DNA from: a virus
Taxonomy: Duplodnaviria; Heunggongvirae; Uroviricota; Caudoviricetes
Length of the DNA: 64,000 nt
Direction: 5' to 3' (one strand)
IMG/VR virus record: IMGVR_UViG_3300044445_000054
Shown here: positions 1-64,000 of the stretch, piece after piece
Layout of the letters: each line of letters starts with the position of its first letter
How positions within the stretch are numbered: the first letter of the stretch is position 1
Program-made: the position numbers and the translations under genes
The notes under the pieces: generated by a model
Databases searched by the model: none
The model's input: the letters and a program-made list of their open reading frames with translations, nothing else
What the model was told of the DNA's origin: nothing

Positions 1-285
1 TGGACGGCGCTGGTGTGGGCCAGCAGCTCGCGCCACAGGCGCACCTGCGCGTACACGTCCATCGGGGTCGGCGGCCGGTTGGTCTTGTAGCGAGGGTAGA
101 TGGCCTGACGGCGGGCGTTGTGCTCCTTGCCGTCCCACACCCAGATTTGCGTGCCGGGCGCGGCGGCGGACGTCGCCTCCAACCGTTGGCGCAGCGACAT
201 GGGTCGCTCGCCGGGCATCTGGTACTTCGTCTCCATCGCACGGCGCATGACGTTGTTGCCGTCGTACAGGTTGATGGTCATGATG
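1..285 (-). CDS. 5'-3' exonuclease / flap endonuclease, N-terminal part (gene continues beyond window start)
   Basis: Reverse-strand reading from about 285: MTINLYDGNNVMRRAM...IWVWDGKEHNARRQAIYPRYKTNRPPTPMDVYAQV. This matches the PolI/T7 gp6-type 5' nuclease N-domain pattern (LxDGxxL...KxxRxxxP). A GGAGG sits 7 nt upstream of the ATG. Absent from the ORF track because it is truncated at the window edge. Confidence 0.55.
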
Positions 286-354
286 GCCTCCAACGAAAAG
301 ACCCCGCCGCAGGTACGCCGCGGCGGGGTCCAGAACAGCCCGAGGGCGGCGGCC

Positions 355-1017
355 TTACTTGGCCTTGCCGATCAGCTTGAAGCCGACGACGCCCCACTCG
401 TTGTTGTTCTTGTTGCGCTGCGGCAGGCATTCGATCTCGACCTCGACCTCGTCGAGGGCGAAGCCCTTCTCGCGCACGTCCTGATAGAACGCGTTCCAGA
501 ACTTCACGCCGGTGATCGCCGGAGTGATGCCAAGGCGCTGGCCCTTCTTCGCGCCGGGGACGTCTTCGCCCAGCAGGAAGGGCACTTCGACCGTACGGTA
601 CGGACCGTCGACCTTGGTGTTGTTGGCCTGCAGACGCGCCGTCGCCTGCTGGAAGTTCTCGCCCTGCGAGGTCTTCAGGCCGTCATACGACTTGATGAAG
701 GTCGTATTGCCACCCGTGTTGGCACGGACCGACATGATGACGGCCACTTCCTTCATGTTGATGCGGCCCTTGGCCTTCTGGAAGTACGGGTTGGTGTCGA
801 TGCGGAGGCCCGCATCCTTCACCGAAAGGTACGCATCGACGACCATGCCGGAACTGTCGGCGAGATCATCAAGGGTCAGGGCGGCGGGTGCCGTGGTCTG
901 CGTGAGGGCCGTACCGGCGACCTGCGTCGAAGGCAGGTTCGAGGTGGCGTCCGCAGCTGCGGCGGCCTGGTCCATCACGGAGTCGAGAGCAGAGGTCATG
1001 TAAAAGTTCCAGTTCAT
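355..1017 (-). CDS. hypothetical early protein (220 aa), possibly a nucleic-acid-binding protein
   Basis: Complete ORF with protein-like composition, directly upstream of and co-oriented with the exonuclease gene. An operator-type palindrome lies in its 5' region. No motif I can name with confidence. Confidence 0.5.
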   Translation of the reverse strand: MNWNFYMTSALDSVMDQAAAAADATSNLPSTQVAGTALTQTTAPAALTLDDLADSSGMVVDAYLSVKDAGLRIDTNPYFQKAKGRINMKEVAVIMSVRANTGGNTTFIKSYDGLKTSQGENFQQATARLQANNTKVDGPYRTVEVPFLLGEDVPGAKKGQRLGITPAITGVKFWNAFYQDVREKGFALDEVEVEIECLPQRNKNNNEWGVVGFKLIGKAK

Positions 1018-1093
1018 TATCGGTTGCGTTGAAACCCCGAGGGGTGAGGCCCTTCTACAGGCCGGATCAGATCATGCAAATCTCCATTTAGAT

Positions 1094-1109
1094 ACTACAG
1101 TGTAAGATT
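1094..1109. promoter_or_regulatory. operator-type palindrome TACTACAGTGTAAGATT (TTYTAC-AGN-GTARAA family), approximate coordinates
   Basis: ATACTACAG|TGTAAGAT, flanked by CTCCA...TGGAG. Same core as the elements at 2.1, 34.2, 40.2 and 48.6 kb. Lies in the 5' region of the 355..1017 gene. Confidence 0.4.
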
Positions 1110-1115
1110 GGAGTG

Positions 1116-1440
1116 GCCCGTTTTTGTGATCGGTGGGCCAAGCCGCCGGTGGGTCAGGCTGCGAGAGCCATGACCTCCGAGGAGTCGTTGTCGTTGGCGT
1201 TTATTCTACACCGCAAGGAAGCTCGATCCTAGTTCGCCCCCCAACAGAGCAAGCGGGCAGTTCGAGGAGAGTTTTGCACCATGCCCGCCGGGAGTCGAAC
1301 CCGTTTCGGTTGGGGTCACGATCCCCGCTGCACTCTCTGGCCGACCGTTGGCCTTTGCTGACCGCTTGCTCTGGTGGAGGCGGCGGGTACCGCCCCCGCG
1401 TCACTCCCAGCAGTCCGGCCTTGCGACCGGACGCCTGATC
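1116..1440 (-). ncRNA. ssrA: tmRNA-like gene (permuted two-piece type), boundaries approximate
   Basis: Minus-sense 1198->1154 reads GCCAACGACAACGACTCCTCGGAGGTCATGGCTCTCGCAGCCTGA = ANDNDSSEVMALAA*, a tmRNA-tag-like peptide. Upstream at about 1241 is GGGGGGCGAACUAGGAUCGAGC, resembling a tmRNA 5' end. Further upstream, at about 1399->1372, is GCGGG-GGCGGUA-CCCGC-CGCCUCC-ACCA: a T-arm-like stem, an acceptor 3' strand and an encoded ACCA. CGCCUCC pairs with GGGGGCG, giving G3-U70. Between the two pieces is an internal anticodon arm (anticodon CGU) plus a canonical GGUUCGACUCC T-arm. Confidence 0.5.
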
Positions 1441-1733
1441 TACGCCACCCGACGCAAGCGCGCAAGATGCAAGTTGTCGATTTCGCGGTAGACCACCTCG
1501 TTCCACTCCTTCACGGGACGGGCGTAGGTGATGCCGCGCTCCGCCAAGGCATAGAAGTCGGGGCCGCCGATGCGGCGATAGACCACAAGGGTCTCCAGCG
1601 GCTCGCTGGTGTGGAGGGTGTGACCCACGACCTCGTAGATGCCGCCTTTGTAATGCTGCCACACGCTGTAGAGTGGGAACTTCGATCGGGCGAGGTCGAG
1701 CAGGTTGCCCAGCTCATCAGTTGTCAGTTTCAA
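1440..1733 (-). CDS. DUF1653-like protein
   Basis: Motif FPLYSVWQHYKGGIYEVVGHTLHTSEPLETLVVYR matches the YxHYKGG signature of DUF1653. Probable TTG start overlapping the stop of the upstream gene (TTGA). Confidence 0.5.
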   Translation of the reverse strand: MKLTTDELGNLLDLARSKFPLYSVWQHYKGGIYEVVGHTLHTSEPLETLVVYRRIGGPDFYALAERGITYARPVKEWNEVVYREIDNLHLARLRRVA

Positions 1734-2107
1734 CAGAACGTCTCCTTGGCGTACTTCTCCCAGCGGGAGAACATGGTGGGGTCGGGCGGTGTCGGCTGGG
1801 CTGCACCGCCGAAGCAGATGTGCGGCGGGATGTCGTGCTCGTACGTCTCCAGCCACGAGCGGTACAGCCGCGTCGCCGTGGTTGCCATGATGCCCTCCAT
1901 CGTGCGCGTGTCCAGCTTCACCATGTAGCGATAGACCACGGTGATGAAGCCCTCATCCATGTTCACCAGTCGGTCGGCGCGGTCGATGAAGGGCATGAAC
2001 GGCATGATGAGGTACCGCGGCGGCTCACCGCCTCGCCGCTTGCGCAGGTAGGGCGGCAGCTCGGGCGGTGCGCCTGCGGTGGGCGGCTTATCGATCGTCA
2101 GGGTCAT
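1730..2107 (-). CDS. hypothetical protein (125 aa)
   Basis: Good coding composition. ATG preceded by AGGAAAG. Immediately downstream of the AT-rich conserved element. Confidence 0.55.
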   Translation of the reverse strand: MTLTIDKPPTAGAPPELPPYLRKRRGGEPPRYLIMPFMPFIDRADRLVNMDEGFITVVYRYMVKLDTRTMEGIMATTATRLYRSWLETYEHDIPPHICFGGAAQPTPPDPTMFSRWEKYAKETFC

Positions 2108-2114
2108 CAGCTTT

Positions 2115-2166
2115 CCTCTTATATATTTTTATGACTCTCATTTTTACTCTGTAGAAATGAGAGTTA
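2115..2166 (-). promoter_or_regulatory. conserved AT-rich promoter/operator element, copy 1; near-identical inverted copy at 48566..48617
   Basis: cctcttatatatttttatgactctcatttttactctgtagaaatgagagtta. This is an AT-rich island in a GC-rich genome, containing the imperfect palindrome CATTTTTAC-TCTG-TAGAAATG. In minus orientation it reads hairpin, then TCATAAAAATATATAAGAGGAAAG, then the ATG of 1730..2107. Confidence 0.5.
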
Positions 2167-2173
2167 GAAGATA

Positions 2174-3859
2174 CTAGGAGGTGAAGTCCAGCACCGGCCG
2201 GGTATGATCGACGGCGTTGGCCAGTGCGCTCTTTTCCTTCACGATCTCGTACATCCGGTCGTCGATCGAGTCCTCGTACTTGAAGAAGATGACGAACAGC
2301 GTCTTGGTGCGCGAACCGCGGCTCGCGCGCCGGTACGCCTGCAGGATGTTGACGTCCATGAAGTCGATCGACGCGAAGATGACGAGGTCGAACATCTCCC
2401 AGTTGTACCCGACCGCGGTGGTCGGACCGGATGCGACGATCACGTCCAGCTCGCCGCGCTGCGCCGCCTCGTCAATGCGGATGCGCTCGGCACCCGACAC
2501 GTTGGCGTTGATGAGCGCGACCCGCAGGTCCAGCGACTCGGCGAGCCGCTTGATGCGCTCCTGCTCGGGCTGGAGCGAGGCGAAGATGAGCGTTTTCTTG
2601 CCGCCCGACAGGTGGACCATCAGCCGCTCGTCCTTCTCCGTCCACTCCGGCATGTCCGCCAGCATGGTCTCGGGATGCGCCATGATCTGACGGGCGCGCA
2701 TCTGCGCCACGCCTGTCATGCTGCCGTCGAGGATGCGCCCGTCGGCCAGCTCCAGCAACGCGTTGTCGTGGAACTCGTCGTAGGCGGCGCGCACCTTCTC
2801 GTGCATCTCGATCGTCTCGGCGGCGAACACCACGTCCTCTTTGCCGTAGACCTCCTCGAAGGTGCGGCGGATGGAGTGCTTGGCGAGGATCGCCGTCAGC
2901 TTGGCGTGGTTCTTCCACCGGATCGGGCGGCCATAGTCGTCCATCGCAAGGACGTGCTCGAACACGAAGCCCTGACGATTGCCGTAATAGCGCGGCTCGA
3001 TGACGTGGACGGCCGGGAAGGCCGTATCCAGCCGCCCGTTGATGAGCGTGCCCGTCATGCCGACGAAGCGGTGGACGCGGCGGTTGACCTCGAAGAACGA
3101 GGCCGTCAGCTTGGAGTCCAGTCCGCCGTACGCCATGTGCAGCTCGTCGACGAGCAGCAGGTCGATATCGGGGAAGGCGGCGAGCACGCGCTCCCAGTGC
3201 GCCGACATGAAAGCGAACGTGCAGATGACAGCCTTGACGCCGTCGGCCGCCGCGGACGCGATCAGGTCTTTGAACAGCTCGGGGTCGTTGCGGGTGGCCT
3301 TCTGCGCAAGCCCGTCAGGGCCACAGACAGGCTCAACAGCCAGCCAACCCTCGGGGATGGCCTCGTACTGCCCCTTGCCGTTCAGCGTGGCCCAGTGGCC
3401 GTCCTCGTGACGATAGCAGAACTTGAGCGGGCCGAGGCCGCGGGCCTTCGCCGCGTCCGCCAGCTCGAATGTCGTGGTCTCGGTCGTCGTACCCGGCAGG
3501 CGCACGCGGTAGCCGCTGCGCTTGCGGTCGGCGGCGATCGTCGGCCCCGTCCAGTTCGCCGTCAGCGCGGCGCGGTCGGTGCGCAGGATCGCCACGTCGT
3601 CGCCGGGCGTGTACTTCTTGTCGTTCGACACCTTGAACTCGGTAAACCGGACCAATTCCCGGAGGTTCTTCTTCAGCAGCGACTTGGGCATCGACCACAG
3701 GGTCTTCTTCTGCCCACGTGCCCACATCATGTACGAGTAGACGCAGCAGGGCGGGGTCTTGCCGGTGCCTGGATCCGAAAGGTCGAGGCACTTGGGGTTC
3801 TTGATATAGAACGCCAATTGCTGAATCTGTTTTTCCCGCAGCTGTGGAATGTCAGTCAC
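2174..3859 (-). CDS. SNF2/DEAD-like superfamily-2 DNA helicase
   Basis: Walker A DPGTGKT, DELH box (LLLVDELHMAYGG), C-terminal helicase domain. GTG start preceded by AGGGAGA. Confidence 0.85.
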   Translation of the reverse strand: MTDIPQLREKQIQQLAFYIKNPKCLDLSDPGTGKTPPCCVYSYMMWARGQKKTLWSMPKSLLKKNLRELVRFTEFKVSNDKKYTPGDDVAILRTDRAALTANWTGPTIAADRKRSGYRVRLPGTTTETTTFELADAAKARGLGPLKFCYRHEDGHWATLNGKGQYEAIPEGWLAVEPVCGPDGLAQKATRNDPELFKDLIASAAADGVKAVICTFAFMSAHWERVLAAFPDIDLLLVDELHMAYGGLDSKLTASFFEVNRRVHRFVGMTGTLINGRLDTAFPAVHVIEPRYYGNRQGFVFEHVLAMDDYGRPIRWKNHAKLTAILAKHSIRRTFEEVYGKEDVVFAAETIEMHEKVRAAYDEFHDNALLELADGRILDGSMTGVAQMRARQIMAHPETMLADMPEWTEKDERLMVHLSGGKKTLIFASLQPEQERIKRLAESLDLRVALINANVSGAERIRIDEAAQRGELDVIVASGPTTAVGYNWEMFDLVIFASIDFMDVNILQAYRRASRGSRTKTLFVIFFKYEDSIDDRMYEIVKEKSALANAVDHTRPVLDFTS

Positions 3860-4028
3860 GTCGGCATCTCCCTGTCGGTGTCATGAGCGCGTTCAGGCAT
3901 TCTTCCTTGGCCTCGGCGTGCCACGCGCGGGCGGCCTGCTGCGGCGTGTTGTAGAAGGCAAGGACGCGCAGCTCGATCGAGGCGTAGTCCGCCTCTAGGA
4001 AATCTCCGGGGCATCGTTCATCAGGCAT
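3852..4028 (-). CDS. small hypothetical protein (~58 aa), not in the ORF track
   Basis: MPDERCPGDFLEADYASIELRVLAFYNTPQQAARAWHAEAKEECLNALMTPTGRCRRD. Strong SD GCAGGAGGATATT before the ATG. Its stop overlaps the helicase GTG start (coupling). Start coordinate approximate. Confidence 0.4.
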   Translation of the reverse strand: MPDERCPGDFLEADYASIELRVLAFYNTPQQAARAWHAEAKEECLNALMTPTGRCRRD

Positions 4029-4131
4029 AATATCCTCCTGCGCACACGCGGCGCACGTGACTGGCTGAGCAGATGTTGCAGGTGGCGACGGTCGAAGGGG
4101 CCGACAAGCGCCGACCCCTTCATTATATCCG

Positions 4132-5010
4132 TCAGGGTCGGCCTAGCGTGGACAACATCGGAAAGTTGTCTCGCATCCGCCGTTCGTTCTCCTCGATATG
4201 CTCGTGCATCATCCGAGCTACCATCGGGACTTCGTCGTGATGGACTGTCACCTTGAAGTTGTCCGTCGAGTTCGGGTGAGGCTTGACGATCGAGAGCGCC
4301 AGCTCCTTGGCTATGCGTTCGGCCAGCCGCTTCGGGTAGACAAACTCGCCGCCCCGCTTGCGCAGTAGCTCGCTCAGATCGGTGGCTTCCAAAGGCTTGC
4401 GTGTCATCAGCGTTATTGGGCCACCCACGTTCATCGTCCGAGATGTGCCATGATCGAACACCAGCGGCTGACCCGGCGTCGTCGCCCTGCTCCCAAGGTT
4501 CAGTTTCCAAGACGGGTACTTCTCCTTGAGGCGCGACCACCGTTCCAAGGAACGGACGAACTCGCTGTCGTTCACGACAGGCACGAGCCGGAAGACCTGC
4601 GCCCGCTTGTCGAGGTGGTAGTCCCGCGTGCGCAGGATGCGCTTGCCGTCGAACTCGATCTGGCAAATGCCGAAGTCGAACTCCTTGAGCGCATACGGCA
4701 TCACGATGATGTTGATCGGCGGACAGCCGGGGAACTTGGTCTCCAGCGACATCGAAATACGCTCGCCGTTGTAGGTCTTGTCGCTGACCACGTCGATGTC
4801 CTGCCAGCCGTCGGCAGCCATCGCCCTCCGAACACGGCGACCGTGCTCGACGTCAGTCGACTCGCACGGCACGAAGATGTCGATGTCCTTGACCTTCACG
4901 CCCTGCTCCCGGTCGCGGAGACAGCCACCGGCCATCACCGCATCGGGGTAGAGCACCTGCACCGAGGCGAGCGCGCTGCGCCACGCCTTCGGGATGTCCG
5001 CGACTTCCAT
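4132..5010 (-). CDS. CCA-adding enzyme / poly(A) polymerase-family nucleotidyltransferase (head domain)
   Basis: AGGCLRDREQGVKVKDIDIFVP matches the GGxVRD...DxDh signature of the tRNA nucleotidyltransferase family. AAGGGG SD. Confidence 0.6.
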   Translation of the reverse strand: MEVADIPKAWRSALASVQVLYPDAVMAGGCLRDREQGVKVKDIDIFVPCESTDVEHGRRVRRAMAADGWQDIDVVSDKTYNGERISMSLETKFPGCPPINIIVMPYALKEFDFGICQIEFDGKRILRTRDYHLDKRAQVFRLVPVVNDSEFVRSLERWSRLKEKYPSWKLNLGSRATTPGQPLVFDHGTSRTMNVGGPITLMTRKPLEATDLSELLRKRGGEFVYPKRLAERIAKELALSIVKPHPNSTDNFKVTVHHDEVPMVARMMHEHIEENERRMRDNFPMLSTLGRP

Positions 5011-5030
5011 GTCATTTCCCCTTCAGGAGA

Positions 5031-5696
5031 TTATCGAGCGATTGATGCGACGCCCGCAAGACCCGGTACTGGACCGAGTCCATCCGGCTGACGATCGAGG
5101 CCGGGAGCGGCGGGCGGGGCGGCGGTGCTGGGGCGGGTGTCATCGGCTTTCTCCAATCGGTGCTGAACGAGCTGGCCCTGACCCCATGCGAGGGAAGCCA
5201 GCGCGCGGTCATATAGGCGACGGTCGCCCTTGTTCATGACCTCCAAGACCAACTCCTTCTCGCGCAGGTAGGTCCGTGCGAAGCCGGGGTCGTTGGCCGC
5301 AATCGACGACGTGTTGTCGATCAAGTCGGCCAGCTTGATGTCCTGCGCCTGCGCGCTGATCGTCGCCAGCCGCTCGCGCTCCAGCTGCTTGCGCGCCGCC
5401 CGGTTGCCCTGCGAGGGCAGGACGAACTGGTCGGTCAGGTCGAAGACCATCGCGGCCACCGCGCTGCCGAAGCGGCGCTCGATCGTCTCGATCGAGACAG
5501 GCGTGTCTTCGACCACGTCGTGGAGGACGGCGGCGACCAGCTGGTCTTCGGTCACGATCGAGGCCGTTTCGTGGAGGATCGTCATCACCCGCAGCGGGTG
5601 AACGATGTAGGGCAGGCCGTCATACTTGCGCACCTGCCCGCCGTGCGCCACCGCGGCGAACGCGATGGCTTGGTCCAGTTGTTTCCAGCTCGTCAC
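5031..5696 (-). CDS. HD-domain (p)ppGpp hydrolase-like protein (SpoT/small-alarmone-hydrolase type)
   Basis: AHGGQVRKYDGLPYIVHPLRVMTILHE...AAVLHDVVEDT is nearly the SpoT N-terminal HD consensus. GTG start in GTGA overlap with the upstream gene, GAGGAGA SD. The N-terminal 156 codons of the track ORF are rejected as upstream read-through. Confidence 0.65.
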   Translation of the reverse strand: MTSWKQLDQAIAFAAVAHGGQVRKYDGLPYIVHPLRVMTILHETASIVTEDQLVAAVLHDVVEDTPVSIETIERRFGSAVAAMVFDLTDQFVLPSQGNRAARKQLERERLATISAQAQDIKLADLIDNTSSIAANDPGFARTYLREKELVLEVMNKGDRRLYDRALASLAWGQGQLVQHRLEKADDTRPSTAAPPAAPGLDRQPDGLGPVPGLAGVASIAR

Positions 5697-6076
5697 AGTT
5701 CGGTCTCCTCGTATTGCAGGCCGTTCAGCACCTTGACAGGCACCTCGAACTCGACCTGCGTCGACGTGCCGCCGCGGTTCTTCGGCATGAGATCGCGGCG
5801 CGGACTGGCGAAGATCGTCAGCTTGATAGCATCCATCTTGGCCTGCGACGACAGATGGTAGCGCTTGAACTCGATGACCGTGCCCTCTTCGAGAACGAAC
5901 TCGGTCATCCGTTCCGCCGCCTTGTAGTCCCATACCACACCGGGATTGTTGATGCGCCACGCCGCGTCGCGGACGTTGGTGTTGCCGTAAGCGTTCACGC
6001 AGTCGGCGATCACGATCTTCCACGAAGCGAGCAGGCGCAGCTTCGATTTGAGCGGCGGGATGTAGAGCTGGGTCAT
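5693..6076 (-). CDS. hypothetical protein (127 aa)
   Basis: Protein-like composition. ATGA overlap with the upstream gene, GTGA overlap with the downstream gene. Confidence 0.55.
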   Translation of the reverse strand: MTQLYIPPLKSKLRLLASWKIVIADCVNAYGNTNVRDAAWRINNPGVVWDYKAAERMTEFVLEEGTVIEFKRYHLSSQAKMDAIKLTIFASPRRDLMPKNRGGTSTQVEFEVPVKVLNGLQYEETEL

Positions 6077-6360
6077 TCCATTCCCTCCACCAGCGAAACA
6101 TCAGCGCACCGCAACACGAAGTTCGAGACGGTGCGGTGATGACCGTACGCCGCCGTGCCGCCATACTTCTTCATGGTCAGCTCCGGCGTCTCGCCCATCA
6201 GGATGGTGACCTGCACGGCCTCGTCGTCGGTCGCCGCTTGGTTGACCCGCGTCTTGTCGACGCGGAACACCGTGCCCTTCTGCATGCTCTGGCCGTAGCG
6301 GCAGTCGATGTCCTGCTCGGCGCGGAAGCGGTCACGGCGGTTGGGGATCAACAGTTTCAT
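6073..6360 (-). CDS. hypothetical protein (95 aa)
   Basis: Internal ATG (MKLLIPNRRDR) gives ATGA coupling with the upstream gene's stop. Confidence 0.45.
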   Translation of the reverse strand: MKLLIPNRRDRFRAEQDIDCRYGQSMQKGTVFRVDKTRVNQAATDDEAVQVTILMGETPELTMKKYGGTAAYGHHRTVSNFVLRCADVSLVEGME

Positions 6361-6908
6361 GGGCGCAGCTCCTGATAGCGGCGAATGAAGTTCGCCTTGG
6401 CCTGTCGGGGCGTCCACGACGTCAGGTCGACGCCGGGCATGTCCTTGAGGTGTTCATATTCGATGCCGTCGAGCACCGCCCACTTCTCTTTCAGCTCCTT
6501 GACGTACGTCGCCTCAAGCCCGAGCATCTGGGCGTCGGCGAGCTTGACCTCGGGGGCGAGCGGGTAGGTGAAGCCGAACCGGCGCGACATGGCCGACTCG
6601 ATCTTCACTTCCAGTTCCTTGAAGATCGGCAGCGCCGTCTTCAGGGGCGTCGGCAGGTCGTTGGTGAATGCCTCGGCCGTGTCGTGCATCAGCGCATCGA
6701 AAGCAAACGCCGGTGACACAATGTACGAGCAGTTCACGACGTGCTGTGCCACCGAATAGAACCTCGGCAGATGGCCGGCGAAGCGGCAGATGTTCGACAG
6801 CGGTGTGGCGATGTCGTCGATCGTCAGCGGGCATTCGTCAGGGTTGAGGTAGTCGAAATACGACCCGCTCAACATAGAAATGCCTGCGGTCAACGGAATA
6901 GCGTTCAT
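6357..6908 (-). CDS. HD-domain phosphohydrolase (YfbR-like 5'-deoxynucleotidase type)
   Basis: RFAGHLPRFYSVAQHV...ALMHDTAEAFTNDLPTPLK fits the H...HD...D metal-binding pattern. Confidence 0.6.
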   Translation of the reverse strand: MNAIPLTAGISMLSGSYFDYLNPDECPLTIDDIATPLSNICRFAGHLPRFYSVAQHVVNCSYIVSPAFAFDALMHDTAEAFTNDLPTPLKTALPIFKELEVKIESAMSRRFGFTYPLAPEVKLADAQMLGLEATYVKELKEKWAVLDGIEYEHLKDMPGVDLTSWTPRQAKANFIRRYQELRP

Positions 6909-7537
6909 GCCTGTTGCTCCTTGCGTGCTTGGTTCTCAGCCCACTTGCCCTGCTCGTCGTAGTCGAACGTTTTCTTGAACAGCGTGCCCGACGGGCCGTG
7001 GCGCATCACGATGCCCTCGGGGTCCATGAAGCCGGGCGCAAAGCGCGAGCCGTTGGCCTTGAGGTCGTCCATGATCCGCGCGAACTCCGCGCCCGGCTCG
7101 CCCATGTAGCCCTCCGCCAGCACCGGCACGACAGTAACGCGGTCCGGCAGGTCAGCACCTGTCCAGCGCGCCGTGTTGAACAGCGCGAACCGCTTATCTG
7201 GCAGGCCGTACTGGCGCTTGTTGATGCCCTTGCCGACCCACTCACCGTAGTGACGGCCCTCGCCGAGCATGGCGATGAGAGCCTTTTGGCTTTGATGCAC
7301 GAACTGAGCGAAGCCCGCGTTGTCCTTGTCCAAGGACAGCAGGTTGTTCCGGGACTGCGCGAAGATGCCGAGGCCACTCTCGCGGTCGTAGCCAAGGCGA
7401 TGTCGCTGCTGTTCTTCAGTGCCACGCTCGGTTGTCGGCGCGATCAACACGCAGGCGTTGGTGCCGTCGAGCTTCTCGGTGATCGCCCAGCCGTGGCTGA
7501 ACCGGGTGAGGCTTGCGAACTTCTCGAACATAATCAT
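6905..7537 (-). CDS. RNA ligase (Rnl2-like nucleotidyltransferase domain, PF09414-type)
   Basis: WAITEKLDGTNACVL matches motif I KxDGTN of Rnl2-type ligases. ~210 aa, typical of phage stand-alone RNA-ligase domains. ATG preceded by GGAGAA. Confidence 0.55.
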   Translation of the reverse strand: MIMFEKFASLTRFSHGWAITEKLDGTNACVLIAPTTERGTEEQQRHRLGYDRESGLGIFAQSRNNLLSLDKDNAGFAQFVHQSQKALIAMLGEGRHYGEWVGKGINKRQYGLPDKRFALFNTARWTGADLPDRVTVVPVLAEGYMGEPGAEFARIMDDLKANGSRFAPGFMDPEGIVMRHGPSGTLFKKTFDYDEQGKWAENQARKEQQA

Positions 7538-7578
7538 TCTCCATTGGAAGGTGGGCCGCCCGAAGGCGGCCCGGTAGG

Positions 7579-7884
7579 TCAGCTGGCGAACAGGAGCGCC
7601 GCGATGACGAGGATCACGGCGATGCTGCCGATGACCCACATCTTGAGCTTGCGGTTCGGCTCGAAGTCGCCCTCGCTCAGGTCGAAGATTTGGTACCAGA
7701 CGTAGTCGCTGGGGATCATCGACTGGCTCGGGTTGTCGTTGCTCAACACGCCGACGAACGGCTTGCCCGAAGGATTGAGGCTGAACCCGGTGCCGACATT
7801 GTCGTCGGCGTAGGCGGTGTAGACGAAAGGCTCGGTCGGCTCGGGAGTGAAGCCACCGGGACGGTCAACAGGGGTATCACGCAT
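7579..7884 (-). CDS. small membrane protein (C-terminal TM helix)
   Basis: MRDTPVDRPGG...KMWVIGSIAVILVIAALLFAS. GGAGAA SD. Confidence 0.45.
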   Translation of the reverse strand: MRDTPVDRPGGFTPEPTEPFVYTAYADDNVGTGFSLNPSGKPFVGVLSNDNPSQSMIPSDYVWYQIFDLSEGDFEPNRKLKMWVIGSIAVILVIAALLFAS

Positions 7885-7960
7885 GCTCGTTCTCCTTGGG
7901 TAAAAGAAAACCCGGCCCACACATCGTGGACCGGGTTGTAGAAGTCAACAGATATATAAC

Positions 7961-10309
7961 TTACGCGGCGGCCTTGAAGTCGATCGGACAGGCACCCGAC
8001 GAACAGTCGACGTGCTCCCGGCCAATGTCCTCGGCGACTGCCTCGGTGATGGCGCGGGTGATCTCTTCGTACTGCGCCTTGGTCACGGGTTCCTCGGGCA
8101 GATATTCGTACGCCGAGTTGGCCGCGTCCGTCTGCGGCATGACCGAGCACGCCCGCACGTCGCCCTGATTGGCGGTCAGCGTCGCCAGATACTGCTCGAA
8201 GGACGTGTCCTCGAACTTGTACTTGAGCGTGTAGCTGATCTGCCCGCCGTGGCGGTCCTCGCCGGGCCGCGCGCCGTTGCCCGCCAGATACTCGGCGACG
8301 CTGCCGCCCTCGATCCAGAAGAACTCACCCAGCTTGAGCCAATCGTACTGCTGCTGCGGCGTGGCGTCGCCCGCCAGCACCAGCTCGTCGCCCATGCCCA
8401 GCGTCGCAATCGTCGGCTCGGTCGGGAAACCGACGACGGTCGTGCCCTGATAGGTGACCAGCTCCTTGGTCTGGTAGCCCTTGGCCTTGTACTCGGCGAC
8501 CTGCGGGCTGTCGGACCGGAACTGGACCCAGCGCAGGTAGAAGGCGAGCGCCGGAAGATGCCAGCCCTCGGACAGGCCGAACAGCTTGGACGTCGTGCCC
8601 GCAGGCTTGATCGTCGTGACCGTGTGCGGGCGCTCCACGCCGATCGCATCGGCATACGCGAACGCGGCGCGCATGACGTGGCGGGCGTAGTGACCTTGGA
8701 ACTCCCAGAACGCGGCGGCGCGAACGCGGGGGCGGGTGTCCTTGGACAGAGTCTGGATAACCACCAGCGGGTCAGCGAACGGCGGAAAGTGTGCTGCGAC
8801 CTCGGTGTACCCGGCGAAGTCCGGCGCGACCAGATCGTTGAACCCGACCTTGAAGAACTTCCACGCGAACTCATGGACGCCCGTCTGCCCGACGCCGATC
8901 CGGTTCGTGCGAGCCGTCTCCTTGGCGTACAGGTTGTCCATCAGGTTGACGCGGATCAGGGCGCGTGCCGAATGCTCACCGGCGTCGAGGATTTCCTCGA
9001 AGCTGTCGGCGTGGAAGGGCACGTTGTCGGCGATGACGCAGTAGCCGCCGTACAGGGCCAGCGGGATTTCGCCGCAGGGGTTGACGATGGTGTAGTGCTT
9101 TTTCTTTTTCGCACGCTTGGCGACCGCGCGTAGCAGCATGGTCGTCTCGTCGCTGACCTGAAAGCGCATCGACCCGACGCCGACGACGTCCGGCACCTCA
9201 CCCTTCTGCGTCAGCTCGTCGAGGTTCAGGAACCCCGGCTCGCCCGTGCCATCGGCGTAGCTGCACTCGGCGGCGACGCGCATGACCTCGCGAGCGTGGC
9301 GCGTCATTTCCGAGTTGTACCCCTGATCGCCGGGCTGCAACGCGAGGCGACGCCAGAAGTCCTTGGTCACGCCGATCGAGTTGTTCGAGGACCACAGGAA
9401 CGGGAAGGGCTGCACGCCCGAGGCACGCAGGGCCACGACCTCGTCCATCGACAGGCCGTCGAACTCGGTCGGACGCTTGATGCGGATGAAGTCCAGCACC
9501 GACTTGTCGGTCCAGATTTTCACCGCCATGCGCGCCGCCCGTCGCGCGCCGCCGACCAGCACCGGCTCGGCGAGGTAGTGGTCGACGTACATCGCCTGCA
9601 ACCACTTGGGCAGGCCCGCGCCGCGCAGCGTGGCGATCTTGTGCAGCGCGTCCATCATCGGACGCGGGCCGGACGACGGCCGGTTCTGCATGCCAGCGAT
9701 CGGCGAACCCTTGGGGCGCACGTCGGAGAAGTCGAGGACGAGGATGTGATCGCGGAACGCCTTCTGGAAAGCGTGCGTCTCCATCTGCTCGATCGCCTGC
9801 GCCCAGCCCTCGCGGCTGTCTGGCACCTTGAACCAGATGACGCGCTCGCCCTTGGCGTACTTGTGCCGGGCGTCCTTTACGCTCTCGTCGGTGCCCCAGA
9901 TGAAGTCGGCATGGGCTTCGTCGAGGACGCAGCGGACATTGGGACAGTCGTCCCAGTCGACGACCATCATGTCGTCGTCGTAGCTGCGGCCGACGCCGGA
10001 GCCGTTGAGCAGGAGGTAGAACAGGAGCATCGACAGCGCGCTGGTCGAGCAGTTCGAGAAGACTTCGAGGTTGCGGGTGGGCTGGTCCGCGTCACCGTGT
10101 TGCAGGTGGCGACCACTCATCAGGATGGTGGCGTTGCGCAGGTGGCTCTGGAAGCCTTCGCGGTCCAGCTTGCCGGAGTCGTGGAGCATCGTGTTGCCGA
10201 GGCTTACGCGGTCGGCGACGTCGCCCCACCCCTCACCGGGGCGCAGGATGGTGCGTTCTGCAACAGCCTGGCCCATGCCGGGGTGGAACGCGCGTGCGAG
10301 GGTCGTCAT
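7961..10309 (-). CDS. ribonucleotide reductase large chain (probably class II, B12-dependent; no NrdB in window)
   Basis: 782 aa. Active-site block TIVNPCGEIPLALYGGYCV (NxCxE). GGAGA SD. Confidence 0.85.
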   Translation of the reverse strand: MTTLARAFHPGMGQAVAERTILRPGEGWGDVADRVSLGNTMLHDSGKLDREGFQSHLRNATILMSGRHLQHGDADQPTRNLEVFSNCSTSALSMLLFYLLLNGSGVGRSYDDDMMVVDWDDCPNVRCVLDEAHADFIWGTDESVKDARHKYAKGERVIWFKVPDSREGWAQAIEQMETHAFQKAFRDHILVLDFSDVRPKGSPIAGMQNRPSSGPRPMMDALHKIATLRGAGLPKWLQAMYVDHYLAEPVLVGGARRAARMAVKIWTDKSVLDFIRIKRPTEFDGLSMDEVVALRASGVQPFPFLWSSNNSIGVTKDFWRRLALQPGDQGYNSEMTRHAREVMRVAAECSYADGTGEPGFLNLDELTQKGEVPDVVGVGSMRFQVSDETTMLLRAVAKRAKKKKHYTIVNPCGEIPLALYGGYCVIADNVPFHADSFEEILDAGEHSARALIRVNLMDNLYAKETARTNRIGVGQTGVHEFAWKFFKVGFNDLVAPDFAGYTEVAAHFPPFADPLVVIQTLSKDTRPRVRAAAFWEFQGHYARHVMRAAFAYADAIGVERPHTVTTIKPAGTTSKLFGLSEGWHLPALAFYLRWVQFRSDSPQVAEYKAKGYQTKELVTYQGTTVVGFPTEPTIATLGMGDELVLAGDATPQQQYDWLKLGEFFWIEGGSVAEYLAGNGARPGEDRHGGQISYTLKYKFEDTSFEQYLATLTANQGDVRACSVMPQTDAANSAYEYLPEEPVTKAQYEEITRAITEAVAEDIGREHVDCSSGACPIDFKAAA

Positions 10310-10347
10310 ACATATCTCCGTGAGAAAGTGGACGACCCTGCTACGCG

Positions 10348-10572
10348 TCAGGCAACCCGTGGTCCATCACTAGGTGGGGAATTACGGGGTGGTTTCGGTT
10401 GGTTGGCAGCAATGAAGCTGCTGATGCGGCGGGCGACGGCGGGCGACGCGGTCGGCAGCAGGCGCTGCATGTCGCGGATCGCGGTCGGCACGATGGCGGG
10501 GTTGGCTTCGCGGTGCGAGCGGCAGCGCTTGGCGACGCGCCAGTATTCCAGTCCGTGTTCGAATAGCTGCAT
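10348..10572 (-). CDS. hypothetical small protein
   Basis: ORF with weak SD. C-terminal half is low-complexity. Confidence 0.25.
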   Translation of the reverse strand: MQLFEHGLEYWRVAKRCRSHREANPAIVPTAIRDMQRLLPTASPAVARRISSFIAANQPKPPRNSPPSDGPRVA

Positions 10573-10575
10573 GGG

Positions 10576-11031
10576 TTATGCCTTATAGATAGGGAAGGGA
10601 GTCTGACACAGGACGATCATCTCGTCGAACGTCATCTTGCGGGCGGCGGCGAGCCGGGCGATCTGGGAGATCGTCCAGTTGTGCGTCCACACGCGGGCCA
10701 GTGCCGCCCGTTGCTGGCCGTTGGTCAGCCCGGTCAGCTGCGCGATGTCGGCGTAATGCAGGTCGTCACGCAGCAGCTGCAACTGCTGGCCAAGGCGCTT
10801 GCGCATCAGCTCGCTCGTGTCCTTGAGGCCGACAGGCGATGCCCGGTTGCGGCCGGTCGGCACGACCAGCCCGGCAGGCTCGGCGATCTCCTTGCGCATC
10901 CGGGCTGGTTCGTTCGCGGGGTCGAGGCCCTCGCGGTCGCAGATGTCTGCGACCGCTCGCCCCGCCTTGATGTGGCCGATGATCCGGGCTTTGCGGCGCG
11001 CGAGCGCGCCGCTGCGTACACTATCCGACAT
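10576..11031 (-). CDS. hypothetical protein (152 aa)
   Basis: Internal ATG (MSDSVRSG...) with GGAAGAGG SD. The track's N-extension is GC noise. Confidence 0.5.
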   Translation of the reverse strand: MSDSVRSGALARRKARIIGHIKAGRAVADICDREGLDPANEPARMRKEIAEPAGLVVPTGRNRASPVGLKDTSELMRKRLGQQLQLLRDDLHYADIAQLTGLTNGQQRAALARVWTHNWTISQIARLAAARKMTFDEMIVLCQTPFPIYKA

Positions 11032-11752
11032 ACCTCTTCCCTGTGCCGTGCGCCATGATCTGGATCGACACGCGGGCCTTGGCGGAGGTGCCCATGCAGG
11101 CCTTGCAGTCGATGCATTCGACCTTCTGACCAGCCTCATGGCTTGCCGGGCAGACGATCTCGGTGCCCTTGATAGGACCAACACCGAGCGGCGTCACGCG
11201 AAACGTGCGGTAGCCCAGCGCATGCGCGTCGACCATTTCAGCTTCGGTATCCGCCGATGCCATGACGAACGGGTGCCACGTTGCAGCATCGATCGATCGC
11301 CACTGGTGCGTGTAGCCCGTCCAGCCTTTGGCGAACTTGGTCGCCAGCTGCCAGATGCGGATCGGGACAGCAGCCGGGTCGCCGTAGGTGCCGAGCCGCA
11401 GCATGCGGTCGGCCGCCATGTCGACGAGGTCGAGGCCGAAGCCTGCACGCGGGTAGCTGCCGCGCTTGTACGCCGCCCAGACACCGCGGGGGCCGTGCAT
11501 CAGGGTGACGTAGCAGCTGCGACCCTTGCCGGTGCCGTCGCCGCGGTGCGTGCAGCCGCCGCAGATCGAGGCGTCGTCGCCCGACTTGACCGCGTCGATC
11601 GGCGGGATGTCGGAGCGCAGGATGTAGGTCTGGATCATCGCGCCAGTCTTGGCGTTGGTGGAACCGGTCTTGATGCCGGTGGCGATGACGACGATCGGTG
11701 CGCCGTCGAGCATCGACGGGCCTTCGTACAAGATGAGACCGTTGGCAGGCAT
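11021..11752 (-). CDS. Cys-rich hypothetical protein (possible Zn-binding)
   Basis: MPANGLILYEG... with CGGCTH...C and CIDCKAC cysteine clusters. AGGAGC SD. Confidence 0.5.
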   Translation of the reverse strand: MPANGLILYEGPSMLDGAPIVVIATGIKTGSTNAKTGAMIQTYILRSDIPPIDAVKSGDDASICGGCTHRGDGTGKGRSCYVTLMHGPRGVWAAYKRGSYPRAGFGLDLVDMAADRMLRLGTYGDPAAVPIRIWQLATKFAKGWTGYTHQWRSIDAATWHPFVMASADTEAEMVDAHALGYRTFRVTPLGVGPIKGTEIVCPASHEAGQKVECIDCKACMGTSAKARVSIQIMAHGTGKRYVG

Positions 11753-11762
11753 GGTGTTGCTC

Positions 11763-11957
11763 CTAAAGGATGGGAGTGAAGATGTACGCACCGTGTTCGA
11801 TGCGATGCGCGCCGCCGAGGCGACCCGCTTTCTTGAGATTGAAGCACCGCTTGCGCAGCTTGTCGTCGCGCCACCGCAGCGTCACCCTGAAGTAACCCTG
11901 ATGCTTGGCGATCGCGACGATCTGATCGGCTGTGAGGCCCGAGCCTCGGTTGGTCAT
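11763..11957 (-). CDS. small hypothetical protein (64 aa)
   Basis: MTNRGSGLTADQIVAIAKHQGYFRVTLRWRDDKLRKRCFNLKK... ATGA overlap with the NTase gene stop. Confidence 0.4.
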   Translation of the reverse strand: MTNRGSGLTADQIVAIAKHQGYFRVTLRWRDDKLRKRCFNLKKAGRLGGAHRIEHGAYIFTPIL

Positions 11958-12928
11958 CTGATCTGCTCCATATACAGGGCCAGCACCGTGCGGTCGGCCA
12001 GCTTGTGATCGGACTTCTCGGGCAGGATGCTGTCTTCCGACGCGCGACCGACGGCGGCGACCAGTTCCTCCAGCTCGGCGGACACGTCGCTGTACGGGTA
12101 CATGCCCTGCTTGATGCCGAGCAGGTAGGCGGCGTCGGGCCGCGGGAACGTGATGTGCCCGGTCTCCAGCAGCTCGATCGCCTGCCCCGCCACGCGCACG
12201 GCGTGGCTCACGGCTTTCCAGTCGATGCCGTCGTTGTCCTTGGCCTTGCGGGCACGCTCGCCGTAGTTCTCCCAGACCTTGGTCCAGATTTTCTCGGCCT
12301 CTTCGATCGAGATCGTCATCGGCACCTTGCGGTCGCAGACATTCAGGTGCCAGCAGCTCTTGCCGCCGGGGTGCGGGATGTCCTCCCACATGACGTGCTC
12401 ACGACCGGCCGACCAGTCGTGCAGCTTGGCCTCGATCGCCGACATCTTGGCCGTGCGGGTCAGGCCCAGCTTGGCGATCGCGAGGAAGTCAAGCACGCCT
12501 CGCACCGCACCCATGCGCGAACCCTTGATGCCGTACTTCGCCGCCTGCCGGACGCAGTAGCCGACGAAGCCCTTGCACTGGCGGTTGAGCAGCTGCTTGC
12601 CGATGTTGCGGACATTCAACCACTCGGCGCTCGGGTAGTCGACGGGAGCGAACAGGATTTCGGTGGCGACGGTGTCGCCCTTCATCAGCATCTCGAAGAA
12701 CTTGGCGACGCTAAACGACTCGTCGTCGATCGCGTCCGCGGTGTTCTTGTCGGTGCCCTCCGCCTTGGACACGACGTTGCGGTTGATGTGGTTCTCGGGG
12801 CGGCCGAGCACGATCGCCTCACCGGACGGCAAGTGCACGCCCTTGAAGTCCTGATCGGACTGCGGTGTCGAGGTGCCGTACAGGTGCGAGCCGTGGCGGA
12901 TGCGGACGAGTTGACGGACGGGTTTCAT
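11954..12928 (-). CDS. Pol-beta-superfamily nucleotidyltransferase (MNT/ANT-like motif), function unknown
   Basis: RHGSHLYGTSTPQSDQDFKGV fits GSx9-11DxD. 325 aa with a C-terminal helical domain. GGAGAA SD before MKPV. Confidence 0.5.
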   Translation of the reverse strand: MKPVRQLVRIRHGSHLYGTSTPQSDQDFKGVHLPSGEAIVLGRPENHINRNVVSKAEGTDKNTADAIDDESFSVAKFFEMLMKGDTVATEILFAPVDYPSAEWLNVRNIGKQLLNRQCKGFVGYCVRQAAKYGIKGSRMGAVRGVLDFLAIAKLGLTRTAKMSAIEAKLHDWSAGREHVMWEDIPHPGGKSCWHLNVCDRKVPMTISIEEAEKIWTKVWENYGERARKAKDNDGIDWKAVSHAVRVAGQAIELLETGHITFPRPDAAYLLGIKQGMYPYSDVSAELEELVAAVGRASEDSILPEKSDHKLADRTVLALYMEQIR

Positions 12929-12995
12929 GTGGTGTTCTCCAATAGGCATGAAGAAGGGGCCGAGCGGCCCCTTCAACATCAACAATGTGCTGGAC

Positions 12996-13238
12996 TTACT
13001 TGTCGTGGACCTTGACCACGACGGCGTCCTTCGGGGCACCTTCCTTGTCGAGGCCATCGCTGATGATCTCGACCTTGGTGCCGCGCTTGATGCCTTCGAG
13101 GCCGTCCTTGATCGTCGCCTGGATGTGGCGACCGTCGTGCAGTTCGAGAAACGCGTAGCCGTCGTTGGCATCCGTCACGCGGAACACCTTCTGCGCCTCG
13201 GCAGGCTTCGAGGTCGTCGGGGTGGGGGCATCTGCCAT
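12996..13238 (-). CDS. small hypothetical protein (80 aa)
   Basis: MADAPTPTTSKPAEAQKVFRVTDANDGYAFLELHDGRHIQATIKDG... GGAGAG SD. Confidence 0.45.
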   Translation of the reverse strand: MADAPTPTTSKPAEAQKVFRVTDANDGYAFLELHDGRHIQATIKDGLEGIKRGTKVEIISDGLDKEGAPKDAVVVKVHDK

Positions 13239-13239
13239 G

Positions 13240-13539
13240 TTACTCTCCAATCTTCGAGGACGTAATTGATATTCGCATCTCTGCCTCGTGTCGAGAACCG
13301 TTGCCGGTCATGACCCAAGGGATAACATCATGGACCAGACCGGGCGTTCCGCCACTCAGCCAGAAGGTCATGATCGTGCCGTTCATTTCGATCGTGTCGA
13401 CCGTCAGTGCGGGGTCAACTTCCACCCCGTAGCTGGCGATCCCGCCACCATTTGCAACCGCCTGCGCCCACTCGCCGTCATAAAACAGGCGCTCGCCGAC
13501 GGTCTTGGGCGGGAAGTTGGAAGGAAATGCGACAGCCAT
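13240..13539 (-). CDS. hypothetical protein (99 aa)
   Basis: ATGA coupling with the upstream 434-aa gene. Confidence 0.45.
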   Translation of the reverse strand: MAVAFPSNFPPKTVGERLFYDGEWAQAVANGGGIASYGVEVDPALTVDTIEMNGTIMTFWLSGGTPGLVHDVIPWVMTGNGSRHEAEMRISITSSKIGE

Positions 13540-13541
13540 AT

Positions 13542-14846
13542 CTATCTCACGATGAACGAGCGAGACGGAGCCGTTACCACGAAGCGACGCGAAGGCGAAG
13601 TAATAATGAAGCTGCGGCTCTGCGGTTGCACCACGAAGCGGCGGCTCGGGTCGGCACGCACCGACACAGGCGTCGTCCCGCGCCCGACACCGTCGGCCGT
13701 CGAGCTACCGCCCGCCGCACCGCCCGCTGCCACGTCTGCCGCGCCGACGCCCTCGCCGTCCGAGTGCCCGACCGACAGGCCACGCACGCAGACAGTGGCC
13801 TCGGCACGCCCGTCGGCCATGTCCCATCCAGCCGCAAGGCCGGAAGCGCTGACGTCCGAAGCCGCATCAGCTGACGCGGTGGACCGGGCGGCGACCACAC
13901 CGGCCGCGCTGATCGTCGAGGCTCCCACGCCCGCCGCCGTCGCACCGCCCATCGCAGTGCCGCGAGCGGCCGACTCGATGCCGACCAGCGTGACGCCCGT
14001 CACCGTGGCTGCACCCGCGCTGCCACCAGCCGCCGACACCGTGACGCTGACCGCGCCCGCCGCCGTGCTGCTTGCCGCCGCCGTGCCGCGCGCGGCTACG
14101 CTGGACGAGGCCGCCGCCGACGCTGTGGCGACGCCGTAAAGCTGACCGCTCGCGGTCACCGTCGAGGAGGCAACACCCGTCGCACTGGCGCTGGCCGCGG
14201 CGGTGCCCACCGTGGCTGTTGCAGGCGGTAGGTCGTAGAATACCGCGAAGCCTACAGGCGCACGAGTGATCGATGCGTTGGTCAGCTGACGATCGAAGTC
14301 AGGTGTTGAAAACGATCCGGTCCATGTGACAGCAGTAGCACCCGTGGCGCACTTGGCTGACACTGGCCCCGCCACCACGCGCGTCTGCGCCGTGCTTGAC
14401 CGCTGCGATGCAACACCCGGACCGACATACCCGACCGCAAGTGCGATGCCGGGGCCAGTGGCTGTTGCGGACACAGGGTCGGCGGTTGTGTCACCAGCGG
14501 TTGCTGTGATGCCGGAGGCTGTCGCTCCGTAGATTGAATAGATCTGCAGCGCGCCGCGCGCCATTCCGACATTCCATGTCGCGACAACATCAACGACGCC
14601 GCCAGTTGGAACGAGCGCGTAGAACATGCCCGCATAGTTGCCGCTGTTCTGAAAGCCGGTGATCGGGGTTGCTGCAACGCCGCCGATCGTCACGCTTTGC
14701 ATTGTGACTGTGTTGGCGGAACGCCCTGTCGCGCACACGATGACCAGCCGTTCGGGCGACGCCGTTCCAAGGTCGACGGACTGCGAGTATACGGTCGCAA
14801 AGGCGCTTGTGAAAAATGACCCGACAAGGACGGCCGACGCGGGCAC
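13542..14846 (-). CDS. fibre-like Ala/Gly/Ser/Thr-rich repeat protein with C-terminal PSR(R/S)F(V/I)(V/I) repeats
   Basis: 434 aa with long AS/TA/GA low-complexity tracts. The C-terminus is SRRFVVQPQSRSFIITSPSRRFVVTAPSRSFIVR (4 repeats). Confidence 0.5.
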   Translation of the reverse strand: MPASAVLVGSFFTSAFATVYSQSVDLGTASPERLVIVCATGRSANTVTMQSVTIGGVAATPITGFQNSGNYAGMFYALVPTGGVVDVVATWNVGMARGALQIYSIYGATASGITATAGDTTADPVSATATGPGIALAVGYVGPGVASQRSSTAQTRVVAGPVSAKCATGATAVTWTGSFSTPDFDRQLTNASITRAPVGFAVFYDLPPATATVGTAAASASATGVASSTVTASGQLYGVATASAAASSSVAARGTAAASSTAAGAVSVTVSAAGGSAGAATVTGVTLVGIESAARGTAMGGATAAGVGASTISAAGVVAARSTASADAASDVSASGLAAGWDMADGRAEATVCVRGLSVGHSDGEGVGAADVAAGGAAGGSSTADGVGRGTTPVSVRADPSRRFVVQPQSRSFIITSPSRRFVVTAPSRSFIVR

Positions 14847-14850
14847 GACC

Positions 14851-15279
14851 TTAGTCCTCGGTGATGACGGTCTGCGTCGTCAGCTTGGGGGTCACGTTCA
14901 CGCCAGTCGCGATGTTCGGGGTGATCGGACCCTTATACAAGAGCCGTCCCGCGCCCGACTGCGCCGTGCCGACGCCGAAGTGGGTGATCGTACCGTCGGC
15001 TGCGGTGCCGATCGGGAAGGAGATGTCCGCCGTCGGCGACACGCTGCCGCCCGTCACCGTCCAGCCGCCTGCCGTGCGCGCCACTGCGACGCGGGCGTAG
15101 CCGCCGTAGGCGACCTCGCTGGTCGACTGCGTGCCTGCCTCGCCGGGGTCGGCCTTGTGGAACGACACGTACAGGTTGGCGGCGGGCGAGATCGCTGCGT
15201 TGTCGGCGATGTTCGCCATCGCGACGCCGTTGAAGATCAGCTTGAGCAGATCGTTCTCGAATTGGTCAGACTTGGACAT
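14851..15279 (-). CDS. hypothetical protein (142 aa); by position and a tentatively remembered family match, possibly a fibre partner
   Basis: MSKSDQFENDLLKLIFNGVAMANIADNAA...LYVSFHKADPGEAG. I tentatively recall this family next to tail-fibre genes in alpha/beta-proteobacterial phages, but cannot verify that here. Confidence 0.45.
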   Translation of the reverse strand: MSKSDQFENDLLKLIFNGVAMANIADNAAISPAANLYVSFHKADPGEAGTQSTSEVAYGGYARVAVARTAGGWTVTGGSVSPTADISFPIGTAADGTITHFGVGTAQSGAGRLLYKGPITPNIATGVNVTPKLTTQTVITED

Positions 15280-15334
15280 GGGTATCTCCGAAAGGCGGCC
15301 CCTCGCTGAGCGAAGGGCCGCCCCCTGTCAAGTC

Positions 15335-16498
15335 TTAGTCCTTGCGACCCTCCGGTTGGAAGTCCACCACAACGGGGAAGCGCGGGACACCGTCCGGCGA
15401 CCGCATGAAGAAGCGAACCGTCGCGGTCGCGGTCGGCCACCACTCGGGGTGCGCCTGCCAGTCGGCGAGCAGCGCCTTGTTCTTGGCGTAGCTGCCGCGG
15501 ATGCCCGCGCCGAACACGTCTTGCGGGAAGCCCTCGTTGTTAATCAGGCTCATGCGCTTGGCCGCACCCGCCCAGTTGCCGGTGCCCGCCTCGATCGACA
15601 TCACCCTGAACTCTTCAGTGATGAAGTCCTTCATCTTGAGCAGGCCCTTGGAGCGGCGGCCGATCTCGTACTCGTAGCCGTCGGGGGCGAAGATGCCGCC
15701 TTCGTAGCCGTCGCCGATCGCCTCGCCGTACTTCTGGCGCAGCTCGACCTCGGTCTCGATGCGCGTGCCGAGCACCACTCGGATCCAATCCTCGGGGATG
15801 TTGGCCTCGTCGAGCAGCACCGCCAGCTGGAGCTTTCGGGCCGACCGATTGCCGCTGCCCGTCACCAGATCGTAGGCGTGGTACTGCATGACCTTCTCGG
15901 CCAGCTCCAGCTGCTCGGCAGTCGGGTTCTTCTTGCGGACGATCGAGCTGATCGCACCGAAGTCCTCGCGCAGGTCGTGGTTGTAAAGCTCGCCGTCGAT
16001 GACCGCGTCGGGTTCGATCGCGAACAGCGGCGCGAGGGCTGCGTGGATGTGGGGGACAGCGATGATCGGCTGGCCCTGCCGCGTCCACAAGCCGTTGATG
16101 TCGGCGATGCAGCGGATGCCGTCGAACTTGGGATCGAACGTGCCCGGCCCCGGAAACTTGTCGTAGGTCTTGGCGAGCATCGGCTCGATCATCTTGGGCT
16201 GCGACACCGTGTCCGCGGTCAGATGGTACTCGCGGTTCAGCTGGTGATCGTACTGCGCCAGCACCTCGAAGCGCGCCTGCTCGAAGGCGGTCTCCTTGGA
16301 CTTGGGCACCACGTCCGTCCAGCCGGACTCCGCCTGCTTGCCGTCGGCCAGGCCGGACAGCGTGCGGTAGCGGCCGAGCGGCGCGTTCAGCTCCATCGCC
16401 CACGTCCGCAGGCGGCCGGTGCTGTCGAGCTTGTAGAGGGTCGGCCCCATGCCAATCGTGGGCAGGACGCCGTCGATGCGTGCGATATACTGGCTCAT
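15335..16498 (-). CDS. ATP-dependent DNA ligase (T7-type)
   Basis: Motif I DPKFDGIRC (KxDGxR), motif III-like IDGELY. 387 aa. Confidence 0.85.
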   Translation of the reverse strand: MSQYIARIDGVLPTIGMGPTLYKLDSTGRLRTWAMELNAPLGRYRTLSGLADGKQAESGWTDVVPKSKETAFEQARFEVLAQYDHQLNREYHLTADTVSQPKMIEPMLAKTYDKFPGPGTFDPKFDGIRCIADINGLWTRQGQPIIAVPHIHAALAPLFAIEPDAVIDGELYNHDLREDFGAISSIVRKKNPTAEQLELAEKVMQYHAYDLVTGSGNRSARKLQLAVLLDEANIPEDWIRVVLGTRIETEVELRQKYGEAIGDGYEGGIFAPDGYEYEIGRRSKGLLKMKDFITEEFRVMSIEAGTGNWAGAAKRMSLINNEGFPQDVFGAGIRGSYAKNKALLADWQAHPEWWPTATATVRFFMRSPDGVPRFPVVVDFQPEGRKD

Positions 16499-16740
16499 GC
16501 GAGCAAATCCTTATGAATGTAGACCATCGAGTGCGTCGATGATCCGGCGTTGTTGAAGGGATAATACTGCCCCGGTGCTTCGAGGCTCAGCTCTTCCGAA
16601 CTGCGCCACACGCCCGCGCACGGCCCGCCGATGCACAGGTATCGCTGCACGCGGTGCCGCCGCGGCGGGCCGCCGCGCAGGATCGGCGCAGTCTTGACGA
16701 AGTAGTGGGTGCCCTTGTCGGACAGGATTTCGACGCTCAA
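16495..16740 (-). CDS. hypothetical protein (81 aa)
   Basis: ATGA overlap with the ligase gene. Confidence 0.4.
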   Translation of the reverse strand: MSVEILSDKGTHYFVKTAPILRGGPPRRHRVQRYLCIGGPCAGVWRSSEELSLEAPGQYYPFNNAGSSTHSMVYIHKDLLA

Positions 16741-16800
16741 CTTTCGTCTCCTTCGAAAAAGTCGGAAAACTCCGCAAAAATTTTTTCGGGGTTTTCCGAG

Positions 16801-17025
16801 TTATAGAACTTCTACGAGCGCCTTCAAGGGATAAATCTGAACGCTGCCTTCGTGAAGCTCGCTCTCAATCGCAACGCCCTCGCCGGTCAGCTTGGTCGTG
16901 TAGTAGCCCACCACCCGGCCCTGCCACTGCGAGCCGGAGAGTTTACGCCAGCGACTGCCCATCGGGGCTTTGCGTTTGAGGTTCTCCAGCCGCAGGTTCT
17001 GCTCGGCTCTCCAGATTGCGTCCAT
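16801..17025 (-). CDS. hypothetical protein (74 aa)
   Basis: GGAGAAG SD 6 nt before the ATG. Confidence 0.4.
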
Positions 17026-17554
17026 TATTCTTCTCCATCTCTCGTCCGAGATCGCGGAAGCGGTCGAACACGTTGTTGCCGTAGCACATCAGCTCGGTGT
17101 AATTGGCGCGCTGAATAGCGTCTTCGACCTCGATCTGGCTCATGAGGCGATCGCGTGCCTGATTGTAGTCGACCTTGGGCGGGACCGCCTCGATCCGCAC
17201 GCCGTTCGGCGCGTCGTGGTCCCGAACTTCGACGGTCTCGATGCTACGCACCGGGTCGCGGGGTGTTTCTTCCCGATCGGGAACGTCTTCGGGGTCCAAC
17301 CCGGCGTTTAGCCAGTCGATGACAGCTTTGCGGTCGCCTACGAACTCGGCCCCCACATCATCAACGACGCGGATAGTGCCGTCGGGTTGCGGATCGACAT
17401 GAGCAACGTCCTGACGTTGAGCAAGGTCGTTGAGGTAGGCCATCAGGCCTTCCGTGTCGGTGGGCACGTCCACGCGCTCGCTGTCGACACCCTTGGGGAT
17501 GTCGCTCTGGCGGTGGACGTAGCGGCTCTCGGCCGCGATCCAGTATAGCTTCAC
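16943..17554 (-). CDS. hypothetical acidic protein (203 aa)
   Basis: GTG start with AGGAA SD and GTGA coupling. Its 3' end overlaps the next gene by 82 nt. Confidence 0.4.
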
Positions 17555-17754
17555 GGCAATTTCCTAACTTGCTTGGCAAGGTCTTGTAGCGCCCAAATCG
17601 ACCGAGCATTCTCGTGCTCGTGCCACATGATGTAGTCCATCACTTCCTTGGGCCAGCCGTCGGCTTTGCCCTTCTTGTAAAGGATGTCGTCACGCTGCTT
17701 GAAGGTATTGGCTCGCTGTTCAAGCAGCCGGGCGATTGTAGTTTTGTCAGTCAT
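17551..17754 (-). CDS. small hypothetical protein (67 aa)
   Basis: MTDKTTIARLLEQRANTFKQRDDILYKKGKADGWPKEVMDYIMWHEHENARSIWALQDL. Confidence 0.4.
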   Translation of the reverse strand: MTDKTTIARLLEQRANTFKQRDDILYKKGKADGWPKEVMDYIMWHEHENARSIWALQDLAKQVRKLP

Positions 17755-17756
17755 GA

Positions 17757-18398
17757 TTAACCCCAAGTTTCGGCCATCGCCTTGGCGATGCCGGGGAATG
17801 TGCGGCTGCGATCCTTCCACCGATCGGGACCGGGCGAGGCGTTGTGGATCACCGACCACGCCTTGTGCTCGGATGTGCCCTTGCGGGGCGGCACGAGCGC
17901 GGTGGCAGGCTTGGTCAGCGGCGACAGGCCCTTGAGCGTGAAACCGGTGGCCTTGAACGCCTCGTCACCGAACCACCACGGCTGCACGAAGTAGGTGGCG
18001 GGCATCACGCCGATCGGCGAGCCTAGCTCATGGCCGATTGCTGTTCGACCATACTTGTGCATGACCGGGTTCTCGACTGCAATCTTAGCAATCGGAGCCT
18101 TGAGCAGCTTGGCAAAGAACGCGGCACCGTCGAGCATCTGCTGCCAGCGAGGTGCGTCACGATCGCCGCCGCGAAGCCACCGCACGCCGCTGTTGGCGAG
18201 GTAGGTGCAGGGTGGGTGGGCGATCATCAAGTCCCATCGGCGTCCGCTATCGTTGATGACGCTGAACACGTCGTCGACAATATGAAACGGCGAGTTGTCC
18301 TCGCTGGGCAGCAGGTCGCAGCTGTAGACCTCGTGACCGCGGGCGCGGAACGCCTCGCGAGTGCGCCCGCTGTATTCGCAGGCAATTAGAACTCTCAT
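17757..18398 (-). CDS. C5-cytosine-methyltransferase-like protein with degenerate SAM motif (214 aa)
   Basis: VLIACEYSG...AFRARGHEV sits where motif I FxGxGG belongs. DLMIAHPPCTYLANSG aligns with motif IV GGPPCQxFSxAG. IAVENPV aligns with motif VI ENV. No target-recognition domain. GGAGAG SD. Confidence 0.4.
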   Translation of the reverse strand: MRVLIACEYSGRTREAFRARGHEVYSCDLLPSEDNSPFHIVDDVFSVINDSGRRWDLMIAHPPCTYLANSGVRWLRGGDRDAPRWQQMLDGAAFFAKLLKAPIAKIAVENPVMHKYGRTAIGHELGSPIGVMPATYFVQPWWFGDEAFKATGFTLKGLSPLTKPATALVPPRKGTSEHKAWSVIHNASPGPDRWKDRSRTFPGIAKAMAETWG

Positions 18399-18607
18399 GG
18401 CTCTCTCCATGCTCGGTAGCCGCCCGCGTAGTAGATCGCGTTCAGCGGGTGATGCCGTTTCGCTACGGCGTAGCGGGCCGCGCCCGACGAGCGCGCCCAC
18501 ACGAACTCGTCATCGCGACGACCTGTGTGAACCACCCGGTAGCGCCACAGGCGCACCGGGTGGTCGTAGCGGCGCGGCCGGTCGTCGATCAGCGGCAGGA
18601 GCCTCAC
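18395..18607 (-). CDS. small hypothetical protein (70 aa)
   Basis: GTGA/ATGA coupling on both sides. Arginine-rich. Confidence 0.3.
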   Translation of the reverse strand: MRLLPLIDDRPRRYDHPVRLWRYRVVHTGRRDDEFVWARSSGAARYAVAKRHHPLNAIYYAGGYRAWREP

Positions 18608-19002
18608 GGCAACGTCGGCAGGGTGCGGAGCAACGTCTGGACCATGTCATCGGTCAGGGTGTCGTCGCGGTAGTTGACACGCTCCAGCGCCGTCTTGAGC
18701 GCCGCGATTTGATCGTGCGTCAGGTAACGCAGATCATAGTGCCGACGCTCATATTCGTTGCGGTCATCCGGCGCGGGTCGAACGTCGATTTCGCGCCGCC
18801 CGAAGCCGGTCTCGTAGTCCTGCTGGCTGTCCATGCGGACGCGAATGGACCCGAAGCTGTCGACCTTGGGGTTGGTGACACTACCGTAGCGCCACACTTC
18901 TACCTGAACCCACGGCCGACCATCCGCTGTTGCCGGATTAGGTTGGCCCTCTTTGGTCAGGCAGACGACACGCTGGCCGCGGCGGAATTGGTTCTTGCTC
19001 AT
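18604..19002 (-). CDS. hypothetical protein (132 aa)
   Basis: Protein-like composition. Coupled to its neighbours. Confidence 0.5.
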   Translation of the reverse strand: MSKNQFRRGQRVVCLTKEGQPNPATADGRPWVQVEVWRYGSVTNPKVDSFGSIRVRMDSQQDYETGFGRREIDVRPAPDDRNEYERRHYDLRYLTHDQIAALKTALERVNYRDDTLTDDMVQTLLRTLPTLP

Positions 19003-19253
19003 AGCAGTTCTACCGTTTGAGGATCGAGGTTGACCACGACCACGCCGTCGTCGCCCTCCAGCACCAGCACGCCGTCCCAGACGCCGAGCAGGCCCACGAC
19101 GAAGCCGTAGCGGGCGCGCTTGCCGTCGAGATCGCGCGCCTCGGCGGGGAAGAAGCCGTTGTCGCAGCCGTTGTTGCAGAGCATCGTGCGCTCGCCCTCA
19201 AGGCGCTCGCGGCCGGTGCCCTCGCAGACATCACAGGTGTGCAGGTTTGGCAT
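18999..19253 (-). CDS. zinc-ribbon small protein
   Basis: MPNLHTCDVCEGTGRE...CNNGCDNG with CxxC...CxxxC. Confidence 0.4.
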   Translation of the reverse strand: MPNLHTCDVCEGTGRERLEGERTMLCNNGCDNGFFPAEARDLDGKRARYGFVVGLLGVWDGVLVLEGDDGVVVVNLDPQTVELL

Positions 19254-19476
19254 CGAAGCCCTCCGAAAGTTCGAGCCACACCCTAGCACCGCAGGACAGT
19301 GGCTTGTGCGGAGAATAGAAGAAACGCGCGACCACCGAACCGTCAGGTCCGGTGATCTCGACTTCGCTATGGCGTTCGGGCTTACTGCCCCGCCGGACGA
19401 TAATCGCCGGGCGCGTCCCGCCGTCCTTGGTGTTCGCCCGGATCGCGTCCTGAGCGACGTGGATTATCGTTTTCAT
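19231..19476 (-). CDS. hypothetical protein (81 aa)
   Basis: GGAGG SD 8 nt before ATG (MKTIIHVAQD...). Confidence 0.5.
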   Translation of the reverse strand: MKTIIHVAQDAIRANTKDGGTRPAIIVRRGSKPERHSEVEITGPDGSVVARFFYSPHKPLSCGARVWLELSEGFDAKPAHL

Positions 19477-19660
19477 GCATAGCCTCCGTGAGGACTTGTT
19501 CGAGGGAACGGAAGGCGTCGAGCGCCTCCGTCATGTTCGCACCGAGCGTGGGGTCGAAGTCCTTGCCGAACTTGGCGACACCGCGCTCCGTCTTGCGCCT
19601 ACGCTCGGTCACGAGCGCGAGCAGGCGACCAACGTCGCGCCGCGGCAGATCGAGCTTCAT
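19382..19660 (-). CDS. hypothetical protein (92 aa)
   Basis: Starts right after the terminator-like hairpin. Its 3' end overlaps the next gene by ~95 nt. Confidence 0.35.
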   Translation of the reverse strand: MKLDLPRRDVGRLLALVTERRRKTERGVAKFGKDFDPTLGANMTEALDAFRSLEQVLTEAMHENDNPRRSGRDPGEHQGRRDAPGDYRPAGQ

Positions 19661-19680
19661 AGATTTCTTTCTGGAAAGGT

Positions 19681-19702
19681 GGGGCGACCCGAAGGCCGCC
19701 CC
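19681..19702 (-). terminator. GC hairpin GGGGCGGCC-UUCG-GGUCGCCCC after the rIIB-like gene (weak U tract), approximate
   Basis: 9-bp stem (one mismatch) with a 4-nt loop, 8 nt after the stop at 19710. Followed in minus sense by ACCUUUCC. Confidence 0.3.
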
Positions 19703-19709
19703 GAGTAGT

Positions 19710-20936
19710 TTAGCCGACGTCCTTCGTCAGACGGACGAGGTCGAACTGCGACACCGAGCTGTCGCTGTTGAAGCGACCGGTCGCGGTGTAGACGTTGCCG
19801 CCGTCATCGACGATCGGATAGCCGGAGCCATCCCGCGCCGTGGCGATCGCCACCCTCGAACCGTTCCGACGCATCCACGTCTGACCCACGGCGAAACCGC
19901 CGCGAGTGCGCGCGATCTTCGGTGCCCGGCGGATCACGTCGATCACGTCGTAGTAACGATCGCTTTCAGGCGTATCGCTTCCCGCGTCACGACCAGTCCG
20001 GGCATGAACATGCAGCGGCTCGATCGCCAACTTGACGACGCCGACACACGCCACGGATCGCACCGTCGTTTCACGACCGTCGCGCAACCGCACCACATCG
20101 CCCGGCTTGAGATCGCCGGTCCACGTCCGAACCTTGCGGGCCGGAGCCACCGGAGCAGGCGACCAGTCGTAGACACGCGCCGTGCCGTAGTAGTCGCGCG
20201 CCGCCTTGTGCGGCACCTCGCCGACGACGGTCAGCTTGCAGCACCGGCCCTTGGACAGGTTGTAGTCCGTCGGGATCGCGGTGATGTCGGCCGGGTTCAC
20301 GGTGACGGCCATGAGGCGGTCGCCGCTGTCGAACGAGCCGTACGAGCCGCTCTCGACATATTCCATCGAGCAGAAGTGGATGCCCGTGGAGCACGTCTGA
20401 TTGCGGTTCGGATTGCACTCCTCACGCGGCTCGGTGACGACGTCGCCGATCTGGTGACGCAGCTTGCCGCGCTTGCCTGCCCGCTTCGAGTAGAAGTCCG
20501 ACTGGACGATCTTCCACGCCAGCAGCTGGCCGTCCGGCGTGATCGGCAGGTTGCCCTTGACGCACCAGTCATAAATGGTGTCGACCAGCGCCAGATCAGG
20601 GTTATTCCGGCAGTTCGCAAGGAACTTCTGGAAGGGAAGTGCCGCAGCCGGGTCTCCCGACTTGACGAAGTTCAGGATGACAGTCGCGAGGTTGTTCTTC
20701 ACCTCGGAGCCGCGATAGTACAGCTTGCCGTTGACGACCTTGATCTCGTCGCCGGTGAAGCTGGTGATCGCGGTCGGGATGTCGAGCAGCGGGGTGATGT
20801 CCCGCTCGGTCGTGTTCGGCTTCGTCGCCAGCTCGGAGAGCTGCTTGAAGTTCGGGTGCGACGAGGGGATGATGTGCGGACGGAAGTTCACGATCAGCGT
20901 GAGCGAAGTCGGCGTGCGAGTGTAGGCGATACCCAT
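19710..20936 (-). CDS. hypothetical protein (408 aa), possibly rIIB-like
   Basis: Adjacent to and co-oriented with the rIIA-like GHKL ATPase gene. Size and position fit an rIIA/rIIB pair. No motif seen. Confidence 0.35.
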   Translation of the reverse strand: MGIAYTRTPTSLTLIVNFRPHIIPSSHPNFKQLSELATKPNTTERDITPLLDIPTAITSFTGDEIKVVNGKLYYRGSEVKNNLATVILNFVKSGDPAAALPFQKFLANCRNNPDLALVDTIYDWCVKGNLPITPDGQLLAWKIVQSDFYSKRAGKRGKLRHQIGDVVTEPREECNPNRNQTCSTGIHFCSMEYVESGSYGSFDSGDRLMAVTVNPADITAIPTDYNLSKGRCCKLTVVGEVPHKAARDYYGTARVYDWSPAPVAPARKVRTWTGDLKPGDVVRLRDGRETTVRSVACVGVVKLAIEPLHVHARTGRDAGSDTPESDRYYDVIDVIRRAPKIARTRGGFAVGQTWMRRNGSRVAIATARDGSGYPIVDDGGNVYTATGRFNSDSSVSQFDLVRLTKDVG

Positions 20937-21005
20937 GATGTTCTCCAGTTCAAGTTCGGTTTCGGTAACGTGCCGCGGAAGCCGCCGCGGCTCGGTCGTA
21001 CACGC

Positions 21006-23114
21006 TTACAGGTGCTTAAACAAGATGTCGCGGTGATCCGCATCCTTGAGATCAAGCACATTCAGCAGGATGCGAACATCGCGCTGTTTCTCTTCGAGCG
21101 CCTCGGTCAGCGCCTTCGGGTTGATGCCGTCGGGCAGCTTGGCCTTGACGAACGGGGCCAGCCTGCGCTGGTCCGTGTTCAAGGGCTGGACGTATTTCTT
21201 CCATGCGCTGAACAGCTTGCCGAACGGGCGGTTGCGCGCCGCGGCCGGAAGCATGTCGTAGCGATGGTCGTGACGCATGTTGAAGAAGTCGTCCGACAAG
21301 CCCATCATGCGCCGATCGTTGGCCAGCGCCAGCTGTGCAGGCAGTTCGGGATACGCCGCCAGCGCCTTCTTCAATCGCTCGGCGAACACGTCGTCGAAGG
21401 ACTGGAAGGTTGCCGTGAGCTTGCTCTCGTCAGCCTGATTGACGAACACCAGCTCGCCGAACGACACCAGCTCGGCCGCCATCTTGTTATGGAAGCCGTT
21501 CGGCAGGTCGAACGAGTTCATGACCACCATGATGCCCTTGGCCGGTTGGTCGGCGTAAGGCACCTCGGTGACCGCCTTCTCCTTGCTGCGAGACGGCGTC
21601 AGGTTGTTGATCGGCCGATGCGTGTAGGCATCGTTGCCGCCGTTGAACAAGAACATGCGGACGCGAGGCCGCACATTCTTGACGCGCGCCGCGGCTGCGG
21701 CAGGCTCGGGCATCGACGAGGTCAGCACGTAGTCGGTCGGGTTGCGCATCAGGCCCAGCAGAAACTGGACCTTGGTCTCGTCCTCACCGCGCAGCACGAG
21801 CGTTTTCTTCACCTGCGGCTGGTCGGTGATGTACTCGCGCAGACGTGCCGTCGTCTTCGACTTGGGCGACTGCGGCAGGTCGTCGATGATGAGCGTCTCG
21901 ATCTCGCCCGGCGTGATGCCGTACAGCTCGACCAGACCGGTCCACTTGGGCGTCGGGCAAGTCGAGGACCGCCGCGAGCGCTGCGGGTCGACCGTCCACG
22001 CCTTGACCCCGTTGCCCCACACGATGCCGAGCGCCTTGGCGTCGTCCGATGCAATGCGGAACGACGTCTCCAGCTTGTTGCCCTTGTACTTGGCGTTCGC
22101 CATGAGCAGCTTGCCGCGGCCGGTGGTGGCCGTGCTGCCCGTGCCGACTTCCTCGTACAGACGCTTCATCGCGTCCCACTCGCTCGCGTCGTTGTCGAAG
22201 TAATGCGAGAACGTGGCGACCACGTCGTCGATCACTGACTCCAGCGCGATGCGGATGTTCTCGGTGGTCTTGGGGATGTACGACAGCTGCTCGCGTGACA
22301 TCGCCACGCCGCACGCGCCGAGCGGCAGGATAAGGTCGAGGCCGTATTCGAGCAGCGGCGACAGCTTGGCGTCGGAGCGCAGCTTCCAGTCGAGCGACGA
22401 CGTGGCGACCGGGTAACGCACGCCGCCCATGATGACGCCCAGCGGTCCAGCCTTGGGGCGGATAGACCAGTTGGTGCCGACGTAAGTATAGTCGGGGGCG
22501 TTCAAAGTACCGTTCGTGACGAGCGGCAGCGGCCGGAAGTATTGGAGCGCTTCCTGCGCCGCAGCAGTGAACGTCTCCATGTCGGCTTCCTCGACCGGGA
22601 AGCTGACCTCGACGCCGTTCGGCTCGTCGGTCGTGGTCTGGCCCTGCAAGCCGACGGCGGGGATGCCGTCCTCGTCCTTGAACATCGTGTAGACGGACAG
22701 GATGCCCTCGTGGACGACGCGCAGGGTGTACTGGTCGACGTAAGCGAACGGCGACTTGGAGCCGATGCCGAACCCGCCGATGTCGTCGTCCGACTTGTCC
22801 TTGGTCGAGCCGTCGGTGTACGCCATGAACGGCCCCATGACGAAGTCGTGGGCCATGCCGGTGCCGAAGTCACGGACGATGCAGGTGGGGTCGAGCGAGC
22901 ACGGCAGCTGGACCTCGACCGGGCGGGTCGGACACACGGTCCGCTGCGCGTCGATGCCGTTGGCGACCAGCTCGCGGAAGATTGCGAGCGGCTTGTTGGC
23001 GTAGGTGTCGTTGGCGAACATGTCGAAAATCTTCGGCGTCGCCTTGATGGTCGCCTTGGCGACCTGCATCGTGCCTTGCGAGCTAACCTCGCGGCGAACT
23101 TGTTCGAGCTGCAT
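21006..23114 (-). CDS. rIIA-like protein with N-terminal GHKL (HATPase_c) ATPase domain
   Basis: N-box ELVANGIDA, G1 box DFGTGM, G2 box GGFGIGSKS. ~700 aa, as in T4 rIIA. Confidence 0.5.
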   Translation of the reverse strand: MQLEQVRREVSSQGTMQVAKATIKATPKIFDMFANDTYANKPLAIFRELVANGIDAQRTVCPTRPVEVQLPCSLDPTCIVRDFGTGMAHDFVMGPFMAYTDGSTKDKSDDDIGGFGIGSKSPFAYVDQYTLRVVHEGILSVYTMFKDEDGIPAVGLQGQTTTDEPNGVEVSFPVEEADMETFTAAAQEALQYFRPLPLVTNGTLNAPDYTYVGTNWSIRPKAGPLGVIMGGVRYPVATSSLDWKLRSDAKLSPLLEYGLDLILPLGACGVAMSREQLSYIPKTTENIRIALESVIDDVVATFSHYFDNDASEWDAMKRLYEEVGTGSTATTGRGKLLMANAKYKGNKLETSFRIASDDAKALGIVWGNGVKAWTVDPQRSRRSSTCPTPKWTGLVELYGITPGEIETLIIDDLPQSPKSKTTARLREYITDQPQVKKTLVLRGEDETKVQFLLGLMRNPTDYVLTSSMPEPAAAAARVKNVRPRVRMFLFNGGNDAYTHRPINNLTPSRSKEKAVTEVPYADQPAKGIMVVMNSFDLPNGFHNKMAAELVSFGELVFVNQADESKLTATFQSFDDVFAERLKKALAAYPELPAQLALANDRRMMGLSDDFFNMRHDHRYDMLPAAARNRPFGKLFSAWKKYVQPLNTDQRRLAPFVKAKLPDGINPKALTEALEEKQRDVRILLNVLDLKDADHRDILFKHL

Positions 23115-23276
23115 GATTTTGGATCCTCTTGTTGAGATAGTCGAGGCCCTCGCTGGTGAGGGCCTCATCATTGTCGGCGTCGAAGTCAGGGTCGACGATG
23201 TTGGAGGAAACGACGGGCACCGAGCCACCCGCGTCGATCCTCGAAAAGGTGCGAAATACTCGGTGCCCGTTCGGTG

Positions 23277-23654
23277 TCACAGGGCCAGCTGGGCGAGGAC
23301 AGGCGACATCTGCTTGTCGCCCATCGCATAGCCCTCCCGCGGTGCCTCGCTGCGCTGCGGGCGCTGCTCCAGCATGTCGATCTTGTTGATCGAGAACAGC
23401 GTCCACTGCGGCAGCGGACGGCTGGCGGCTCCGGCAAGCTGGTAGCCGCGCATGACCAGCGACTGGTCCTTGGGCGACCGGCCGACGGCGTGGACCTCGA
23501 CGACGCGGTACTTGCCGTCATACATGAAGTCGACGGTGCCGCCCTGCGCCATTGCCTCGATCAGCTGGGACGCGTAGTGCGCGCCCGGCTGACCCCACAG
23601 GGCCTCCGTCGTCTGTGCGACGGAAAGACCCATGAAGCAGGTGACGGCGATCAC
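23277..23654 (-). CDS. hypothetical protein (125 aa)
   Basis: FMYDGKYRVVEVHAVGRSPKDQSLVMRGYQL... Confidence 0.45.
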   Translation of the reverse strand: MIAVTCFMGLSVAQTTEALWGQPGAHYASQLIEAMAQGGTVDFMYDGKYRVVEVHAVGRSPKDQSLVMRGYQLAGAASRPLPQWTLFSINKIDMLEQRPQRSEAPREGYAMGDKQMSPVLAQLAL

Positions 23655-23974
23655 GCCCGCGCCTCACGCTGCGCGCGGCGCTGACGCCGATCCTTGAGCA
23701 TCTGGAGACGCTCCATCCGGTAATCGTCGTTGACCGTCGTCGTGCGCGTCGTGGTGACGGGCACCAGCGTCTTGGCCGTGATTGACAGACCCTTGGTCGT
23801 GCGGATCGGCGCGTACGGGTTGCCGCTATGCCCGCTGTAGCCGGTGCGCAAGCGGCCGAAGACGCGGCGCGGGCGGTTGTGATGCGGCACCCAGAGCGCA
23901 CGCTCCAGCGCCTGCAATGCCGTGGCGTTGCCCGTCGCCGCGGCGGCGCGCAGCGTGTTGAGATGCTTACCCAT
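23651..23974 (-). CDS. hypothetical basic protein (107 aa)
   Basis: ATGA coupling. Confidence 0.35.
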   Translation of the reverse strand: MGKHLNTLRAAAATGNATALQALERALWVPHHNRPRRVFGRLRTGYSGHSGNPYAPIRTTKGLSITAKTLVPVTTTRTTTVNDDYRMERLQMLKDRRQRRAQREARA

Positions 23975-24170
23975 AGGTCGTCTCCATTTCGATTGTGGCG
24001 ATCGGTGCGATCACCAGGATGCCGTGTACGAAGTAGGCGAGGCCCGACGTCAGCAGCAAGTTGCGAGCCTCCGCCCAGCTTCGGCTCCAGTCCGCCAGAG
24101 GCACCGCCTCCGGGGATTGGACGCCTGCACGTATGACGGGACGGTGGAACGCTGTGAAGTCAGGCCTCAT
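23967..24170 (-). CDS. small membrane protein (67 aa)
   Basis: One C-terminal TM segment: LLTSGLAYFVHGILVIAPIATI. Confidence 0.35.
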   Translation of the reverse strand: MRPDFTAFHRPVIRAGVQSPEAVPLADWSRSWAEARNLLLTSGLAYFVHGILVIAPIATIEMETTYG

Positions 24171-24187
24171 GATATTACCCCGTAGTT

Positions 24188-24784
24188 TTACTTGGACTCG
24201 ACGGTGAACGAGGTCGCCGCCTTGTTCTCGATGGTCGCCGCGGCGATGATGCGACGCTGCATCGCCTGCGACAGCCCCTCGTTGGCGAGCGCCGCGGTGA
24301 GTGCACCGGCTTCGAGCCGGGTCGAGGCCGCCTTGGTCGTGGCGGTCACGACGTAGCGGTCGCTGTCGAACACGACGCCGTTCTGCACGTCGCCGGTGAT
24401 GATGCCCAGCTTGGTCAGCTCGGTCTTGGCCTTCTTCTTCTCGGCCTCGCCGGTGCGAACCAGCTCGGCGGCGACGCCCAGCTTGCGGACGGCCTGCTCC
24501 TTGGCGCTGTCGGCGTCGAGCGGCTTGAGGAGCGTGTCGAGGGCGGCTTTCACGAGGGTCTTGAAGTTCTTCATGGCATGTCCTTTGGGAGTCAGGTTGC
24601 GAATGTCCACGACGCGCTCCCGGCCGTCGTAGTCGAAGCGAGCGAGGATCAGGTTGCGGTCACTCGACCGCGTCTTCACCTGCATCTTGGTGATGGTGCA
24701 GGCCTTCCCCGACAATGTCGAGGAAGGCCCGGTGTAGACACAGTCGCTACCACGCATCATGTAGCGACCGTTGTTCGGGTCCAC
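24188..24784 (-). CDS. hypothetical protein (198 aa; alternative internal start at 24574 with AAGGA SD)
   Basis: Coiled-coil-like C-terminal half. Confidence 0.45.
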   Translation of the reverse strand: MDPNNGRYMMRGSDCVYTGPSSTLSGKACTITKMQVKTRSSDRNLILARFDYDGRERVVDIRNLTPKGHAMKNFKTLVKAALDTLLKPLDADSAKEQAVRKLGVAAELVRTGEAEKKKAKTELTKLGIITGDVQNGVVFDSDRYVVTATTKAASTRLEAGALTAALANEGLSQAMQRRIIAAATIENKAATSFTVESK

Positions 24785-25192
24785 TTACCCGTCCAGCGCG
24801 GCAAGCTCGGCGCGCAGCGCCTCCGGCGACTTCGACCCCAGCTCGCGACGCTCGGCCGCGGCGATCGCGTCGAGCAGCACCTCGCGCTGCTGGCGCTTGT
24901 TGACGAGTTCACGCTCACGGGCGTTGGCGGCCTCGCGGTCGGCGATCACGAACTTCACCAGTTCGAGCTTCTCGTTCAGCTCGGTGCGCGCCGGGTCGGT
25001 CGACGCGGTGGTCACGAACGAGCGGGTGCCCGCCTTGTCCAGCTCGTCGGCGATGCCGATTGCGACGTCGTTCAGGTTCGCCTTGCTGACGCTGGTCAGC
25101 GGCAGGCCGAAGAGCTGCTCGGTGGTGAGCAGCCCCTGCGGCGAGTTGAAGCGGAAGCGCTTGCGCGCGGCGATTTCGAAGAGATTGGGCAT
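24785..25192 (-). CDS. hypothetical protein (135 aa)
   Basis: Protein-like composition. Confidence 0.45.
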   Translation of the reverse strand: MPNLFEIAARKRFRFNSPQGLLTTEQLFGLPLTSVSKANLNDVAIGIADELDKAGTRSFVTTASTDPARTELNEKLELVKFVIADREAANARERELVNKRQQREVLLDAIAAAERRELGSKSPEALRAELAALDG

Positions 25193-27156
25193 CAGAACTG
25201 TACCTCGTATGTGCGGCCATCGGCGATCGCAATCACCTTGTCACCGCGGGTGGAAGAGAAACCGACGCCGGACAGCTGGCTGTCAGACGGCGGGCACTTG
25301 GTCTTGGAGGACAACACCTCGAAGACCTTCCGGTGCGGGTCGAGCGACCCACGCAGGAACTCGTTGACGAAGCCACGGGTGGCGTCGGGGTTCTTACAGC
25401 CTTCCAGCATAAAGAACCAGTGCTTGTTGCCGACATCGCCCGCACCCTCCCAGAAGTTGGGCGAGGTCATGATCGTGTCGACGCGGACCGGGGTCAGCGT
25501 CTTGACGCCCCACTTCTCGGTCGAGACCGAGCGGTTGGTCATGCCAGTGCCGTGCTTGATGCCCGCCAGCTGGCCGTTGGCGATCGTGAGCGTGATCGAC
25601 ACATTCTCGCCGGTTCGCATGCCCTTGGGGTAGGACAGCTCGTGCAGCGCGCCCTGCACCTCGATCTCCAGCCGGAAGCCTTCATTCTCGCTGTAACGGC
25701 GGCTGTACTGGTTGACGGTGAACTTGTATTCGCCGTCGCGGGGCATGACCTTCCACGCCATGTTCTCGACCGGGTTGGTGCGGTTGGTGGCCGCGCCAGC
25801 GTTCATGTCGACGTCGAGGATGCCACGCTTCTCGTAGAAGGCAATGTGCTGACGATCGGGCGTGTCGCAGTGCAGATCGAGGTCATCGCCGTTGAACCAG
25901 CCGAGGCTGACCCGCATGGCACCGTCGACCCGTCCGCCTGCCGCCTTGACGCGCTCCTTCATGCCGGTGTCCGCCAGCTCGCCGTCGTACATCCAAGCGA
26001 AGCCGTTGCTCCACTTGAACAGCTGGCCGCCGTCATCATAGACGGGCGCGGTCAGCGACACGAAGTTGCTCTGCTGGCTGTTGGCGATGACCAGCTCGAC
26101 CGACTTCTTGGGCAGCGCCATGAAGGCCTCGATCGAGATCGGCGTCGCGTCCTTGGACACGGTCGCGGCCTTGACCTTGGTCGACCCCATGAGCAGGTCG
26201 GCAAGGCCGCCCTTCATCTTGCCGCGCACCTCGTTGTCGACGAACAGCACGTCGTTGACGCTCACGTCCTCGATTGTGGCGTAGCGGCGGTCGACCGCAT
26301 GCTCCAGACCCAGCTCGGCGAGCTTGGCGACGGCCTGCTCGATCATCTTGGGGGTGATGAGCGCGGTCGGACGCTTATAGTTCTCCGGCGCGACCTTCGC
26401 CTCGAACTTCTTGACGGCCTGCTCCAGCTCGGTGCCATCGGCGAGGTCGGTCAGCAGCGTGCCGATGACCGTGTTGCGGAAGCGGGCGTTGCGGTTGTCG
26501 AGGTTGGCCCAGATGAAGGCGTTGCGGTCATCGGCGGACAGGTAGTCGCGCTGGAGATCGCGGAAGCCCTTGATCGACGCGACGTGTTCCGCGCCGCGGT
26601 ACAGCGCCTTGGCCTCGATCAGGTCGAGGACCGTCTCGAAGTCGCCGACGTTCAGCTCTTCCAGACCGCGGCGCAGCACCTGCGCGGTGGTGTTGATGTC
26701 GCCGCGTGCCTTGTCGGGCGTGGCGGACAGGTGGCGGGTCGCGACCTTGCCGAGGAAGTGCTCCCAGCGGATCGTGGTGTCGTGGTTGTCCCAGTTCGGC
26801 GCGCTGCCGAAGCTGCGCTCCTTGGTGCGGAACACCGAGACGATCGGAGCCTGCAACACGACATCGTTCAGGCGGCGGGCGACCTCGTTGTACGGGTAGG
26901 GCATGTCGTCCATGCCGGTCCACACCGACTCGCGGTGGCCGTCGTCGTAGATCGCGACCACGTTGCCGAGACGCCGAATGAAGTTCTTGTCGGCGTTACA
27001 GTCGTGGACGGTGCGGACCCGGTAGATCGGGTCGGTGCCTTCGGGGAAGGCGGCGAGATAGCTGGCGAACAGGTCTTCGACGTCGACCACGAACAGTTCG
27101 CGCTTGGCGAGGTTGTCGTACTTGGCGGCGACGGCGGCTGCGAAGGTCTTAAACAT
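25192..27156 (-). CDS. large hypothetical protein (654 aa)
   Basis: Long ORF with excellent composition. No motif I can name. Confidence 0.65.
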   Translation of the reverse strand: MFKTFAAAVAAKYDNLAKRELFVVDVEDLFASYLAAFPEGTDPIYRVRTVHDCNADKNFIRRLGNVVAIYDDGHRESVWTGMDDMPYPYNEVARRLNDVVLQAPIVSVFRTKERSFGSAPNWDNHDTTIRWEHFLGKVATRHLSATPDKARGDINTTAQVLRRGLEELNVGDFETVLDLIEAKALYRGAEHVASIKGFRDLQRDYLSADDRNAFIWANLDNRNARFRNTVIGTLLTDLADGTELEQAVKKFEAKVAPENYKRPTALITPKMIEQAVAKLAELGLEHAVDRRYATIEDVSVNDVLFVDNEVRGKMKGGLADLLMGSTKVKAATVSKDATPISIEAFMALPKKSVELVIANSQQSNFVSLTAPVYDDGGQLFKWSNGFAWMYDGELADTGMKERVKAAGGRVDGAMRVSLGWFNGDDLDLHCDTPDRQHIAFYEKRGILDVDMNAGAATNRTNPVENMAWKVMPRDGEYKFTVNQYSRRYSENEGFRLEIEVQGALHELSYPKGMRTGENVSITLTIANGQLAGIKHGTGMTNRSVSTEKWGVKTLTPVRVDTIMTSPNFWEGAGDVGNKHWFFMLEGCKNPDATRGFVNEFLRGSLDPHRKVFEVLSSKTKCPPSDSQLSGVGFSSTRGDKVIAIADGRTYEVQF

Positions 27157-27592
27157 GGGCTTCTTCCAATTCTGGCAGGGTGTTGAAGTCGTCGAGGTTG
27201 AAGTAAAGGCGGCCTGCGCCTCGCATCTGTCCTTTCAATTTCTTGGGGGTGAGGAACTGGCTCGGGCTGGCCACCACCTTGACGGTGATCTGGTTCTCGC
27301 CGGAGCGGCTGACGTGGTATCGCTCGATCTGGAGCACGGTGCCCGACGGCAGATTACCGTCGAAGCCGCGGGCTTCCCGCTCACTCTTGCGCCACTCGTG
27401 ATAGGCTTCGACCCATGTCGACCCGGCCCCGACCGTGCTGATGCCCGTTGCCTTGGTGAAGGCGTCGAAGTTGTACTTCGGTTGGCTCCACAACGTCTCT
27501 TCATTATCCGAGTCGTTCTTGAACCTGTCACTCGACGCCCAGTCCTCGGCGAGCCGCCACTGGCTGTCGAGGGGAGGCAGAAATGCCTTCAT
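27149..27592 (-). CDS. hypothetical protein (147 aa)
   Basis: MKAFLPPLDSQWRLAEDW... Confidence 0.45.
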   Translation of the reverse strand: MKAFLPPLDSQWRLAEDWASSDRFKNDSDNEETLWSQPKYNFDAFTKATGISTVGAGSTWVEAYHEWRKSEREARGFDGNLPSGTVLQIERYHVSRSGENQITVKVVASPSQFLTPKKLKGQMRGAGRLYFNLDDFNTLPELEEAHV

Positions 27593-27733
27593 AGCTGATC
27601 CCTTATGAAGCGTGCGAGGTCGCAGTCGACAGGCTCGCACTCGTGGTGGTCAGGGGACTCGCCCCGGAGCGAAAAGCGGCGCAGGTGGGAGTCAGGGATG
27701 TTGTTGCCCTGACCCCACACCTGCGGCTCCCAC

Positions 27734-28507
27734 TCAGCGTCCGGCGACGGCGGAGACGAGCGCATCGCCCTGCGTCGTGATCTGCACCTTGCCGCCGCGC
27801 GTCACCGGCTGGAAGTACGGCTGACCATCGACGACCGTGATGTCGAAGTGATGGACGACGGGAGGGTTGACGTTGCGCAGTTTGATCGCGCTGCCGGTGC
27901 CTCCTTCCGAGGCATGGAAGCGGCCTTCCTTGGTGAAGGTGTACCAGCGGTTGTCGACGCCAACGACGGAATTGCGCGAATTGGCGATCGTGATATTGCC
28001 GTCCTTGCCTTCGGCGATGACGGTCACGGGAGCCGCAGTGCCGCTGGTGTTGACGATTTCGAGCGGCTTGGTGGTGTCGATGATGGTCACGGTGATGATC
28101 TCCAAGTTCTTGAGGTACGATACAGGCGAAGGGCCGCTGGGGTTTTTGTCATCCCAATCGACGCGGGCCGACGAGATGCCGAACTCATCGACCAGACCAG
28201 TTACTGTTCCAGCCGAGTCAGGATGGTATTTCTGACCGCGGCTGGCACCTACGCTCTTGATAGCGCAGTAGTGAACGCGGTCGCCGACTTGGATCGGGCG
28301 CTCGATCAAGACGAGGTTGGTTTCGAGGACTGCTTGGGTCGCCGTCCGATTGCCGTCGTCGTACTCGATGACATAGCGGTGGCCGTCCGGCTCCGCGTAC
28401 ATACCGCTCGTGCGCAGCACCGTCGCGGGCTTGTCGTGGCGGCCGATCGTGGCCCCGACGTAGCGGACACGGTCACCTTTCCGATATTTGGGGTCGGGTA
28501 TATTCAT
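27734..28507 (-). CDS. paralog-family protein A (two KOW/SH3-like GDRVRY repeats plus a DTTKPL domain)
   Basis: KGDRVRYVG...VGDRVHYCA...IIDTTKPLEIVNTSG. Shares a domain with 29773..30396 and 32871..33473. Confidence 0.55.
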   Translation of the reverse strand: MNIPDPKYRKGDRVRYVGATIGRHDKPATVLRTSGMYAEPDGHRYVIEYDDGNRTATQAVLETNLVLIERPIQVGDRVHYCAIKSVGASRGQKYHPDSAGTVTGLVDEFGISSARVDWDDKNPSGPSPVSYLKNLEIITVTIIDTTKPLEIVNTSGTAAPVTVIAEGKDGNITIANSRNSVVGVDNRWYTFTKEGRFHASEGGTGSAIKLRNVNPPVVHHFDITVVDGQPYFQPVTRGGKVQITTQGDALVSAVAGR

Positions 28508-28698
28508 TTGAACATCTCCTTGGGGTCGACCACGCGGGCGACCTGCGGCGGGGGTGGGACTTGGGCGGCCAAGCGCATCATGTCCTGACCATTCATGGGG
28601 CGATCGAGCTGCGCCATGATGTGGTCAGGAACATGCGGCTTGGGCTGGTACAGGCTCTCGGTCATCGCACGAAAGAGGCCGTCCAACCCGCGGCTCAT
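28504..28698 (-). CDS. small hypothetical protein (64 aa)
   Basis: ATGA coupling. Confidence 0.35.
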   Translation of the reverse strand: MSRGLDGLFRAMTESLYQPKPHVPDHIMAQLDRPMNGQDMMRLAAQVPPPPQVARVVDPKEMFK

Positions 28699-28913
28699 GT
28701 GAAGTCGATGCGCGCGACCTGCGCCATCATCACCAGCGAGGGCGTCTTGCTACCACGCAGGGTGCCGAGCAGCCCGCCTTCGACCACCGCCTCGATCGTG
28801 AAATTGATGTGGCTACCGTCGGCCATCGTGATGAAGACCGTGTCGTTGCCCTTCTGCTGGGCGGCGACGAGGGCACCTGTGACGGTGCGGGCGACGAGAC
28901 TAGGACCGGACAT
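28695..28913 (-). CDS. small hypothetical protein (72 aa)
   Basis: Internal ATG MSGPSLVARTVTG... Confidence 0.35.
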   Translation of the reverse strand: MSGPSLVARTVTGALVAAQQKGNDTVFITMADGSHINFTIEAVVEGGLLGTLRGSKTPSLVMMAQVARIDFT

Positions 28914-29268
28914 GTATCTTGGCCTCCTTGGGTTTGCCGTCTTCGCAGACGAGTTCGAGGGCGAACTTGGCGGTGCCGTAGTCGTCCCACACGCCGGAGA
29001 GGCTCGACATGCCCCGGCCGTATGGCTCGGCACCGCCTCCGCCGTGGGTGCGCAGCGGGTAGAAGCCGCTGCTGGTCACGACTTCGTTGACGAGGATGGG
29101 ACGCATGGTGTCACTCTCGCGCCCGCGCTCCCGGCCGTTGTCGGTCCGAAATCGCATGATCTCGTTCTCGACTTCGACCAAGAGGTCGCCGTTGCTCGTG
29201 ACTCCGACCTTCCTGACGATACGCATATCCGGCATGCGGAAGCGTACCGGCTTGGAAGCGTCGATCAC
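28900..29268 (-). CDS. hypothetical protein (122 aa)
   Basis: GTG start with AAGGAGGA SD. GTGA overlap with the 42-aa gene. Confidence 0.4.
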   Translation of the reverse strand: MIDASKPVRFRMPDMRIVRKVGVTSNGDLLVEVENEIMRFRTDNGRERGRESDTMRPILVNEVVTSSGFYPLRTHGGGGAEPYGRGMSSLSGVWDDYGTAKFALELVCEDGKPKEAKIHVRS

Positions 29269-29393
29269 TTCGCGTCCTCCTTCACCTTCGGGGCACCCGC
29301 CTTGGCACGGCCATTGACGAGGCTCGGCTCGACGCGCTTGCCGAAGTCCTGATGGGCGGCGGTGACGGACGTGCGGTACGGGGAAACGATCAT
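29265..29393 (-). CDS. very small ORF (42 aa)
   Basis: Strong AAGGAGAA SD before ATG (MIVSPYRTSV...). Confidence 0.3.
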   Translation of the reverse strand: MIVSPYRTSVTAAHQDFGKRVEPSLVNGRAKAGAPKVKEDAK

Positions 29394-29410
29394 GGTAGTT
29401 CTCCTTGTGA

Positions 29411-29776
29411 TTACCGGTCGTAGACCAGTTCCTTGGCAAGCACGACGAGCAGGCGTCGCGCGGTGGCGTAGTCGGTGGCGTAGACCTCGCCGCGGTGGCT
29501 GCGGTTCCACGCCTGCGTGGCGGTCGGGCTTTCGACGGCGATCTTCCACGTCCCCGAGGCCTCGTTATACATCCGCACGAAGCCGCGCAGGCGGTAGCTG
29601 CCGGGCGGATACAGCGTCGTGGTGCCCATCATGTTGCCCGGCCCCAGCAGGACCAGCTCCCACTGGCCCTTGCCGGGGTTCTTCATGGCACGCGTCGCCT
29701 GGGCCAGCCACAGGTCGTTCGTGCCGGGGATGCGCTCGACTTCCTTGAGCACGCGACCTGTGACTGTCGGGGTCAC
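29411..29776 (-). CDS. hypothetical protein (121 aa)
   Basis: ATGA coupling with paralog B. Confidence 0.45.
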   Translation of the reverse strand: MTPTVTGRVLKEVERIPGTNDLWLAQATRAMKNPGKGQWELVLLGPGNMMGTTTLYPPGSYRLRGFVRMYNEASGTWKIAVESPTATQAWNRSHRGEVYATDYATARRLLVVLAKELVYDR

Positions 29777-30396
29777 GAGACGATCGCCTCACCCTCGCAG
29801 TTGCTGACGCCGAGCTTGACGACACGCGCCTTGTCGGTGTTCGAGCGAACCAGCTTGGCGTCGACGATGATGCCGTCGCGGTAGGTCAGCTCGATGTCGG
29901 CGATCGCCGTGCCGCCCGTTGGTCCCTTGTGGTAGCTCGGGTGACCGAACCCGACGTTGCTCGCAGGCACGCGCAGGTGCAGCTTGGTCTCGACCACCTT
30001 GTTCGACAGGACGATACCAGAGCCGTGCCGCGGGTCGGGCTGGTGGCTGCGCACGAACTTGCCCTGTTTGTCGAACATGTACCAGCCGCTGACAAAGCTG
30101 TTCGGGCCTGACAGGTCCACGAGAATGTGACCCTCGCTGGTCTCAGTGATGAACGTCACGTCGAGCGGGCCGGTGCTGTTGACCGCGGTCAACGGCTTGG
30201 TGGTGTCGATGGTCTTGGTCATTTCGATCAGCTCCAGATTATAGGTGTTGGGGTACGAGGGCGGGCCACGGCGGTCCCAAAGGACTTCGCAAATGACTCC
30301 GCCAAACTGCTTGAGCGTGCCCTCCGCGCCGACATGGTCGAGCATCGCGTCCCGGCCGCCGATCTTGTACCGGACGCGGTCACCCTGCTTGAACAT
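29773..30396 (-). CDS. paralog-family protein B (one GDRVRY repeat plus a DTTKPL domain)
   Basis: MFKQGDRVRYKIGG...IDTTKPLTAVNSTGPLDVTFI. AAGGAGAAG SD. Confidence 0.55.
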   Translation of the reverse strand: MFKQGDRVRYKIGGRDAMLDHVGAEGTLKQFGGVICEVLWDRRGPPSYPNTYNLELIEMTKTIDTTKPLTAVNSTGPLDVTFITETSEGHILVDLSGPNSFVSGWYMFDKQGKFVRSHQPDPRHGSGIVLSNKVVETKLHLRVPASNVGFGHPSYHKGPTGGTAIADIELTYRDGIIVDAKLVRSNTDKARVVKLGVSNCEGEAIVS

Positions 30397-30676
30397 GGTA
30401 CTTCTCCTTGAGGGTGGCGACCAACCCGCGCAGAATGTCCGTGCAGCCGTCGTCGTAGAGGTCTTGCAGGCGTTCCATGTCGTCCTGCTGCTCGGTGGGC
30501 ACCTCGACACGCAGGCAGGCGTCACCGCGCATCAGGTGGGCAATACTTTTGGTATCGCCACCCGCGGCGGCCAGCGCCGTCCGTTGGTCGGGCGTCATCA
30601 TCAGGCCCACCACGCAGGGCGTGGTGTACTTGCAAGTCTGGCCGTCAGCGGAGGCCTCGACGTCGTCGGGGATCAT
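30380..30676 (-). CDS. hypothetical protein (start uncertain)
   Basis: ORF 30380..30808; internal ATG chosen. Confidence 0.3.
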   Translation of the reverse strand: MIPDDVEASADGQTCKYTTPCVVGLMMTPDQRTALAAAGGDTKSIAHLMRGDACLRVEVPTEQQDDMERLQDLYDDGCTDILRGLVATLKEKYHVQAG

Positions 30677-30825
30677 CTGGAGACCGGTGCGCAGGTCAAG
30701 CGATATGGTGTCGGCCACGTTGGGCGAGTCCTTTGATGAGGGCGGCGACGGACATGCGAATGCCCGCCGTGCCGGTTGCTGCCGAAACCCGAACATGATC
30801 CGGGTCAACTGCTCGGACGTACAGC

Positions 30826-31359
30826 TTAGATGGCATGATACGTATCCGGGTCGTTCGAGTCGAAGCTGTCGGGGATGCCGAACGCGTCGTAGTATTCGAG
30901 GCGGCGCGCGGCACCCTGCGGTGTGTTATCGACTGCCGACCAGTCGCCGCCGAACAGGAAGTAGAAGGCCTCGTCGCCGTTCGGCGTGAGCGGGGACAGG
31001 AACACCCGGTTGCGATACTTCCACCAGTTGATGTCGCCATCCTCGTTGAAGTCGCTATCGACCGCGAGGAAGCCTGCCGACGGGCCGTGCCCGACGGCGC
31101 ATGCGACCGCACCGCACTTGGCAACGCCGCCGTTCTCGCGGGCGTACTGGTTGGCGATCGCCGCGGCTTCCTCCACCGCTTGGTTCAGGGCGCAGTATTC
31201 GACCTCGCTGGCGCGATACTTCAGGCGAGTCTCGATGACCGACAAGCTCTGAAAGAAATCCTGCATTTCGAAGCCCTGATAGTCGGGCGGCAGGTTGCCC
31301 AAGTAAGCGGCAAGCACTTGGCGGTTGTCGCGCTGTTGTTCGAGAGTATAAACGGTCAT
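30826..31359 (-). CDS. hypothetical acidic protein (177 aa)
   Basis: Good composition. Confidence 0.5.
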   Translation of the reverse strand: MTVYTLEQQRDNRQVLAAYLGNLPPDYQGFEMQDFFQSLSVIETRLKYRASEVEYCALNQAVEEAAAIANQYARENGGVAKCGAVACAVGHGPSAGFLAVDSDFNEDGDINWWKYRNRVFLSPLTPNGDEAFYFLFGGDWSAVDNTPQGAARRLEYYDAFGIPDSFDSNDPDTYHAI

Positions 31360-31415
31360 GTTACTTCTCCACTAGCGAGTGACCAAGTGGTGCCGAAGCA
31401 CCACTTGGGTAGTCG

Positions 31416-32255
31416 TTATTGGGGAATAGTGACGCAGGGCGTATCGCTGTTGCAGTACACAGTGTTGGGCAGCTTGCCGTCCCACTTGCGCATGTATTCG
31501 GACTGGTAGCCCGGATTTTGGGCGACGACCGCGTTGCGCAGGCGAGTTGCCTCGGCTTGGCCGCGCGCCTTCTCGATCTGGGCATCGGCAGCGGCCTTGG
31601 CCTCGGCCACCTGTGCCTGTCCCTCGGCCTCGGCGGTCAGCACGCGGGCCTTGGCTGCGATCGCGGCCTGCTCGGTCTGGGCACGGGCGTTGATGCGCTC
31701 GGTGATCGCCTCGGGGATGCGGATCGGGCCAGCCCAATCGAGCTGCTCGATGATGAGGCCACGCGGCGCGAAGTAGGCGGCGACCTTGCGCTGGGCCTGC
31801 TGGATTAGCGCGGCCTTGCGCTTGCCGTAGATGTCCTCGACCGACATGGTGGAGGCGACCGACACGATCGCGGCCTTGACGCGGTCACGCACCGGGCCGG
31901 ACACGATGGTGTCCATCTCGCCACGGTACGTCTGGAACAGGATCGGGGCCTTGTTCGGGTCGGCGCGGTAGGCGACGTTGACGTCGGCCGACACGATCAG
32001 GCCGTTCACGTCTTGGAACGTGATCGACTCGTCACGCTCTTCCGACTTCTGCCACGAATAGCGGTTCGTGTAGGTCGGGTAGGAGTAGATGTCGGAGCCG
32101 AACTGGAACCAGTAAGTGCCCACGCCCAGCGGCTTGGCCTGCACGCCTGCGCTGGAGCCGTAGTTGTTGACCTTGACGCCGATGTTGCCCGACGAAATGC
32201 GGTCGCAGGCCGCGAGCGATAGGCCAGCGATGAGGATGGCGAGGAGTTTCTTCAC
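31416..32255 (-). CDS. SPFH/band-7 family lipoprotein
   Basis: GTG start with AAGGAAAT SD. Lipobox signal VKKLLAILIAGLSLAAC. SPFH core followed by an Ala/Glu/Gln-rich coiled coil, AEAEGQAQVAEAKAAADAQIEKARGQAEA. Confidence 0.65.
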   Translation of the reverse strand: MKKLLAILIAGLSLAACDRISSGNIGVKVNNYGSSAGVQAKPLGVGTYWFQFGSDIYSYPTYTNRYSWQKSEERDESITFQDVNGLIVSADVNVAYRADPNKAPILFQTYRGEMDTIVSGPVRDRVKAAIVSVASTMSVEDIYGKRKAALIQQAQRKVAAYFAPRGLIIEQLDWAGPIRIPEAITERINARAQTEQAAIAAKARVLTAEAEGQAQVAEAKAAADAQIEKARGQAEATRLRNAVVAQNPGYQSEYMRKWDGKLPNTVYCNSDTPCVTIPQ

Positions 32256-32434
32256 GGGATTTCCTTCTTCACGAATGTGTAGAGAGCGTGTGAGCCGTAG
32301 AGCGTCGCAGCCGCGATGAGCAGCGCGAGGACCAAGGCACCGTCGTTCTGGAGGTTGACGAGACCGGGGATGACCACCCGGACGATCAGGATGATCGCAA
32401 CCAGCCACGCGAGGAAGATGTAGAAGCGAGTCAT
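32252..32434 (-). CDS. small membrane protein (60 aa, 2 TM) coupled to the SPFH gene
   Basis: MTRFYIFLAWLVAIILIVRVVIPG...LVLALLIAAATLYG. GTGA overlap. Confidence 0.4.
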   Translation of the reverse strand: MTRFYIFLAWLVAIILIVRVVIPGLVNLQNDGALVLALLIAAATLYGSHALYTFVKKEIP

Positions 32435-32646
32435 TCTGATCTCCGGTGTGGGTAGGGCAAGTGGGCGGATTAGGCCCGAGGTCATGATTGCCTCCTGTGT
32501 TGTGCCCGCCAATTCTGGTGGTACGGGCGCACCGAATGCTTATGCAGCTAGGGCGGGTCTTACACCTTGCGGATGCCCAGTTCTATATGTTGTCGGCAGA
32601 GAGTACAGGGTAGTTTGCTACGTGTCGGGAATTGGCCCGGTCTGGG

Positions 32647-32883
32647 TCATGCGAAGAGGCTCCAGATGAAGTTGACGAACGCGCCGATGCCGTACACCGC
32701 GCCGAAGAAGATGCCGAGGACGAGCATCGTGATGCCAAGGCCCTTCAGCTCGTCGGTGAAGGCACGCCACACATAACGTGCCCCGCGCTTGCGGAAAGTG
32801 GTGATGACGGCCCACAGCATGAGGGCGGCGAGCGCGATGCAGAGGATCACGATCCCCATCTGCATGTTGCTCACTTGATCCAC
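32647..32883 (-). CDS. small 2-TM membrane protein (78 aa), holin-like topology
   Basis: MQMGIVILCIALAALMLWAVI...GITMLVLGIFFGAVYGIGAF. Confidence 0.45.
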   Translation of the reverse strand: MDQVSNMQMGIVILCIALAALMLWAVITTFRKRGARYVWRAFTDELKGLGITMLVLGIFFGAVYGIGAFVNFIWSLFA

Positions 32884-33473
32884 TCCACGCCGGTCAGCAC
32901 GCCGTCGGTGAGGGTCAGGTCGAGGTTGATGATGTTATCACCCCATTTGGCCACTGCGCCCGCCTTGCTGATCTCGGGAGCGTTCACCCACTCGCCCAGC
33001 GTCCCCCGGCCAAAGCCGGGCCGGATGCGGCCGGTGGATGCCAGCACCTCGAACACGATGAGGGTGCGGTCGTTGCGCAGGTGGAGGACGGGTTCGGAGC
33101 CGTCGGTGGGCGTGAACGTGCCGACGTGCGTGTAGCTGTCGTCACCGCCCTTGGTCGTGATCGGCTTGGTCACGTCGAGGACGATGCGCGGCACGAGCTG
33201 GCCCCACTGCGACAGGCCGTCCTCGCGCAGCGTGGTGCTGGCGATCTCGTTGTTCAGGTATGCCTTGCGGAGGTCATAGCCGAACCGCTCCGCGTTCTCG
33301 AAGCCACCGTTCCAGCCGGTGATGCCTCTGGCGCGCTTGGCGAACACGTAGAACTCACCCATGCCGTCGCAGTGGAAGGCGATGGGGCGCGGCCCGAACC
33401 CGACGATCTCGACTTCGGGGCGGCCCTCGATCATGACGTCGGCAGGCTTGGTGTCGGGGGTGATCTTAATCAT
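32871..33473 (-). CDS. paralog-family protein C (DVTKPI domain)
   Basis: RIVLDVTKPITTKGGDDSYTHVGTF aligns with the DTTKPL blocks of 27734..28507 and 29773..30396. Confidence 0.5.
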   Translation of the reverse strand: MIKITPDTKPADVMIEGRPEVEIVGFGPRPIAFHCDGMGEFYVFAKRARGITGWNGGFENAERFGYDLRKAYLNNEIASTTLREDGLSQWGQLVPRIVLDVTKPITTKGGDDSYTHVGTFTPTDGSEPVLHLRNDRTLIVFEVLASTGRIRPGFGRGTLGEWVNAPEISKAGAVAKWGDNIINLDLTLTDGVLTGVEWIK

Positions 33474-33687
33474 GCCGATGGTTCCTCTTCTGGCGCTTGC
33501 GGTCGGGGCGCGGGTTGCGGCCGAAATAGCGCTGCACGCGCTTGTGCAAACGGTCGTATCCGGCCTGCACGTCGTCCCACGTCGTGACGTGGCCGCTCCA
33601 GCGCATCAGCGCGAAGCGGTGGTCAGGGGCGATGTCCTGCTCGGCGAAGTAGCCGTAGCGGCGGTCGTAGCAGAAGGGCTTGGACAT
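33466..33687 (-). CDS. small basic protein (73 aa)
   Basis: ORF; weak SD. Confidence 0.35.
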   Translation of the reverse strand: MSKPFCYDRRYGYFAEQDIAPDHRFALMRWSGHVTTWDDVQAGYDRLHKRVQRYFGRNPRPDRKRQKRNHRHD

Positions 33688-33851
33688 CAGCCGAACACCG
33701 ACTTGAAGGCGGTGGTGACTGCCGTTGCGTTGCTGACCGGACCGCCTTGCGCGAGCGCGGCGGCGTAGATGGTGGCGTAGGCCTGGAGGCGGGTGGCCTC
33801 GGCCAGCTTCTCCTGCGCGTTGGCAAGGCGGATCACGTCGGAACTGGTCAT
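33687..33851 (-). CDS. small hypothetical protein (54 aa)
   Basis: Internal ATG MTSSDVIRLANAQEKL... Confidence 0.3.
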   Translation of the reverse strand: MTSSDVIRLANAQEKLAEATRLQAYATIYAAALAQGGPVSNATAVTTAFKSVFG

Positions 33852-34084
33852 CGGTCGCTCTCCCATGTCGTTGCGATCCCGGCCAGCGGCACCCCGGCGA
33901 TCTTGGAGGGCATCCACCAGTAGGTGCCCGGCTTACGATCGTGCTCGAAGGTGTGCCACTTGCCCTCGAACTTCACCTGAAACAGGCTGTGGTCGTTGGG
34001 GTGGCGGCGCGTCGGGATGTCGATGCAGGTGAAGGGCGGGGACGCGCCGAGCTGGAGGACGGCGCTGGTCAGCTGGAGCCTCAT
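33848..34084 (-). CDS. small hypothetical protein (78 aa)
   Basis: ATGA coupling. Confidence 0.4.
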   Translation of the reverse strand: MRLQLTSAVLQLGASPPFTCIDIPTRRHPNDHSLFQVKFEGKWHTFEHDRKPGTYWWMPSKIAGVPLAGIATTWESDR

Positions 34085-34221
34085 GCCACGATCGTCCAGA
34101 AGCTGCCGCGACGCTCACGAGGGGTCAGGGCCAGCCACTGTGCGCGGCGGATGTGATAATTCGAGTGCGTCATGGTTCTTCTCCGATGGAGGCGAGCGGG
34201 TTCGCTCTATGTTCTCTTTCC

Positions 34222-34338
34222 AACTCTCATTTTTACAGTGTAGTCTCTATATAATTTTTTTATGACTGCTTCTTAAAAGATATAGAAAAAGAAAATAAAA
34301 GAGAAGGGACTACACTGTAAAAATGGGAGTTATGACTG
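34222..34338 (-). promoter_or_regulatory. AT-rich conserved element, copy 2: two inverted half-sites, CATTTTTACAGTGTAG (34228..34243) and CTACACTGTAAAAATG (34310..34325), around a 66-bp AT-rich core
   Basis: Same TTYTAC-AGN-GTAR core as the other copies. The core contains TCATAAAAAAATTATATAGAGA in minus sense. Lies between the HTH gene and the downstream small-gene operon. Confidence 0.5.
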
Positions 34339-34353
34339 CCCTTAGAATGGACC

Positions 34354-34821
34354 TCACCCGACCGCGAGAAGCGCGGTATTCCGCCATTTCTGGCGCAGGT
34401 CACGCCTGCCGGTGCACATCACGACCACCTGATCGCGGGTCAAACCGAGCGCTTTGGCGATCTTGGGCTGGCTCATGCCCGCATCCCGCATATCGAGCAC
34501 CGCGAGCCGCACAATCGGTGGCACCCAGCCCTGCTTCCAGCCGCCGTCCTGCATGGCGCGAAGCACGGCCAAACCATCCTCGCGGGTCGGTTCGGCCACG
34601 TTCTGTTCCACCATCGCCTGAACGTGGCCGAAGCCCTTGAGGTGGTCGCGCAGCCGCTCGTAATGGCGCTTCGCGTTGGGCACCCATCCAAAGACGTGGC
34701 GCGCGGCGGGCCAACCGATGGTCTCCACGAACGCGACCAACTCGCAGGCGTCGGCGTAGTCCAGGCGGGTGACGGGAATATACTTCGCCACCCTCCTGAA
34801 CTTCTGGGAGCTATACCGCAT
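34354..34821 (-). CDS. HTH-domain protein (possible transcription regulator or sigma-region-4-like; start uncertain, 34821/34857/34875)
   Basis: C-terminal HTH MSQPKIAKALGLTRDQVVVM. Immediately upstream of AT-rich element copy 2. Confidence 0.45.
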   Translation of the reverse strand: MRYSSQKFRRVAKYIPVTRLDYADACELVAFVETIGWPAARHVFGWVPNAKRHYERLRDHLKGFGHVQAMVEQNVAEPTREDGLAVLRAMQDGGWKQGWVPPIVRLAVLDMRDAGMSQPKIAKALGLTRDQVVVMCTGRRDLRQKWRNTALLAVG

Positions 34822-35041
34822 CTCCGCGGGCAAAAGGGCGTCCATCGTGTACCGCATAGAGCACGACCCTACCATCGTCCTCCTCGTGCGGGTAGGTGTT
34901 AAACCACGCATCCGCATAGGCCTGGCGGGCCTTGGCGTTCCGCAACTCGCGAGCCGCGGGCGTCTTGTCGCGGATGGAGAACGCGACCCCGATGCACAGG
35001 GCGATGACTCCGAGCACGCCCAGCACGTACAGCGCGCCCAT
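34811..35041 (-). CDS. small membrane protein (76 aa)
   Basis: N-terminal TM segment VLGVLGVIALCIGVAFSI. Confidence 0.35.
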   Translation of the reverse strand: MGALYVLGVLGVIALCIGVAFSIRDKTPAARELRNAKARQAYADAWFNTYPHEEDDGRVVLYAVHDGRPFARGDAV

Positions 35042-35181
35042 TACGCGGGCACCACGGTGTAGTGCTCACCCGAGTTGACCTCGGCGACCAGCGCGTTGGC
35101 CAGCGCGTCGCGCAGGCGGGTGAAGCCCGCGCCCACCGGGCACGCCCGGTCCACATTCCACACGATCCACTTGATCTTCAT
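35041..35181 (-). CDS. very small ORF (~46 aa), not in the ORF track
   Basis: MKIKWIVWNVDRACPVGAGFTRLRDALANALVAEVNSGEHYTVVPA. GGAGTGA SD. TAATG coupling. A CTTAAATGTTTAAG box lies just upstream. Confidence 0.3.
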   Translation of the reverse strand: MKIKWIVWNVDRACPVGAGFTRLRDALANALVAEVNSGEHYTVVPA

Positions 35182-35194
35182 GATCTTCACTCCG

Positions 35195-35208
35195 CTTAAA
35201 TGTTTAAG
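35195..35208. promoter_or_regulatory. palindromic box CTTAAATGTTTAAG (copy 1 of 4), approximate
   Basis: Perfect 6+2+6 palindrome about 15 nt upstream of a minus-strand gene start. Confidence 0.45.
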
Positions 35209-35211
35209 TCG

Positions 35212-35676
35212 TTATCGGATCGACCGATAGGCACGCATGGCGTCCGTCATGTTATACAACGGACCCTTCATGACCATGCCATAGCTCGCGAGCCGCGCCG
35301 CCTCGCGCAGCAGGCACTCGTTTCGACGCTCCGCGTGGTCCGCGGCGACGCGCGGCGCACCCGGCTCGATCGGCGCTGGCCGCACATACGGCAGCGGCTG
35401 CGCGGGCAGAAACTTGTTGGGGCGGTGGAAACGCTCGACCGCGTGGCCGTAGCGTAGGGCCGAGTTGATGCGCTCGCGCTGGCCGTCGGACAGCTTGGGC
35501 CGGTCCCGAAGGGGCGTGACGGCCGGGCGCTCCCGCGCAATCCGCTTCAGGTGCGCCTTGGACGGCGGCTGAAACTCGCGAACCGCCCGCAAATCGAACA
35601 CATCATCGGGCACGATCGGCTTCGCGTGATCCCGCAAATACGCCCATTGCTCGTGGAATTGTTCCGACTGGCCCAT
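35212..35676 (-). CDS. hypothetical protein (154 aa)
   Basis: Protein-like composition. Its start is preceded by box copy 2. Confidence 0.5.
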   Translation of the reverse strand: MGQSEQFHEQWAYLRDHAKPIVPDDVFDLRAVREFQPPSKAHLKRIARERPAVTPLRDRPKLSDGQRERINSALRYGHAVERFHRPNKFLPAQPLPYVRPAPIEPGAPRVAADHAERRNECLLREAARLASYGMVMKGPLYNMTDAMRAYRSIR

Positions 35677-35684
35677 GCCAACCC

Positions 35685-35698
35685 CTTAAATGTTTAAG
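35685..35698. promoter_or_regulatory. palindromic box CTTAAATGTTTAAG (copy 2)
   Basis: About 10 nt upstream of the ATG at 35676. Confidence 0.45.
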
Positions 35699-35788
35699 TC
35701 CGAAACCAGCTGCGCTAGGCGCAAGGCTACAGCGTCCGCCACGTAGGTGGCGGGCGGTGTAGCCGCCGCCCCGTAGGGCGGCGACTGG

Positions 35789-35802
35789 CTTAAATGTTTA
35801 AG
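35789..35802. promoter_or_regulatory. palindromic box CTTAAATGTTTAAG (copy 3; overlaps the stop of 35798..36529)
   Basis: Identical 14-mer. Confidence 0.45.
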
Positions 35803-36529
35803 CGTTGACGGCGACCGGGGCGGCTTCCATCGCCGCGTTGATGCGATCATCGAACGATGCGGTGACGGCGGCGAAGTCATCATAAACGCCGCTCAATTCG
35901 TCATCGCTGGCGGCGTCGATTGCCAGCATCAAGGCGGCCAGCATATCGGCCAGCGACGTAGCGGGCGGCGTAGCATCCGCCTCCGGCGCGGGATTGGATG
36001 CATCCAGCTTGGTAGCTTCCGCCTCCAGCTTGGCCGCCGCGGCGGCTTCCTCTGCTGCAATGCGGGCCGCCTCCTTAGCGGCGGCTTTCTTGGCGTCGGC
36101 CGCCGCCTTACGGATCAACCCGGCACGGTAATGGATGGAAGAGACACCGGCACGAATGTCCCGCTTGTCATCATCCGACAACGCATCGAACGTTTCAGCG
36201 ACAAGGCGAGCGTTCGAGAAGTAAACTTCCATGCGGCTCTTGGCTTTCTTGCCCGCGTCGGTGGTGGCCAGCGACGGCCAACCCGCCGCCATCTTGCTAT
36301 CGCCAATCAACGCATCCAGCGTCAGCGGCTTGGTATCGTCCGCCGGATAGGCCAGCGTAAACACGTTGGCCCCCCATGCCTTAGCCGTATCGGCCAGCTT
36401 GCCCTCGACTTCGATGACAGTCGAGACAAGCGACGCGGCGCTTGCCAGCATCATGCTACGTGCATCCGGGGCGGCGGCGTCGATCGTGAGAGCGTCGGTG
36501 GCGTTGATGTCGATGATGGAAACAGTCAT
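35798..36529 (-). CDS. hypothetical acidic/Ala-rich protein (243 aa)
   Basis: AAAGGAAC SD. Coiled-coil-like middle region. Confidence 0.5.
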   Translation of the reverse strand: MTVSIIDINATDALTIDAAAPDARSMMLASAASLVSTVIEVEGKLADTAKAWGANVFTLAYPADDTKPLTLDALIGDSKMAAGWPSLATTDAGKKAKSRMEVYFSNARLVAETFDALSDDDKRDIRAGVSSIHYRAGLIRKAAADAKKAAAKEAARIAAEEAAAAAKLEAEATKLDASNPAPEADATPPATSLADMLAALMLAIDAASDDELSGVYDDFAAVTASFDDRINAAMEAAPVAVNA

Positions 36530-36568
36530 GGTAGGTTCCTTTGGTTATGCCCGCTTGGGCGAAAGTGA

Positions 36569-36582
36569 CTTAAACATTTAAG
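36569..36582. promoter_or_regulatory. palindromic box CTTAAACATTTAAG (copy 4, same palindrome)
   Basis: About 40 nt upstream of the ATG at 36529. Confidence 0.45.
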
Positions 36583-36967
36583 GCCACACCGGCCTTATGC
36601 ACCAGACACACCCCTCCCGTCACCAGAAGCAGGGCTTCATGGTGTCGCTTGGTGGCCGCCGGGGCCGATGTGCTCAAAGCACGTCCTTTACTTAGAAGGA
36701 TATATAGGCGGGTATAGGTGGGGGTGCTGGGCCAGGTGGCTATCCATGCCCTAATCACCCCTAACCCCTTAGGGTAACACGCTTTTTTCTTCTAAAAATC
36801 GCACTCCCAATGCAATCATACCCCCACCGGTCGCATTATATTTTTCACGATTTCCGAGATATATAACTGGAATTGAGCCAAACCTGACGCATAATCGAGG
36901 ATTATGACCGCCAATGCGTCAAATCCGGGGTGTAAATCACGATTACACCCCGGATTTGACCCAAAAC
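36583..36967. other. 385-bp non-coding, lower-GC region adjacent to the primase-helicase gene (candidate replication origin / regulatory region)
   Basis: No credible ORF. AT-rich stretches (tatatatttttcacgatttccgagatatataactgg). Short inverted repeats (TGACGCAT...ATGCGTCA). A perfect 18-bp inverted repeat at 36918..36960. Confidence 0.4.
36918..36960. repeat. perfect 18-bp inverted repeat GTCAAATCCGGGGTGTAA-atcacga-TTACACCCCGGATTTGAC
   Basis: Lies 8 nt past the primase-helicase stop. No U tract on either strand. Confidence 0.6.
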
Positions 36968-39436
36968 CTAGCGCATCAGCGGCGTCGGCATCAAAACCTG
37001 CCGCAATGCCAGCCCGTGGACCTCGTGCCGCAGCTGACCCGTGCCATCGAAGTAGGACTGGGTGGTGTACCCCAGCTCGTCCGTCATCTGCATGAAGCGC
37101 TCGTACGTGACCCCGTATCCGCGTGCCACGTTCTTCATGAAGTCGATATACTGGTCGAACAGGGCCGTCAGATCGGCCTTGCCGCCCTCGATCGTCTCCA
37201 CCTTGTCCGAGGACTGGATGAAAGCCGCGACCGAGTTGTTCGCACGGGCCACCTGATTGAGCCGCATGATGTGGCTGGCGGGCTGGGTGTAGTCGCCCTT
37301 GGCCAGCAGCCGCTTCAGGCCCTGTGCCGCCCACGCGGCGATCGCCTCGCGTTCCTCCGCGACGAGGATTTTGTAGAAGTCGACGATCTTCTCGGCGTCC
37401 GGCACCACGCGCAGGAAGTCGAAGATCAGCCAGCGGCGCACGAACCCGCGCGACGTGTCCCGCGACCGCGGCAGATGGTTGGATCCGAACCACTGCGCCG
37501 CCTTCGGCTTGAACGGGAAGATGGCCCCGCCCTTGAACTCGGTGTTCTGTTCGGTGCCCTCGACGATTTCCTTGAAGGCCCGGCCGCCGATCGTCGCTTC
37601 CTCCGGCAACTCGCCGCAGACGTTCAGGCTCTTGCCGACCATCGGGGCCATCTGGAACCGCTCCGACCACAAGGTGGGCGGGACGGAGCAGGTGGCGGCG
37701 GGCGGCATCATGGCGCGCAGCACCTCCAGCGCCTGCGTCTTGCCGGAGCCAGCCTTGCCGTGGAGCAGGAACGCGCGCTGGAACTTGGTCGCGATGCCGA
37801 ACATCGTGGCCGCGAACGCCTCCTGCAGGGCCATCACCTTCTCGGTGTAGTCGGGATCGTCGCCCCACGACCGCTCCAGATATTCGAGCCACTTGTGGCA
37901 CTCGGCCGCCCGCTCGGGGATGTAATTGAACGGCATGGTGAAGGTCTTGCCGTACTTGGGCGAGTGGTCGTGCAGCACGAGGTTCGTGTCGAGGAACCCA
38001 TTGGCGAAATTGATCCCGTCCTCCAGCTCGTTGGCGAGCGGGGCGCGGCACAGCATCGCGATCGTCTTGGTGATCGCGACATAATCGTTGTGCCGACGCG
38101 CCAGCAGGTTGCCCTTGACGCGCTCGGCGACCTCGCGCTGGATCGCCTCGTCGTCCAGACTCTTGAAGTGCGCGCCGTTCCACTGCCAGAACAGGCCCTG
38201 ATCGTGGCGCAGCTCCCCGCCGCGGCCGATTTCCTCGATCACTTGGCGCGCGATGGCGGCGTGATCCTCGGCGATGTCGACGTCACCCTTGCGAGCGGCC
38301 TTGAAATCGGCCTTCAGATCGGCCTTCGCGTAGCCCACGTCCTTGGTGCGGGCGAAGATTTTCCCGGCCATGACCTTCATGTTGGCCTCGCTGAAGTTCT
38401 CGTCCGCCGCGAGCAGGCCGATCAGCTCGTCCACGATCTCGACCGTGCGGTCGATCGACGGCTCATGGACCATGTGCGCGTCCAGCCAGTCGGTCGCCTT
38501 CTCGATCGACCAGCGCTGGACCAAGTTCTTCTCGATCATCGCCGCGATCGCGGGGTGCGCCCGCTGGTCGTCGGTCAGCCCGTCGTCCCAGCCGTTCGGC
38601 AGGGTCGATCCGCCCTCGACGTCGCGCAGCAGGAACTCGACCAGCTTGGCCACGCCCTTCTCGGGGTCCATGTCGTCGCCCGACGACGTGGCCGTGAAGT
38701 TCTCGACCCAGTGGCGCATGTGGTTCATCGCCTCCACGAGCGTGAACCGGACGGCCTTGTCGATGCCGCGCACCACGCGCGCCAGATACCCGGCGTGCCG
38801 AACCATCTGGATGTCGCGTTCGCCCTGTGGCACCACGTCCAGCGGTGCGGAGCGGCCCGTCTGCGCGATGGTCAGGCCGGGCAGGTCGCCCAGCGCCTGA
38901 CGCAGCACCCGCTCGATGTCCGTCGGCAGGACTTGGATTTTGCCCAAGACCTCCCACAGGTTCGTGTCCGAGACATAGGGGCGCTCGGTCTTGGGGTGGA
39001 TCGAGGGCGGCAGCACCATCTGGTTGCCCTTGCCCAGAAACTCGACGATCGACTGGTTGTCGCCGTCGCGCAGCTTGAAGTTGGGCTGACCCTGCCAGCG
39101 GTAGATCAGGCCCATGCCCTTCTGACCGACGCGCTTCCACGGGGACGGCGGCAGGGCGGCGAGGATGGCGTCGATCTGCGCCTGATCCTCGGTGTCGATG
39201 TCGATCGCGCACAATCCCGAGGCCTCGCCGAACGGCAGGCCGATGTTGGAGTCGGGATAGGTGTGCAGCCACGACCGCCGGATCGCCTCCGATGGCATGA
39301 ACTCGCCGTACTGCGTCCACTCGTTCAGGATCGGGGCCTTACCCGCTCCCTTGCCGGGGCTGTTCCAGCGCTTCAAAGGCATGACGGGGATGCCCGCTGC
39401 CCAGTACAGCGGTGCGAAGTCCTTGAAAATGCTCAC
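36968..39436 (-). CDS. bifunctional primase-polymerase (PrimPol) fused to a D5/P4-type SF3 helicase
   Basis: N-terminal prim-pol block LPFGEASGLCAIDIDTED. C-terminal Walker A FLLHGKAGSGKTQA. 822 aa. Confidence 0.85.
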   Translation of the reverse strand: MSIFKDFAPLYWAAGIPVMPLKRWNSPGKGAGKAPILNEWTQYGEFMPSEAIRRSWLHTYPDSNIGLPFGEASGLCAIDIDTEDQAQIDAILAALPPSPWKRVGQKGMGLIYRWQGQPNFKLRDGDNQSIVEFLGKGNQMVLPPSIHPKTERPYVSDTNLWEVLGKIQVLPTDIERVLRQALGDLPGLTIAQTGRSAPLDVVPQGERDIQMVRHAGYLARVVRGIDKAVRFTLVEAMNHMRHWVENFTATSSGDDMDPEKGVAKLVEFLLRDVEGGSTLPNGWDDGLTDDQRAHPAIAAMIEKNLVQRWSIEKATDWLDAHMVHEPSIDRTVEIVDELIGLLAADENFSEANMKVMAGKIFARTKDVGYAKADLKADFKAARKGDVDIAEDHAAIARQVIEEIGRGGELRHDQGLFWQWNGAHFKSLDDEAIQREVAERVKGNLLARRHNDYVAITKTIAMLCRAPLANELEDGINFANGFLDTNLVLHDHSPKYGKTFTMPFNYIPERAAECHKWLEYLERSWGDDPDYTEKVMALQEAFAATMFGIATKFQRAFLLHGKAGSGKTQALEVLRAMMPPAATCSVPPTLWSERFQMAPMVGKSLNVCGELPEEATIGGRAFKEIVEGTEQNTEFKGGAIFPFKPKAAQWFGSNHLPRSRDTSRGFVRRWLIFDFLRVVPDAEKIVDFYKILVAEEREAIAAWAAQGLKRLLAKGDYTQPASHIMRLNQVARANNSVAAFIQSSDKVETIEGGKADLTALFDQYIDFMKNVARGYGVTYERFMQMTDELGYTTQSYFDGTGQLRHEVHGLALRQVLMPTPLMR

Positions 39437-39439
39437 GAA

Positions 39440-39646
39440 TTATGCTCCGAGGAGAGGGTTCTGAGGCGGAAAGTCATCGTCATCGGCCGGACCGATGCCG
39501 GATTTCACGCAGACTGCCGCGCCGACGAGCCACAGGAAGCCCAAGACGGGCTGGCCGTGGCGGGCCGCGGCGATGCCGAGGACCGCGAGGATCGCGGCGG
39601 CGATGATGTTCCCTATGCCGATCGCATAGGTGTTCGGGATTTTCAT
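39440..39646 (-). CDS. small membrane protein (68 aa)
   Basis: MKIPNTYAIGIGNIIAAAILAVLGIAAARHGQPVLGFLWLVGAAVCV. GGAGCC SD. ATGA coupling. Confidence 0.4.
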   Translation of the reverse strand: MKIPNTYAIGIGNIIAAAILAVLGIAAARHGQPVLGFLWLVGAAVCVKSGIGPADDDDFPPQNPLLGA

Positions 39647-40140
39647 CGGTAAGGCTCCAGTCTTTTCATGAATTGTTCGCGGTCGGCCTCCGACACGAGG
39701 TCGTCCAAAATCTTGATGACCTGCTCCTGAAACTCGCCCATCTTCTGCACCGTGGTGTGGCGCTCGGCGAGTTTCAGCATGCGCTCCAGCTGGTCGCCCT
39801 TGGTTTTCAGGAGGGCGAGCTTCTCGCGCACATCCATGCCATCTGTGGCGTCCAGATCGTTGAGGCTCTTGATCGTGGCCCGGATTTCGTCCAGAACCAG
39901 CTGTTCGTCCTCCGCGGACAGGCGAATGTCCTTGGTCGGGCGGCCTCGTCCGTTCTTGGACTCGACCTGCACCTCCTTTTCGACGATCTTCTCGATCACC
40001 TTGGGCGCGAGCAGCTCGGCCAGCGCCAGCTTGGTCTCGTCGTCGTACGGACAATCGGGGTTTTCGAGGGTATCGAGCTGGCTTTTCAGCCCGATCAGGC
40101 CGGTCAGGACGGCCAAGCGGAGGGGAGGGAAGTTGCTCAT
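39643..40140 (-). CDS. hypothetical protein (165 aa); first gene of the minus-strand arm
   Basis: Good composition, acidic and helical. Confidence 0.55.
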   Translation of the reverse strand: MSNFPPLRLAVLTGLIGLKSQLDTLENPDCPYDDETKLALAELLAPKVIEKIVEKEVQVESKNGRGRPTKDIRLSAEDEQLVLDEIRATIKSLNDLDATDGMDVREKLALLKTKGDQLERMLKLAERHTTVQKMGEFQEQVIKILDDLVSEADREQFMKRLEPYR

Positions 40141-40182
40141 GGGCCTGTCCTACCCGGATCGCCCGTACGCGCAACGCCTATT

Positions 40183-40210
40183 CCCGTTTCTACAGGGTAA
40201 GAAACTCGGG
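40183..40210. promoter_or_regulatory. operator-type palindrome CCCGTTTCTAC-AGG-GTAAGAAACTCGGG in the divergent control region between the minus and plus arms
   Basis: Same TTYTAC-AGN-GTARAA core. Sits between the start of 39643..40140 (-) and the start of 40279.. (+). Confidence 0.5.
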
Positions 40211-40278
40211 CTGGTTGCCTCATAACCGCTTTATTTTGGGCTGGGTCGGAGATACCCCGCCACTCTCAAGGAGCACCT

Positions 40279-43200
40279 ATGGCCGACGTGAAGACCTCTG
40301 CGTTCATGCTTTCGAGCGCGACGATCATGATCGGCCGCGCCTTCGTGGACGACGTGTTCGCCCTGACCCCCGACAAGCACTCCGTCGGCATGGTGTCCGA
40401 AGTCAACATCACGATGGACAGCTCGCTCACCGAGCTGACGAACGGCGTTGCACAGGCGACGGTCGACTCCAAGCGCACCGGCCTGAGCACGGCAATCAGC
40501 GGCAACGTCTTCGAGATGACCGCCCAGAACTTCCTCCGCGCACAGGGCATCACGACCGCCGCGACGCCCGTCAAGCGCGGCATCCTGATGGGGTCGGCCG
40601 CTGGTGGCTCGACCTCGCTCTCGGTCGCCTCCGACCCAATCCCCGGCGAAGCCACGTCGGCGCTCACGTCTGTCGGCGACATCCCGGCAGGATCGACCAT
40701 CCTGATCCAGCGCGGCGACGGCGAGACCGATTACATCTTCCCGACCGTGTCGAGCGGCGCGGCGACGCTGAACGCCGGGCGCTACACGATCCCGATTGCG
40801 GGCGCGAGCGCGGTCCCCGCCGACATGTCGTTCCTGATCGGCGCACGGGTCTGGATCGTCCAGCCCGTCCCCGTTGGCGACATCGGCGATGACGAGTTCT
40901 TCTGCGTCAAGATCGTCGGCACCCTGTCCAACTTCGATCGGCCGGTGGTCTACATCGCGCCGAAGGTGAAGATGGTAAAGGGCTTCTCGGCCGCCTTCAA
41001 CGAGACGCAGTACAGCTCGATGCAGTGGGAGCTGAAGCCCCACATGATGAGCCGCGGCGAGATCGCCTCCGGTGGCCGCCTGTCCGAGATCGGCGCGCGT
41101 CGCACCGGCCGCCTGTTCGTGGGCGCGGGCAACGACAGCGCAACGCCGGGGGCCGTTGTCCCCGACGCCACGTTCTCGACCAACCCCAGCTTCACGCCGA
41201 CCAGCGGCAACTCGGACACGGTCTTCACCGCCAACGACGGTGTCATCGTCAACGGCGCGTTCGCCGGACGCCGCTGGCTGCTCAGCGGCACGGCGATCGG
41301 CAGCGGAGCCACGATCAAGACGAACGCCGCGGGCCAGCTGGTGCTGGAAGTCTCGGCGCTCGGCACCAATGGTCGGGTCATCCAGTACACGACCGCGCCG
41401 CTCACGGTCGCCGCGGCTGCTGCCAAGACGCTGACGTTCCGCAACCCGCCGACGGTTCAGCTGAACGAGGGCGACTCGGGCACCAAGACCTTCACCTACT
41501 ACATCGACGCGTCGGAGGCTCCGACCAGCAATCTTGTTGTTCCGCTTACGTTCCAAGCGGGCGGCACCGACGCCTCGGATTATCCGGGCGGCACGCTGCC
41601 GTCGGTGACGAGCGCCACGATCCTCGCCGGGCAGACGTCCGTGCGCGTCGACATCGTCACTTCGGGCGACACGACGGTCGAGGGCAACGAGACCTTCAAC
41701 CTCCTGCTGTCGACGCCGACCGGCTGGACCGTCGGTGCCTTCACCAGCGCCAGCGGTGTCATCCTGAACGACGACGTCGCACCCAGCCCGACCGTCTCGC
41801 TCACCGCCGTGGATCCTCAGAACGAGGGCAACAGCGGCGTCACCAACTACGTCTATACCGTGACCCGCTCGTCCACGAGCGGTGCGGTCAACGTGCCGTG
41901 GGCGTTCGCGGCAGGCACGACCAATGCGGCCGACTTCTTCGGCGGCCTGCCAACGGGCGGCACGGTGGCGCTCGCCAACGGCGTGGCATCCGGCACCTTC
42001 ACCATCATGGTGCAGGGCGATGTCGACGTCGAGTCGAATGAGACCTTCACGGTCAGCCTGAACCCGCCGTCGGGGTACATCCTCGGCGCGACGAGCAGCG
42101 CGACGGGCACGATCCTCAACGACGACACGGTCTCGGCGATCGTGCCGTTCACGTCGGCGTTCATGACCGGCGATAGCCGCATGGACAACTCGGGCGGTCG
42201 AGGGGTAACCACAACCCTTTCGCTCACCTACGGGCAGACGGGTTACTCCAGCGCCGGGTTGATCCAGCCCATGCTTGGCAACAAGTGGCTTTGGCCGGAG
42301 GGGTTCCAGCGGTCGGTCGGTGCCAGCACCACGCTGCGCATGGTCGAGGCAAATAAGACCGCCTCGTTTGCGCTGACGGGAAACACAGCGTTCGACAGCA
42401 CCGCCAACGTTTACGACAAAATCTTCAACCGTGGCGCTGACGGTCGCTACGCCCTGCGCGATCCGGGCACGGGCGCGCACGTCTTCGAGCTGAACAGCGT
42501 GAACGACGGCGGCGGCAACGGGTACTATAATCAGCCCTTTACCGCTTCCAAGTCGATCATTCATACCGCCGCAGACATCGACGCCAATCTGGCGGCGGGC
42601 AAGGTGGTGTGGCTGTTCAACGGGTGCCCGTCGTACGCATCGGCGTACACGATGGAGCTTCGCACGATCACCGGGAATAGTTGGACTGCGACCCAGACGG
42701 CTGGCTTCATCGACGGCTTCGATTACGGCGCACCCGGCGTAGTCGGTGAGTTCGGTAGCACGCCCGCTGATTACCGAGTCATGACCCGCAAGGGCAGCAA
42801 CCCCGGTCAGTACGAATACACGGTCGACGCCAACGGCAACTACGTCGCGGGCGGCACGGCACCGACGCGAGTGTGGGTCACGCACACGGGCGGCGGCACC
42901 CTAAACGCGATCACGCCGACTTCCTCGCACATCAAGACCATGTGGGCGTGGTACAACAGCAACGCCGCAAACTTCGTGTATAACGGCAATGACTACGGCA
43001 TTCCGGGGTGTCGCTACAACCGCGATCCGAAGCGGCTCATCATCGTCGATACGATGAAGTGGCTGCGCGCTGACCTAAATGACGGCGACGTCATGGCGGC
43101 CAAGCCCGGCACGATGGACATTCTGCGTTTGCACCACAACATTCTCGGTGCATTCTGGATCAGTAAGGCCGTCGAAGAGGCGATGGCCACGGCGGGTTAT

Positions 43201-44232
43201 GCCGCACAGCCGTCGCTCGACAAGCGCCCGATGCGCAACAACTGGCCTGCGGCGATGGCAGCGGGAACTGCAAATCCGACGCTGACTTGCACTCTTCCTC
43301 CGTCCATGCGGATGGCCGTTCCGACTCAGCTGCGTCTCGGAACCGTCGTTGTTGGTCTGGTGGACACGGCAACTGGCAATATCACAACGGCCCCTGGCGC
43401 GACTTATGCAATTACGGCGGGCAATATCAACTTCGCAACGGGTGCGCTTACCGTGACGTTTGCGGGAACGCCGCCTAACAGCACTCGACTGTATTGCGAG
43501 CAGGATTTCGGCGACGGCGCGGGCGTTGGGGGAAATCTGATCCTTAACGGCATGCTTGACATGACGCCCTTGGACGGAAGCAACATCAACTTCGCTCGCA
43601 CGGGCACCTCAACGATAACGGGCATCGCGAACTCGGAAGTCCCCGTGGGATACACGCTCCAGTCGTCGGGCAATGGTATGAACACGGCGATTGCAAACGG
43701 CACCGCATCGCTGACGGTGAGTTCCGACACCACAAACGGGTATCCGATGTTCCGGCTGTCTGCGAAGGGTATCCACAGCTCAGCTATTGCCTTCACGCTG
43801 CAGCAGGCCAACGGGCCGTACGCGGCTCTGGTCCAACCCACCGACAAGATTATGGCAGGGGCAACTCTGGTTCTTGAAGCTGGCTCGGACGGCTGGCTGT
43901 ACGGCTTCGGTGGTTGCAATGTGTCGGGTACGCTGTCGATCCCCACGACCGATAAGACCGGCCCCAACGGTACGTTCGCGGTTACGCAGGTTTCCTCGAA
44001 TGGATCGCGACTGGGTCAGAACGCGCAGAGCCTGTATGTGGACAGCGCGCTGCTTGCCGCCAACGGGGGGCAGCCGTTCAAGAACCACTACCTCGGGCCT
44101 CAAGTCCAACCTGACGTGCAGCCGACTGGCACCGGAGGGTCGTTCTCCTTTTCGGTCGGAGCCAACGTCCCTTTCAGTTTCAAGATTGGCATTGGCCAGT
44201 ATCACTCGCGCGTTCGCAACGACGTAACCTAA
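40279..44232 (+). CDS. 1317-aa virion protein: N-terminal major-tail-protein-like domain, three Calx-beta-like repeats, large C-terminal domain
   Basis: Residues 1-~290 are highly similar (I estimate roughly 80%, not computed) to the 283-aa protein at 54975..55823. Repeats of VDIVTSGDTTVEGNETFNLLLS / VQGDVDVESNETFTVSLN. AAGGAG SD. Confidence 0.8.
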   Translation: MADVKTSAFMLSSATIMIGRAFVDDVFALTPDKHSVGMVSEVNITMDSSLTELTNGVAQATVDSKRTGLSTAISGNVFEMTAQNFLRAQGITTAATPVKRGILMGSAAGGSTSLSVASDPIPGEATSALTSVGDIPAGSTILIQRGDGETDYIFPTVSSGAATLNAGRYTIPIAGASAVPADMSFLIGARVWIVQPVPVGDIGDDEFFCVKIVGTLSNFDRPVVYIAPKVKMVKGFSAAFNETQYSSMQWELKPHMMSRGEIASGGRLSEIGARRTGRLFVGAGNDSATPGAVVPDATFSTNPSFTPTSGNSDTVFTANDGVIVNGAFAGRRWLLSGTAIGSGATIKTNAAGQLVLEVSALGTNGRVIQYTTAPLTVAAAAAKTLTFRNPPTVQLNEGDSGTKTFTYYIDASEAPTSNLVVPLTFQAGGTDASDYPGGTLPSVTSATILAGQTSVRVDIVTSGDTTVEGNETFNLLLSTPTGWTVGAFTSASGVILNDDVAPSPTVSLTAVDPQNEGNSGVTNYVYTVTRSSTSGAVNVPWAFAAGTTNAADFFGGLPTGGTVALANGVASGTFTIMVQGDVDVESNETFTVSLNPPSGYILGATSSATGTILNDDTVSAIVPFTSAFMTGDSRMDNSGGRGVTTTLSLTYGQTGYSSAGLIQPMLGNKWLWPEGFQRSVGASTTLRMVEANKTASFALTGNTAFDSTANVYDKIFNRGADGRYALRDPGTGAHVFELNSVNDGGGNGYYNQPFTASKSIIHTAADIDANLAAGKVVWLFNGCPSYASAYTMELRTITGNSWTATQTAGFIDGFDYGAPGVVGEFGSTPADYRVMTRKGSNPGQYEYTVDANGNYVAGGTAPTRVWVTHTGGGTLNAITPTSSHIKTMWAWYNSNAANFVYNGNDYGIPGCRYNRDPKRLIIVDTMKWLRADLNDGDVMAAKPGTMDILRLHHNILGAFWISKAVEEAMATAGYAAQPSLDKRPMRNNWPAAMAAGTANPTLTCTLPPSMRMAVPTQLRLGTVVVGLVDTATGNITTAPGATYAITAGNINFATGALTVTFAGTPPNSTRLYCEQDFGDGAGVGGNLILNGMLDMTPLDGSNINFARTGTSTITGIANSEVPVGYTLQSSGNGMNTAIANGTASLTVSSDTTNGYPMFRLSAKGIHSSAIAFTLQQANGPYAALVQPTDKIMAGATLVLEAGSDGWLYGFGGCNVSGTLSIPTTDKTGPNGTFAVTQVSSNGSRLGQNAQSLYVDSALLAANGGQPFKNHYLGPQVQPDVQPTGTGGSFSFSVGANVPFSFKIGIGQYHSRVRNDVT

Positions 44233-44244
44233 GAGGATAAAGAC

Positions 44245-45219
44245 ATGATGAAGTTTTTGATTGCTGCTGCAGCGATGCTTTGGGCGTCGCCCGTAGCCGC
44301 TGCTGATCTGACGGCGACCCCGTCGACCTACAAGACCGTCGCCGCCGCGGCCAAGTGCGGCGACACGGTGACGCTGGCGGCCGGTGACTACGGCGCGGTG
44401 CAGGTCACGCGCTACAACACGCCGGGTGCGATCGCGTGCCCCGCCGACAACCGCATCGAAATCCGCGCCGAGGATGCGCGAATGGACTCGCTGACCTTTC
44501 GCGCCGTGCAGGGCGTCAACTGGTTCGGCGGCTTCATCAGCGCACCGCTGGGCGTCGCCACCCCCGGCGTGACGATGGACAGCTCGCGCTTCGTCCGCTT
44601 CGCAGGCGGACTGGTCACCGGCCACAAGGTCGGCGTCACCGCGGTGCGCGGCTCCGACTATGAGATCGTCGGCAACCGCTTCCAGGGTCTGCGCAGCGAC
44701 GGTATCAATGTAACCTCCTCGCAGCGCGTGCTGATCGAGAGCAATCAGGTCGTGATGACGGTGCCGATCAAGGCGACGTACACGCCCGAGGGCAAATTGC
44801 TGGTCGACGGCGACCATTCGGACGGTGTCCAAGCGTGGAATACGGCGGGCCTGCCGCGCGTGACCGATGTGACGATCCGCGGCAATTACTTCCGCGGCAT
44901 GATGCAGGGTATCGCGGTGTTCGACGCGGGCAAGGGCGGCGTCGACCGCTTCATCGTCGAGAACAACACGATCGATGGCATCGACTTCTGGCACGGCATC
45001 ACGCTGACCGAGGCGCGCGACAGCGTGATCCGCGATAACATCGTGCTGACGCGCAAGGGTGCCAAGGCGTGGAACTTCCCGTTCCAGCCCATCAAGACGT
45101 GGGTGTCGATCCCCGGAGCGATCAACGTGGTCGCCTGCGGCAACACCGTCCCGGCGATGCCCGGCGGCGTGGGCACCAAGCCCTGTTCGGCGGCCACTGC
45201 CTTGCGGTCTGCCAAGTAA
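44245..45219 (+). CDS. secreted right-handed beta-helix (pectate-lyase-fold) protein
   Basis: Signal peptide MMKFLIAAAAMLWASPVAAA. Repeated xNxxIxxN beta-helix rungs (IESNQV, IRGNYF, VENNTIDG, IRDNIV). Confidence 0.65.
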   Translation: MMKFLIAAAAMLWASPVAAADLTATPSTYKTVAAAAKCGDTVTLAAGDYGAVQVTRYNTPGAIACPADNRIEIRAEDARMDSLTFRAVQGVNWFGGFISAPLGVATPGVTMDSSRFVRFAGGLVTGHKVGVTAVRGSDYEIVGNRFQGLRSDGINVTSSQRVLIESNQVVMTVPIKATYTPEGKLLVDGDHSDGVQAWNTAGLPRVTDVTIRGNYFRGMMQGIAVFDAGKGGVDRFIVENNTIDGIDFWHGITLTEARDSVIRDNIVLTRKGAKAWNFPFQPIKTWVSIPGAINVVACGNTVPAMPGGVGTKPCSAATALRSAK

Positions 45220-45245
45220 CGGTTGCCCCACAACCATTTGATCTT

Positions 45246-45273
45246 GCCGTCGCCTTCAATCTAAGGCGACGGC
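45246..45273 (+). other. 9-bp hairpin GCCGTCGCC-(10 nt)-GGCGACGGC abutting the terminase ATG
   Basis: The right arm ends 1 nt before the ATG at 45274 and contains the only SD-like AAGG. Approximate coordinates. Confidence 0.4.
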
Positions 45274-47031
45274 ATGTTCGACGAACTATATCAAGCAGTG
45301 AAGATGCGCTTCGGCGACGTGAACGCGTCGCAGTCGATGGGCAACTGGATCACGTCGAACACCACCATCAAGAAGCGCCCTTTCTCGTACGAGGGCTACG
45401 GCTTCCAGAAAGCCATCGCCGACGACATGCACCGCAACGTGTCGGTGAAGAAGTGCTCGCAGATCGGCCTCACCGAGGTCCAAATCCGCAAGTTCTTGGC
45501 GATCCTCACCCGATCGACAGCGATCGCGGGCATCTTCTCGATGCCCAACGAGAAGATGTTCACCAAGACCTATAACGGTCGCATCAAGCCGATCCTCGAA
45601 GCGGATGCCGTCTTCAACCCGCCGTCGGCCATGAAGCCGACGCGGTCGAAGGATCAAATCCAAATCCGGGACAGCTTCGGCTATATCACCGCCTGTACCG
45701 AGGGCGACGCCACCTCGCTGTCCGCCGACTTCCTGTTCCACGACGAGCTGGACCTCAGCCCGCAGGAGATCATCGCACTGTACCAGAGCCGCCTCCAAGG
45801 CTCGGACATGCAGATCACCCAGTCCTTCTCGACCCCGACCTTCTCCGGCTACGGCATCGACAAGAACTATCAGCTGACCGACCAGCGCGAGTACAAGGCG
45901 AAGTGCGGTGGCTGCGGCCGGTGGCACATCCCGCTGTTCAAGCCCGAGTTCATCTACCTCAAGAAGTTCCCGTTCGACGTCGAGCACTTCACGGAGCTGA
46001 CGGCGCAGCAGATCGCGCTGCTCGATCTGGAGGACTGCCACGTCAAGTGCCCCGACTGCTCGACGCGGTTCGATCTGGGCAACGACGACCTGCGCGAGTG
46101 GGTGGCGCTGCGCCCGTCGGTGCTCAACTTCCGCGGCTATCAGGTCCGCCCCTTCTCGACGCCGCGCATCAAGCCGTCCTACATCTTCGGGCAGCTGGCG
46201 CAGTATCAGGAGAAGTCGTTCACCCGAGGCTTCTACAACACCGTGCTCGGCGAGGAATACACCGCCGCCGACGCGCGCCTGCAAGAGGCCGACATCAAGG
46301 CCTGCATGGCGAAGGGCACCGCCGCGGTGCCGGACATTTCGGCGGACACGCCGTGCTACATGGGCATCGACGTCGGCCTGACCTGCTACATCACCGTCAG
46401 CTATGACGATGACGACGGCAACCCGCACTTCGTCTATTGGGACACGGTGCCCGCCTCGTCGCTCCAGCGCCGGGTCGAGGAGTTGTGCCGGGTCTACAAC
46501 ATCGTGCAGGGCGCGATCGACCGCTTCCCGTACACGACCGAGGCGGATGCGCTGCGCGACACGACGCAGGGCCTCATCATCCCGGTCCAGTACCGCGGTC
46601 TTCAGATGCTGTCGCCGGTGATGGAAGCCGACACCAAGGTCTTGAACCATTATTCCGCAAACAACACGCTGGCGCTCGATCGCGTGCAGGCGCTGGTCAG
46701 CCACCGGGTCATGACGATCTCCGGCTATCAGGGCCAGCGCGAGACGGTCATCAAGCACCTGATGGACATGGTCCGCGACGACAAGCCGTCGGACAGCGAC
46801 AACGTGCTGGGCGAGTGGAAGAAGACCAGTGGCAACGACCACTTCATGCACTCGGCCGCCTTCAACCTGCTCGCGCGCCGGATCGGCGACCACATGTTCG
46901 CGACCCAGATTTCAACGGTGGCCACTACTTCCTCTTTTCTCGGGGCGAGCTTTGCGAGTACGCAAGGAATGCTCAACTTCAACGGGACCGGCAAAATGAC
47001 CGGCCTCAACCGCATTTCGAGGCTCGGATAA
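45274..47031 (+). CDS. terL: terminase large subunit
   Basis: 585 aa. Deviant Walker A VKKCSQIGLTE (T4 gp17-type SRQLGKT variant). Walker B LFHDELD. C-terminal nuclease-like Asp-rich blocks (GIDVGLTCY). Confidence 0.7.
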   Translation: MFDELYQAVKMRFGDVNASQSMGNWITSNTTIKKRPFSYEGYGFQKAIADDMHRNVSVKKCSQIGLTEVQIRKFLAILTRSTAIAGIFSMPNEKMFTKTYNGRIKPILEADAVFNPPSAMKPTRSKDQIQIRDSFGYITACTEGDATSLSADFLFHDELDLSPQEIIALYQSRLQGSDMQITQSFSTPTFSGYGIDKNYQLTDQREYKAKCGGCGRWHIPLFKPEFIYLKKFPFDVEHFTELTAQQIALLDLEDCHVKCPDCSTRFDLGNDDLREWVALRPSVLNFRGYQVRPFSTPRIKPSYIFGQLAQYQEKSFTRGFYNTVLGEEYTAADARLQEADIKACMAKGTAAVPDISADTPCYMGIDVGLTCYITVSYDDDDGNPHFVYWDTVPASSLQRRVEELCRVYNIVQGAIDRFPYTTEADALRDTTQGLIIPVQYRGLQMLSPVMEADTKVLNHYSANNTLALDRVQALVSHRVMTISGYQGQRETVIKHLMDMVRDDKPSDSDNVLGEWKKTSGNDHFMHSAAFNLLARRIGDHMFATQISTVATTSSFLGASFASTQGMLNFNGTGKMTGLNRISRLG

Positions 47032-48558
47032 ATGGCTGACAGCATTCTCAGCGGCCTCGGAGCCGTTCTCCTGCCCAAGGGCAAGGGCGTGAAGGGCGGC
47101 AAGGGCGCGCCACCGGGCTTTGTCCGGTCGCAGCCCACCATGACCGCGCCGACGTACCGCGACCATCTGACGGACGTCTATACTACCCGCGTCGCCAACG
47201 ACAGCCGCGAGCTGATCGCCACGCTGGCGAACATGGACCCCGACGTCTCGGCCGCGATCAACGCGTTCCTCGGCGTCGCCGGATCGGTGGACCCGGTCGT
47301 CACCGCCTATGACGAGAACGACGAGATCGACGCCGAAGGCATCGCGATGGGGCAGCAGCTGCTCGCGCTCCTGACGACGACCAACGATTACACGCTGGGG
47401 TACAGCGACAAGCCGACGGTCGACGCCCTGTGCAGCGACCATCGCTACATGATGCTGCTGCGCGGCGGCACCGCGTGCGAGCTGATCCTCGACAAGACCT
47501 ACGTGCCCTATGAGCTGCGCACCGTCGATCCGGCGACGCTGACGTGGAACCAGACCGCGCCCGGCGTCTACAAGCCGGTCCAGAAGCCTGCCGGGTCGAA
47601 CGAGGAAATCGACCTCAACATCCCGACGTTCTTCACGTCCAACTTCCATCAGTCGCCGCTCGGCAAATACACCTTCTCGCCGTTCGTCTCGGCGATCAAC
47701 ACGATCGCGTCGCGCACGCTCGTCATCAACGAGCTGTACCGGATCATGAAGATCGTCGGCTACCCGCGCGTGGACGTGGCCGTGCTCGAAGACGTGCTGA
47801 TGAAGTCGGCTCCGCCCGCCTTCCGCAATCAGCCGGAGAAAATCCGCGGCTACGTGCAGGCCGAGCTGGCCGCGATCCGCGGCGCGATCGCCAACCTCGG
47901 GTCGGGTGATGCCTTCGTCCACTCGAACGCGATCGACGCGAAGATCATCAACGACAAGAACCCGTCGGCGGGCATCCAAATCCAGGGTGTTATCGACGTG
48001 CTCAACGCCCAGAACCAAGCGGCGCTGAAGGTCATGCCCGCCGTGGTCGGCAAGGCCAACAACGGGCAGGTCGCATCGACCGAGGCGCGGCTGTTCGCGC
48101 TGTCGGCGGACGCCCTGAACCGCGCGGTCGCGGGCATCTTCACCAAGGCGTTCACGCTCGCTGCCCGGCTGGCGGGTTACACCGGCCGGATCGAGGTGTT
48201 CTTCCCGCCGGTCGAGCTGCGCCCGACGATGGAGCTGGAGCCGCAGTGGACCATGAAGGCCAGCCGCCTTCGGCAGGACTTGAGCGACGGCGTCATCAGC
48301 GACATGGAATACACCATGCAGATGTATGGTCGCCCGCCGCTGAAGGGCGCGCCCGAGCTGTCCGGCACGAAGTTCGCCGATCCGGTCTCGCCGATCGACG
48401 CGGGCGCGGCGTCGCCGAACAGCGACTCGCTCGGCCGCTCGCTGTCGGGTGAGGGCGGCAACGGCGTCGGCCGGAACAATGCGGTCAAGAGCGGTGGTGC
48501 CAAGACCAAGCTGGTGTTCGAGACCGGCGACGGCGGCACGATCGAACTCGCCCTTTAG
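47032..48558 (+). CDS. portal protein (by size and position)
   Basis: 508 aa, immediately after terL (TAAATG). Confidence 0.55.
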   Translation: MADSILSGLGAVLLPKGKGVKGGKGAPPGFVRSQPTMTAPTYRDHLTDVYTTRVANDSRELIATLANMDPDVSAAINAFLGVAGSVDPVVTAYDENDEIDAEGIAMGQQLLALLTTTNDYTLGYSDKPTVDALCSDHRYMMLLRGGTACELILDKTYVPYELRTVDPATLTWNQTAPGVYKPVQKPAGSNEEIDLNIPTFFTSNFHQSPLGKYTFSPFVSAINTIASRTLVINELYRIMKIVGYPRVDVAVLEDVLMKSAPPAFRNQPEKIRGYVQAELAAIRGAIANLGSGDAFVHSNAIDAKIINDKNPSAGIQIQGVIDVLNAQNQAALKVMPAVVGKANNGQVASTEARLFALSADALNRAVAGIFTKAFTLAARLAGYTGRIEVFFPPVELRPTMELEPQWTMKASRLRQDLSDGVISDMEYTMQMYGRPPLKGAPELSGTKFADPVSPIDAGAASPNSDSLGRSLSGEGGNGVGRNNAVKSGGAKTKLVFETGDGGTIELAL

Positions 48559-48565
48559 TATTCTA

Positions 48566-48617
48566 TAACTCTCATTTCTACAGAGTAAAAATGAGAGTCA
48601 TAAAAATATATAAGAGG
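48566..48617 (+). promoter_or_regulatory. conserved AT-rich promoter/operator element, copy 3 (inverted near-identical copy of 2115..2166)
   Basis: taactctcatttctacagagtaaaaatgagagtcataaaaatatataagagg. Followed by AAGAGGAAG and, about 55 nt later, the ATG of the scaffold gene. Confidence 0.5.
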
Positions 48618-48674
48618 AAGTGGTTGAGCCAGAACCTGTTGATCTGACCGACCGCAGCGGCATAGGGCGAGAAT

Positions 48675-49850
48675 ATGAAGCAGCTGGAAATGACCCCCGC
48701 CCTCGTGGCGATGATTAAGGCGGCTGTCGGCGAGGACGTCGATCCGTCCGGCTTCGCCGTGTTCGAGACGATCATGCTCAACACCCGGCCGCTGCCGGGC
48801 AAGCGCGGCGCGCTGTTCGAGCAGGCGGTGGTCCAGCCGATCACCCTCAAGGAAATGGTCGATAGCATCAACGGCGGCAATCACCTGCCGCTGGTCGCCG
48901 ACCACGAAATGCTCGGTGCGCCCAAGGGCCGCCTGTTCCACGCCGCGCTCGATTTCGAGGACGCCTCGCTGACCATGCGTGGCCTGTTCTACCTCGACGA
49001 GACCGAGACCACCCTCATTGCGAAGCTGAACTCCGGCACGCTGGACGAGGTGTCGGTCGCGTTCCTGTCGCGCGAGTTCAACTGCTCGGAGTGCGGTTGG
49101 GATTACTTCGCCCCCGGCATCGACCGCGACCACATCTATGCGCGCATGTGCGCGAACGGGCACCAGATCGGCGTCGGCGGCGTCCACGGCGAGATGGTCG
49201 GGCTGGCACAATTCGTAGAAACTTCACTGGTTGCGCGTGGTGCAGCTGACAAGCCCAAAATTGTTGGTAAGTCGCAATCGAAGTTAGCGCCCGAGGGACT
49301 CAAGCTCCTCGCCGCAAGTGGTTTTGAATTGGACGAGCTGGTGGTGCAAGCCTCCCTCGGAGCAAAGGACGAGACGAACATGAGCGATATTGCAGCCCTC
49401 ACCGCCCAGCTGACGACCTTGTCCGTGGACAAGGGCGCGCTGACGGCGCAGCTGTCCACCGCCCAAGGCGAGCGCGACACCGCCCGCGGCGATGTGACGC
49501 GCCTGACCGGCGAGCTGACGACCGCGAACGCCGCCGTCGCCACGCTGACCGCCGAGCGCGATGAGCTGGCCAAGCGCCCCGAGGCGGTCGTGGCCGACGA
49601 GCGCAATGCCGCCTTCGCCTATCTCGAAGCGCAGTTCGATCATCTGACCGTCGCGTCCGGCAAGACCAAGGTCGAGGGCGACGCCCGCCCGAAGACGGTC
49701 GCCGCGCTGACGACCGCCATCGACGAGATGACGGGCAAGCTGACCTCGATCATCCCAATCGGCGGCAAGTCCGGCGGCGCGGGCGGCGAGGACCAGAAGA
49801 AGGTCGAACTTTCCTACAGCCCGAAGCTCGCCTTCGGCGTCCGCCGCTAA
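48675..49850 (+). CDS. capsid scaffolding / prohead-protease-like protein
   Basis: 391 aa between the portal and capsid genes. C-terminal coiled-coil repeats (LTAQLTTLSVDKGALTAQLSTAQGERD...). Confidence 0.5.
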   Translation: MKQLEMTPALVAMIKAAVGEDVDPSGFAVFETIMLNTRPLPGKRGALFEQAVVQPITLKEMVDSINGGNHLPLVADHEMLGAPKGRLFHAALDFEDASLTMRGLFYLDETETTLIAKLNSGTLDEVSVAFLSREFNCSECGWDYFAPGIDRDHIYARMCANGHQIGVGGVHGEMVGLAQFVETSLVARGAADKPKIVGKSQSKLAPEGLKLLAASGFELDELVVQASLGAKDETNMSDIAALTAQLTTLSVDKGALTAQLSTAQGERDTARGDVTRLTGELTTANAAVATLTAERDELAKRPEAVVADERNAAFAYLEAQFDHLTVASGKTKVEGDARPKTVAALTTAIDEMTGKLTSIIPIGGKSGGAGGEDQKKVELSYSPKLAFGVRR

Positions 49851-49862
49851 GGAGCGAATATC

Positions 49863-50285
49863 ATGGCATACAACATTCTCGGCGTCGTGAACGATGGCTT
49901 CCCGATGGGCCTGTTCACCTTCACGTACCACCTGACCGGCCTGTCGGCGACGATCAGCGATGTCGATCTGGCCGCCACGGCGGGCAAGGCCGTCGCGCTG
50001 GACAACACCGCGGCGGGCAGCGTCAAGATGGCCGGTGACGGCGATGTGATCTTCGGTCGCATCTACGTCGCCGAAAATCGCGCGCTGCTGAACGGCGGCA
50101 AGGTCGCCTCGGTGGCCCGCAAGTTCAAGGAGAAGCTGCCCGCCGCAACCGGTCACGGTATTGCGGTTGGCGACCGGATCGTCGGAGCCGGTAACGGCCT
50201 CGTCAAGAAGGACGCGGCAGCCGCAGCCTCCAATCCCATCGTCATCGAGTCCGGCACCGACTACGTCGTCGCCGAGAAGCTGTAA
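49863..50285 (+). CDS. small head protein (140 aa; decoration-like)
   Basis: AAGGAG SD. Between the scaffold and capsid genes. Confidence 0.45.
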   Translation: MAYNILGVVNDGFPMGLFTFTYHLTGLSATISDVDLAATAGKAVALDNTAAGSVKMAGDGDVIFGRIYVAENRALLNGGKVASVARKFKEKLPAATGHGIAVGDRIVGAGNGLVKKDAAAAASNPIVIESGTDYVVAEKL

Positions 50286-50297
50286 GGAACCGCAGAC

Positions 50298-51524
50298 ATG
50301 CCCAACGCACCCGACCTTCTCGCCATCCGCGCTGGCCGTCAGCCTGCGGAAGTTCTTCTGGCTTCGATCAAGCCGGAGGATCGCAACGGCGCATCTTCGC
50401 TGCGGGCGGGTGAGAACCTGATCCGTCTGGCGAAGGAAGCGCACCTGTCGATCGACGACTATCTCCGCCTCGCGGTCGACCCCAACAAGGGTGCGTTCGC
50501 CGGGGAGAAGATGGACGGCTACGAGTGCGCGCTCGCCTTCCTCGACCTGCCGATCCGTGACGACTTCTCCTCGGGTGTCCTGTTGCAGGCCGCCGCCGAG
50601 ACGTTCAACACGTTTCCCGGCTCGCGCGCCCTGTTCCCGCCGGTCATCGACAACATCCTGCAGTGGAAGTACCGCCAGGATCAGATCGAGAACGTCGGCG
50701 CGCTCGTGTCGCAGTCGCGGACGATCAACGGCAACGAAGTCATCACGAACGTGATCGACGACAAGGCCAGCGACTATCAGCAGACGGGCGTCATCGCCGA
50801 AGGTGCCGAAATCCCGGTCCGCTCGCTCCGCGTCGGCGAGAAGAACGTCAAGTTCTACAAGTTCGGCGGCGGCATCGAGTTCACCTACGAGTTCGAGCGC
50901 CGGGTCAGTCTGGACCTCATCACGCCGTATGCCGCGCGCATGCAGCGCGAGGTCGAGATCGGCCAGACCGCGATCGCCACGGCGCTGCTGCTGAACGGCG
51001 ACGGCTCCCCGGCACACGGCGCGGCTCCGGTCATCAATGCGACCGACCTCGCCGCGGGCTTCCCCGAGGACGGTCGTCCGGTCCCCAAGACCGGCCGCCT
51101 GAACTGGGAGGTCGTGCTGAAGTGGCTCGTGACGCAGGCCCAGAAGGGCGTGCCGATCGACACCGTGGTCGGCAACTGGGACATGTATCTGGAATGGATC
51201 CGGATGTTCTCCATCCCGACGGCCAACGCAGGCCCGACGCAGATGGAAATCCTGGCCCAAGCCGGTGTGCAGGTCGCTCGCGAGAACCCTCGCCTGCCCC
51301 TGAACATGAACTTCGCGCTCAGCTCGACGGCCCCTGCGGGCAAGCTCATCGGCTACATCAAGGCCGAGACGATCGAAGAGCTGATCGAGAACGGCTCGGA
51401 CATCGAAGAGTCCACCCGCGCGATCACCAACCAGCGCGTGCGCTACGTCAAGACGACCAACCGCGGCTACCGCATGGTCTTCGGCGACACCCGCAGCGTG
51501 TTGAACCTCAATCAGGCCCCGTAA
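50298..51524 (+). CDS. major capsid protein (by position, size, and a strong terminator downstream)
   Basis: 408 aa. AAGGAA SD. Followed by an intrinsic terminator. Confidence 0.55.
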   Translation: MPNAPDLLAIRAGRQPAEVLLASIKPEDRNGASSLRAGENLIRLAKEAHLSIDDYLRLAVDPNKGAFAGEKMDGYECALAFLDLPIRDDFSSGVLLQAAAETFNTFPGSRALFPPVIDNILQWKYRQDQIENVGALVSQSRTINGNEVITNVIDDKASDYQQTGVIAEGAEIPVRSLRVGEKNVKFYKFGGGIEFTYEFERRVSLDLITPYAARMQREVEIGQTAIATALLLNGDGSPAHGAAPVINATDLAAGFPEDGRPVPKTGRLNWEVVLKWLVTQAQKGVPIDTVVGNWDMYLEWIRMFSIPTANAGPTQMEILAQAGVQVARENPRLPLNMNFALSSTAPAGKLIGYIKAETIEELIENGSDIEESTRAITNQRVRYVKTTNRGYRMVFGDTRSVLNLNQAP

Positions 51525-51544
51525 GCCTGACGACAGGTTGAGAT

Positions 51545-51580
51545 TGGGGCGGTCCTTCGGGGCCGCCCTTTTCTTTTGCA
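51545..51580 (+). terminator. rho-independent terminator after the capsid gene
   Basis: GGGGCGGTCCTTCGGGGCCGCCC stem-loop followed by TTTTCTTTT. Confidence 0.7.
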
Positions 51581-51648
51581 CCGACGGGAACCGCGCTTCC
51601 ATTACCGCCCACTAGCGGTTACTACCCTGCCACCTTTAGGAGGACATC

Positions 51649-51972
51649 ATGTCGAACAAGCCTACCTCTTCGCGCTCCGCCGCCCCCGGCGTCGACCCTG
51701 CCCCGCACGCCGCCGACACCGCGCAGCCTGATCCGTCGCCCGCGCTGGTGAACGACGCATCGCCGAACCTGACCAAGGCCGACGACCCGAAGGCGCTGCC
51801 GGGCAACGGCGCGACCGCCGAGGTCGAGATGGTCAAGGTCCGCACCAAGGAGGACTCGATCCTCATGGACCCGTACTCGGCGCGTCACATCGACCGCGAA
51901 GGCGGCGAGGTTCCGGTGACCACGTTCATTAACGACGAGCTGGCCGAAGGCGGCCGGTTGGAGAAGTTCTAA
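51649..51972 (+). CDS. hypothetical virion protein (107 aa)
   Basis: AGGAGG SD. Confidence 0.45.
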   Translation: MSNKPTSSRSAAPGVDPAPHAADTAQPDPSPALVNDASPNLTKADDPKALPGNGATAEVEMVKVRTKEDSILMDPYSARHIDREGGEVPVTTFINDELAEGGRLEKF

Positions 51973-52679
51973 TGATCGTCCGCAGCGGTCTCGCTTTCTC
52001 GATCCCGGTTTTCTTCACGTCGGGCCTGCCCGACGCGGGGATCAACTGGCGGCTGCTTGGCACCGCCGGTGACGAGATCGCGAGCGGGACCGTTGCGGTG
52101 CCTGCGGACTCCGTCTCCATCGACCTGTCGATCGCTGCCGAGCACAACACGCTCGGCAGCGGTTCGCTGTTCGCCAGCCGCGACTTCGAGTGGAGCTACA
52201 CCGTTGGCGGTGCCGTGGTGAACGGCGAGCAGCGGTACAGCGTCGAGGCGCGTGCGCCGTACGGCGCGTCGAACACGGGCGTGCGAGCCAAGCTCGGCGT
52301 CGAACCCAAGGATTTGCCGGACGGCGACATCTCGCTGATCCGTGCCTTCGTCTCCTTCCGTGACACCGTCACCGCCGATCGGCTGGTCGGGATCACGGAC
52401 GAGGCCGTGCTGCTGTCGATCCGTGATGCGATCGAGGCGCGGGCGGGGCTGAGCCTGATCGCCACGATGGCCGTGCGCGTCGCCGTGTCCGAGGACAGCG
52501 GCACCAACGCGTTCAAGCGGCAGGCGGTGGACTGGGAAGCCGTCGCCGAGAACCTCGCGTCGATCGTCGATGCCGGGATCAGTGCGGTCGATCCGACCTA
52601 CGACCAGACGCCCACGGGCGCGCTGTTCATTCTGGCGACGCCAGCGACCGATCCCTTCACCGGCGGCTCGTACTCCTAA
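51972..52679 (+). CDS. hypothetical virion protein (235 aa)
   Basis: TAATG coupling. Confidence 0.45.
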   Translation: MIVRSGLAFSIPVFFTSGLPDAGINWRLLGTAGDEIASGTVAVPADSVSIDLSIAAEHNTLGSGSLFASRDFEWSYTVGGAVVNGEQRYSVEARAPYGASNTGVRAKLGVEPKDLPDGDISLIRAFVSFRDTVTADRLVGITDEAVLLSIRDAIEARAGLSLIATMAVRVAVSEDSGTNAFKRQAVDWEAVAENLASIVDAGISAVDPTYDQTPTGALFILATPATDPFTGGSYS

Positions 52680-53116
52680 GTCCCGGTCCGCAGCAACTCG
52701 ACCGCCAGCACGCGGTAGTTCCGCTGCTCGGACTGCGACATCGGCATCATCTTGAACGCCGACACGACCAGCTCGCTGCCGACGCTGCCATCGGACAGCA
52801 CGAGCAGATCGACCTTCTTCCCCTCGCCGAACCGATCGTGCATCTGCGCGATCAGGTCGACCTCGGTCAGCAGGTTCACGTCGCGGAAGCTGGACACGGC
52901 CAGCGAGTACCGGATGACCCACCGCCCCTCATTCTCGTCGAACGAGAAGCCATCCACGCCGATCAGCGTGGCCATCGGCAGCTCGGTCTCTGGGGTCCGC
53001 TCTTCCCAGTTGTGGTACTGGACCGGAGTGGGGTAGAGCGGGCTGGCGTTCACCGCTTCGATCAGCTCGGTCGTCGCCCGGACGATCGACTTATAGATTG
53101 CAGGAATTGGTGACAT
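52676..53116 (-). CDS. hypothetical protein (147 aa) on the opposite strand inside the structural arm (moron-like)
   Basis: MSPIPAIYKSIVRATTELIEAVNASPLYPTPVQYHNWEER... GGAG SD. Its start codon overlaps the start codon of 53115.. (CATG). Confidence 0.45.
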   Translation of the reverse strand: MSPIPAIYKSIVRATTELIEAVNASPLYPTPVQYHNWEERTPETELPMATLIGVDGFSFDENEGRWVIRYSLAVSSFRDVNLLTEVDLIAQMHDRFGEGKKVDLLVLSDGSVGSELVVSAFKMMPMSQSEQRNYRVLAVELLRTGT

Positions 53117-53990
53117 GGCAAGAACTCCGCGGCCGATCCAGTATGTCTTCAAGATCGGCAAGGGCAAGGTCAAGGCGCGGCGCGAGTCGGAGAACCCAAC
53201 TCGTACGGTCCTTGAACAGGTGACGCTCCAGTACCTCAACGACAGCTGGGACGCCACCCGCAAACGCTTGGCCGAGACGATCGCCAGCGACGTGCGATCC
53301 GAGCTGGTGTTCGTCGCTGGGCAATTCCGGCGCAACGTCATTGGCGCGCCGGGAAACCAGCGCGGCCTCGTCGGCACCCTGACGACCAAGGCGCGCGGCG
53401 GCACCGAGCCGAAGGAGAGCCTCGGCCGCCTGCCGCGGTGGGCACCACGCGGCGCGCGGTATCTGGAGGACAAGAAGTCCTTCACCGGTCACCAGAACTG
53501 GTTCGACAACACCGGCTGGGAGGGGCAGGGTGGCACGCTCGCGAACTTCTTCGCCAGCGACCGTGTCGCGACGGAGGGTGGTGCCGAGATCAACGTCGGC
53601 AGCGGCGGCATTCTCGAAGACATGTTCGGCGGGATCAACGTCCAGATCATCCGCAACAACCAGATGACCGGGCGCAACTCCGGCGCGATCAAGGTGGGAC
53701 CGGACGGCAAGACCAATGACATTCAGGTTGCGACCATCCGCGTCCGCGCGCTCGGCGCGGTCACCGAGCGCATGATGCAGATTTCCGACCAGCCGAACAC
53801 CGCGCTGCTCGACGTGATCGGTCGCGAGGACAAGGAAGTCGCGCTGCATCTGCGCGGCGGTCGCGGCCGGTATCGGCCGACGCTGGAGCCGTACTTGCGG
53901 TTCTTCCTCGAACGCTCGATCCCGCAGGCCGTGCAGCAGCGGCTGGCGAAGGGCGTCGCCAGCGGCCGACTGTTCAGGCGTGCATCATAG
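53115..53990 (+). CDS. hypothetical virion protein (291 aa)
   Basis: AGGAA SD. Gly-rich middle region. Confidence 0.5.
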   Translation: MARTPRPIQYVFKIGKGKVKARRESENPTRTVLEQVTLQYLNDSWDATRKRLAETIASDVRSELVFVAGQFRRNVIGAPGNQRGLVGTLTTKARGGTEPKESLGRLPRWAPRGARYLEDKKSFTGHQNWFDNTGWEGQGGTLANFFASDRVATEGGAEINVGSGGILEDMFGGINVQIIRNNQMTGRNSGAIKVGPDGKTNDIQVATIRVRALGAVTERMMQISDQPNTALLDVIGREDKEVALHLRGGRGRYRPTLEPYLRFFLERSIPQAVQQRLAKGVASGRLFRRAS

Positions 53991-54671
53991 CCCGGTTGAT
54001 CTGGGATACCGCGTCTTCGACGTTCTTGTGACCCGCCGCCAAGTCGCGCGCGGGGGCCTTGTGCCCGCCCGTCTCGCCGCCGCCGAGCGCCGCATTGACG
54101 ATCATCACGAACGAGTTGTGGTGGGACATGAGGGTAGCGTTCTGCTCGCCGAGCCGCAGCTGTATCTTCTGGGAAATCTCACGCCGCGCGTAGGTCCAGT
54201 AGATGTCGTTGAGGTCTCCCTCAACGACACCGAAGGCCCAGCACACCGCGTCCTCGAAGCTCAGGCTTCGGAACCATCCTTGGTAGGCGTCGGCAGGGCC
54301 TGCTGATACCGGACCCCCAGATTTGCCATTCCCAGGGTCCGTTTCACGAAAAAATACAGGGCGTGTTCCGTCGCCCACATCAGGACCATCTCGGTTTCGT
54401 CCGAGTCGATCCCGACTTCTTCGATCGCGATCAGGTCAGCCGGATCGTTGATGATCTTGTTGCTCTCCGTCAGGACGCGGCGGACGATGTAGTCCTGCGT
54501 GTACGGATCGGTCTGGATCAGGGTGAGCGCGGTGGCCGGGTCCGGCAGTAGCCGACGGATGTCCATCTCAAGACCGTAGGTCATCTTGTAGGACTTGCCG
54601 CCGACCTCGATCGACAGCTCTGGACGCGTCGGCAGCGTCATCGGTGCGGTGGGTGCGGGATCAGAGGACAT
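53974..54671 (-). CDS. predicted -1 frameshift fusion (GT-like) of 54261..54671 with the overlapping ORF 53974..54378
   Basis: The two ORFs overlap by 118 nt. A -1 shift on UUUUUUC (Y106-F107-F108) continues ...FFRETDPGNGKSGG... to 53974, giving ~232 aa. Confidence 0.35.
54261..54671 (-). CDS. tail-assembly-chaperone-like protein (G-like frame)
   Basis: PELSIEVGGKSYKMTYGLEMDIRRL resembles the LxLGGxxYxLxFTL motif of GTA/phage tail assembly chaperones. Contains the slippery heptamer T TTT TTC at 54348..54354. Confidence 0.45.
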   Translation of the reverse strand: MSSDPAPTAPMTLPTRPELSIEVGGKSYKMTYGLEMDIRRLLPDPATALTLIQTDPYTQDYIVRRVLTESNKIINDPADLIAIEEVGIDSDETEMVLMWATEHALYFFVKRTLGMANLGVRYQQALPTPTKDGSEA

Positions 54672-54879
54672 CGGTCACTTCCCGCTTGATGAGCCGCGCG
54701 ACCGCGGCGTCGAGACTAACATGCTCACCCATGCCAAGTCGAAGAAGTTGATTAACCTTGCCGTTGACGTGCATGCCGTCAGCGTGGGCCATATCTCCGA
54801 GCTTTGCATAGATGGACTCAGGAACGCGCACGGTAAAACTCCGGTGCGGTTCTTTGGGTGTGGAAGGCGCTTTCGACAT
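54661..54879 (-). CDS. ribbon-helix-helix (CopG/Arc-type) DNA-binding protein
   Basis: MSKAPSTPKEPHRSFTVRVPESIYAKLGDMA. GGAGA SD. Confidence 0.5.
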   Translation of the reverse strand: MSKAPSTPKEPHRSFTVRVPESIYAKLGDMAHADGMHVNGKVNQLLRLGMGEHVSLDAAVARLIKREVTDVL

Positions 54880-54974
54880 AAATCTCCGGTGGTGACGGGC
54901 GGTTGGCATTTTCTCTATTGAGCCAAAGCAGAAACAAGGCAAGAGGCAATCTGAGTTTGAAAAGGAGCGCCTCG

Positions 54975-55823
54975 ATGGCCGACGTTCAGAAGTCCGCATT
55001 TGCCCTGTCCTCGGCCACGATCATGATCGGTCGCGCCTTCGTGGACGATGTTTTTGGTCTTTCGCCCGACAAGCATTCGGTCGGCATGGTGTCGGAGGTG
55101 AACATCGCCCTCGACAGCTCGCTGACGGAATTGATGAACGGCGTCGCGCAGGCCACTGTCGACTCGAAGCGCAGCGGTATCTCCGCCAGCATCACCGGCA
55201 ACGTCTACGAAATGACCGCGCAGAACTTCCTGCGAGCCAGCGCGCTGTCGACGACCGCCGTGCCGGTGAAGCGTGGCCGTCTGTCCACCGCCATTGCCAG
55301 CGGCGGTGTGTCGCTGTCGATCGTGTCCGACCCGATCCCCGGTGAGGCCACCTCGGCGATCACGGCGCTGACCGACATTCCGGCCGGGTCGACCATCCTG
55401 ATCCAGCGCGGCGACGGCGAGACGGACTACGTCTTCCCGACCGTCACGTCGGCAGCGGCGACGGGCACCGGCCCGTTCGTCGTGCCGATCGCGGGCACCT
55501 ATGCCATCCCCGCCGACCTGTCGTTCCCGGTCGGCGCGCGTGTCTGGGTCGTGCACCCGGTTCCGGTCGGCGACATCGACGCGGACGAGCTGTTCTGCGT
55601 GAAGATCGCGGGCACGCTGTCCAACTTCGATCGCCCCGTCGTGTACGTCGCGCCGAAGGTGAAGATGGTGAAGGGCTTCGGCATCTCGTTCAACGAGACG
55701 CAGTACAGCTCGATGCCGTGGGAAATGAAGCCGCTGCTCATGAGCCGCGGCGAGATCGCCTCGGCGGTCCGGCTGGCCGAAGTCGGCTCGCGGCGCTCCG
55801 GCCGACTGTACGTCGGCGGTTAA
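54975..55823 (+). CDS. major tail (tube) protein
   Basis: 283 aa. AAGGAG SD. A strong terminator directly downstream. Paralogous to the N-terminus of 40279..44232. Confidence 0.55.
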   Translation: MADVQKSAFALSSATIMIGRAFVDDVFGLSPDKHSVGMVSEVNIALDSSLTELMNGVAQATVDSKRSGISASITGNVYEMTAQNFLRASALSTTAVPVKRGRLSTAIASGGVSLSIVSDPIPGEATSAITALTDIPAGSTILIQRGDGETDYVFPTVTSAAATGTGPFVVPIAGTYAIPADLSFPVGARVWVVHPVPVGDIDADELFCVKIAGTLSNFDRPVVYVAPKVKMVKGFGISFNETQYSSMPWEMKPLLMSRGEIASAVRLAEVGSRRSGRLYVGG

Positions 55824-55849
55824 GGGGTTCTCCCTTGACGAATGCACGA

Positions 55850-55880
55850 GAGGCGGTCCAATGGGCCGCCTCTTTTGTTT
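55850..55880 (+). terminator. rho-independent terminator after the major tail gene
   Basis: GAGGCGG-tccaatggg-CCGCCTC followed by TTTTGTTT. Approximate coordinates. Confidence 0.6.
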
Positions 55881-55889
55881 GGAGCCATC

Positions 55890-56381
55890 GTGGCTGAAAT
55901 CCCCGTCGAACACGTCCGTGACTCGCACAAGCTCCTCGCCGACGGGCGGGTCGATTTGTTCGAGCTGACGCCGTCGGGCGGCACGGGTGTTATCCGGTTC
56001 AAGAACGACAACAACGTCACATGGCGCGGCCAGCTCTACACCGGCCTGCCGCTAACGCTCACCGGCGAGAAGCGCAGCGATAACGGCAACACCATGCCGC
56101 GGCTCCAGATCGGTCAGCCCAACATCGACATCTCGCAGTTCAAGGCGCTGGTCTACGACGGGTATCTGGACAACGCGATCGTCACCAAGATCACGGTGCT
56201 GCTCGACAACCTCATCAACAACCGCTTCATCCGCGAGACCACGACCTACCGCGTCAAGCGCGTCGAGGGCTACTCGCGTTCGCAGATTAGCCTCCAGCTG
56301 GCGACCCTCTCCGACAGCCTCGGCTTCTCCATGCCCTACCGGACGTACACGCCGCCGGGTTTCCCCTCGGTGCAAATGTGA
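55890..56381 (+). CDS. minor tail protein (lambda gpL/gpM-like by position)
   Basis: GTG start with GGAG SD after the terminator. The track ORF starts at 55842. Confidence 0.45.
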   Translation: MAEIPVEHVRDSHKLLADGRVDLFELTPSGGTGVIRFKNDNNVTWRGQLYTGLPLTLTGEKRSDNGNTMPRLQIGQPNIDISQFKALVYDGYLDNAIVTKITVLLDNLINNRFIRETTTYRVKRVEGYSRSQISLQLATLSDSLGFSMPYRTYTPPGFPSVQM

Positions 56382-56845
56382 TGAAGTACGAGCACCTTGT
56401 CGGCCGACCCTTCACGGGCATCGGCCGCGACGATTGCCTCAAGCTGATGCGCGACGTCTACCGCGACAACTTCGGCATCGAGATTTCCGACTACGCGCGC
56501 CCGCACGACTGGTCCTCGGACACGCTCGATCTCATGCGCCTGTGCTACCGGCGCGAGCGGTTCGAGATGATTACGGACTGGCGTCCGACGGACTTGCGGC
56601 CGGGCGATCTGCTATGTATGGCGATCGGCAGCAGCAATGCGAACCACTTCGCCGTGTACCTCGGCGACGACCAGATCATCCACCACCTGTACGGACGCAT
56701 GTCGTCGGTCGAGGTGTTCCGAGACTTCTACCGCAACTCGATCTGCTACGTGCTGCGGCACCCCGACGTCCCCAACCTCACGCCGGTCTACCCCGACGTG
56801 GACATTGCGAGTTTGCTCCGTGCTCGAAACAATCCTCCAGCCTGA
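56381..56845 (+). CDS. NlpC/P60-family tail peptidase (gpK-like half)
   Basis: Cys/His/His triad context: DDCLKL...NHFAVYLGDDQIIHH. Confidence 0.65.
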   Translation: MKYEHLVGRPFTGIGRDDCLKLMRDVYRDNFGIEISDYARPHDWSSDTLDLMRLCYRRERFEMITDWRPTDLRPGDLLCMAIGSSNANHFAVYLGDDQIIHHLYGRMSSVEVFRDFYRNSICYVLRHPDVPNLTPVYPDVDIASLLRARNNPPA

Positions 56846-57152
56846 CGACACCGAGGAGCGCTGCGGCCTCATCCTCAACGACGACTCGCTGGTCGAGATC
56901 GAGAACACCGCCGACGACAAGACGGGTAGCTACCACATGCGCGCCGAAGCGGTCCTGCCGTTCCTCGCCGCCGGGATGGTCAAGGGTACGTGGCACACGC
57001 ACCCGAACAGCGACCCGACCTTGAGTGGTGAGGATTATTCCGGCTTCCTTGATTGGCCCGGTCTGGTGCATAGCATCGTCGGCCGCCGCGATGGCGCGGT
57101 AGTCGTGACGACCTACAAGGTCGAGGACGGGCTGGTGATCGCATGCGACTAA
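56820..57152 (+). CDS. JAB/MPN (JAMM) metalloprotease-domain tail protein (gpK-like half)
   Basis: WHTHPNSDPTLSGED matches HxHx7Sx2D. Start approximate (GTG/TTG). Confidence 0.55.
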   Translation: MLETILQPDDTEERCGLILNDDSLVEIENTADDKTGSYHMRAEAVLPFLAAGMVKGTWHTHPNSDPTLSGEDYSGFLDWPGLVHSIVGRRDGAVVVTTYKVEDGLVIACD

Positions 57153-57673
57153 TCTTCCACGGCCAGCTCCGCACCCTCTTCGGCCCCGACGTGGTCATGG
57201 TCGCGCACCGCGTCGGCGATGCGATCGAGGGCTTCTCGCGTCAGGTCGCGTGGCCCAAGGACATGCTGATCGACGTGGTCGGTTTCAACACGCCCGAGAG
57301 CTTCCACGACTTCGCCGAGGAAGTTCACATCATGCCCGCGATGCGCGGCGGCGGCGGCAAGTTCGGATCGATCATTCTCGGCGCGGCGGTGGTCGCGCTG
57401 GGTGTCGCCCTGATCGCCACGCCCTTCGGCATCCCGCTGATCGTCAGCGGCGGCTTGATGATCGCGCAGGGCGTCATCGGCCTGTTCTTGAAATCCCCGA
57501 CGATCAAGGGCGTCAATGACCCCGAGGCGTCGAAGTACCTGCCCATCAACCGCAACACCACCGCGGTCGGCACCGTCATCACGATGGCGTGGGGCACGAT
57601 CGATCTGGCCGGACACTGGCTCAGCCTCCAGTCCGACAGCAACAATATCTCCTACGGCGTCTTCCCAGCATAA
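57143..57673 (+). CDS. tail assembly protein (gpI-like by position); Gly-rich, hydrophobic
   Basis: MRGGGGKFGSIILGAAVVALGVALIATPFGIPLIVSGGLMIAQGVIGLF. Confidence 0.45.
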   Translation: MRLIFHGQLRTLFGPDVVMVAHRVGDAIEGFSRQVAWPKDMLIDVVGFNTPESFHDFAEEVHIMPAMRGGGGKFGSIILGAAVVALGVALIATPFGIPLIVSGGLMIAQGVIGLFLKSPTIKGVNDPEASKYLPINRNTTAVGTVITMAWGTIDLAGHWLSLQSDSNNISYGVFPA

Positions 57674-57682
57674 GGACTGAAC

Positions 57683-58930
57683 ATGGACACTGCCACCCTC
57701 GAAAAGCTCAAGCCTTGGGCCACACCAATCCAGAGCGGCTACATCGACGCGATCATCGCCAGCGACGGCAACGTCAAGAAAGCCGCCGAGCTTCTCGACC
57801 GTCACCCCCGTAAGGTCCAAGAGGCGATCGCTCGCGTCCGCCTCGCCGCCGCCGGGCACGGATTTAGCCCGGAGCACGGCCTCAACTCACCAGTGCCCGC
57901 TCCGTTCATCGCCAAGGGCCACTCGACGCTCGAACGCGTGGAACTGGACGGCTCCCGCACCCCGGTCCTCCAATGGACCAAGACCCGCCTCGACGATCAT
58001 GCGTGGGCCGACCAGATCAAGCTCGGCGTCGAAGCCATGCTGGCCGACATCGAGCCGCGCGAGCTGCCCGCCGCGCCGCTGATCGGCGATCGTGACCTGA
58101 TCCCGTGGATCCAGATTGGCGACGCCCACCTCGGCATGCTGGCCCACGAGGCCGAGACCGGAGCCAACTTCGACCTCAAGATCGCCGAAGCCGAGCTGAT
58201 GGGCGCGATCGACATTCTGATCGACGACCTGCCCGAGGTCGAGCGCCTTGTCATCAACGACCTCGGCGACTTCACCCACTACGAGAACATGGCAGGCGTC
58301 ACCGAGCACAGCCGCAACGTGCTGGACTACGACGGCCGGTTCCCGAAGATGATCGAGGTCTATTCGCGCATGATGCGCGGGATCATCGAGAAGGCGCTGA
58401 CCAAGGCCGCCGTCGTGGACGTGATCGTCAATCAGGGCAATCACAGCCGCACGAACGACATCTGGATGGCGGTGCTGCTGCGGGCGCTGTACGAGGGCAG
58501 CGGGCGCGTCAACGTCCTGAACAACCGTTCGCCGTTCATCGGCTACCGGATGGGCAACACGTTCGTGATGACGCACCACTCCGACACCTGCAAGCCCGCC
58601 CGGCTGGCGTCGGTCATGGCGACCGACTTCGCCCGCGACTGGGGTGAGTGCGACTACCGCTACATCGACATCGGCCACATCCATCACGGCATGGTCCTGA
58701 AGGAGCATCCGGGCGTCGTGATCGAGAGCTTCAACCAGCTCGCGGCCAAGGACAAGTGGGCCACCGACGGCGGCTATCGCAGTCGCCAGTCGATCTCCAT
58801 GATCTATCGCTCGCGCACGTACGGCGAGATCGGCCGCCGTCTCCTGCCGCTGCGGCAGGTGCAGGACCGCATCCGCATGACGGCCACGGACCACTACGTC
58901 GCACCGGAGCGGCGGGCCTTCACCGTCTAA
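57683..58930 (+). CDS. calcineurin-like metallophosphoesterase with N-terminal HTH-like region
   Basis: GDAHLG, NDLGDF, GNHS, GHIHHG motifs. AAGGA SD. Confidence 0.7.
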   Translation: MDTATLEKLKPWATPIQSGYIDAIIASDGNVKKAAELLDRHPRKVQEAIARVRLAAAGHGFSPEHGLNSPVPAPFIAKGHSTLERVELDGSRTPVLQWTKTRLDDHAWADQIKLGVEAMLADIEPRELPAAPLIGDRDLIPWIQIGDAHLGMLAHEAETGANFDLKIAEAELMGAIDILIDDLPEVERLVINDLGDFTHYENMAGVTEHSRNVLDYDGRFPKMIEVYSRMMRGIIEKALTKAAVVDVIVNQGNHSRTNDIWMAVLLRALYEGSGRVNVLNNRSPFIGYRMGNTFVMTHHSDTCKPARLASVMATDFARDWGECDYRYIDIGHIHHGMVLKEHPGVVIESFNQLAAKDKWATDGGYRSRQSISMIYRSRTYGEIGRRLLPLRQVQDRIRMTATDHYVAPERRAFTV

Positions 58931-58960
58931 GGCGGTTGCCGGTCTTCTGTGTTGCATAAA

Positions 58961-58992
58961 GCCATCGCCCGCGGCACACGCGGGCGATGGCC
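58961..58992 (+). other. perfect 13-bp hairpin GCCATCGCCCGCG-gcacac-CGCGGGCGATGGC enclosing the tape-measure start codon
   Basis: The right arm contains the ATG at about 58987. No SD outside the stem. Confidence 0.5.
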
Positions 58993-61900
58993 AATAACGT
59001 CTATACTCAAGAAGTTTTCTTCGATGCCGACGGCAGGCCAGTTCTTGACGCCCTCAAGAGCGTCGAGGGCTTCTTTCTTAACATCCAGAAAATCGTCTCT
59101 GGCATCGGCATTAAGTCGAAGGAAGACGCGCAGGCATGGGGCCTCCAGCTCTCCCAGAACCTCAGTGCGCTCAAGCAGGCACAGAGCGACATGCGTGCCA
59201 TCCAGCAGAACCGCGAGTCCTATCAAAATAAGAAGGGCTTCGGTCAGCTGGAAGCGGCCGAGAAGGAGTCCAACCGCAAGCGGCTGATCGAGTACAAGGT
59301 GCTGACCGCCGACAAGGCGCGGGAGGCAAAGGAAGAGGCCAGCGTCGAGAAGGCCTTGGCTCGCGAGGTTGCAGGCTACGAGGCCGAGCTGCTGCGCGCA
59401 CAGGTCGCCCAGCAGAAGGCCGCCGACCGCGCCGCCATCGCGTCGGCCAAGGAAGTCGCCGCCGCCCGCCGCGAGGCGGCGCAGGCCGCCGTCACCGCCA
59501 AGGCGCGCGGGATCACGAACCGTGACGACATCACCGCCGCCAAGGCTGCGAGCGACGCCCGGCTGGCGCAGCTGCGGCGCGAACGTGAGGCGATGGCCTC
59601 CAACGACGTGGCCGCCGCCCGTACCATCGCCGACCGGATCAATCTGGAGAAGGTGCTGGGACGCGAGCTGGACGCCACGCTCGCCAAGCTGAACCGGCAG
59701 ACGGTGGCCGAAGAGAAGGCGCGTGACGCCGCCAACCGGCGGCTGACGGGCGTCGCCTACAAGGATCAGGCGCTGCTCGCGCCGTCTGCCGTGCAGAAGA
59801 CGGCGGCGAACCTCGGCGCGGTTGGGGCGCGCGACTTCTATAAGAACGAGCAGGCGACGGCTCAGTCGATCCTGCGCGCCCGCATCGCCGACACTCGGTC
59901 GACGCTGGAGTCGCGCGTCGAGGCACAGCGCAATCTGGAGATCGCCAACCGGCGTGTGATCGAGGCCCAGAAGCTGGTCAACGAGGAGAACAAGGTCGCC
60001 GCTGCGCAGGAGCGCCAGCTGCGCGCCGCCGAGCGCCTCACCCTGCAGGAGCAGCGCACGACCGAGCAGGCGGCGCGTCGTGCATTGCAGGAGCAGCGCA
60101 ACGCCGAGTTCGAAGCGCGTCGTTCGCCGATGGGCCGGATCAAGACGGCGGCCACCAACCTCGGGCTGTACGGCGGCGTCGCGGGCGTCGGGTATGCCGC
60201 CTTTGGCGCAATCCAAGGCGGGCTGAGCGAAGTCATCCAGATGGAAGACGAGCTGGCCAAGCTGCAAGCGATCGCCAACGCCACGGAGCCGCAGCTTCAG
60301 AAGATGAAGTCGGCGATCTACAGCATCGGCGAGGCGTCGCGCTTCTCCAACGTCGATCTCGCCAAGGTGGCGCAGACGCTGGCACAGGCCGGTGTGACCG
60401 CGGGCGACATGCAGAAGGTGCTGTCCAGCGTCACCACGCTGGCGACCGCGTCCGGCTCCACGCCTGACGAGGCCGTGAACCTCGTCACGTCGGCGCTCGG
60501 CGCGTTCCAGCTCCAGTCGAGCGAGGCAGCGCGCATCGCCGACCTGATGACGTCGGCCCTGAACCGCACCAAGCTCACCGTGCAGCAGACCGGCCAGGCG
60601 ATCCAGTACGTCGGTGCCACCGCGTTCGAGCAGAACATCAGCCTCGAACAGCTGCTCGCCACCGTCGGTGCCATCGCGCAGGCAGGTGTTCGGTCCGGCT
60701 CGACGATCGGTACGGGCTTCCGCCAGTTCCTCGTCGATCTCCAGACGCCCTCAACCAAGTTGCAGGCTCAGCTCGACGCCGTCGGGCTGTCAGCGGCGCA
60801 GGTCAACGTCGCCGTCCGCGGCCTGCCCGCGGTCCTGAAGTCGCTGAACGAGGCGGGCTTCGGGGCGGCACAGGCGTATGGCGGGCTGGAGACGCGCGCG
60901 GCGGCCTTCTACCTTGTCGCCAAGAACAACACCGACATCATGGATCAGCTCCAGATGTCGTTCGCCCAGCAGGGCGCGGCGGCGATCGCCAACGAGCGGG
61001 CGATGAACTCGCTCACGGCGCAGTGGCAGCGCTTCAAGAACATCCTGTCGAGCGGCTTTGCCGACAGCCTCGAAGTGCCGATGCGGTTCTTGCAGGACTT
61101 GCTCAAGCGCCTGTCGGATCGACAGCTGGAGCTGGACGCGGCGGCCGAGAAGCTGTCGCGCGCCGACAAGGGCGGGCTGGAGGGCTACCAGCAGGAGTAC
61201 GGCACGGTCAGCGGCGCGGTCGGCTATTCGCTGAACACCGCCGGTCGCGATGCGATGCAGCAGGCGGCCGACGACATCAAGTTCATCCTGAACGGCTTCG
61301 GGCTGACCCAGCTTGCGGGCGTCGAAGGCATCGGCGACCAGTGGATCGCCTATACGCAGAAGATCGCGGGCGCGAAGGATGCGACGGACGACTTCGCTAC
61401 GTCGGTGGCGATGAACAGCGAGAACGTCGAGGCGCAGTCCAACAAGATCAGCGAGCTGGACAAGGAAATGGGTCGCCTGCTGACGCAGCAGGATAGCCTC
61501 AAGGATGGCAGCACGCAGGTCTCGGTCGAGACCGTGAACCTGACCTCGCGCTTCCAAGGGCTGGCCAAGTTCCTCACCAACGCCAAGGACAAGTACGGCG
61601 ACCTGATGCAGGCGATGCAGCGGTATCGCCAAGAGGCATTGCAGACGCAGAACGCCTATCTCAACAGCCAGATTTCGACGTTCGGCGAGCAGGCCAGCAT
61701 GGCGCAGGGCCGCGCCACGACGCTCGCCAATGAGGCGCTGAGCAGCGGACGCTACAACAACGACCCGCGCCTCATCCAGGCTCTCAAGCAGCCGCGACTT
61801 CTCGGCAACGCCAGCTACATCGCCGATGCGGGTGAGACGCGCAACGACCCGGTGCTGCGCGAGCTGAGCAAGAACGTCGGCACGCTCGCAATGGCGACGG

Positions 61901-64000
61901 CCGAGCAGAACATCGCGCGGCAGCAGCGGGACAGCGTTCGCACGCAGGCGACCACCGGCGGCCAGTCGCTGGAGCAGCGCACGCTGGCGAGCGAGAGCGC
62001 GCTGACCAAGTTCACCAGCCTGTCGCAGGACGAGCAGAGGGCACAGGCTCCCGCGCTGCGGGCACAGGTTCAGGCGATCGCTTCCGAGACCGCAGCGCGG
62101 CTCGCCAACCCGAAGACCGCCGACGCCGCCCGTGCGACGCTCAGGACGTGGGAGGTGCGTGCCAACGCCGTGCTCAAGGGCGTGGACGCTGCGCTGGCCC
62201 CGACGAAGGGTGAGATCAAAGCCGCCGCGGCTGCAGAGCGGGAGCGCAAGGCGTCCGAGCGGACGGCCAGCCGTAACGAGACGCTGGTCACGCAGGCCGA
62301 CATCGACAAGTTCGGGCAAGACCTCGGGCTGACGCTCGGCAGCGGCGTCCGCACCAAGGCGGAGCAGAACAGCCTGCACGCACGCGGTGTCACGCGCGCG
62401 ACGGGTGATACCTCGTCGCACTCGAACGGCGGTGTTGCCCGCGACTTCGGCGTGCGTGGGCTAGACGACGGAGCGGCCGAGCGGATGGCCGCCACGCTCC
62501 GTGCCCAGTACCGCGCCGCGGGGATCGAGGCGCGGGTCAAGTATGAGCGCGGCGGGCCGAACGATGGCACCGGCCGCCACATCCACGTCGACGTTCGCAA
62601 GGGCGCGAAGCGTCGCAGCGATCGTAGCGAGGAGTTGCAGGACAACAACGAGCTGGACATCGCTCGGTCGCAGTCGTCGCTCGACGAAGAAGACGTGAAG
62701 ATCAAGCTCAAGGACGTTGCGCAGGCGAGCCAAGATACGTTCGACGCGGCGACCAAGGCGGCCCGCGCCGCGCTCGACAAGCTCAACGGCGGCCTCGAAA
62801 GCCTCGCGCTGCAAGAACTGGCGACCAGCGGTGTTGCGCCCGGCACGCCCGAGTTCTCGGCCAAGCTGTTGCAGGTCCGTCAGTCGATCGCCCAGAACAA
62901 GGCCGAGTTCGAGCAGAAGATTGCCGACGCGATCATCAAGAGCACCGAAGCGCAGATCGAGTCGGCGCAGACGGCGTTCGACCAGCAGACCTCCGGCGCG
63001 GCGGGCACGCTGGCATATTCGCAGGCGAGCGCGGGTGGGCTGGAAGCCTACTCGCTGCGCAACCGTGTGCCCGACTACGTCAAGCAGCTGGCGAACGACC
63101 GGATTGGTGCGGGTCAAGAGAACCTCGCGCGCGTTCAGTACGCCGCCCTGCCTTCGCAGATTGCCGCGCAGCAGGCCGCCATCGCCGCGGCGATCGCTAC
63201 CTCCGACAAGGAGGGCGTGACCGAGCAGACGCAGGCCAAGATCGCGGGCATGAACGTCGAGCTGGAGAAGCTGATCGCGAACCGCGAGGCGCTGGCGGCG
63301 CAGCTCGGCGCGGGCGGACTGGTGCCGACCACCTTGGGTGCAGGACTTGAGCAGGCCATTCAGGCGTTCCGTCAGGCGAACGTGCTGGGCAACACCTTCA
63401 GCCAAGACCTCATCATGAACATGGGCGGGGCGCTGGAACAGGTCAACGGCGGTCTGACGAGCATGTTCACGTCGATCATCGAAGGCTCGTCGTCGGCGCT
63501 CGGTGCCTTCGCCAGCTTCTCGAAGGGCATCATGGCCTACATGGTGCAGATCGCGGCGAAGGCCGTGGCGACCAAGCTGATCGGCCTGCTGCTCAACTTC
63601 GCGAGCATCGGCGTCGGCGGGACAGCGTCGGGCGGCGGCAACGCCGCGGCCTCCGGCAGCGCAGGTAGTGTGTCGCTCGGCGGGCGCAGCGTGGTCCCAT
63701 TCGTCAGCAACTTCAAGGGCGGCCCAATCACCGGCTACGAGCGCGGCGGCGAGGTCATGAATGGCTCGCGCAGCCGCGACAGCGTCAACTCCAAGCTGGC
63801 GCGCGGCGAGTTCGTCATGCAGAACTCGGCCGTCGACAGCGTTGGCACCGAGTTCATGGCACAGCTCAACCAGCACGGCGCGCGTGCGCTGGATGGATTG
63901 CAGGCGATGCCGAAGCTCGATATGCAGACGAAGACCGAGACCAACGTCTGGGTGGTGCCGGGTGATCGGCCGCAGACGATGGGTCCGAACGACGTCAAGC
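58987..64000 (+). CDS. tail tape-measure protein, partial (runs off the window end), with embedded M15/VanY-like peptidase motif
   Basis: Open frame, translated by eye over 5 kb: MANNVYTQEVFFDADGRPV..., Ala/Gln/Glu-rich coiled coil. TP901-type core ...MKSAIYSIGEASRFSNVDLAKVAQTLAQAGVTAGDMQKVLSSVTTLATASGSTPDEAVNLVTSALGAFQL... Around 62.4-62.6 kb: SSHSNGGVARD...GRHIHVDV, an H-x-D ... HxH zinc-peptidase pattern. No stop up to 64000, so not in the ORF track. Confidence 0.6.
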   Translation, partial: MANNVYTQEVFFDADGRPVLDALKSVEGFFLNIQKIVSGIGIKSKEDAQAWGLQLSQNLSALKQAQSDMRAIQQNRESYQNKKGFGQLEAAEKESNRKRLIEYKVLTADKAREAKEEASVEKALAREVAGYEAELLRAQVAQQKAADRAAIASAKEVAAARREAAQAAVTAKARGITNRDDITAAKAASDARLAQLRREREAMASNDVAAARTIADRINLEKVLGRELDATLAKLNRQTVAEEKARDAANRRLTGVAYKDQALLAPSAVQKTAANLGAVGARDFYKNEQATAQSILRARIADTRSTLESRVEAQRNLEIANRRVIEAQKLVNEENKVAAAQERQLRAAERLTLQEQRTTEQAARRALQEQRNAEFEARRSPMGRIKTAATNLGLYGGVAGVGYAAFGAIQGGLSEVIQMEDELAKLQAIANATEPQLQKMKSAIYSIGEASRFSNVDLAKVAQTLAQAGVTAGDMQKVLSSVTTLATASGSTPDEAVNLVTSALGAFQLQSSEAARIADLMTSALNRTKLTVQQTGQAIQYVGATAFEQNISLEQLLATVGAIAQAGVRSGSTIGTGFRQFLVDLQTPSTKLQAQLDAVGLSAAQVNVAVRGLPAVLKSLNEAGFGAAQAYGGLETRAAAFYLVAKNNTDIMDQLQMSFAQQGAAAIANERAMNSLTAQWQRFKNILSSGFADSLEVPMRFLQDLLKRLSDRQLELDAAAEKLSRADKGGLEGYQQEYGTVSGAVGYSLNTAGRDAMQQAADDIKFILNGFGLTQLAGVEGIGDQWIAYTQKIAGAKDATDDFATSVAMNSENVEAQSNKISELDKEMGRLLTQQDSLKDGSTQVSVETVNLTSRFQGLAKFLTNAKDKYGDLMQAMQRYRQEALQTQNAYLNSQISTFGEQASMAQGRATTLANEALSSGRYNNDPRLIQALKQPRLLGNASYIADAGETRNDPVLRELSKNVGTLAMATAEQNIARQQRDSVRTQATTGGQSLEQRTLASESALTKFTSLSQDEQRAQAPALRAQVQAIASETAARLANPKTADAARATLRTWEVRANAVLKGVDAALAPTKGEIKAAAAAERERKASERTASRNETLVTQADIDKFGQDLGLTLGSGVRTKAEQNSLHARGVTRATGDTSSHSNGGVARDFGVRGLDDGAAERMAATLRAQYRAAGIEARVKYERGGPNDGTGRHIHVDVRKGAKRRSDRSEELQDNNELDIARSQSSLDEEDVKIKLKDVAQASQDTFDAATKAARAALDKLNGGLESLALQELATSGVAPGTPEFSAKLLQVRQSIAQNKAEFEQKIADAIIKSTEAQIESAQTAFDQQTSGAAGTLAYSQASAGGLEAYSLRNRVPDYVKQLANDRIGAGQENLARVQYAALPSQIAAQQAAIAAAIATSDKEGVTEQTQAKIAGMNVELEKLIANREALAAQLGAGGLVPTTLGAGLEQAIQAFRQANVLGNTFSQDLIMNMGGALEQVNGGLTSMFTSIIEGSSSALGAFASFSKGIMAYMVQIAAKAVATKLIGLLLNFASIGVGGTASGGGNAAASGSAGSVSLGGRSVVPFVSNFKGGPITGYERGGEVMNGSRSRDSVNSKLARGEFVMQNSAVDSVGTEFMAQLNQHGARALDGLQAMPKLDMQTKTETNVWVVPGDRPQTMGPNDVK

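Follow-up and report, generated by a model that had tools for sequence, protein, structure and literature searches.

The viral DNA analysed here (a stretch of 64 kb, hereafter the window) carries a circularly permuted tmRNA gene of the alpha type, in which an acceptor piece is followed by a spacer and then by a coding piece. It is likely, in our judgment, that this is a two-piece tmRNA (ssrA) gene which is encoded by the phage, functional, and driven by a promoter of its own, and that its spacer forms a hairpin housing an RNA of a new family. As a tmRNA, the gene is a further member of a known group, the two-piece tmRNAs of phages. The RNA nested in its spacer, on the other hand, belongs to a family that is undescribed in databases.

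The tmRNA gene and its conservation

An initial annotation had proposed a two-piece tmRNA-like gene at 1116-1440 of the minus strand, with the acceptor piece lying 5' of the coding piece as in the alpha-type permutation. All of its tmRNA features are indeed present (Table 1), namely the T-arm, the CGCCUCC strand with its ACCA, the GGGGGCG strand that pairs with it through a G3-U70 wobble, and the tag frame (1198->1154). Two Rfam covariance models match on the minus strand of the window, RF01849 (alpha_tmRNA) with 51.9 bits (cut-off 50) and RF04321 (tmRNA_permuted) with 50.3 bits over the full model (cut-off 47); both scores are barely above their cut-offs, and the alignment to alpha_tmRNA spans model positions 89-166 only.

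Table 1. Features of the tmRNA locus, in window coordinates
Feature	Position	Strand	Details
Promoter-like site of the tmRNA gene	1437..1465	-	-35 TTGCGC 1465-1460, 17-nt spacer, -10 TAGATC 1442-1437
Acceptor piece	1372..1432	-	RF01849/RF04321 above gathering score; P2, T-arm and acceptor stem covary in nine phage homologues
5' hairpin GUCCGGUC-GCAA-GGCCGGAC	1432-1413	-	acceptor piece
Helix P2, 5' strands	1414-1403	-	within acceptor piece
T-arm GCGGG-GGCGGUA-CCCGC	1399-1383	-	within acceptor piece
Acceptor 3' strand CGCCUCC	1382-1376	-	within acceptor piece
Encoded ACCA	1375-1372	-	directly after CGCCUCC, end of acceptor piece
Intervening sequence, 130 nt	1242..1371	-	closing-stem covariation in nine homologues
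Closing stem GAGCAAGCGG/CCGCUUGCUC	1371-1362 with 1256-1247	-	spacer ends
Twin T-loop element, ~90 nt	1263..1353	-	nested structured RNA; covariance model R1, covariation
Hairpin P0; stem P1 GAGAGU/ACUCUC	within 1263..1353	-	element parts
Hairpin A GGGG-AUCGUGA-CCCC	within 1263..1353	-	'anticodon arm' of the initial annotation
Hairpin B CGGG-UUCGACU-CCCG inside CCG/CGG	within 1263..1353	-	'T-arm' of the initial annotation
GG-containing segment GCAUGGUGC	within 1263..1353	-	element part
5-nt leader UGUUG	1246-1242	-	directly before G1
Coding piece	1115..1241	-	Rfam match, tag conservation, covariation
Acceptor 5' strand GGGGGCG	1241-1235	-	start of coding piece, then AACUAGGAUCGA
Helix P2, 3' strands	1222-1210	-	within coding piece
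Resume codon GCC	1198	-	within coding piece
Tag ANDNDSSEVMALAA	1198-1157	-	codons GCC AAC GAC ... GCA GCC; stop TGA 1156-1154
Hairpin GGCCC...GGGCC	1139-1115	-	end of the pseudoknot-like region, coding piece
Next promoter-like site TTGCAT-N16-TAGAAG	1052..1079	-	before conserved 220-aa gene (1017->355)

In the same position, shortly before the conserved 220-aa gene, a homologous gene is present in nine related phage contigs that are 79-82% (neighbouring helicase) or 41-78% (220-aa protein) identical to the window. The relatives' tmRNA genes score 53-75 bits with the covariance models, and ARAGORN calls a permuted tmRNA gene in two relatives (L004 and L020). The tag is 14 residues long in all ten homologues and follows the pattern ANDN...(L/R)AA*, with synonymous codon changes. 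In an alignment of the nine full-length genes, pairing holds in 95.3% of 297 cells, and both sides have changed in 19 of the 33 pairs; none of 500 shuffles scored as high, and slid controls reached 40-56%. The acceptor stem (7 bp) and the T-arm are 100% paired in nine homologues with two compensatory pairs each, whereas the 11 pairs of helix P2 are 91.9% paired, five of them with changes on both sides. The alanine identity pair G3-U70 is invariant, with a U-G third pair in all nine full-length genes. Downstream of the tag, the pseudoknot-like stem differs in sequence but keeps its complementarity, covarying in all ten homologues.

The resume codon follows P2 at a distance of only 11-14 nt, and pseudoknot 1 therefore seems to be absent. 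This apparent loss, the scores barely over the cut-offs, and the ARAGORN run on the window, which called no tmRNA and nothing in the spacer, would all suit a decaying, non-working relic captured from a host chromosome, as would the lack of the gene at the corresponding position in more distant relatives (L008/L021, L009, L023, and phage JWF). Such a relic is nevertheless very improbable. The tag frame and every helix have been kept in ten homologues through compensatory changes, the identity pair does not vary, and the promoter-like motif recurs in nine complete loci, which is the pattern expected under purifying selection and not under decay. Judging from these sequence comparisons, the phage probably carries a conserved, working copy of a two-piece tmRNA.

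Mechanically predicted open reading frames overlap the region on the plus (1133..1438, 101 aa) and the minus strand (1201..1662, 153 aa), as they might if it were an unrecognised exon or small protein-coding gene with incidental RNA features. We give this reading next to no credence: both frames failed the GC3/GC2 coding filter used on the window, conservation tracks base pairing rather than codons, and the ten homologous spacers, 45 to 140 nt long, preserve no reading frame.

Promoter-like sites of a single type flank the unit. In the upstream one, the TAG of the -10 element is also the stop codon of the preceding DUF1653 ORF. Of the nine complete related loci, eight have the motif (TTGCGC/TTGACN, 17 nt, TAGAT/TAGGT) at a fixed distance to the acceptor piece, and L020 has a variant, TTGACT-17-TAGGGC; this conservation among loci is the one basis for calling it the tmRNA promoter, and the 5' end of the acceptor piece (1432) is placed provisionally from the same site. 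The second site, whose motif type also occurs at the corresponding place in relatives, delimits the tmRNA unit on its downstream side. The promoter-like motif has two matches in the window (0.10 expected), and both sites are putative promoters. A generic sigma-70 promoter and terminator scan of 950-1550 returned nothing; no intrinsic terminator was found, and the 3' end of the coding piece is provisional. Flanked by these motifs, the gene lies inside the phage and not at the edge of a prophage, as the initial annotation had held.

The intervening sequence and its nested RNA

By analogy with the Caulobacter two-piece tmRNA (PMC11915505, PMC9004378), the intervening sequence would be excised and would be absent from the mature RNA. 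All ten pairs of its closing stem show compensatory changes across nine homologues. Spacer lengths, on the other hand, vary widely among the ten homologues (130, 140, 72, 82, 45, 111, 78, 121, 132, and 54 nt), and the interiors are unrelated except in the window and its relative L019. As eight of the ten homologues have other interiors, the nested RNA is dispensable for the tmRNA. The window shares its closing stem but not its interior with L004, and its interior but not its stem with L019.

The interior common to the window and L019 is a conserved structured RNA of about 90 nt, which we term the twin T-loop element. The two copies are 90% identical over 91 nt, inside spacers with different closing stems. 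A covariance model built in the present analysis (R1; architecture P0, P1, hairpin A, hairpin B) gives the window copy 98.1 bits and, outside the seed, a copy in Caulobacter phage RW 74.3 bits (E 2.5e-14). Among the seven unique members, the fold pairs 93.4% of cells, ten pairs have changed on both sides, and none of 500 shuffles did as well. Two topologies fit these seven members about equally (four-way 93.8% versus three-way 93.4% paired); the four-way model consists of a T-like hairpin A, a long hairpin B, and a GG-loop hairpin C, the last with just 2-4 bp. Folding of single sequences did no better than shuffles (z -0.7 to -1.7), and the minimum-energy structures differ from member to member.

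Stand-alone copies occur in four unrelated uncultured viral lineages (L026, L028, L029, and L034) and in the cultured Caulobacter phages RW (at 56,808-56,901), KcrB, RLK, and GB2A; no partner gene is common to their contexts. The element ranges from GC-rich phages of alphaproteobacteria to low-GC phages of Firmicutes; four of its helices show compensatory changes, and the nucleotides of its loops and junctions hardly vary. At E<=10, no Rfam family, tRNA included, matches the spacer of the window (1246-1368) or the L026 copy, bar two chance lncRNA matches, and a literature search on the conserved sequence strings found no match. Self-cleaving ribozymes, riboswitches, T-box-like leaders, and Y RNAs were each considered as its identity and dropped, none having an Rfam match. 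A cis-regulatory role was likewise rejected, given that the L026 copy is antisense to its neighbours and that two copies lie within a tmRNA spacer. A scan with the 5' motif for further members yielded nothing but coding sequences and a single tRNA-Cys, and L031, which has a partial 3' motif, was set aside for want of an R1 match.

The initial annotation had read this spacer differently, as a tRNA-Thr(CGU) 3' half forming, or left as the footprint of, an att core, left by integration into a tRNA or ssrA gene or serving to reconstitute ssrA. Its segments are all there, i.e., the hairpin GGGG-AUCGUGA-CCCC, a consensus GGUUCGACUCC hairpin, and the acceptor-like strand CGGGCAU that follows it, but they do not make up a tRNA half. 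The supposed anticodon arm is hairpin A. In the other six members its loop is UUCGAGU, UUCGAUU, or UUCGAU; it is T-loop-like there, the CGU is not kept, and the stem covaries (GGGG/CCCC to GCAG/CUGC). CGGGCAU, thought to have no 5' partner, pairs in the family alignment with strands of the element itself, where it makes up hairpin B's outer stem and contributes to a small hairpin. The element moreover occurs in other phages at sites far removed from tRNA or tmRNA genes.

Some points do speak for an att core: integration into tmRNA and tRNA genes is common (PMC4383910), and two Firmicutes MAGs have genuine tRNA-Arg(CCG) genes whose 3' end is identical to a 21-mer of the spacer. That 21-mer, however, has three matches in 185,579 genomes (one genome per species, exact matches only), the third being an Actinomycetota non-tRNA site, and none is alphaproteobacterial. 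In the same genomes, the strict anticodon-arm plus T-arm pattern, sought as a donor tRNA or second host copy, has no match. No integrase or recombinase domain was found among the tested ORFs of at least 240 aa and many smaller ones (in the 64-kb window of a genome of ~83 kb), the gene content, with rIIA/rIIB, is that of a lytic-type phage, and the related ~83-kb contigs look like free phage genomes. The att reading is therefore largely refuted, and we regard it as extremely improbable. The string GGTTCGANTCC occurs once in the window, within the tmRNA spacer (0.14 expected), which, like the two Rfam scores, speaks against a chance origin of the features seen. One viral contig, L003, shares an exact 22-mer of the T-arm-like segment; it is unrelated and adjoins a tRNA-Asn, and the match was judged to be a shared tRNA-type 3' end.

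A more serious alternative is that the tmRNA works while the interior of the spacer is functionless in itself, being either a selfish or neutral insertion (such as a small tRNA-derived mobile or recombining element) or structured filler in a hypervariable spacer. The unrelated interiors and variable lengths of the other spacers fit this, the separate sharing of stem and interior with L004 and L019 suggests cassette-like exchange, the hairpin A loop of the window (AUCGUGA) has drifted off the UUCGA consensus, and the stand-alone copies lack a common partner gene. Yet the conservation of the element across phyla with compensatory changes argues for selection on the RNA itself; its 90% identity between the window and L019 stands against 63% for the adjacent 220-aa protein, and neither terminal repeats nor a transposase was seen. 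On balance, a functionless interior is unlikely, though it retains some weight.

We thus return to a functional tmRNA with an RNA housed in its spacer, for which the following course of events can be proposed from sequence. A single precursor transcript would comprise the acceptor piece, the 130-nt intervening sequence, and the coding piece. Host tRNA-processing enzymes would mature it, RNase P cutting at G1 (1241) and 3' trimming proceeding to the encoded CCA at 1372, after which the acceptor stem and helix P2 would hold both pieces together. Charged with alanine via the G3-U70 pair, the tmRNA would, with host SmpB, rescue ribosomes stalled during infection and tag their peptides with ANDNDSSEVMALAA. 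The intervening sequence would form a long hairpin with its closing stem extending the acceptor stem and, in the window phage and one relative, an interior RNA of ~90 nt with two hairpins bearing T-loop-like UUCGA loops. Freed by tmRNA processing as a separate, stem-protected small RNA, the element may act as a tRNA mimic, e.g., by binding or decoying proteins that recognise the tRNA T-arm or elbow. That it is, in this context, the first recognised representative of a novel class of phage RNAs which mimic tRNA (two T-loop hairpins plus a GG loop), expressed via tmRNA processing and acting on such readers in the host, is a tentative idea that we hold with considerable doubt.

Comparison with known systems

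In its order of acceptor piece, intervening sequence, and coding piece, the gene agrees with the alpha two-piece tmRNAs (RF01849/RF04321), whose prototype is the ssrA of Caulobacter crescentus. Both also have the reduced T-loop GGCGGUA, the G3-U70 acceptor stem, an encoded CCA, a helix P2 that joins the pieces, and a tag of the type ANDN...LAA, followed by a pseudoknot, which in the window is a pseudoknot-like stem. Unlike the prototype, the gene of the window is encoded by a lytic-type phage, aligns to RF01849 with its tRNA-like core only, has a short coding piece (~127 nt) apparently without room for pseudoknot 1, and houses a separate conserved RNA in its long intervening sequence.

The initial annotation had called a phage-borne two-piece tmRNA unusual, which overstates the case: 53 of 133 unique phage tmRNAs were permuted in one survey, and examples such as those of OM43 phage Melnitz and the pelagimyophages are documented (PMC9004378). 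The tmRNA database holds 79 bacteriophage sequences (PMC11915505). The presumed role of these RNAs is to maintain the hijacked translation apparatus (PMC9004378, PMC11915505). Like the window, Melnitz and the pelagimyophages carry a complete permuted ssrA in a phage without integrase, near early/middle genes. The documented cases are mostly marine myophages, however, and in Melnitz ssrA is coupled to a glutamine riboswitch, whereas here it is accompanied by a nested tRNA-like RNA.

For an RNA within the spacer there is one precedent, an intact tRNA-Ala inside the intervening sequence of the permuted tmRNA of GCA-2688965 sp002688965.2, described as a unique feature (PMC11915505). Both spacers house a second RNA of tRNA type that could be released by the same processing enzymes. 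In contrast to that tRNA-Ala, the insert of the window is called by neither ARAGORN nor Rfam, has no anticodon arm and no CCA/aminoacyl acceptor end, and is part of a family with independent members elsewhere. The YrlA-type Y RNAs (PMC4201824) are likewise small RNAs of bacteria and phages that mimic parts of tRNA, and the four-way form of the element (T-arm-like hairpin, long stem-loop, GG-loop hairpin, terminal stem) resembles their order of T, acceptor-like stem-loop, and D. The Ro-binding motif GNCGAA(N)G has no exact match in the element, though, and its second hairpin is also T-loop-like. Membership of the YrlA/bacterial Y RNAs is not supported in view of the Rfam search and of the lack of a Ro60/TROVE gene among the tested window ORFs or the neighbours of the L026, L028, L029, L034, and RW copies; we treat the resemblance as a lead only.

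Phage context and significance

The window is part of a lytic-type phage of an alphaproteobacterium. Its genes include rIIA/rIIB, ribonucleotide reductase, ligases, a prim-pol, and a terminase, and its clade consists of phage contigs of roughly 83 kb. The helicase of the window is a distant relative (38-43% identity) of the helicases found in Achromobacter phage JWF and Caulobacter phage Seuss. Neither the tmRNA region nor 20 kb of the window matched any of 50,697 phage genomes by blastn and megablast. No phage SmpB was found, and tmRNA function thus depends on host compatibility. Near the tmRNA gene lie an RNA ligase, nucleotidyltransferases, and a SpoT-like hydrolase; for a 292-aa nucleotidyltransferase, a PDB sequence search gave chance-level matches only (best E 0.18) and an NCBIfam scan none. 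This neighbourhood fits the idea that infecting phages shield or restore the translation apparatus, and the tmRNA adds a soil or plant-associated clade of lytic-type phages to those with a ribosome-rescue RNA of their own.

The nested RNA is the more interesting result: the spacer cut out of a permuted tmRNA transcript could also serve to express another structured RNA. If the proposal holds, one phage gene would yield three RNAs in the clade of the window, and the element might serve, e.g., as a decoy against defence nucleases that target tRNA or tmRNA, or as a modulator of tRNA-processing or tRNA-modification enzymes. In any case, it defines a small cross-phylum family of phage RNAs with tRNA-like loops. 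Since cultured Caulobacter phages hold copies, its expression and function are directly testable in a model host.

Permuted tmRNA within a lytic-type phage genome

The minus-strand parts of a two-piece tmRNA (T-arm, acceptor strands, spacer, G3-U70 wobble, and tag frame) are all present in the window, with the acceptor piece placed ahead of the spacer and the coding piece. In an Rfam scan of the whole window, only two matches passed the curated cut-offs, both at this locus and both to permuted-type models, namely alpha_tmRNA (51.9 bits, cut-off 50), aligned over model positions 89-166 only (the tRNA-like core), and tmRNA_permuted (50.3 bits, cut-off 47), aligned over the full model. ARAGORN, also proposed as a check, did not call the gene and found no tmRNA or tRNA in the 64 kb. 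Compared with alpha-type tmRNAs, the coding piece is short (~127 nt up to the end of the pseudoknot region) and only 11-14 nt separate P2 from the resume codon; because the Rfam alignment has deletions in this interval, pseudoknot 1 seems to be absent. A terminator scan of the tmRNA region found none for the gene.

Coordinates of the features in the window and in related sequences
Feature	Sequence	Position	Strand	Basis
T-arm GCGGG-GGCGGUA-CCCGC	window	1399-1383	minus	sequence
Acceptor 3' strand CGCCUCC	window	1382-1376	minus	sequence
ACCA after acceptor 3' strand	window	1375-1372	minus	sequence
Spacer, 130 nt	window	1371-1242	minus	sequence
Acceptor 5' strand GGGGGCG, giving G3-U70 wobble	window	1241-1235	minus	sequence
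Tag frame GCC AAC GAC ... GCA GCC TGA, ANDNDSSEVMALAA*	window	1198-1154	minus	sequence
Motif TTGCAT-N16-TAGAAG	window	1079-1052		
Conserved block	window	1052-1106	minus	
DUF1653 gene	window	1856-1440		
220-aa gene	window	1017-355		
Nucleotidyltransferase	window	5010-4132	minus	
SpoT/RelA-type HD hydrolase domain	window	6164-5031	minus	
YfbR-like HD protein	window	6908-6357	minus	
RNA ligase	window	7639-6905	minus	
RlaP-type nucleotidyltransferase	window	13171-11954	minus	
tRNA-Leu (CAA), immediately 3' of tmRNA	L005	8448-8521		
tRNA-Tyr, immediately 3' of tmRNA	L014	59-146		
tRNA-Cys, immediately 3' of tmRNA	L016	911-996		
tRNA-Met, immediately 3' of tmRNA	L018	1428-1504		
tRNA-Met, immediately 3' of tmRNA	L020	2029-2105		
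tRNA-Met and tRNA-Cys, immediately 3' of tmRNA	L022	227-303 and 313-384		
Annotated tRNA-Val and adjoining module copy	L066 (RW)	2830-2930 and 2979-3072		
Segment ending in GGGTTCGACTCCCGGCGGGCAT	L003	3935-4020		

GC content is uniform (61-68%), and gene orientation switches near 40 kb, with minus-strand genes between that point and 355 and plus-strand genes beyond it. Their products include an SNF2-type helicase, a class I ribonucleotide reductase, an ATP-dependent DNA ligase, a prim-pol, rIIA and rIIB, an RNA ligase and two nucleotidyltransferases (one of RlaP type), a SpoT-like HD hydrolase, a large terminase, and a capsid protein; integrase, recombinase, SmpB, and Ro60 domains were found in none of the window ORFs tested. 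Among cultured phages, the helicase of Achromobacter phage JWF is the closest at 43% identity, followed by that of Caulobacter phage Seuss at 38%, and none of 50,697 phage genomes gave a nucleotide-level match to the tmRNA region or to 20 kb of the window. Gene content and the comparison with cultured phages therefore place the tmRNA, flanked by a DUF1653 gene and a conserved 220-aa gene, inside a lytic-type phage genome. The initial annotation, which had proposed a permuted tmRNA within the phage, is right on this point.

Three further observations concern the genome. An RNA and nucleotide-stress gene cluster just upstream of the tmRNA (4132-7639 and 11954-13171, minus) suggests a translation and RNA-repair counter-defence module. 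Positions 59000-64000 show a strong positive AT skew (0.17-0.19) and hold no complete ORF that is coding-like by GC3, and are probably part of a very long plus-strand structural gene running past the window end. Two small minus-strand proteins (13240-13539 and 14851-15279) match Pfam families named for tail-fibre parts of Ralstonia podophage GP4 (Gp77 adaptor and Gp80 fibre I) and lie within the replication and nucleotide-metabolism block, apart from the plus-strand structural genes.

Conservation of the tmRNA gene in one clade

Relatives were retrieved by helicase (six viral contigs) and by alignment of the 220-aa protein (12 metagenome contigs). Just upstream of the 220-aa gene, alpha_tmRNA scored above its cut-off (53 to 75 bits) in the contigs L004, L005 (=L015), L006, L007 (=L017), L016, L018, L019, L020, and L022. 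Rfam gave no such match in the distant relatives L008/L021, L009, and L023 (220-aa protein 40-47% identical), and the syntenic place in L008, L009, and phage JWF is too small for a tmRNA gene. As these more distant relatives are without it, the gene characterizes one clade.

Several observations indicate selection on the tmRNA. All ten homologues encode a 14-codon tag starting with ANDN and carrying (L/R)AA before the stop, with variable middles and synonymous differences. For covariation, nine full-length genes were aligned with spacer interiors removed and scored against a structure drawn up from the sequence, made up of P2, the T-arm, the acceptor stem, and the stem closing the spacer. Standard pairs fill 95.3% of 297 cells, and 19 of 33 pairs changed on both sides; none of 500 shuffles reached the observed value, and partners slid by 1-3 columns left 40-56% of cells paired. 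None of the nine genes departs from U-G at acceptor position 3:70, and L007 and L020 have compensatory changes elsewhere in the stem. A post-tag stem with a GCAACAGAA-type loop is built from different complementary sequence in each homologue, and by inspection a segment upstream of it could pair into the loop in the manner of an H-type pseudoknot.

In eight of the nine complete loci, TTGCGC or TTGACN, a 17-nt spacer, and TAGAT or TAGGT precede the acceptor piece at a constant interval; the exception, L020, has TTGACT-17-TAGGGC, and the L022 sequence breaks off 5' of the T-arm. In the window, the TAG also terminates the DUF1653 ORF. Another motif of this type follows the tmRNA gene and is probably what had been described as an operator motif. 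Since a generic sigma-70 scan calls neither, we only infer that both may act as promoters. Between the tmRNA and the 220-aa gene, the window shares a conserved block with L004-L007, L016, and L018, in which TTAC(A/C)C-N-GTAGT is followed by GGAG-N6-ATG opening a mini-ORF of 2-6 codons (MI*, MILLGW*, MILSGL*, and others) that shares bases with the -35-like hexamer TTGCAT; next comes a CTGTAGA-containing hairpin. The block may act as a promoter, encode a leader peptide, or do both. In several clade members the tmRNA is directly followed by one or two tRNA genes, placed ahead of the conserved promoter-like motif, and the window has none; gain and loss of tRNA-type genes seem to be concentrated at this site.

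The spacer hairpin and its nested RNA

The spacers of ten genes range from 45 to 140 nt, and each contains a stem of 7-10 bp that opens at or beside the first nucleotide past CCA and closes 4-5 nt short of G1, the start of the coding piece. Because this closing stem occurs in every gene and all ten of its pairs show compensatory changes, a hairpin extending the acceptor stem is the constant spacer feature. The interiors are unrelated, with the sole exception of the window and L019, which are 90% identical over 91 nt and differ in their closing stems; with L004 the window shares the closing stem and not the interior. The spacers of L004, L005, L016, and L018 contain a short common string of the G(C)TTTAAC/GCTTAAC type in otherwise unrelated sequence, and blastn-short among them found no significant similarity.

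This interior had been read as the 3' half of a tRNA and hence an att core. Its tRNA-like loop is a real feature and not chance, since GGTTCGANTCC occurs once in the window against 0.14 expected. On the spacer alone, Rfam gave no match at E<=10, and the combined anticodon-arm and T-arm pattern was absent as an exact match from 185,579 genomes, one per species. In the same genomes, a 21-mer (T-arm plus acceptor strand) matched two tRNA-Arg(CCG) genes of Firmicutes and, in an Actinomycetota MAG, one site that is not a tRNA, none of the three pointing to an alphaproteobacterial donor or target. With no integrase found in the ORFs tested, related contigs of ~83 kb that look like free phage genomes, and the element itself present in unrelated contexts, we reject the reading as a tRNA half and att core; the spacer instead holds a conserved module of ~90 nt. 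An identical 22-mer, GGGTTCGACTCCCGGCGGGCAT, was also seen in an unrelated 94-kb viral contig (L003, IMGVR_UViG_3300037264_000690). There it closes a segment of tRNA size that neither ARAGORN nor Rfam calls a tRNA and that immediately precedes a tRNA-Asn.

Pattern scans of viral contigs with motifs common to the window and L019 located stand-alone copies. The one in the 39-kb contig L026 separates a P22-like portal gene from the gene after it and is on the opposite strand. In L028 (identical in L030, L032, and L036) the copy has a Dam-type methyltransferase gene on one side and small pre-terminase ORFs on the other. The low-GC, prophage-like L029 has it between a sigma-factor gene and a DUF3850/ASCH gene, and L034 carries another. 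A blastn search of cultured phages picked up unannotated copies in the Caulobacter phages RW, KcrB, RLK, and GB2A. The RW copy (MK929790.1) lies ~60 nt downstream of an annotated tRNA-Val, which is enclosed by a perfect 11-bp stem (GGGCCGGGGCG...CGCCCCGGCCC) and is not called by ARAGORN. The RW copy, which was outside the six-sequence seed of a covariance model, scored 74.3 bits (E 2.5e-14) with it, and the model found no second copy in the window or the other loci searched.

RNAalifold gives a 5' hairpin P0, a terminal stem P1, hairpins A and B joined by a short AAC-type linker, and a GG-containing segment. Hairpin A has a 4-bp stem; its loop reads UUCGANU in five of seven members, UUCGAU in RW, and AUCGUGA in the window. 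Hairpin B has a UUCGAYN loop on a two-part stem. Pairing extends to 93.4% of cells across the seven unique members, with changes on both sides in 10 pairs, the structures having been derived from the same sequences used to score them; no shuffle of 500 was as high, and slid partners gave 29-50%. A four-way alternative fits these members equally well (93.8% paired), with GCA-NGG-UGC forming a small hairpin C that has the conserved GG in its loop and with one compensatory change in RW (A-U to U-A). Single-sequence folding was no better than for shuffles. What had been taken for an anticodon arm is hairpin A, whose CGU is not conserved among members; the supposed T-arm is hairpin B of the RNAalifold fold, and the acceptor strand thought to lack a partner pairs in the outer stem of hairpin B and contributes to hairpin C.

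The module has no match in Rfam, and its conserved strings are absent from the searchable literature. In design it comes closest to the tRNA-like domain of YrlA-type Y RNAs (PMC4201824); membership in that family is not supported, with no model match, no Ro60 neighbour, and no exact GNCGAA(N)G motif in the module. The spacer interior is a conserved, undescribed small RNA nested in a tmRNA spacer.

Known phage tmRNAs and possible roles

Phage tmRNAs are documented: 402 of 18,146 phage genomes carry one, and 53 of 133 unique phage sequences, mostly marine, are permuted (PMC9004378); a 2025 tmRNA database lists 79 bacteriophage sequences (PMC11915505), and a Caulobacter jumbo phage carrying a tmRNA was announced in 2026 (PMC13459779). 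The window tmRNA is therefore not novel, and the two-piece form was unduly considered unusual for a phage. One permuted tmRNA has an intact tRNA-Ala in its spacer, described as a unique feature (PMC11915505); the window spacer, in contrast, holds a non-tRNA, tRNA-like RNA and is a variant of that arrangement.

Going by two-piece tmRNA biology (PMC11915505, PMC9004378), one precursor would be transcribed, cut by RNase P at G1, matured at its 3' end to CCA, and alanylated, after which it would serve SmpB-dependent trans-translation with host factors. The window gene is very probably a functional phage tmRNA. The excised spacer, closed by a stem of at least 10 bp, might further persist as a small RNA and act as a tRNA mimic. 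For the nested module to have a function of its own we see roughly even chances, and a role as decoy or ligand for tRNA readers is a more doubtful, tentative proposal. The part that merits follow-up is this nested small RNA, present in cultured Caulobacter phages.

Follow-up and report, generated by a model that had tools for sequence, protein, structure and literature searches.

A family of TAC-N3-GTA dyad elements at gene-block boundaries in the genome of a Seuss-related siphophage

Results

Gene organization and the two full cassettes

The DNA analyzed here (hereafter the window) is a 64-kb stretch of the genome of an uncultured, lytic tailed phage, a siphophage related to Caulobacter phage Seuss. 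The minus-strand genes between 1730 and 40140 include those for a helicase, a class II ribonucleotide reductase, a DNA ligase, rIIA/rIIB and a primase-helicase, while the plus-strand genes from 40279 onwards include those for a 1317-aa protein, the large terminase, the portal and the major head protein. A search at the DNA level returned no close phage record. By terminase, the nearest cultured relatives are Seuss (44% identity) and Achromobacter phage JWF (38%), siphophages of ~80–85 kb that carry direct terminal repeats. Phages of this type (~80 kb, with terminal repeats) are frequently met in metagenomes of soil and freshwater; their hosts belong to the Alpha- and Betaproteobacteria. To place the window among its relatives, more than 20 related metagenomic loci (59–90% protein identity) were retrieved with the portal, helicase and primase proteins.

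Two full copies of a composite element, here called cassettes, lie on opposite strands, 46 kb apart:

2113–2176, minus strand: cassette A, identical to cassette D over 54 nt; the position is occupied also in the related contigs L017–L020 and L022
48556–48619, plus strand: cassette D; a cassette lies at this position in nine related contigs and is missing from L008

Both lie 6–10 nt after a stop codon and just before a Shine-Dalgarno (SD) sequence. In cassette A the helicase stop codon (2174–2176) is followed by a dyad or hairpin (arms 2134–2164, core TAC-AGA-GTA on the minus strand), an A/T-rich box (CATAAAAATATATAAGAGG, 2115–2133), GAGG and the ATG (2107) of a 125-aa gene. Cassette D consists of the portal stop codon (48556–48558), the dyad or hairpin (48564–48602) and the AT box (48599–48617), after which come a conserved leader and an ATG at 48675. 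The original prediction had described, for both copies, the order hairpin, box, SD-like purines and first gene; this is what we find in A, but in D the start codon at 48675 lies 55 nt past the SD-like purines. It had also reported two nearly identical inverted copies of ~52 bp. Indeed, positions 2113–2166 (minus strand) and 48566–48619 (plus strand) match exactly over 54 nt, and with their flanks (2113–2176 and 48556–48619) the two cassettes share 95% identity over 64 nt. The T/C alternative which had been placed between the copies is actually a single C·A mismatch between the two arms of each hairpin.

In A, as in L017, L018 and L022, the AT box abuts the SD sequence and hence is not a standard −10 element for the next gene. 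Taken as a −10, the box fits D, L019 and L020; in A, L017, L018 and L022 the transcription start would fall downstream of the SD.

The split pair and the remaining sites

A third arrangement, in which the two arms of the dyad are set apart by an AT-rich core, is found next to a gene for a small helix-turn-helix (HTH) protein:

34222–34248, plus strand: site B1, the left arm, best match to the weight matrix (score 25.7)
34249–34304, no strand: B core, AT-rich, ~25% GC between the two TAC-N3-GTA cores
34305–34331, minus strand: site B2, the right arm, reading in the sense direction of the leftward genes, which start at 34173
34354–34851, minus strand: HTH gene, encoding a 165-aa helical protein with a C-terminal helix-turn-helix, the candidate binder

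The split pair had been predicted, and its 27-nt arms (34222–34248 and 34305–34331) prove to be 93% complementary and 56 nt apart. B1 is oriented away from the downstream genes and faces none. The B core carries a further copy of the AT box, CATAAAAAAATTATATAGAG, on the minus strand.

The other sites are partial:

40180–40210, plus strand: site C, imperfect palindrome with the core TAC-AGG-GTA at 40191–40199
1082–1117, minus strand: site E, degenerate dyad with its core at 1096–1104, below the weight-matrix threshold
32570–32640, minus strand: candidate site G, core TAC-CCT-GTA at 32604–32612 with a downstream CATATAGAA box
24176–24184, minus strand: weak candidate site F, the core alone (TAC-GGG-GTA) in a 17-nt intergenic gap, which may be due to chance

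Site C, which contains the compact palindrome described earlier at 40183–40210, occupies the 139-nt divergent region between a leftward gene (39643–40140) and the rightward late operon that starts at 40279. Its layout (CGCGCAA, motif, GGTTG-palindrome) is kept in eight relatives. Candidate site G had been overlooked. It lies in a 238-nt gap upstream of an SPFH/Band-7 gene (31416–32408, minus strand) which is absent from the fetched relatives, and its flavour, TAC-CCT-GTACTCT, matches that of other genomes rather than that of the window, as if the gene had brought its own cassette.

Site E is located 49 bases downstream of a tmRNA gene and upstream of the minus-strand gene 355–1017. A site at 1.1 kb had been predicted and is present (1096–1104); its description as lying upstream of the first gene is wrong for the plus strand. 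The tmRNA gene (1154–1420, minus strand), itself downstream of cassette A, is of the permuted, two-piece alpha-proteobacterial type and is found also in relatives, where L018 has a tRNA at this place as well. Equivalents of site E lie 3′ of the tmRNA or a tRNA in L018, L019 and L020, with a degenerate one in L017. Directly after site E (1017–1090, minus strand), L017–L020 share the stretch GGAGGTTTGC-ATGATCCTC..CTGTAG-AAGGGCC, possibly a mini-ORF of 6 codons or a hairpin; in the window it has a frameshift. At the putative start codon of gene 355–1017, which is ATG in the window, several relatives read ACG.

Near the tmRNA gene, the minus strand also carries a group of genes of RNA-repair type (6905–7639, 11954–13171, 5031–6164 and 4132–5010), whose members are an RNA ligase, an RlaP-like pol-beta nucleotidyltransferase, an HD_4 phosphohydrolase and a second nucleotidyltransferase. 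Their clustering beside the tmRNA gene suggests a module countering host attack on tRNA or mRNA.

Sequence and specificity of the motif

The motif consensus was derived from 23–29 sites aligned on the core. It is asymmetric and ~20 nt long: a T-rich tract comes first, then C/T positions, an A, three positions of A or T, one T, and finally the invariant TAC-N3-GTA. In the left arm, conservation extends to the sequence and is not confined to pairing; the loop varies, as do the bases immediately ahead of the putative start. In A, D, the B core and candidate site G, the motif is followed by a second box whose A/T-rich sequence is particular to each genome. The YAwwwT stretch just upstream of TAC is weak (A in 19 and T in 22 of the 29 sites); hypothetically, it could act as a −10, transcription then starting from the G of GTA. 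No conservation was seen among the aligned sites at any fixed distance 3′ of the motif.

Within the window the motif is far more frequent than in shuffled sequence. The extended form ACTCYCATTTYTACAGNGTA matches seven times at ≤3 mismatches (0.00 expected) and a 15-mer of the motif eight times (0.11 expected), while 11 occurrences of the 9-nt core TAC-N3-GTA (TACNNNGTA) compare with 1.7 expected; for CTACAGNGTA the figures are 4 and 0.04. The palindromic family proposed in the original prediction is thus real at all three levels, extended motif, 15-mer and core. With a weight matrix built from the relatives only, B1, B2, D and A are the top matches in the window, whereas C, E and G score at or below random maxima and owe their membership to position alone. 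In total, the 64 kb hold two full copies and four or five partial sites. The elements had been called the only AT-rich islands of the window; A, B and D are such islands, but a fourth, at 36831–36885, has no motif, and C and E are not AT-rich islands.

A similar density of the motif in unrelated genomes had been named as an observation that would speak against a phage-specific role. When 596 Gb of prokaryotic genomes were scanned with the 19-nt motif, 45 single matches were obtained, never two per stretch and mostly in AT-rich taxa. This is chance level, and the single, never paired matches indicate that the motif is not a general feature of genomes. A host regulon motif was considered as well and rejected, given that scans of the 596 Gb of genomes and of metagenome contigs gave only such single chance-level matches. 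A scan of viral contigs with the exact window version of the motif found zero matches.

Conservation of position and concerted evolution

Elements occupy the same places in the relatives. A cassette lies directly 3′ of the portal stop codon in nine related contigs and directly 3′ of the helicase stop codon in six; the inverted pair 3′ of the HTH gene is present in seven genomes, the element of the divergent early/late region in eight relatives, and the one 3′ of the tmRNA or tRNA in four. The exception is L008, whose portal gene is not followed by a cassette. Within a given genome, the copies after the helicase and portal genes are nearly identical (54 of 54 nt in the window, ~55 nt in genome 1058), while the cassette sequences differ between genomes. 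As judged from these alignments, the family evolves in concert, being uniform within and different between genomes. Such uniformity, with the positions fixed, is the pattern expected of sites co-evolving with a phage-encoded binding factor.

At the split pair, it is the geometry that is kept: the core-to-core distance is 75–78 bp in seven genomes, though the sequence of the core diverges.

Dyad symmetry, folding, terminator and promoter analyses

The full cassettes keep a two-part dyad, with a 6-bp outer helix and a 3-bp core. Paired cells amount to 92.9%, compared with 85.8% in shuffles (0/500) and 41–62% in slid controls, and five pairs changed on both sides (2/500 shuffles). The folding energies are another matter. 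On the sense strand the hairpins of the window fold at −12.6 to −16.9 kcal/mol (z −2.7 to −3.2) and the B pair at −36 to −45 kcal/mol, but the consensus of 14 cassettes reaches only −1.25 kcal/mol, and the cassettes of L004, L006, L003 and L015 fold like shuffled sequence. The family is therefore defined by sequence and symmetry and not by a stable hairpin, the strong hairpins of the window being a local feature. A conserved dyad with compensatory changes, yet with a weak consensus fold, is more readily explained by a symmetric protein site than by a hairpin in RNA or DNA. For D, the antisense strand folds more stably than the sense strand (−24.0 vs −14.4 kcal/mol). All four arm mismatches in D (48564–48602) and B (34222–34331) are transitions, compatible with G·U pairing on the strand antisense to the genes; with n = 4 this is not significant.

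An intrinsic terminator scan of 33.5–49.5 kb gave terminator-like matches, none of them at B, C or D; A, which has the same sequence as D, and E lie beyond this range and were inspected by eye. All stems are rich in A/T, and none is followed by the T-run of an intrinsic terminator; since GC-rich stems and U-tracts are missing, none of the scanned sites was flagged as a terminator. Against Rfam, only the tmRNA scores above the gathering threshold in the whole window, and the matches at the sites themselves are sub-threshold and to generic eukaryotic miRNA hairpin models.

A scan for sigma-70 −35/−10 pairs found no sense-strand match at A, C or D; matches occur only in antisense at D and, weakly, at B2. 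Reading the relatives manually did not reveal consistent −35/−10 hexamers. The poor fit to sigma-70 promoters noted in the original prediction is thus borne out, as no convincing −35/−10 pair exists in sense orientation. The TTTACA within the motif was considered as a sigma-70 −35 and discarded, because no −10 partner is conserved across the relatives.

The split pair and the probable genome end

A likely link between the 34.2-kb pair and the genome terminus, absent from the original prediction, emerges from the comparison with Seuss and JWF. In Seuss, the 13-nt motif AATTCCATATACG forms an inverted pair around an AT-rich core of ~13% GC, the start of the annotated terminal repeat lies 9 nt beyond the left arm of this pair, and a third copy of AATTCCATATACG is found in the divergent region upstream of terL. 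In JWF, the inverted pair GGCGTGGTAGCG / CGCTACCACGCC flanks the start of the repeat. These inverted repeats, which flank the first base of the terminal repeat, are at the following positions:

Seuss, 1–100 of L001 and 33360–33490 of L016
JWF, 3480–3640 of L029

The gene order around B (primase, small genes, HTH gene, B) matches that of the Seuss repeat region. The Seuss pair bracketing the repeat start and this matching synteny together suggest that B probably marks a genome end or origin; by analogy, B would be the left boundary of a terminal repeat of ~2.5 kb, at about 34.3–36.85 kb. A literature search that included the Seuss genome announcement (PMC4591317) did not find the AATTCCATATACG repeats or the terminus inverted repeats described. 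Short contigs with the HTH gene were tried as evidence for the repeat boundary and set aside, as they end elsewhere than at B; in one related contig the end falls shortly before B, not within it, which is uninformative on the terminus.

Between the primase gene and the small-gene operon there is a 440-nt non-coding stretch (36530–36968) that contains the AT island at 36831–36885 and a box, CGAAAAA..GCGAAAAATATAATGCG, conserved in relatives. It probably serves as early promoter region and as the opposite boundary of the terminal repeat. The conserved box of this putative early-promoter island (36.8 kb) is a different one, which fits with the TAC-N3-GTA sites being a separate, factor-dependent class.

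Candidate binding protein and search for a phage polymerase

In each of the seven related genomes examined, the gene for the HTH protein directly precedes the B pair, and its product is therefore a reasonable candidate binder. The protein is more diverged (44–57% identity) than the portal (70–90%) and the primase (65–83%). A confident model of it shows an HTH that resembles the operator-binding KorB/ParB domains, with the KorB DNA-binding domain as the best fold match. The same protein had been put forward as binder in the original prediction; to judge from its constant position beside the split pair the proposal may well hold, the gene being taken here as 34354–34851. At the equivalent position of Seuss and JWF, no HTH protein is detectable. 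A second candidate regulator, the supposed RHH protein at 54661–54999, has no family match.

Neither an RNA polymerase nor a sigma factor was found in the window with Pfam and PHROGs, or in the Seuss annotation; ~19 kb of the genome lie outside the window. A conserved orphan (25192–27156, minus strand; 654 aa) belongs to DUF8224, which has >3000 homologues, some of them from assemblies of Ensifer and Mesorhizobium. The orphan has a confident AF2 model (pLDDT 86), which resembles no solved PDB structure and shows no polymerase-like fold. The idea that this orphan is a hidden phage polymerase thus received no support from a PDB fold match.

Discussion

The elements form one family, hold conserved positions, are symmetric and evolve in concert, and they come without the features by which the alternatives would be recognized. 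We infer from this that a protein binds to them, that the HTH protein is its probable identity, and that the sites have a promoter or operator role and a connection to the genome terminus. In the reading which we prefer, with a probability of roughly 0.5, they would be operator- or promoter-associated sites for one phage-encoded DNA-binding protein, located at the starts of transcription units. The palindromic sites lie at five or six gene-block boundaries and have a dyad with compensatory changes, which suits a palindromic operator of a ParB/KorB-type regulator, repeated at several control regions, and site C falls into a divergent gap where promoters must exist. On the other side stand the failure to find a convincing −35/−10 pair in sense orientation, the AT box abutting the SD in A, L017, L018 and L022, the low matrix scores of C, E and G, the missing conservation at a fixed distance 3′ of the motif, the orientation of B1, which faces no gene, and the post-portal junction of L008, which has no cassette. 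The original prediction had suggested an operator/promoter set of a phage regulator or polymerase. Phage-specific cis-elements at gene-block boundaries, upstream of the genes that follow, are what we find; as for the polymerase, none was detected.

According to this operator model, the sites would be bound by the HTH protein, whose gene lies just upstream of B and would be expressed early as part of the terminal-repeat operon. Cassettes A and D may then work like the cassettes of T4-type phages (see below), damping read-through from upstream and re-starting or boosting the next gene block, while site C would control the divergent early/late region and the B pair would bracket an AT-rich terminus or origin region, at the start of the terminal repeat by synteny with Seuss. 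A bolder version, which we hold to be unlikely as a whole, is that a single small HTH protein, from a narrow, unannotated family and the terminal-repeat operon, binds TAC-N3-GTA, redirects the host RNA polymerase to promoters devoid of a −35 and marks the genome end or origin, thus coupling the middle/late transcription switch to replication or packaging, which T7 achieves with a polymerase of its own, but without a phage polymerase.

The elements could instead act in the RNA only, as intercistronic hairpins of polycistronic mRNA that attenuate transcription, stabilize the transcript or direct its processing (RNase III/E type), with the A/U-rich box and the SD making a strong translation initiation site and neither promoter nor operator being involved. 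The location of A and D, 6–10 nt after a stop codon and just before the SD, the folding energies of the hairpins in the window and of the B pair, the four arm mismatches, all transitions, and the AT box abutting the SD in several copies would agree with this. Nevertheless, we think it rather unlikely: site C sits in a divergent region, without a co-directional gene upstream; the consensus hairpin reaches only −1.25 kcal/mol and several relatives fold like shuffles; there are no GC-rich stems or U-tracts, no flagged terminator and no Rfam match; the strand of the window that tolerates wobble pairs is antisense to the genes; and it is the sequence of the left arm which is conserved and not its pairing only. 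Acting on DNA, B with its AT core could be the recognition site of a terminase or initiator at the boundary of the terminal repeat, the other copies being secondary sites of the same protein. The Seuss pair around an AT-rich core, with the repeat starting 9 nt after its left arm and a copy upstream of terL, the JWF pair and the shared synteny all speak for this possibility, and the fixed 75–78 bp spacing around an AT-rich core resembles origin or unwinding elements. As an account of the whole family it is nonetheless doubtful, since A, D and E are gene-proximal, between co-directional genes and by ribosome-binding sites, where packaging or origin sites have no reason to be; for site B alone, it can coexist with the operator model.

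It is improbable that the elements are selfish or neutral repeats, MITE-like or recombination hot-spots, which spread by recombination and persist at module junctions without a regulatory role. Such repeats would account for 54-nt identical copies 46 kb apart, for the presence or absence of the cassette at the portal junction (L008), for the variable gene content beside A, B, C and G and for the foreign flavour of candidate G, but not for the occupation of the same five positions across relatives with 59–90% protein identity, for sequences that drift together, for the conserved dyad and B spacing or for the few copies per genome. We give even less credit to promoters for a phage-encoded RNA polymerase, be it T7-like or of the N4 type, which uses a hairpin with a 3-nt loop. 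A motif of ~20 nt that is genome-specific and directional, with a 3-nt loop in its palindromic copies, would suit such an enzyme, and in T7-type phages promoters are known to flank the terminal repeat. Nonetheless, neither the window, beyond which ~19 kb of the genome lie, nor the Seuss annotation revealed an RNA polymerase, the DUF8224 model has no polymerase fold, and the loop and pre-start positions are variable.

Repeated, genome-specific regulatory cassettes are well known in phages; what is new here is their occurrence in a GC-rich siphophage lineage, their unusual tie to the probable genome end and the fact that no phage polymerase was found. The closest known counterparts are the PeSL (promoter-early stem-loop) cassettes of T4-type phages, in which a stop codon, a stem-loop, an AT-rich promoter, an SD and a start codon follow each other (PMC2839356, PMC4122927) and for which promoter and terminator activity was measured (PMC2839356). 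PeSLs carry a sigma-70 promoter of consensus type, their terminator stems are stable and often rich in G/C, and dozens of copies exist in hyperplastic regions (PMC2839356, PMC4122927). Like them, A, D and their counterparts in the relatives sit between a stop codon and the next SD and start codon, combine a stem-loop with an AT-rich region, occur as near-identical copies within a genome, adjoin variable genes and can travel with modules. Unlike PeSLs, they have no sense-strand sigma-70 consensus, their stems are rich in A/T and in many cases weak, no more than two full copies exist, and the invariant TAC-N3-GTA is found also in the divergent control region and around the probable genome end. 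Composite cassettes resembling those of the T4 type thus occur in an unrelated GC-rich phage lineage, too.

The KorB operators of plasmid RK2 and the stoperators of Cluster A mycobacteriophages are multi-site operator networks of HTH regulators. The present family shares with them a short site repeated at several transcription-unit boundaries, a sequence that co-varies with the genome and a candidate HTH binder encoded nearby. In T7 and T3, phage promoters flank the terminal repeat and serve in packaging or replication (phiOL and phiOR, pacC), and the primary origin consists of promoters and an AT-rich region. The special arrangement of a transcription-linked motif at a terminal-repeat boundary, beside an AT-rich stretch, is common to these phages and the window; the T7-type promoters, however, are read by a phage polymerase, of which none was found here, and the terminus of the window phage is deduced from Seuss. 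With the AATTCCATATACG motif of Seuss, the similarity extends to an inverted pair around an AT-rich core downstream of small terminal-repeat genes, to a copy in the divergent pre-late region and to the left arm, AATT(T)CC..A..TAC. The Seuss motif differs in being shorter and without the N3-GTA half, and Seuss has no copies after the portal or helicase genes. A literature search found no papers on promoters in the Seuss/JWF phage group.

The motif family offers a testable map of control points, with five or six sites, a candidate regulator and a probable genome end, and can be used for annotating transcription units and termini in related metagenomic genomes.

A second repeat family in the late region

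Besides the TAC-N3-GTA elements, a second repeat, GGTTGnCCnnn(C)AACC(G/A)yTTGA, is found at the heads of three late cistrons and is conserved in relatives:

40213–40231, plus strand: GGTTG element GGTTGCCTCATAACCGCTT, immediately after site C
45221–45239, plus strand: GGTTG..CAACC element, directly upstream of terL
48622–48640, plus strand: GGTTG element GGTTGAGCCAGAACCTGTT, degenerate, immediately after cassette D

In L008 the GGTTG element directly overlaps the portal stop codon. It could function as a hairpin in the late leader, as an operator or as a short upstream ORF (M-x-x-N-R-L); the last of these was rejected, given that the frames are inconsistent and that in L014 the second codon is a stop.

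Between site C and terL (40279–45219, plus strand), the window has two genes, for a 1317-aa Calx-beta-like protein and a 324-aa tail-spike-like protein, and in the relatives terL follows directly after C. The two genes have the appearance of an insertion flanked on either side by a duplicated GGTTG element. The 5′ ~780 nt of the 1317-aa gene (40279–41058) are paralogous (78–82% nucleotide identity) to 54975–55751 on the plus strand, which belongs to a 306-aa gene (54903–55823).

What the first reader, a model, noticed from the sequence alone, without database searches (positions are those of the whole stretch)
4132..7537. Putative phage RNA (tRNA) repair / nucleotide-signalling cluster: Rnl2-like RNA ligase, two HD hydrolases (one SpoT-like), CCA-adding-type nucleotidyltransferase
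Within 3.4 kb on one strand there are four genes of this kind. One is an Rnl2-type RNA ligase (KLDGTN). One is a YfbR-like HD phosphohydrolase. One is an HD domain that matches the SpoT ppGpp-hydrolase consensus almost residue for residue (AHGGQ.RK..G.PYI.HPL...LHDVVEDT). One is a class-II CCA-adding/poly(A)-polymerase-type NTase (GGCLRD...DIDIF). Ligase + end-healing HD + CCA enzyme is the logic of T4 Pnkp/Rnl1 repair of tRNAs cut by host anticodon nucleases. A phage-borne small alarmone hydrolase would additionally blunt (p)ppGpp/(p)ppApp-based defence.
Basis: partly seen in the sequence, partly recalled or inferred. Interest (0 to 1): 0.7.

Follow-up and report, generated by a model that had tools for sequence, protein, structure and literature searches.

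The report
Phage RNA-repair and counter-defence gene island
An uncultivated phage carries a six-gene operon with a minimal RNA ligase, two HD hydrolases (one an alarmone/tRNA-end hydrolase) and a stripped-down CCA-enzyme-like nucleotidyltransferase. All four are real genes of known families, but they form a variable toolkit against host defences and not a proven tRNA-repair pathway.

Summary
Window 4132-7537 (minus strand) holds six translationally coupled genes bracketed by two hairpins. They are:
- a stand-alone Rnl2-like RNA ligase;
- a YfbR/DatZ-like HD hydrolase;
- a PaSpo-type small alarmone hydrolase (SAH), 47% identical to the phage SSU5 enzyme that neutralises toxSAS toxins;
- a nucleotidyltransferase (NTase).

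No 5' kinase occurs in the window, so T4-style healing and sealing is incomplete.

Relatives repeat the order ligase, HD, SAH, (metallophosphoesterase), NTase between the ribonucleotide reductase and a helicase, but each part can be missing. Unrelated phages show ligase-NTase, ligase-HD and SAH-RlaP adjacency.

Verdict: a variable counter-defence island with an RNA-repair flavour. It combines known parts in a new way, and an integrated pathway is unproven.

The parts
7553..7572 (-). GC-rich hairpin (8-bp stem, UUCG loop) between the upstream membrane-protein gene and the ligase gene. It marks the 5' boundary of the unit.
   Evidence: Sequence. Fold gives dG -20.7 kcal/mol, z -2.06. There is no U tract, so the terminator scan did not call it.
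6905..7537 (-). Minimal Rnl2-like RNA ligase, 210 aa (208 aa if translation starts at ATG 7531). It consists of the adenylyltransferase domain only, with motif I KLDGTN.
   Evidence: PF09414, 41.8 bits against a cut-off of 27. phrog_548. Profile A2 finds only T4 Rnl2 in the PDB, 1s68, E 1.5e-3. 3299 homologues, nearly all 200-220 aa with PF09414 alone.
6357..6908 (-). YfbR/DatZ-like HD phosphohydrolase (HD1), 183 aa. Its start codon overlaps the ligase stop (ATGA).
   Evidence: phrog_318, 5.9e-62. PF12917, 24.5 bits against a cut-off of 25.9. PDB relatives: Atu1052 2gz4 at 2e-7, DatZ at 0.04, YfbR at 0.7. Found in 322 phage records.
6073..6360 (-). Small protein sm1, 95 aa, a paralogue of sm2 that lacks a ~36-aa insert. 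ATGA overlaps on both sides.
   Evidence: Sequence. Alignment with sm2 shares I6, P7, R14, G65, V67 and G102-G103. No family hit.
5693..6076 (-). Small protein sm2, 127 aa, a predicted SH3-like beta-barrel of unknown function. It is the most conserved partner of HD1 in the lineage.
5031..5696 (-). Small alarmone hydrolase of the PaSpo/Mesh1 type (SAH), 221 aa, hydrolase domain only. Its GTG start overlaps the sm2 stop (GTGA).
   Evidence: PF13328, 60.3 bits. Mesh1 3nqw, 2e-19. 47% identity over 155 aa to Salmonella phage SSU5_099, which is PaSpo. HD and ED catalytic motifs are present.
4132..5010 (-). Class II (CCA/poly(A)-polymerase-like) NTase that has the head domain only, 292 aa. Catalytic domain is residues 1-175, followed by a disordered linker (176-210) and a lineage-specific alpha/beta domain (211-285). 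Gad2-family-like.
4093..4122 (-). Strong 13-bp hairpin just after the NTase stop codon. It marks the 3' boundary of the unit.
   Evidence: dG -24.7 kcal/mol, z -3.6, and 0 of 200 shuffles fold as well.
11954..12928 (-). [quoted passage not shown] It lies outside the operon but is part of the phage's RNA-repair capacity.
   Evidence: PF10127, 38.2 bits against a cut-off of 23. phrog_388, 7e-76. Biochemistry in PMC12776372.
1154..1420 (-). Phage-borne permuted (two-piece) alpha-proteobacterial-type tmRNA gene, 2.7 kb downstream of the NTase.
   Evidence: RF04321, 50.3 bits, and RF01849, 51.9 bits, both above gathering score. Conserved in relatives L002, L004 and L009.

Best explanation
**What it is.** The region is a variable accessory island between the class II ribonucleotide reductase and an SNF2-type helicase. 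The host replicon is an uncultivated phage of at least 131 kb, probably infecting an alphaproteobacterium. In this genome the island is expressed as one six-gene, translationally coupled operon.

**How it most likely works.** It bundles enzymes that each reverse or pre-empt a different kind of host-inflicted damage. They do not form one linear pathway.
1. The minimal Rnl2-like ligase seals 3'-OH/5'-phosphate nicks in RNA. It probably works with the RlaP NTase encoded 4.4 kb upstream, which can add back one or two lost nucleotides. (Inferred from family membership.)
2. The PaSpo-type SAH hydrolyses the 3'-pyrophosphate that toxSAS defence enzymes of the CapRel/FaRel2 type put on tRNA CCA ends, and/or (p)ppGpp and (p)ppApp. 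(Inferred from 47% identity to an experimentally tested phage enzyme.)
3. The head-only class II NTase is a catalytically intact member of a large Gad2-like phage family. That family normally sits in DNA replication modules. Its substrate is unknown: a nucleic-acid 3' end, either RNA or DNA. (Inferred.)
4. The YfbR/DatZ-like HD hydrolase most likely acts on deoxynucleotides beside the reductase. (Inferred.)
5. The two SH3-like paralogues have no assignable role.

**Shown here:** gene structure, family or fold assignment, catalytic-residue conservation, recurrence of the gene order, and variability of the content.

**Not shown:** any substrate or activity.
For: - **Operon anatomy.** Stop-start overlaps and flanking hairpins.
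- **Family assignments.**
- **SAH.** PaSpo identity, with published neutralisation of all toxSAS by SSU5 PaSpo (PMC7229694, Table 1) and tRNA-CCA de-pyrophosphorylation by Mesh1-type SAHs (10.1101/2021.04.30.441581).
- **RlaP.** Present upstream; its 3'-nucleotide addition is described in PMC12776372.
- **Island variability within the lineage**:
  - ligase in 5-6 of 11 variants;
  - SAH in 9 of 11;
  - metallophosphoesterase in 6 of 11;
  - NTase in 10 of 11;
  - L030 has the NTase without the SAH, and L085 has the SAH without the NTase.
- **NTase family neighbours.** DNA_pol_A 11, DnaB_C 9, 5'-3' exonuclease 9, Toprim 8 of 97 ORFs. Annotated examples in phages tf, Lo5R7ANS and BL198 agree.
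- **Gad2 link.** Homologues match Pfam Gad2 at E <= 1e-5.
- **No kinase.** No 5' kinase in the window.
Against: - The tight translational coupling, and the fixed order ligase, HD1, SAH, (metallophosphoesterase), NTase in at least five contigs, are more than a random pile of accessory genes would give.
- Unrelated phages show direct pairwise adjacency:
  - NTase-ligase overlap in the T7-like contig L046;
  - ligase-metallophosphoesterase-NTase in L165;
  - ligase-HD1 in Rhizobium phages;
  - SAH-RlaP overlap in L104 and L107.
- In L009 the NTase directly precedes a tmRNA gene and a tRNA array that contains the ligase gene.

These links favour a shared RNA substrate.
Confidence: 0.5

Rival explanations
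1. **Integrated tRNA repair pathway.** All enzymes act on the same damaged tRNA or tmRNA molecules:
1. The SAH, HD1, or in relatives a metallophosphoesterase, heals blocked 3' ends (3'-PP, 3'-P or 2',3'>P).
2. The class II-like NTase, or RlaP, restores missing 3' nucleotides, including CCA.
3. The Rnl2-like ligase seals anticodon-loop nicks.
For: - ATGA/GTGA coupling of the genes.
- Recurrent order in the window, L166, L167 and L168 (the last seen on 24 contigs).
- L165 has ligase, metallophosphoesterase and NTase as a contiguous trio.
- L046 has NTase and ligase overlapping in an unrelated T7-like phage.
- L009 has NTase, tmRNA, tRNAs, ligase, tRNAs in that order.
- SAH-RlaP adjacency.
- Mesh1-type SAHs restore aminoacylation of pyrophosphorylated tRNA (10.1101/2021.04.30.441581).
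- A phage-borne tmRNA lies nearby.
Against: - No polynucleotide 5' kinase in the window. Breaks with 5'-OH and 2',3'>P, as made by PrrC/RloC-type nucleases, could therefore not be sealed.
- The NTase lacks RRD, canonical EDxxR, and the body and tail domains. PF01743 is below threshold.
- Family-wide, its neighbours are replication genes, and an RNA ligase is the neighbour in 1 of about 50 loci.
- All 14 tRNAs in L009 already encode CCA, and the window has no tRNA genes.
- HD1's relatives are dNMP/dNTP hydrolases.
- Components are lost independently in close relatives.
Confidence: 0.3
2. **Nucleotide-pool and signalling module attached to the ribonucleotide reductase.** HD1 dephosphorylates dNMPs or hydrolyses unwanted dNTPs. 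The SAH keeps (p)ppGpp low so that the host stays in a growth state. The NTase serves DNA replication or DNA-end protection, like Gad2 against Gabija. The ligase is an unrelated passenger.
For: - The island directly follows the class II RNR in every relative.
- HD1 matches the phrog 'dNMP phosphatase' and resembles DatZ and YfbR.
- The NTase lies just upstream of the helicase, 5'-3' exonuclease and DNA polymerase A block. Family-wide it neighbours replication genes and dNMP kinase.
- Homologues match Pfam Gad2.
- Gabija acts at DNA ends (PMC12904381).
Against: - This model does not explain the RNA ligase that heads the operon with an ATGA overlap onto HD1, nor the ligase-HD1 adjacency in unrelated Rhizobium phages.
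- It does not explain SAH-RlaP adjacency, or NTase-ligase overlap in L046.
- The Gad2 mechanism is unknown (PMC12904381), so the Gad2 label predicts nothing about substrate.
Confidence: 0.15

Closest known systems
T4 Rnl2 (RNA ligase 2, PF09414) and phage RNA repair sets with RlaP (Iyer et al. 2021, PMC7824862; PMC12776372)
   Same: - Lysine nucleotidyltransferase motifs I, III, IV and V.
- PF09414 above threshold.
- T4 Rnl2 is the only solved relative found by profile.
- An RlaP gene is in the same genome, as is typical of phage RNA-repair sets.
   Different: - Only about 210 aa. The C-terminal domain of T4 Rnl2 is missing.
- No Pnkp-type kinase or phosphatase partner in the window.
- It belongs to a very large clade of stand-alone 200-220 aa ligases. 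I found no biochemical study of this clade.
PaSpo small alarmone hydrolase of Salmonella phage SSU5 (and Mesh1)
   Same: - 47% identity over 155 aa.
- Single RSH hydrolase domain with HD and ED motifs.
- Phage-encoded and stand-alone.
- SSU5 PaSpo neutralises all toxSAS tested (PMC7229694). Mesh1 de-pyrophosphorylates tRNA CCA-pp (10.1101/2021.04.30.441581).
   Different: - It has a 40-aa Pro/Ala/Gly-rich C-terminal tail.
- It is embedded in an operon with a ligase and an NTase. The SSU5 neighbours are unrelated.
- Its substrate preference is untested.
Class II CCA-adding enzymes and poly(A) polymerase I (PF01743)
   Same: - Motif A GGxxRD...DxD, and the aspartate of the 'DFTIN'-like strand.
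   Different: - The two arginines of motif B are absent (EFD in place of RRD).
- EDxxR is replaced by DxxFVR.
- There are no neck/body/tail tRNA-binding domains.
- PF01743 scores only 14 bits.
- Most family members are 170-220 aa.
Gad2 (Gabija anti-defence 2, PF26128) and the head-only 'Poly A polymerase head domain' proteins of T7-like phages
   Same: - Homologues at 45-48% identity (P0013, P0019) match PF26128 at E <= 1e-5.
- BFVD structural neighbours are 170-220 aa phage proteins of this kind.
- The location next to replication genes is shared.
   Different: - The window protein itself gives only a 'faint' PF26128 signal.
- SPbeta-type Gad2 is about 400 aa (10.1101/2023.05.01.538930).
- This subfamily carries a distinct C-terminal domain found in only about 8 cluster representatives.
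- Anti-Gabija activity is untested, and the Gad2 mechanism is unknown (PMC12904381).
YfbR 5'-deoxynucleotidase, DatZ dATPase and Atu1052 HD hydrolases
   Same: The H...HD...E...D metal-binding motif aligns ('MHDTAEAFTNDLPTPLK'). phrog_318 scores 6e-62 and 2gz4 scores 2e-7.
   Different: - Below the Pfam PF12917 cut-off (24.5 bits against 25.9).
- Only 18 bits to the NCBIfam 5'-deoxynucleotidase equivalog.
- The substrate is unknown.

Membership tests
Rnl2-type RNA ligase (PF09414) | Profile match above the curated threshold, and no match to DNA-ligase profiles | tested here: met
   PF09414 scores 41.8 bits against a cut-off of 27, with no DNA_ligase_A_M hit. The window's true DNA ligase is a separate gene at 15335-16510.
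Rnl2-type RNA ligase (PF09414) | Covalent nucleotidyltransferase motifs: I (KxDGxN), III, IV (EGhh) and V (hhKxK) | tested here: met
   KLDGTN, HYGEWVG, PEGIVMR and LFKKTF are present. K22, G25, N27, G98, E99, W100, E174, G175 and K188 are invariant in 15 homologues.
Rnl2-type RNA ligase (PF09414) | The C-terminal domain of T4 Rnl2, needed for RNA adenylylation at a nick | tested here: not met
   The protein ends about 20 residues after motif V. The match to 1s68 and 2hvq covers the N-terminal domain only. Homologues are 200-220 aa.
T4-type healing-and-sealing RNA repair (Pnkp + Rnl) | A polynucleotide 5' kinase (P-loop) | tested here: not met
   The only Walker A motif in ORFs of at least 80 aa is in the Prim-Pol helicase at 36968-39439. 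No kinase family appears in the Pfam scans. Only 64 kb of a genome of at least 131 kb was available.
T4-type healing-and-sealing RNA repair (Pnkp + Rnl) | A 3'-phosphatase or 2',3'-cyclic phosphodiesterase | tested here: inconclusive
   HD1 and the SAH are candidates only by analogy. Relatives carry a calcineurin-type metallophosphoesterase between SAH and NTase, but the window does not.
Class II CCA-adding enzyme / poly(A) polymerase (PF01743) | Head-domain fold with motif A (GGxxRD...DxD) | tested here: met
   [not shown]
Class II CCA-adding enzyme / poly(A) polymerase (PF01743) | PF01743 match above the gathering score | tested here: not met
   14.2 bits against a cut-off of 23, over residues 26-55 only. 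21 of 26 homologues are also sub-threshold. One distant relative, P0169, does pass.
Class II CCA-adding enzyme / poly(A) polymerase (PF01743) | Motif B (RRD) and motif D (EDxxR), which select CTP and ATP | tested here: not met
   RRD aligns to E-F-D. The helix reads N-D-S-E-F-V-R, and the family consensus is DxxFVR with a non-conserved R. The canonical motifs are from my own knowledge of the family.
Class II CCA-adding enzyme / poly(A) polymerase (PF01743) | Neck, body and tail domains that bind the tRNA acceptor and T arms | tested here: not met
   The homologous region ends at residue ~175. The remainder is a disordered linker plus a 75-aa domain. Most family members are 170-220 aa.
Gad2 (PF26128) | Profile match to the Pfam Gad2 family | tested here: inconclusive
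   The precomputed hit is 'faint' for the window protein, 'weak' for P0010 and P0026, and unmarked (E <= 1e-5) for P0013 and P0019. The Pfam copy used by hmmscan returned no PF26128 hit.
Gad2 (PF26128) | Inhibition of Gabija defence | not testable with these tools
   This needs infection assays. The host and its defence repertoire are unknown.
Small alarmone hydrolase (RSH hydrolase domain, PF13328), PaSpo subfamily | HD_4 profile match with a single-domain architecture | tested here: met
   PF13328 scores 60.3 bits against 27.2. The protein is 221 aa with no synthetase domain.
Small alarmone hydrolase (RSH hydrolase domain, PF13328), PaSpo subfamily | Catalytic H...HD...ED...N motifs | tested here: met
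   AHGGQ, PYIVHP, LHDVVEDT and KLADLIDN align with Mesh1.
Small alarmone hydrolase (RSH hydrolase domain, PF13328), PaSpo subfamily | Close relationship to an experimentally characterised PaSpo | tested here: met
   47.1% identity over 155 aa, E 9e-36, to SSU5_099. SSU5 PaSpo is the enzyme tested in PMC7229694.
Small alarmone hydrolase (RSH hydrolase domain, PF13328), PaSpo subfamily | Hydrolysis of (p)ppGpp, (p)ppApp or tRNA 3'-pyrophosphate | not testable with these tools
   Needs biochemistry.
YfbR-like 5'-deoxynucleotidase (PF12917) | Profile match above threshold | tested here: inconclusive
   PF12917 scores 24.5 bits against 25.9. NF003009 scores 17.7 against 122. phrog_318 scores 5.9e-62, and the HD motif aligns to YfbR and DatZ.

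The most novel reading that the evidence does not exclude
The recurring set is SAH, (metallophosphoesterase), a head-only class II NTase or RlaP, and a minimal Rnl2-like ligase. It could be an undescribed phage pathway that repairs RNA 3' ends. In this reading the SAH or phosphoesterase removes the 3'-pyrophosphate or phosphate left on tRNA or tmRNA CCA ends by toxSAS-type or other defences. The NTase then rebuilds the end, and the ligase seals nicks. If so, the large Gad2-like NTase family, whose mechanism is unknown, would be RNA 3'-end nucleotide adders.
Probability: 0.15. Interest if true: 0.75.

Novelty: new variant of a known kind. Interest (0 to 1): 0.45.

Why it matters
**What is already known.** Phage RNA repair (ligase, RlaP, CCA enzymes) and phage alarmone hydrolases have each been described (PMC7824862, PMC7229694).

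**What this locus and its relatives add.**
- A fixed gene order links a PaSpo-type hydrolase, sometimes a metallophosphoesterase, a head-only class II NTase and a minimal RNA ligase.
- Independent pairwise adjacencies of the same families occur in unrelated phages.

**Testable hypotheses.**
- Phage SAHs may serve as RNA 3'-end healing enzymes next to 3'-nucleotide adders.
- There is a candidate substrate class for the Gad2-like NTase family, whose mechanism is still unknown (PMC12904381).

**A practical caution.** 'tRNA nucleotidyltransferase' annotations of these short phage NTases are not justified by their motifs or domain content.

Tried and rejected
**Searches that gave nothing useful.**
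- Megablast of the region against 50,697 phage records found no match. The phage is not a close relative of any deposited genome.
- Sequence searches of the NTase against the PDB gave only noise: ribosomal protein L9 C-domain at E 0.18 for the single sequence, and human CCA enzyme at E 0.6 for the profile. Only the fold search was informative.
- The single-sequence PDB search with the ligase gave nothing. The profile was needed.
- A search for domain fusions of the NTase family, by Pfam on the long hits of the 1.84-billion-protein search, found none that were informative.
- SSU5_100, the gene overlapping PaSpo in phage SSU5, is not related to the NTase or to HD1.
- The metallophosphoesterase of the relatives has no solved sequence relative at E <= 0.01.
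- sm2: only three k-mer homologues, a low-confidence model and a generic SH3-like match. No function can be assigned.

**Ideas rejected.**
- That the NTase supplies CCA to phage tRNAs. The window has no tRNA genes, and in L009 all 14 tRNAs encode CCA.
- That SAH and NTase are an obligate pair. L030 and L085 each have only one of them. Across 57 NTase loci only 3 have an SAH, and across 80 SAH loci only 1 has the NTase.

**Things I could not do.**
- The Burroughs and Aravind 2016 RNA-repair survey could not be read, because the PMC id I recalled is not held.

Full report
**1. What is there**

The window has 62-68% G+C and is from a tailed phage. It encodes a large terminase at 45265-47031, a portal at 47032-48558 and a major head protein at 50286-51524. 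A protein identical to the NTase lies on a 131,277-bp JGI contig, so the genome is at least that long. Nothing in 50,697 deposited phage records matches the region at the DNA level.

Between 7577 and 4093 on the minus strand lie six genes, bounded by two hairpins:

| Feature | Coordinates | Size | Junction with the previous gene |
|---|---|---|---|
| Hairpin (dG -20.7) | 7553-7572 | | |
| RNA ligase | 6905-7537 (JGI calls the ATG at 7531) | 210 aa | |
| HD1 | 6357-6908 | 183 aa | ATGA overlap |
| sm1 | 6073-6360 | 95 aa | ATGA overlap |
| sm2 | 5693-6076 | 127 aa | ATGA overlap |
| SAH | 5031-5696 | 221 aa | GTGA overlap |
| NTase | 4132-5010 | 292 aa | 20-nt gap |
| Hairpin (dG -24.7, z -3.6) | 4093-4122 | | |

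It overlooked the two small genes and the translational coupling.

**2. The four enzymes**

*Ligase.*
- It matches PF09414 above threshold (41.8 bits against 27) and phrog_548.
- A profile of 15 homologues finds only T4 Rnl2 among all PDB sequences (1s68, E 1.5e-3, N-terminal domain only).
- Motifs I, III, IV and V are invariant.
- The protein stops about 20 residues after motif V, so it lacks the Rnl2 C-terminal domain.
- The family is very large: 3299 homologues, essentially all 200-220 aa with PF09414 alone.

*SAH.*
- It matches PF13328 (60.3 bits) and TIGR00691. Mesh1 is the best solved relative (2e-19).
- It is 47% identical over 155 residues to SSU5_099. That protein is the PaSpo hydrolase of Salmonella phage SSU5.
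- SSU5 PaSpo neutralised all five toxSAS families tested (PMC7229694). It is also used to tolerate CapRel expression (PMC9712102).
- Mesh1 and ATfaRel remove the pyrophosphate from tRNA CCA ends and restore aminoacylation (10.1101/2021.04.30.441581).

*HD1.*
- It is just below the PF12917 cut-off but matches phrog_318 'dNMP phosphatase' at 6e-62.
- Its solved relatives are Atu1052 (2e-7), DatZ (0.04) and YfbR (0.7).
- It occurs in 322 phage records.

*NTase.*
- It has no significant Pfam match.
- Its AF2 model (pLDDT 83.8) has three parts: a well-defined domain at residues 1-175, a disordered linker at 176-210, and a small alpha/beta domain at 211-285.
- Profile-profile alignment to E. coli Cca covers residues 5-125 only. 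It pairs GGCLRD...DIDIF with GGAVRD...DRDWV, and EFDFGICQ with RRDLTINA.
- So motif A and the catalytic aspartates are kept (G28, G29, D42, D44 and D112 are invariant or nearly so). The motif B arginines, a canonical EDxxR, and the whole body and tail are missing.

**3. The NTase family**

- An exhaustive search finds 2322 cluster representatives. Nearly all are 170-220 aa. The form with a C-terminal extension is limited to about eight clusters.
- BFVD neighbours are short 'Poly A polymerase head domain' proteins of T7-like and other phages.
- Precomputed Pfam hits call homologues at 45-48% identity (P0013, P0019) Gad2 (PF26128) at E <= 1e-5. The window protein gives only a faint hit.
- Gad2 is a phage anti-Gabija protein with a predicted NTase domain (10.1101/2023.05.01.538930). 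Its mechanism is still unknown (PMC12904381).
- I scanned the immediate same-strand neighbours of the NTase in about 50 viral contigs against Pfam (97 ORFs):

| Pfam family of the neighbour | ORFs |
|---|---|
| DNA_pol_A | 11 |
| DnaB_C | 9 |
| 5'-3' exonuclease | 9 |
| Toprim | 8 |
| dNMP kinase | 4 |
| HD_4 | 2 |

- An RNA ligase was the direct neighbour in one locus (L046).
- Annotated phages tf, Lo5R7ANS and BL198 show the same pattern.
- As a family, then, this is a replication-module NTase and not a tRNA enzyme.

**4. The island in relatives**

Contigs that share the RNR (86-88% identity) and the helicase (79-82%) show the same slot with variable content:

| Locus | Content of the slot |
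|---|---|
| window | ligase, HD1, sm1, sm2, SAH, NTase |
| L166 | ligase, HD1, sm1, SAH, NTase |
| L167 | ligase, HD1, sm2, SAH, metallophosphoesterase, NTase |
| L168 (seen on 24 contigs) | ligase, HD1, HNH, SAH, metallophosphoesterase, NTase |
| L165 | ligase, metallophosphoesterase, NTase |
| L002, L004 | HD1, sm2, SAH, NTase |
| L029 | HD1, sm2, SAH, metallophosphoesterase, NTase |
| L030 | HD1, sm2, metallophosphoesterase, NTase |
| L085 | HD1, sm2, SAH |

The order is fixed, but every element can be absent. The metallophosphoesterase (phrog_1649) always directly precedes the NTase (6 of 6). It is absent from the window.

**5. Links outside the lineage**

- Of 17 ligase loci, 4 have an HD1 homologue, 2 have the NTase and 4 have tRNAs.
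- In Rhizobium phages the ligase is immediately followed by the HD hydrolase.
- In the T7-like contig L046 the NTase and ligase genes overlap.
- In L009 (42% G+C) the order is NTase, permuted tmRNA, eight tRNAs, ligase, four tRNAs, helicase. All of its tRNAs encode CCA.
- Of about 50 distinct SAH loci, RlaP is the direct neighbour in three (overlapping in L104 and L107), Rnl1 in one, and Metallophos in three.
- For scale, the ligase occurs in 84 of the 50,697 phage records, HD1 in 322 and the SAH in 262. The adjacencies are therefore far above random expectation. However, accessory genes of phages tend to share hot spots, which inflates such counts.

**6. What is missing for the T4 model**

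- The window has no tRNA genes.
- No Walker-A kinase is present other than the Prim-Pol helicase.
- No kinase or phosphatase family was found in the Pfam scans of 30 further ORFs.
- Ends with 5'-OH and 2',3'>P could therefore not be made ligatable with what is seen here. Nicks with 3'-OH and 5'-P could be.
- RlaP, at 11954-12928, adds one or two nucleotides to damaged RNA 3' ends (PMC12776372).

**7. Judgement**

| Reading | Confidence |
|---|---|
| Operon-organised accessory island of damage-reversal enzymes, with a clear RNA and translation theme for ligase, RlaP and SAH, but a nucleotide or DNA-side reading for HD1 and the NTase | 0.5 |
| Integrated tRNA-repair pathway. It cannot be dismissed, because of the fixed order and the cross-lineage adjacencies | 0.3 |
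| Nucleotide-pool and signalling module only | 0.15 |

The individual families are known, and so are phage RNA-repair sets and phage SAHs (PMC7824862, PMC7229694). I did not find this particular recurring combination described. It is a testable variant.

Noticed in passing
window 1154-1420 (-): A phage-borne permuted (two-piece) alpha-proteobacterial-type tmRNA gene. The acceptor piece has an encoded CCA. By my own reading of the Rfam alignment the tag ends ...SSEVMALAA. A ~110-nt intervening segment contains a T-loop-like GGGUUCGACUCCC. ARAGORN does not call the gene in the window. It is conserved at the same position, between the helicase and the ssDNA-binding-like gene, in L002 and L004, and next to the NTase in L009.
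   Followed up: partly
window 5693-6360 (-): Two tandem paralogous small genes (sm1 and sm2) sit between the two HD genes. They are predicted SH3-like barrels. sm2 plus HD1 is the most conserved pair of the island. No function can be assigned.
   Followed up: partly
L165 993-1718, L167 8118-8849, L168 9309-10028 (also L028, L029, L030): Six relatives carry a ~240-aa calcineurin-type metallophosphoesterase (phrog_1649). It always lies directly upstream of the NTase and overlaps it. It is absent from the window, where only 20 nt separate the SAH and NTase genes.
   Followed up: partly
window 11954-12928 (-): An RlaP (PF10127) RNA-repair nucleotidyltransferase lies 4.4 kb upstream of the operon. 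In L104 and L107 an RlaP gene overlaps the end of an SAH gene.
   Followed up: partly
L009 3672-7336: A distant relative (42% G+C, 75-kb contig) has an array of a tmRNA gene plus tRNA genes (14 Rfam tRNA matches, 12 called by ARAGORN), with the minimal RNA ligase gene embedded in the array. Every one of the 14 tRNA matches is followed by a genome-encoded CCA.
   Followed up: yes
window 5012-5143 (-) within the SAH 3' end: An alternative-frame ORF of 43 aa (MTPAPAPPPRPP...) overlaps the Pro/Ala/Gly-rich C-terminal tail of the SAH. Both frames give tblastn matches in relatives, so conservation alone cannot show which frame is translated.
   Followed up: partly
window 19710-23276 (-): Two adjacent large ORFs give weak Pfam hits, both below the curated cut-offs: Multiubiquitin (PF14452, 1.3e-4) and HATPase_c_3 (PF13589, 8.9e-5). 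This could be a ubiquitin-like or MORC-like conflict module inside a phage.
   Followed up: no
window 31416-32582 (-): An SPFH/Band 7 protein is encoded by the phage (PF01145, 3.5e-21). By my own reading of its translation, an ORF in L107 (4217-5077) that looks similar lies about 0.85 kb upstream of the SAH-RlaP pair.
   Followed up: no
window 7909-7937 (-): This is the only classical terminator-like hairpin with a T tract in the region. It lies after the ribonucleotide reductase gene and before a small C-terminally hydrophobic protein gene (7579-7884) that precedes the operon.
   Followed up: partly
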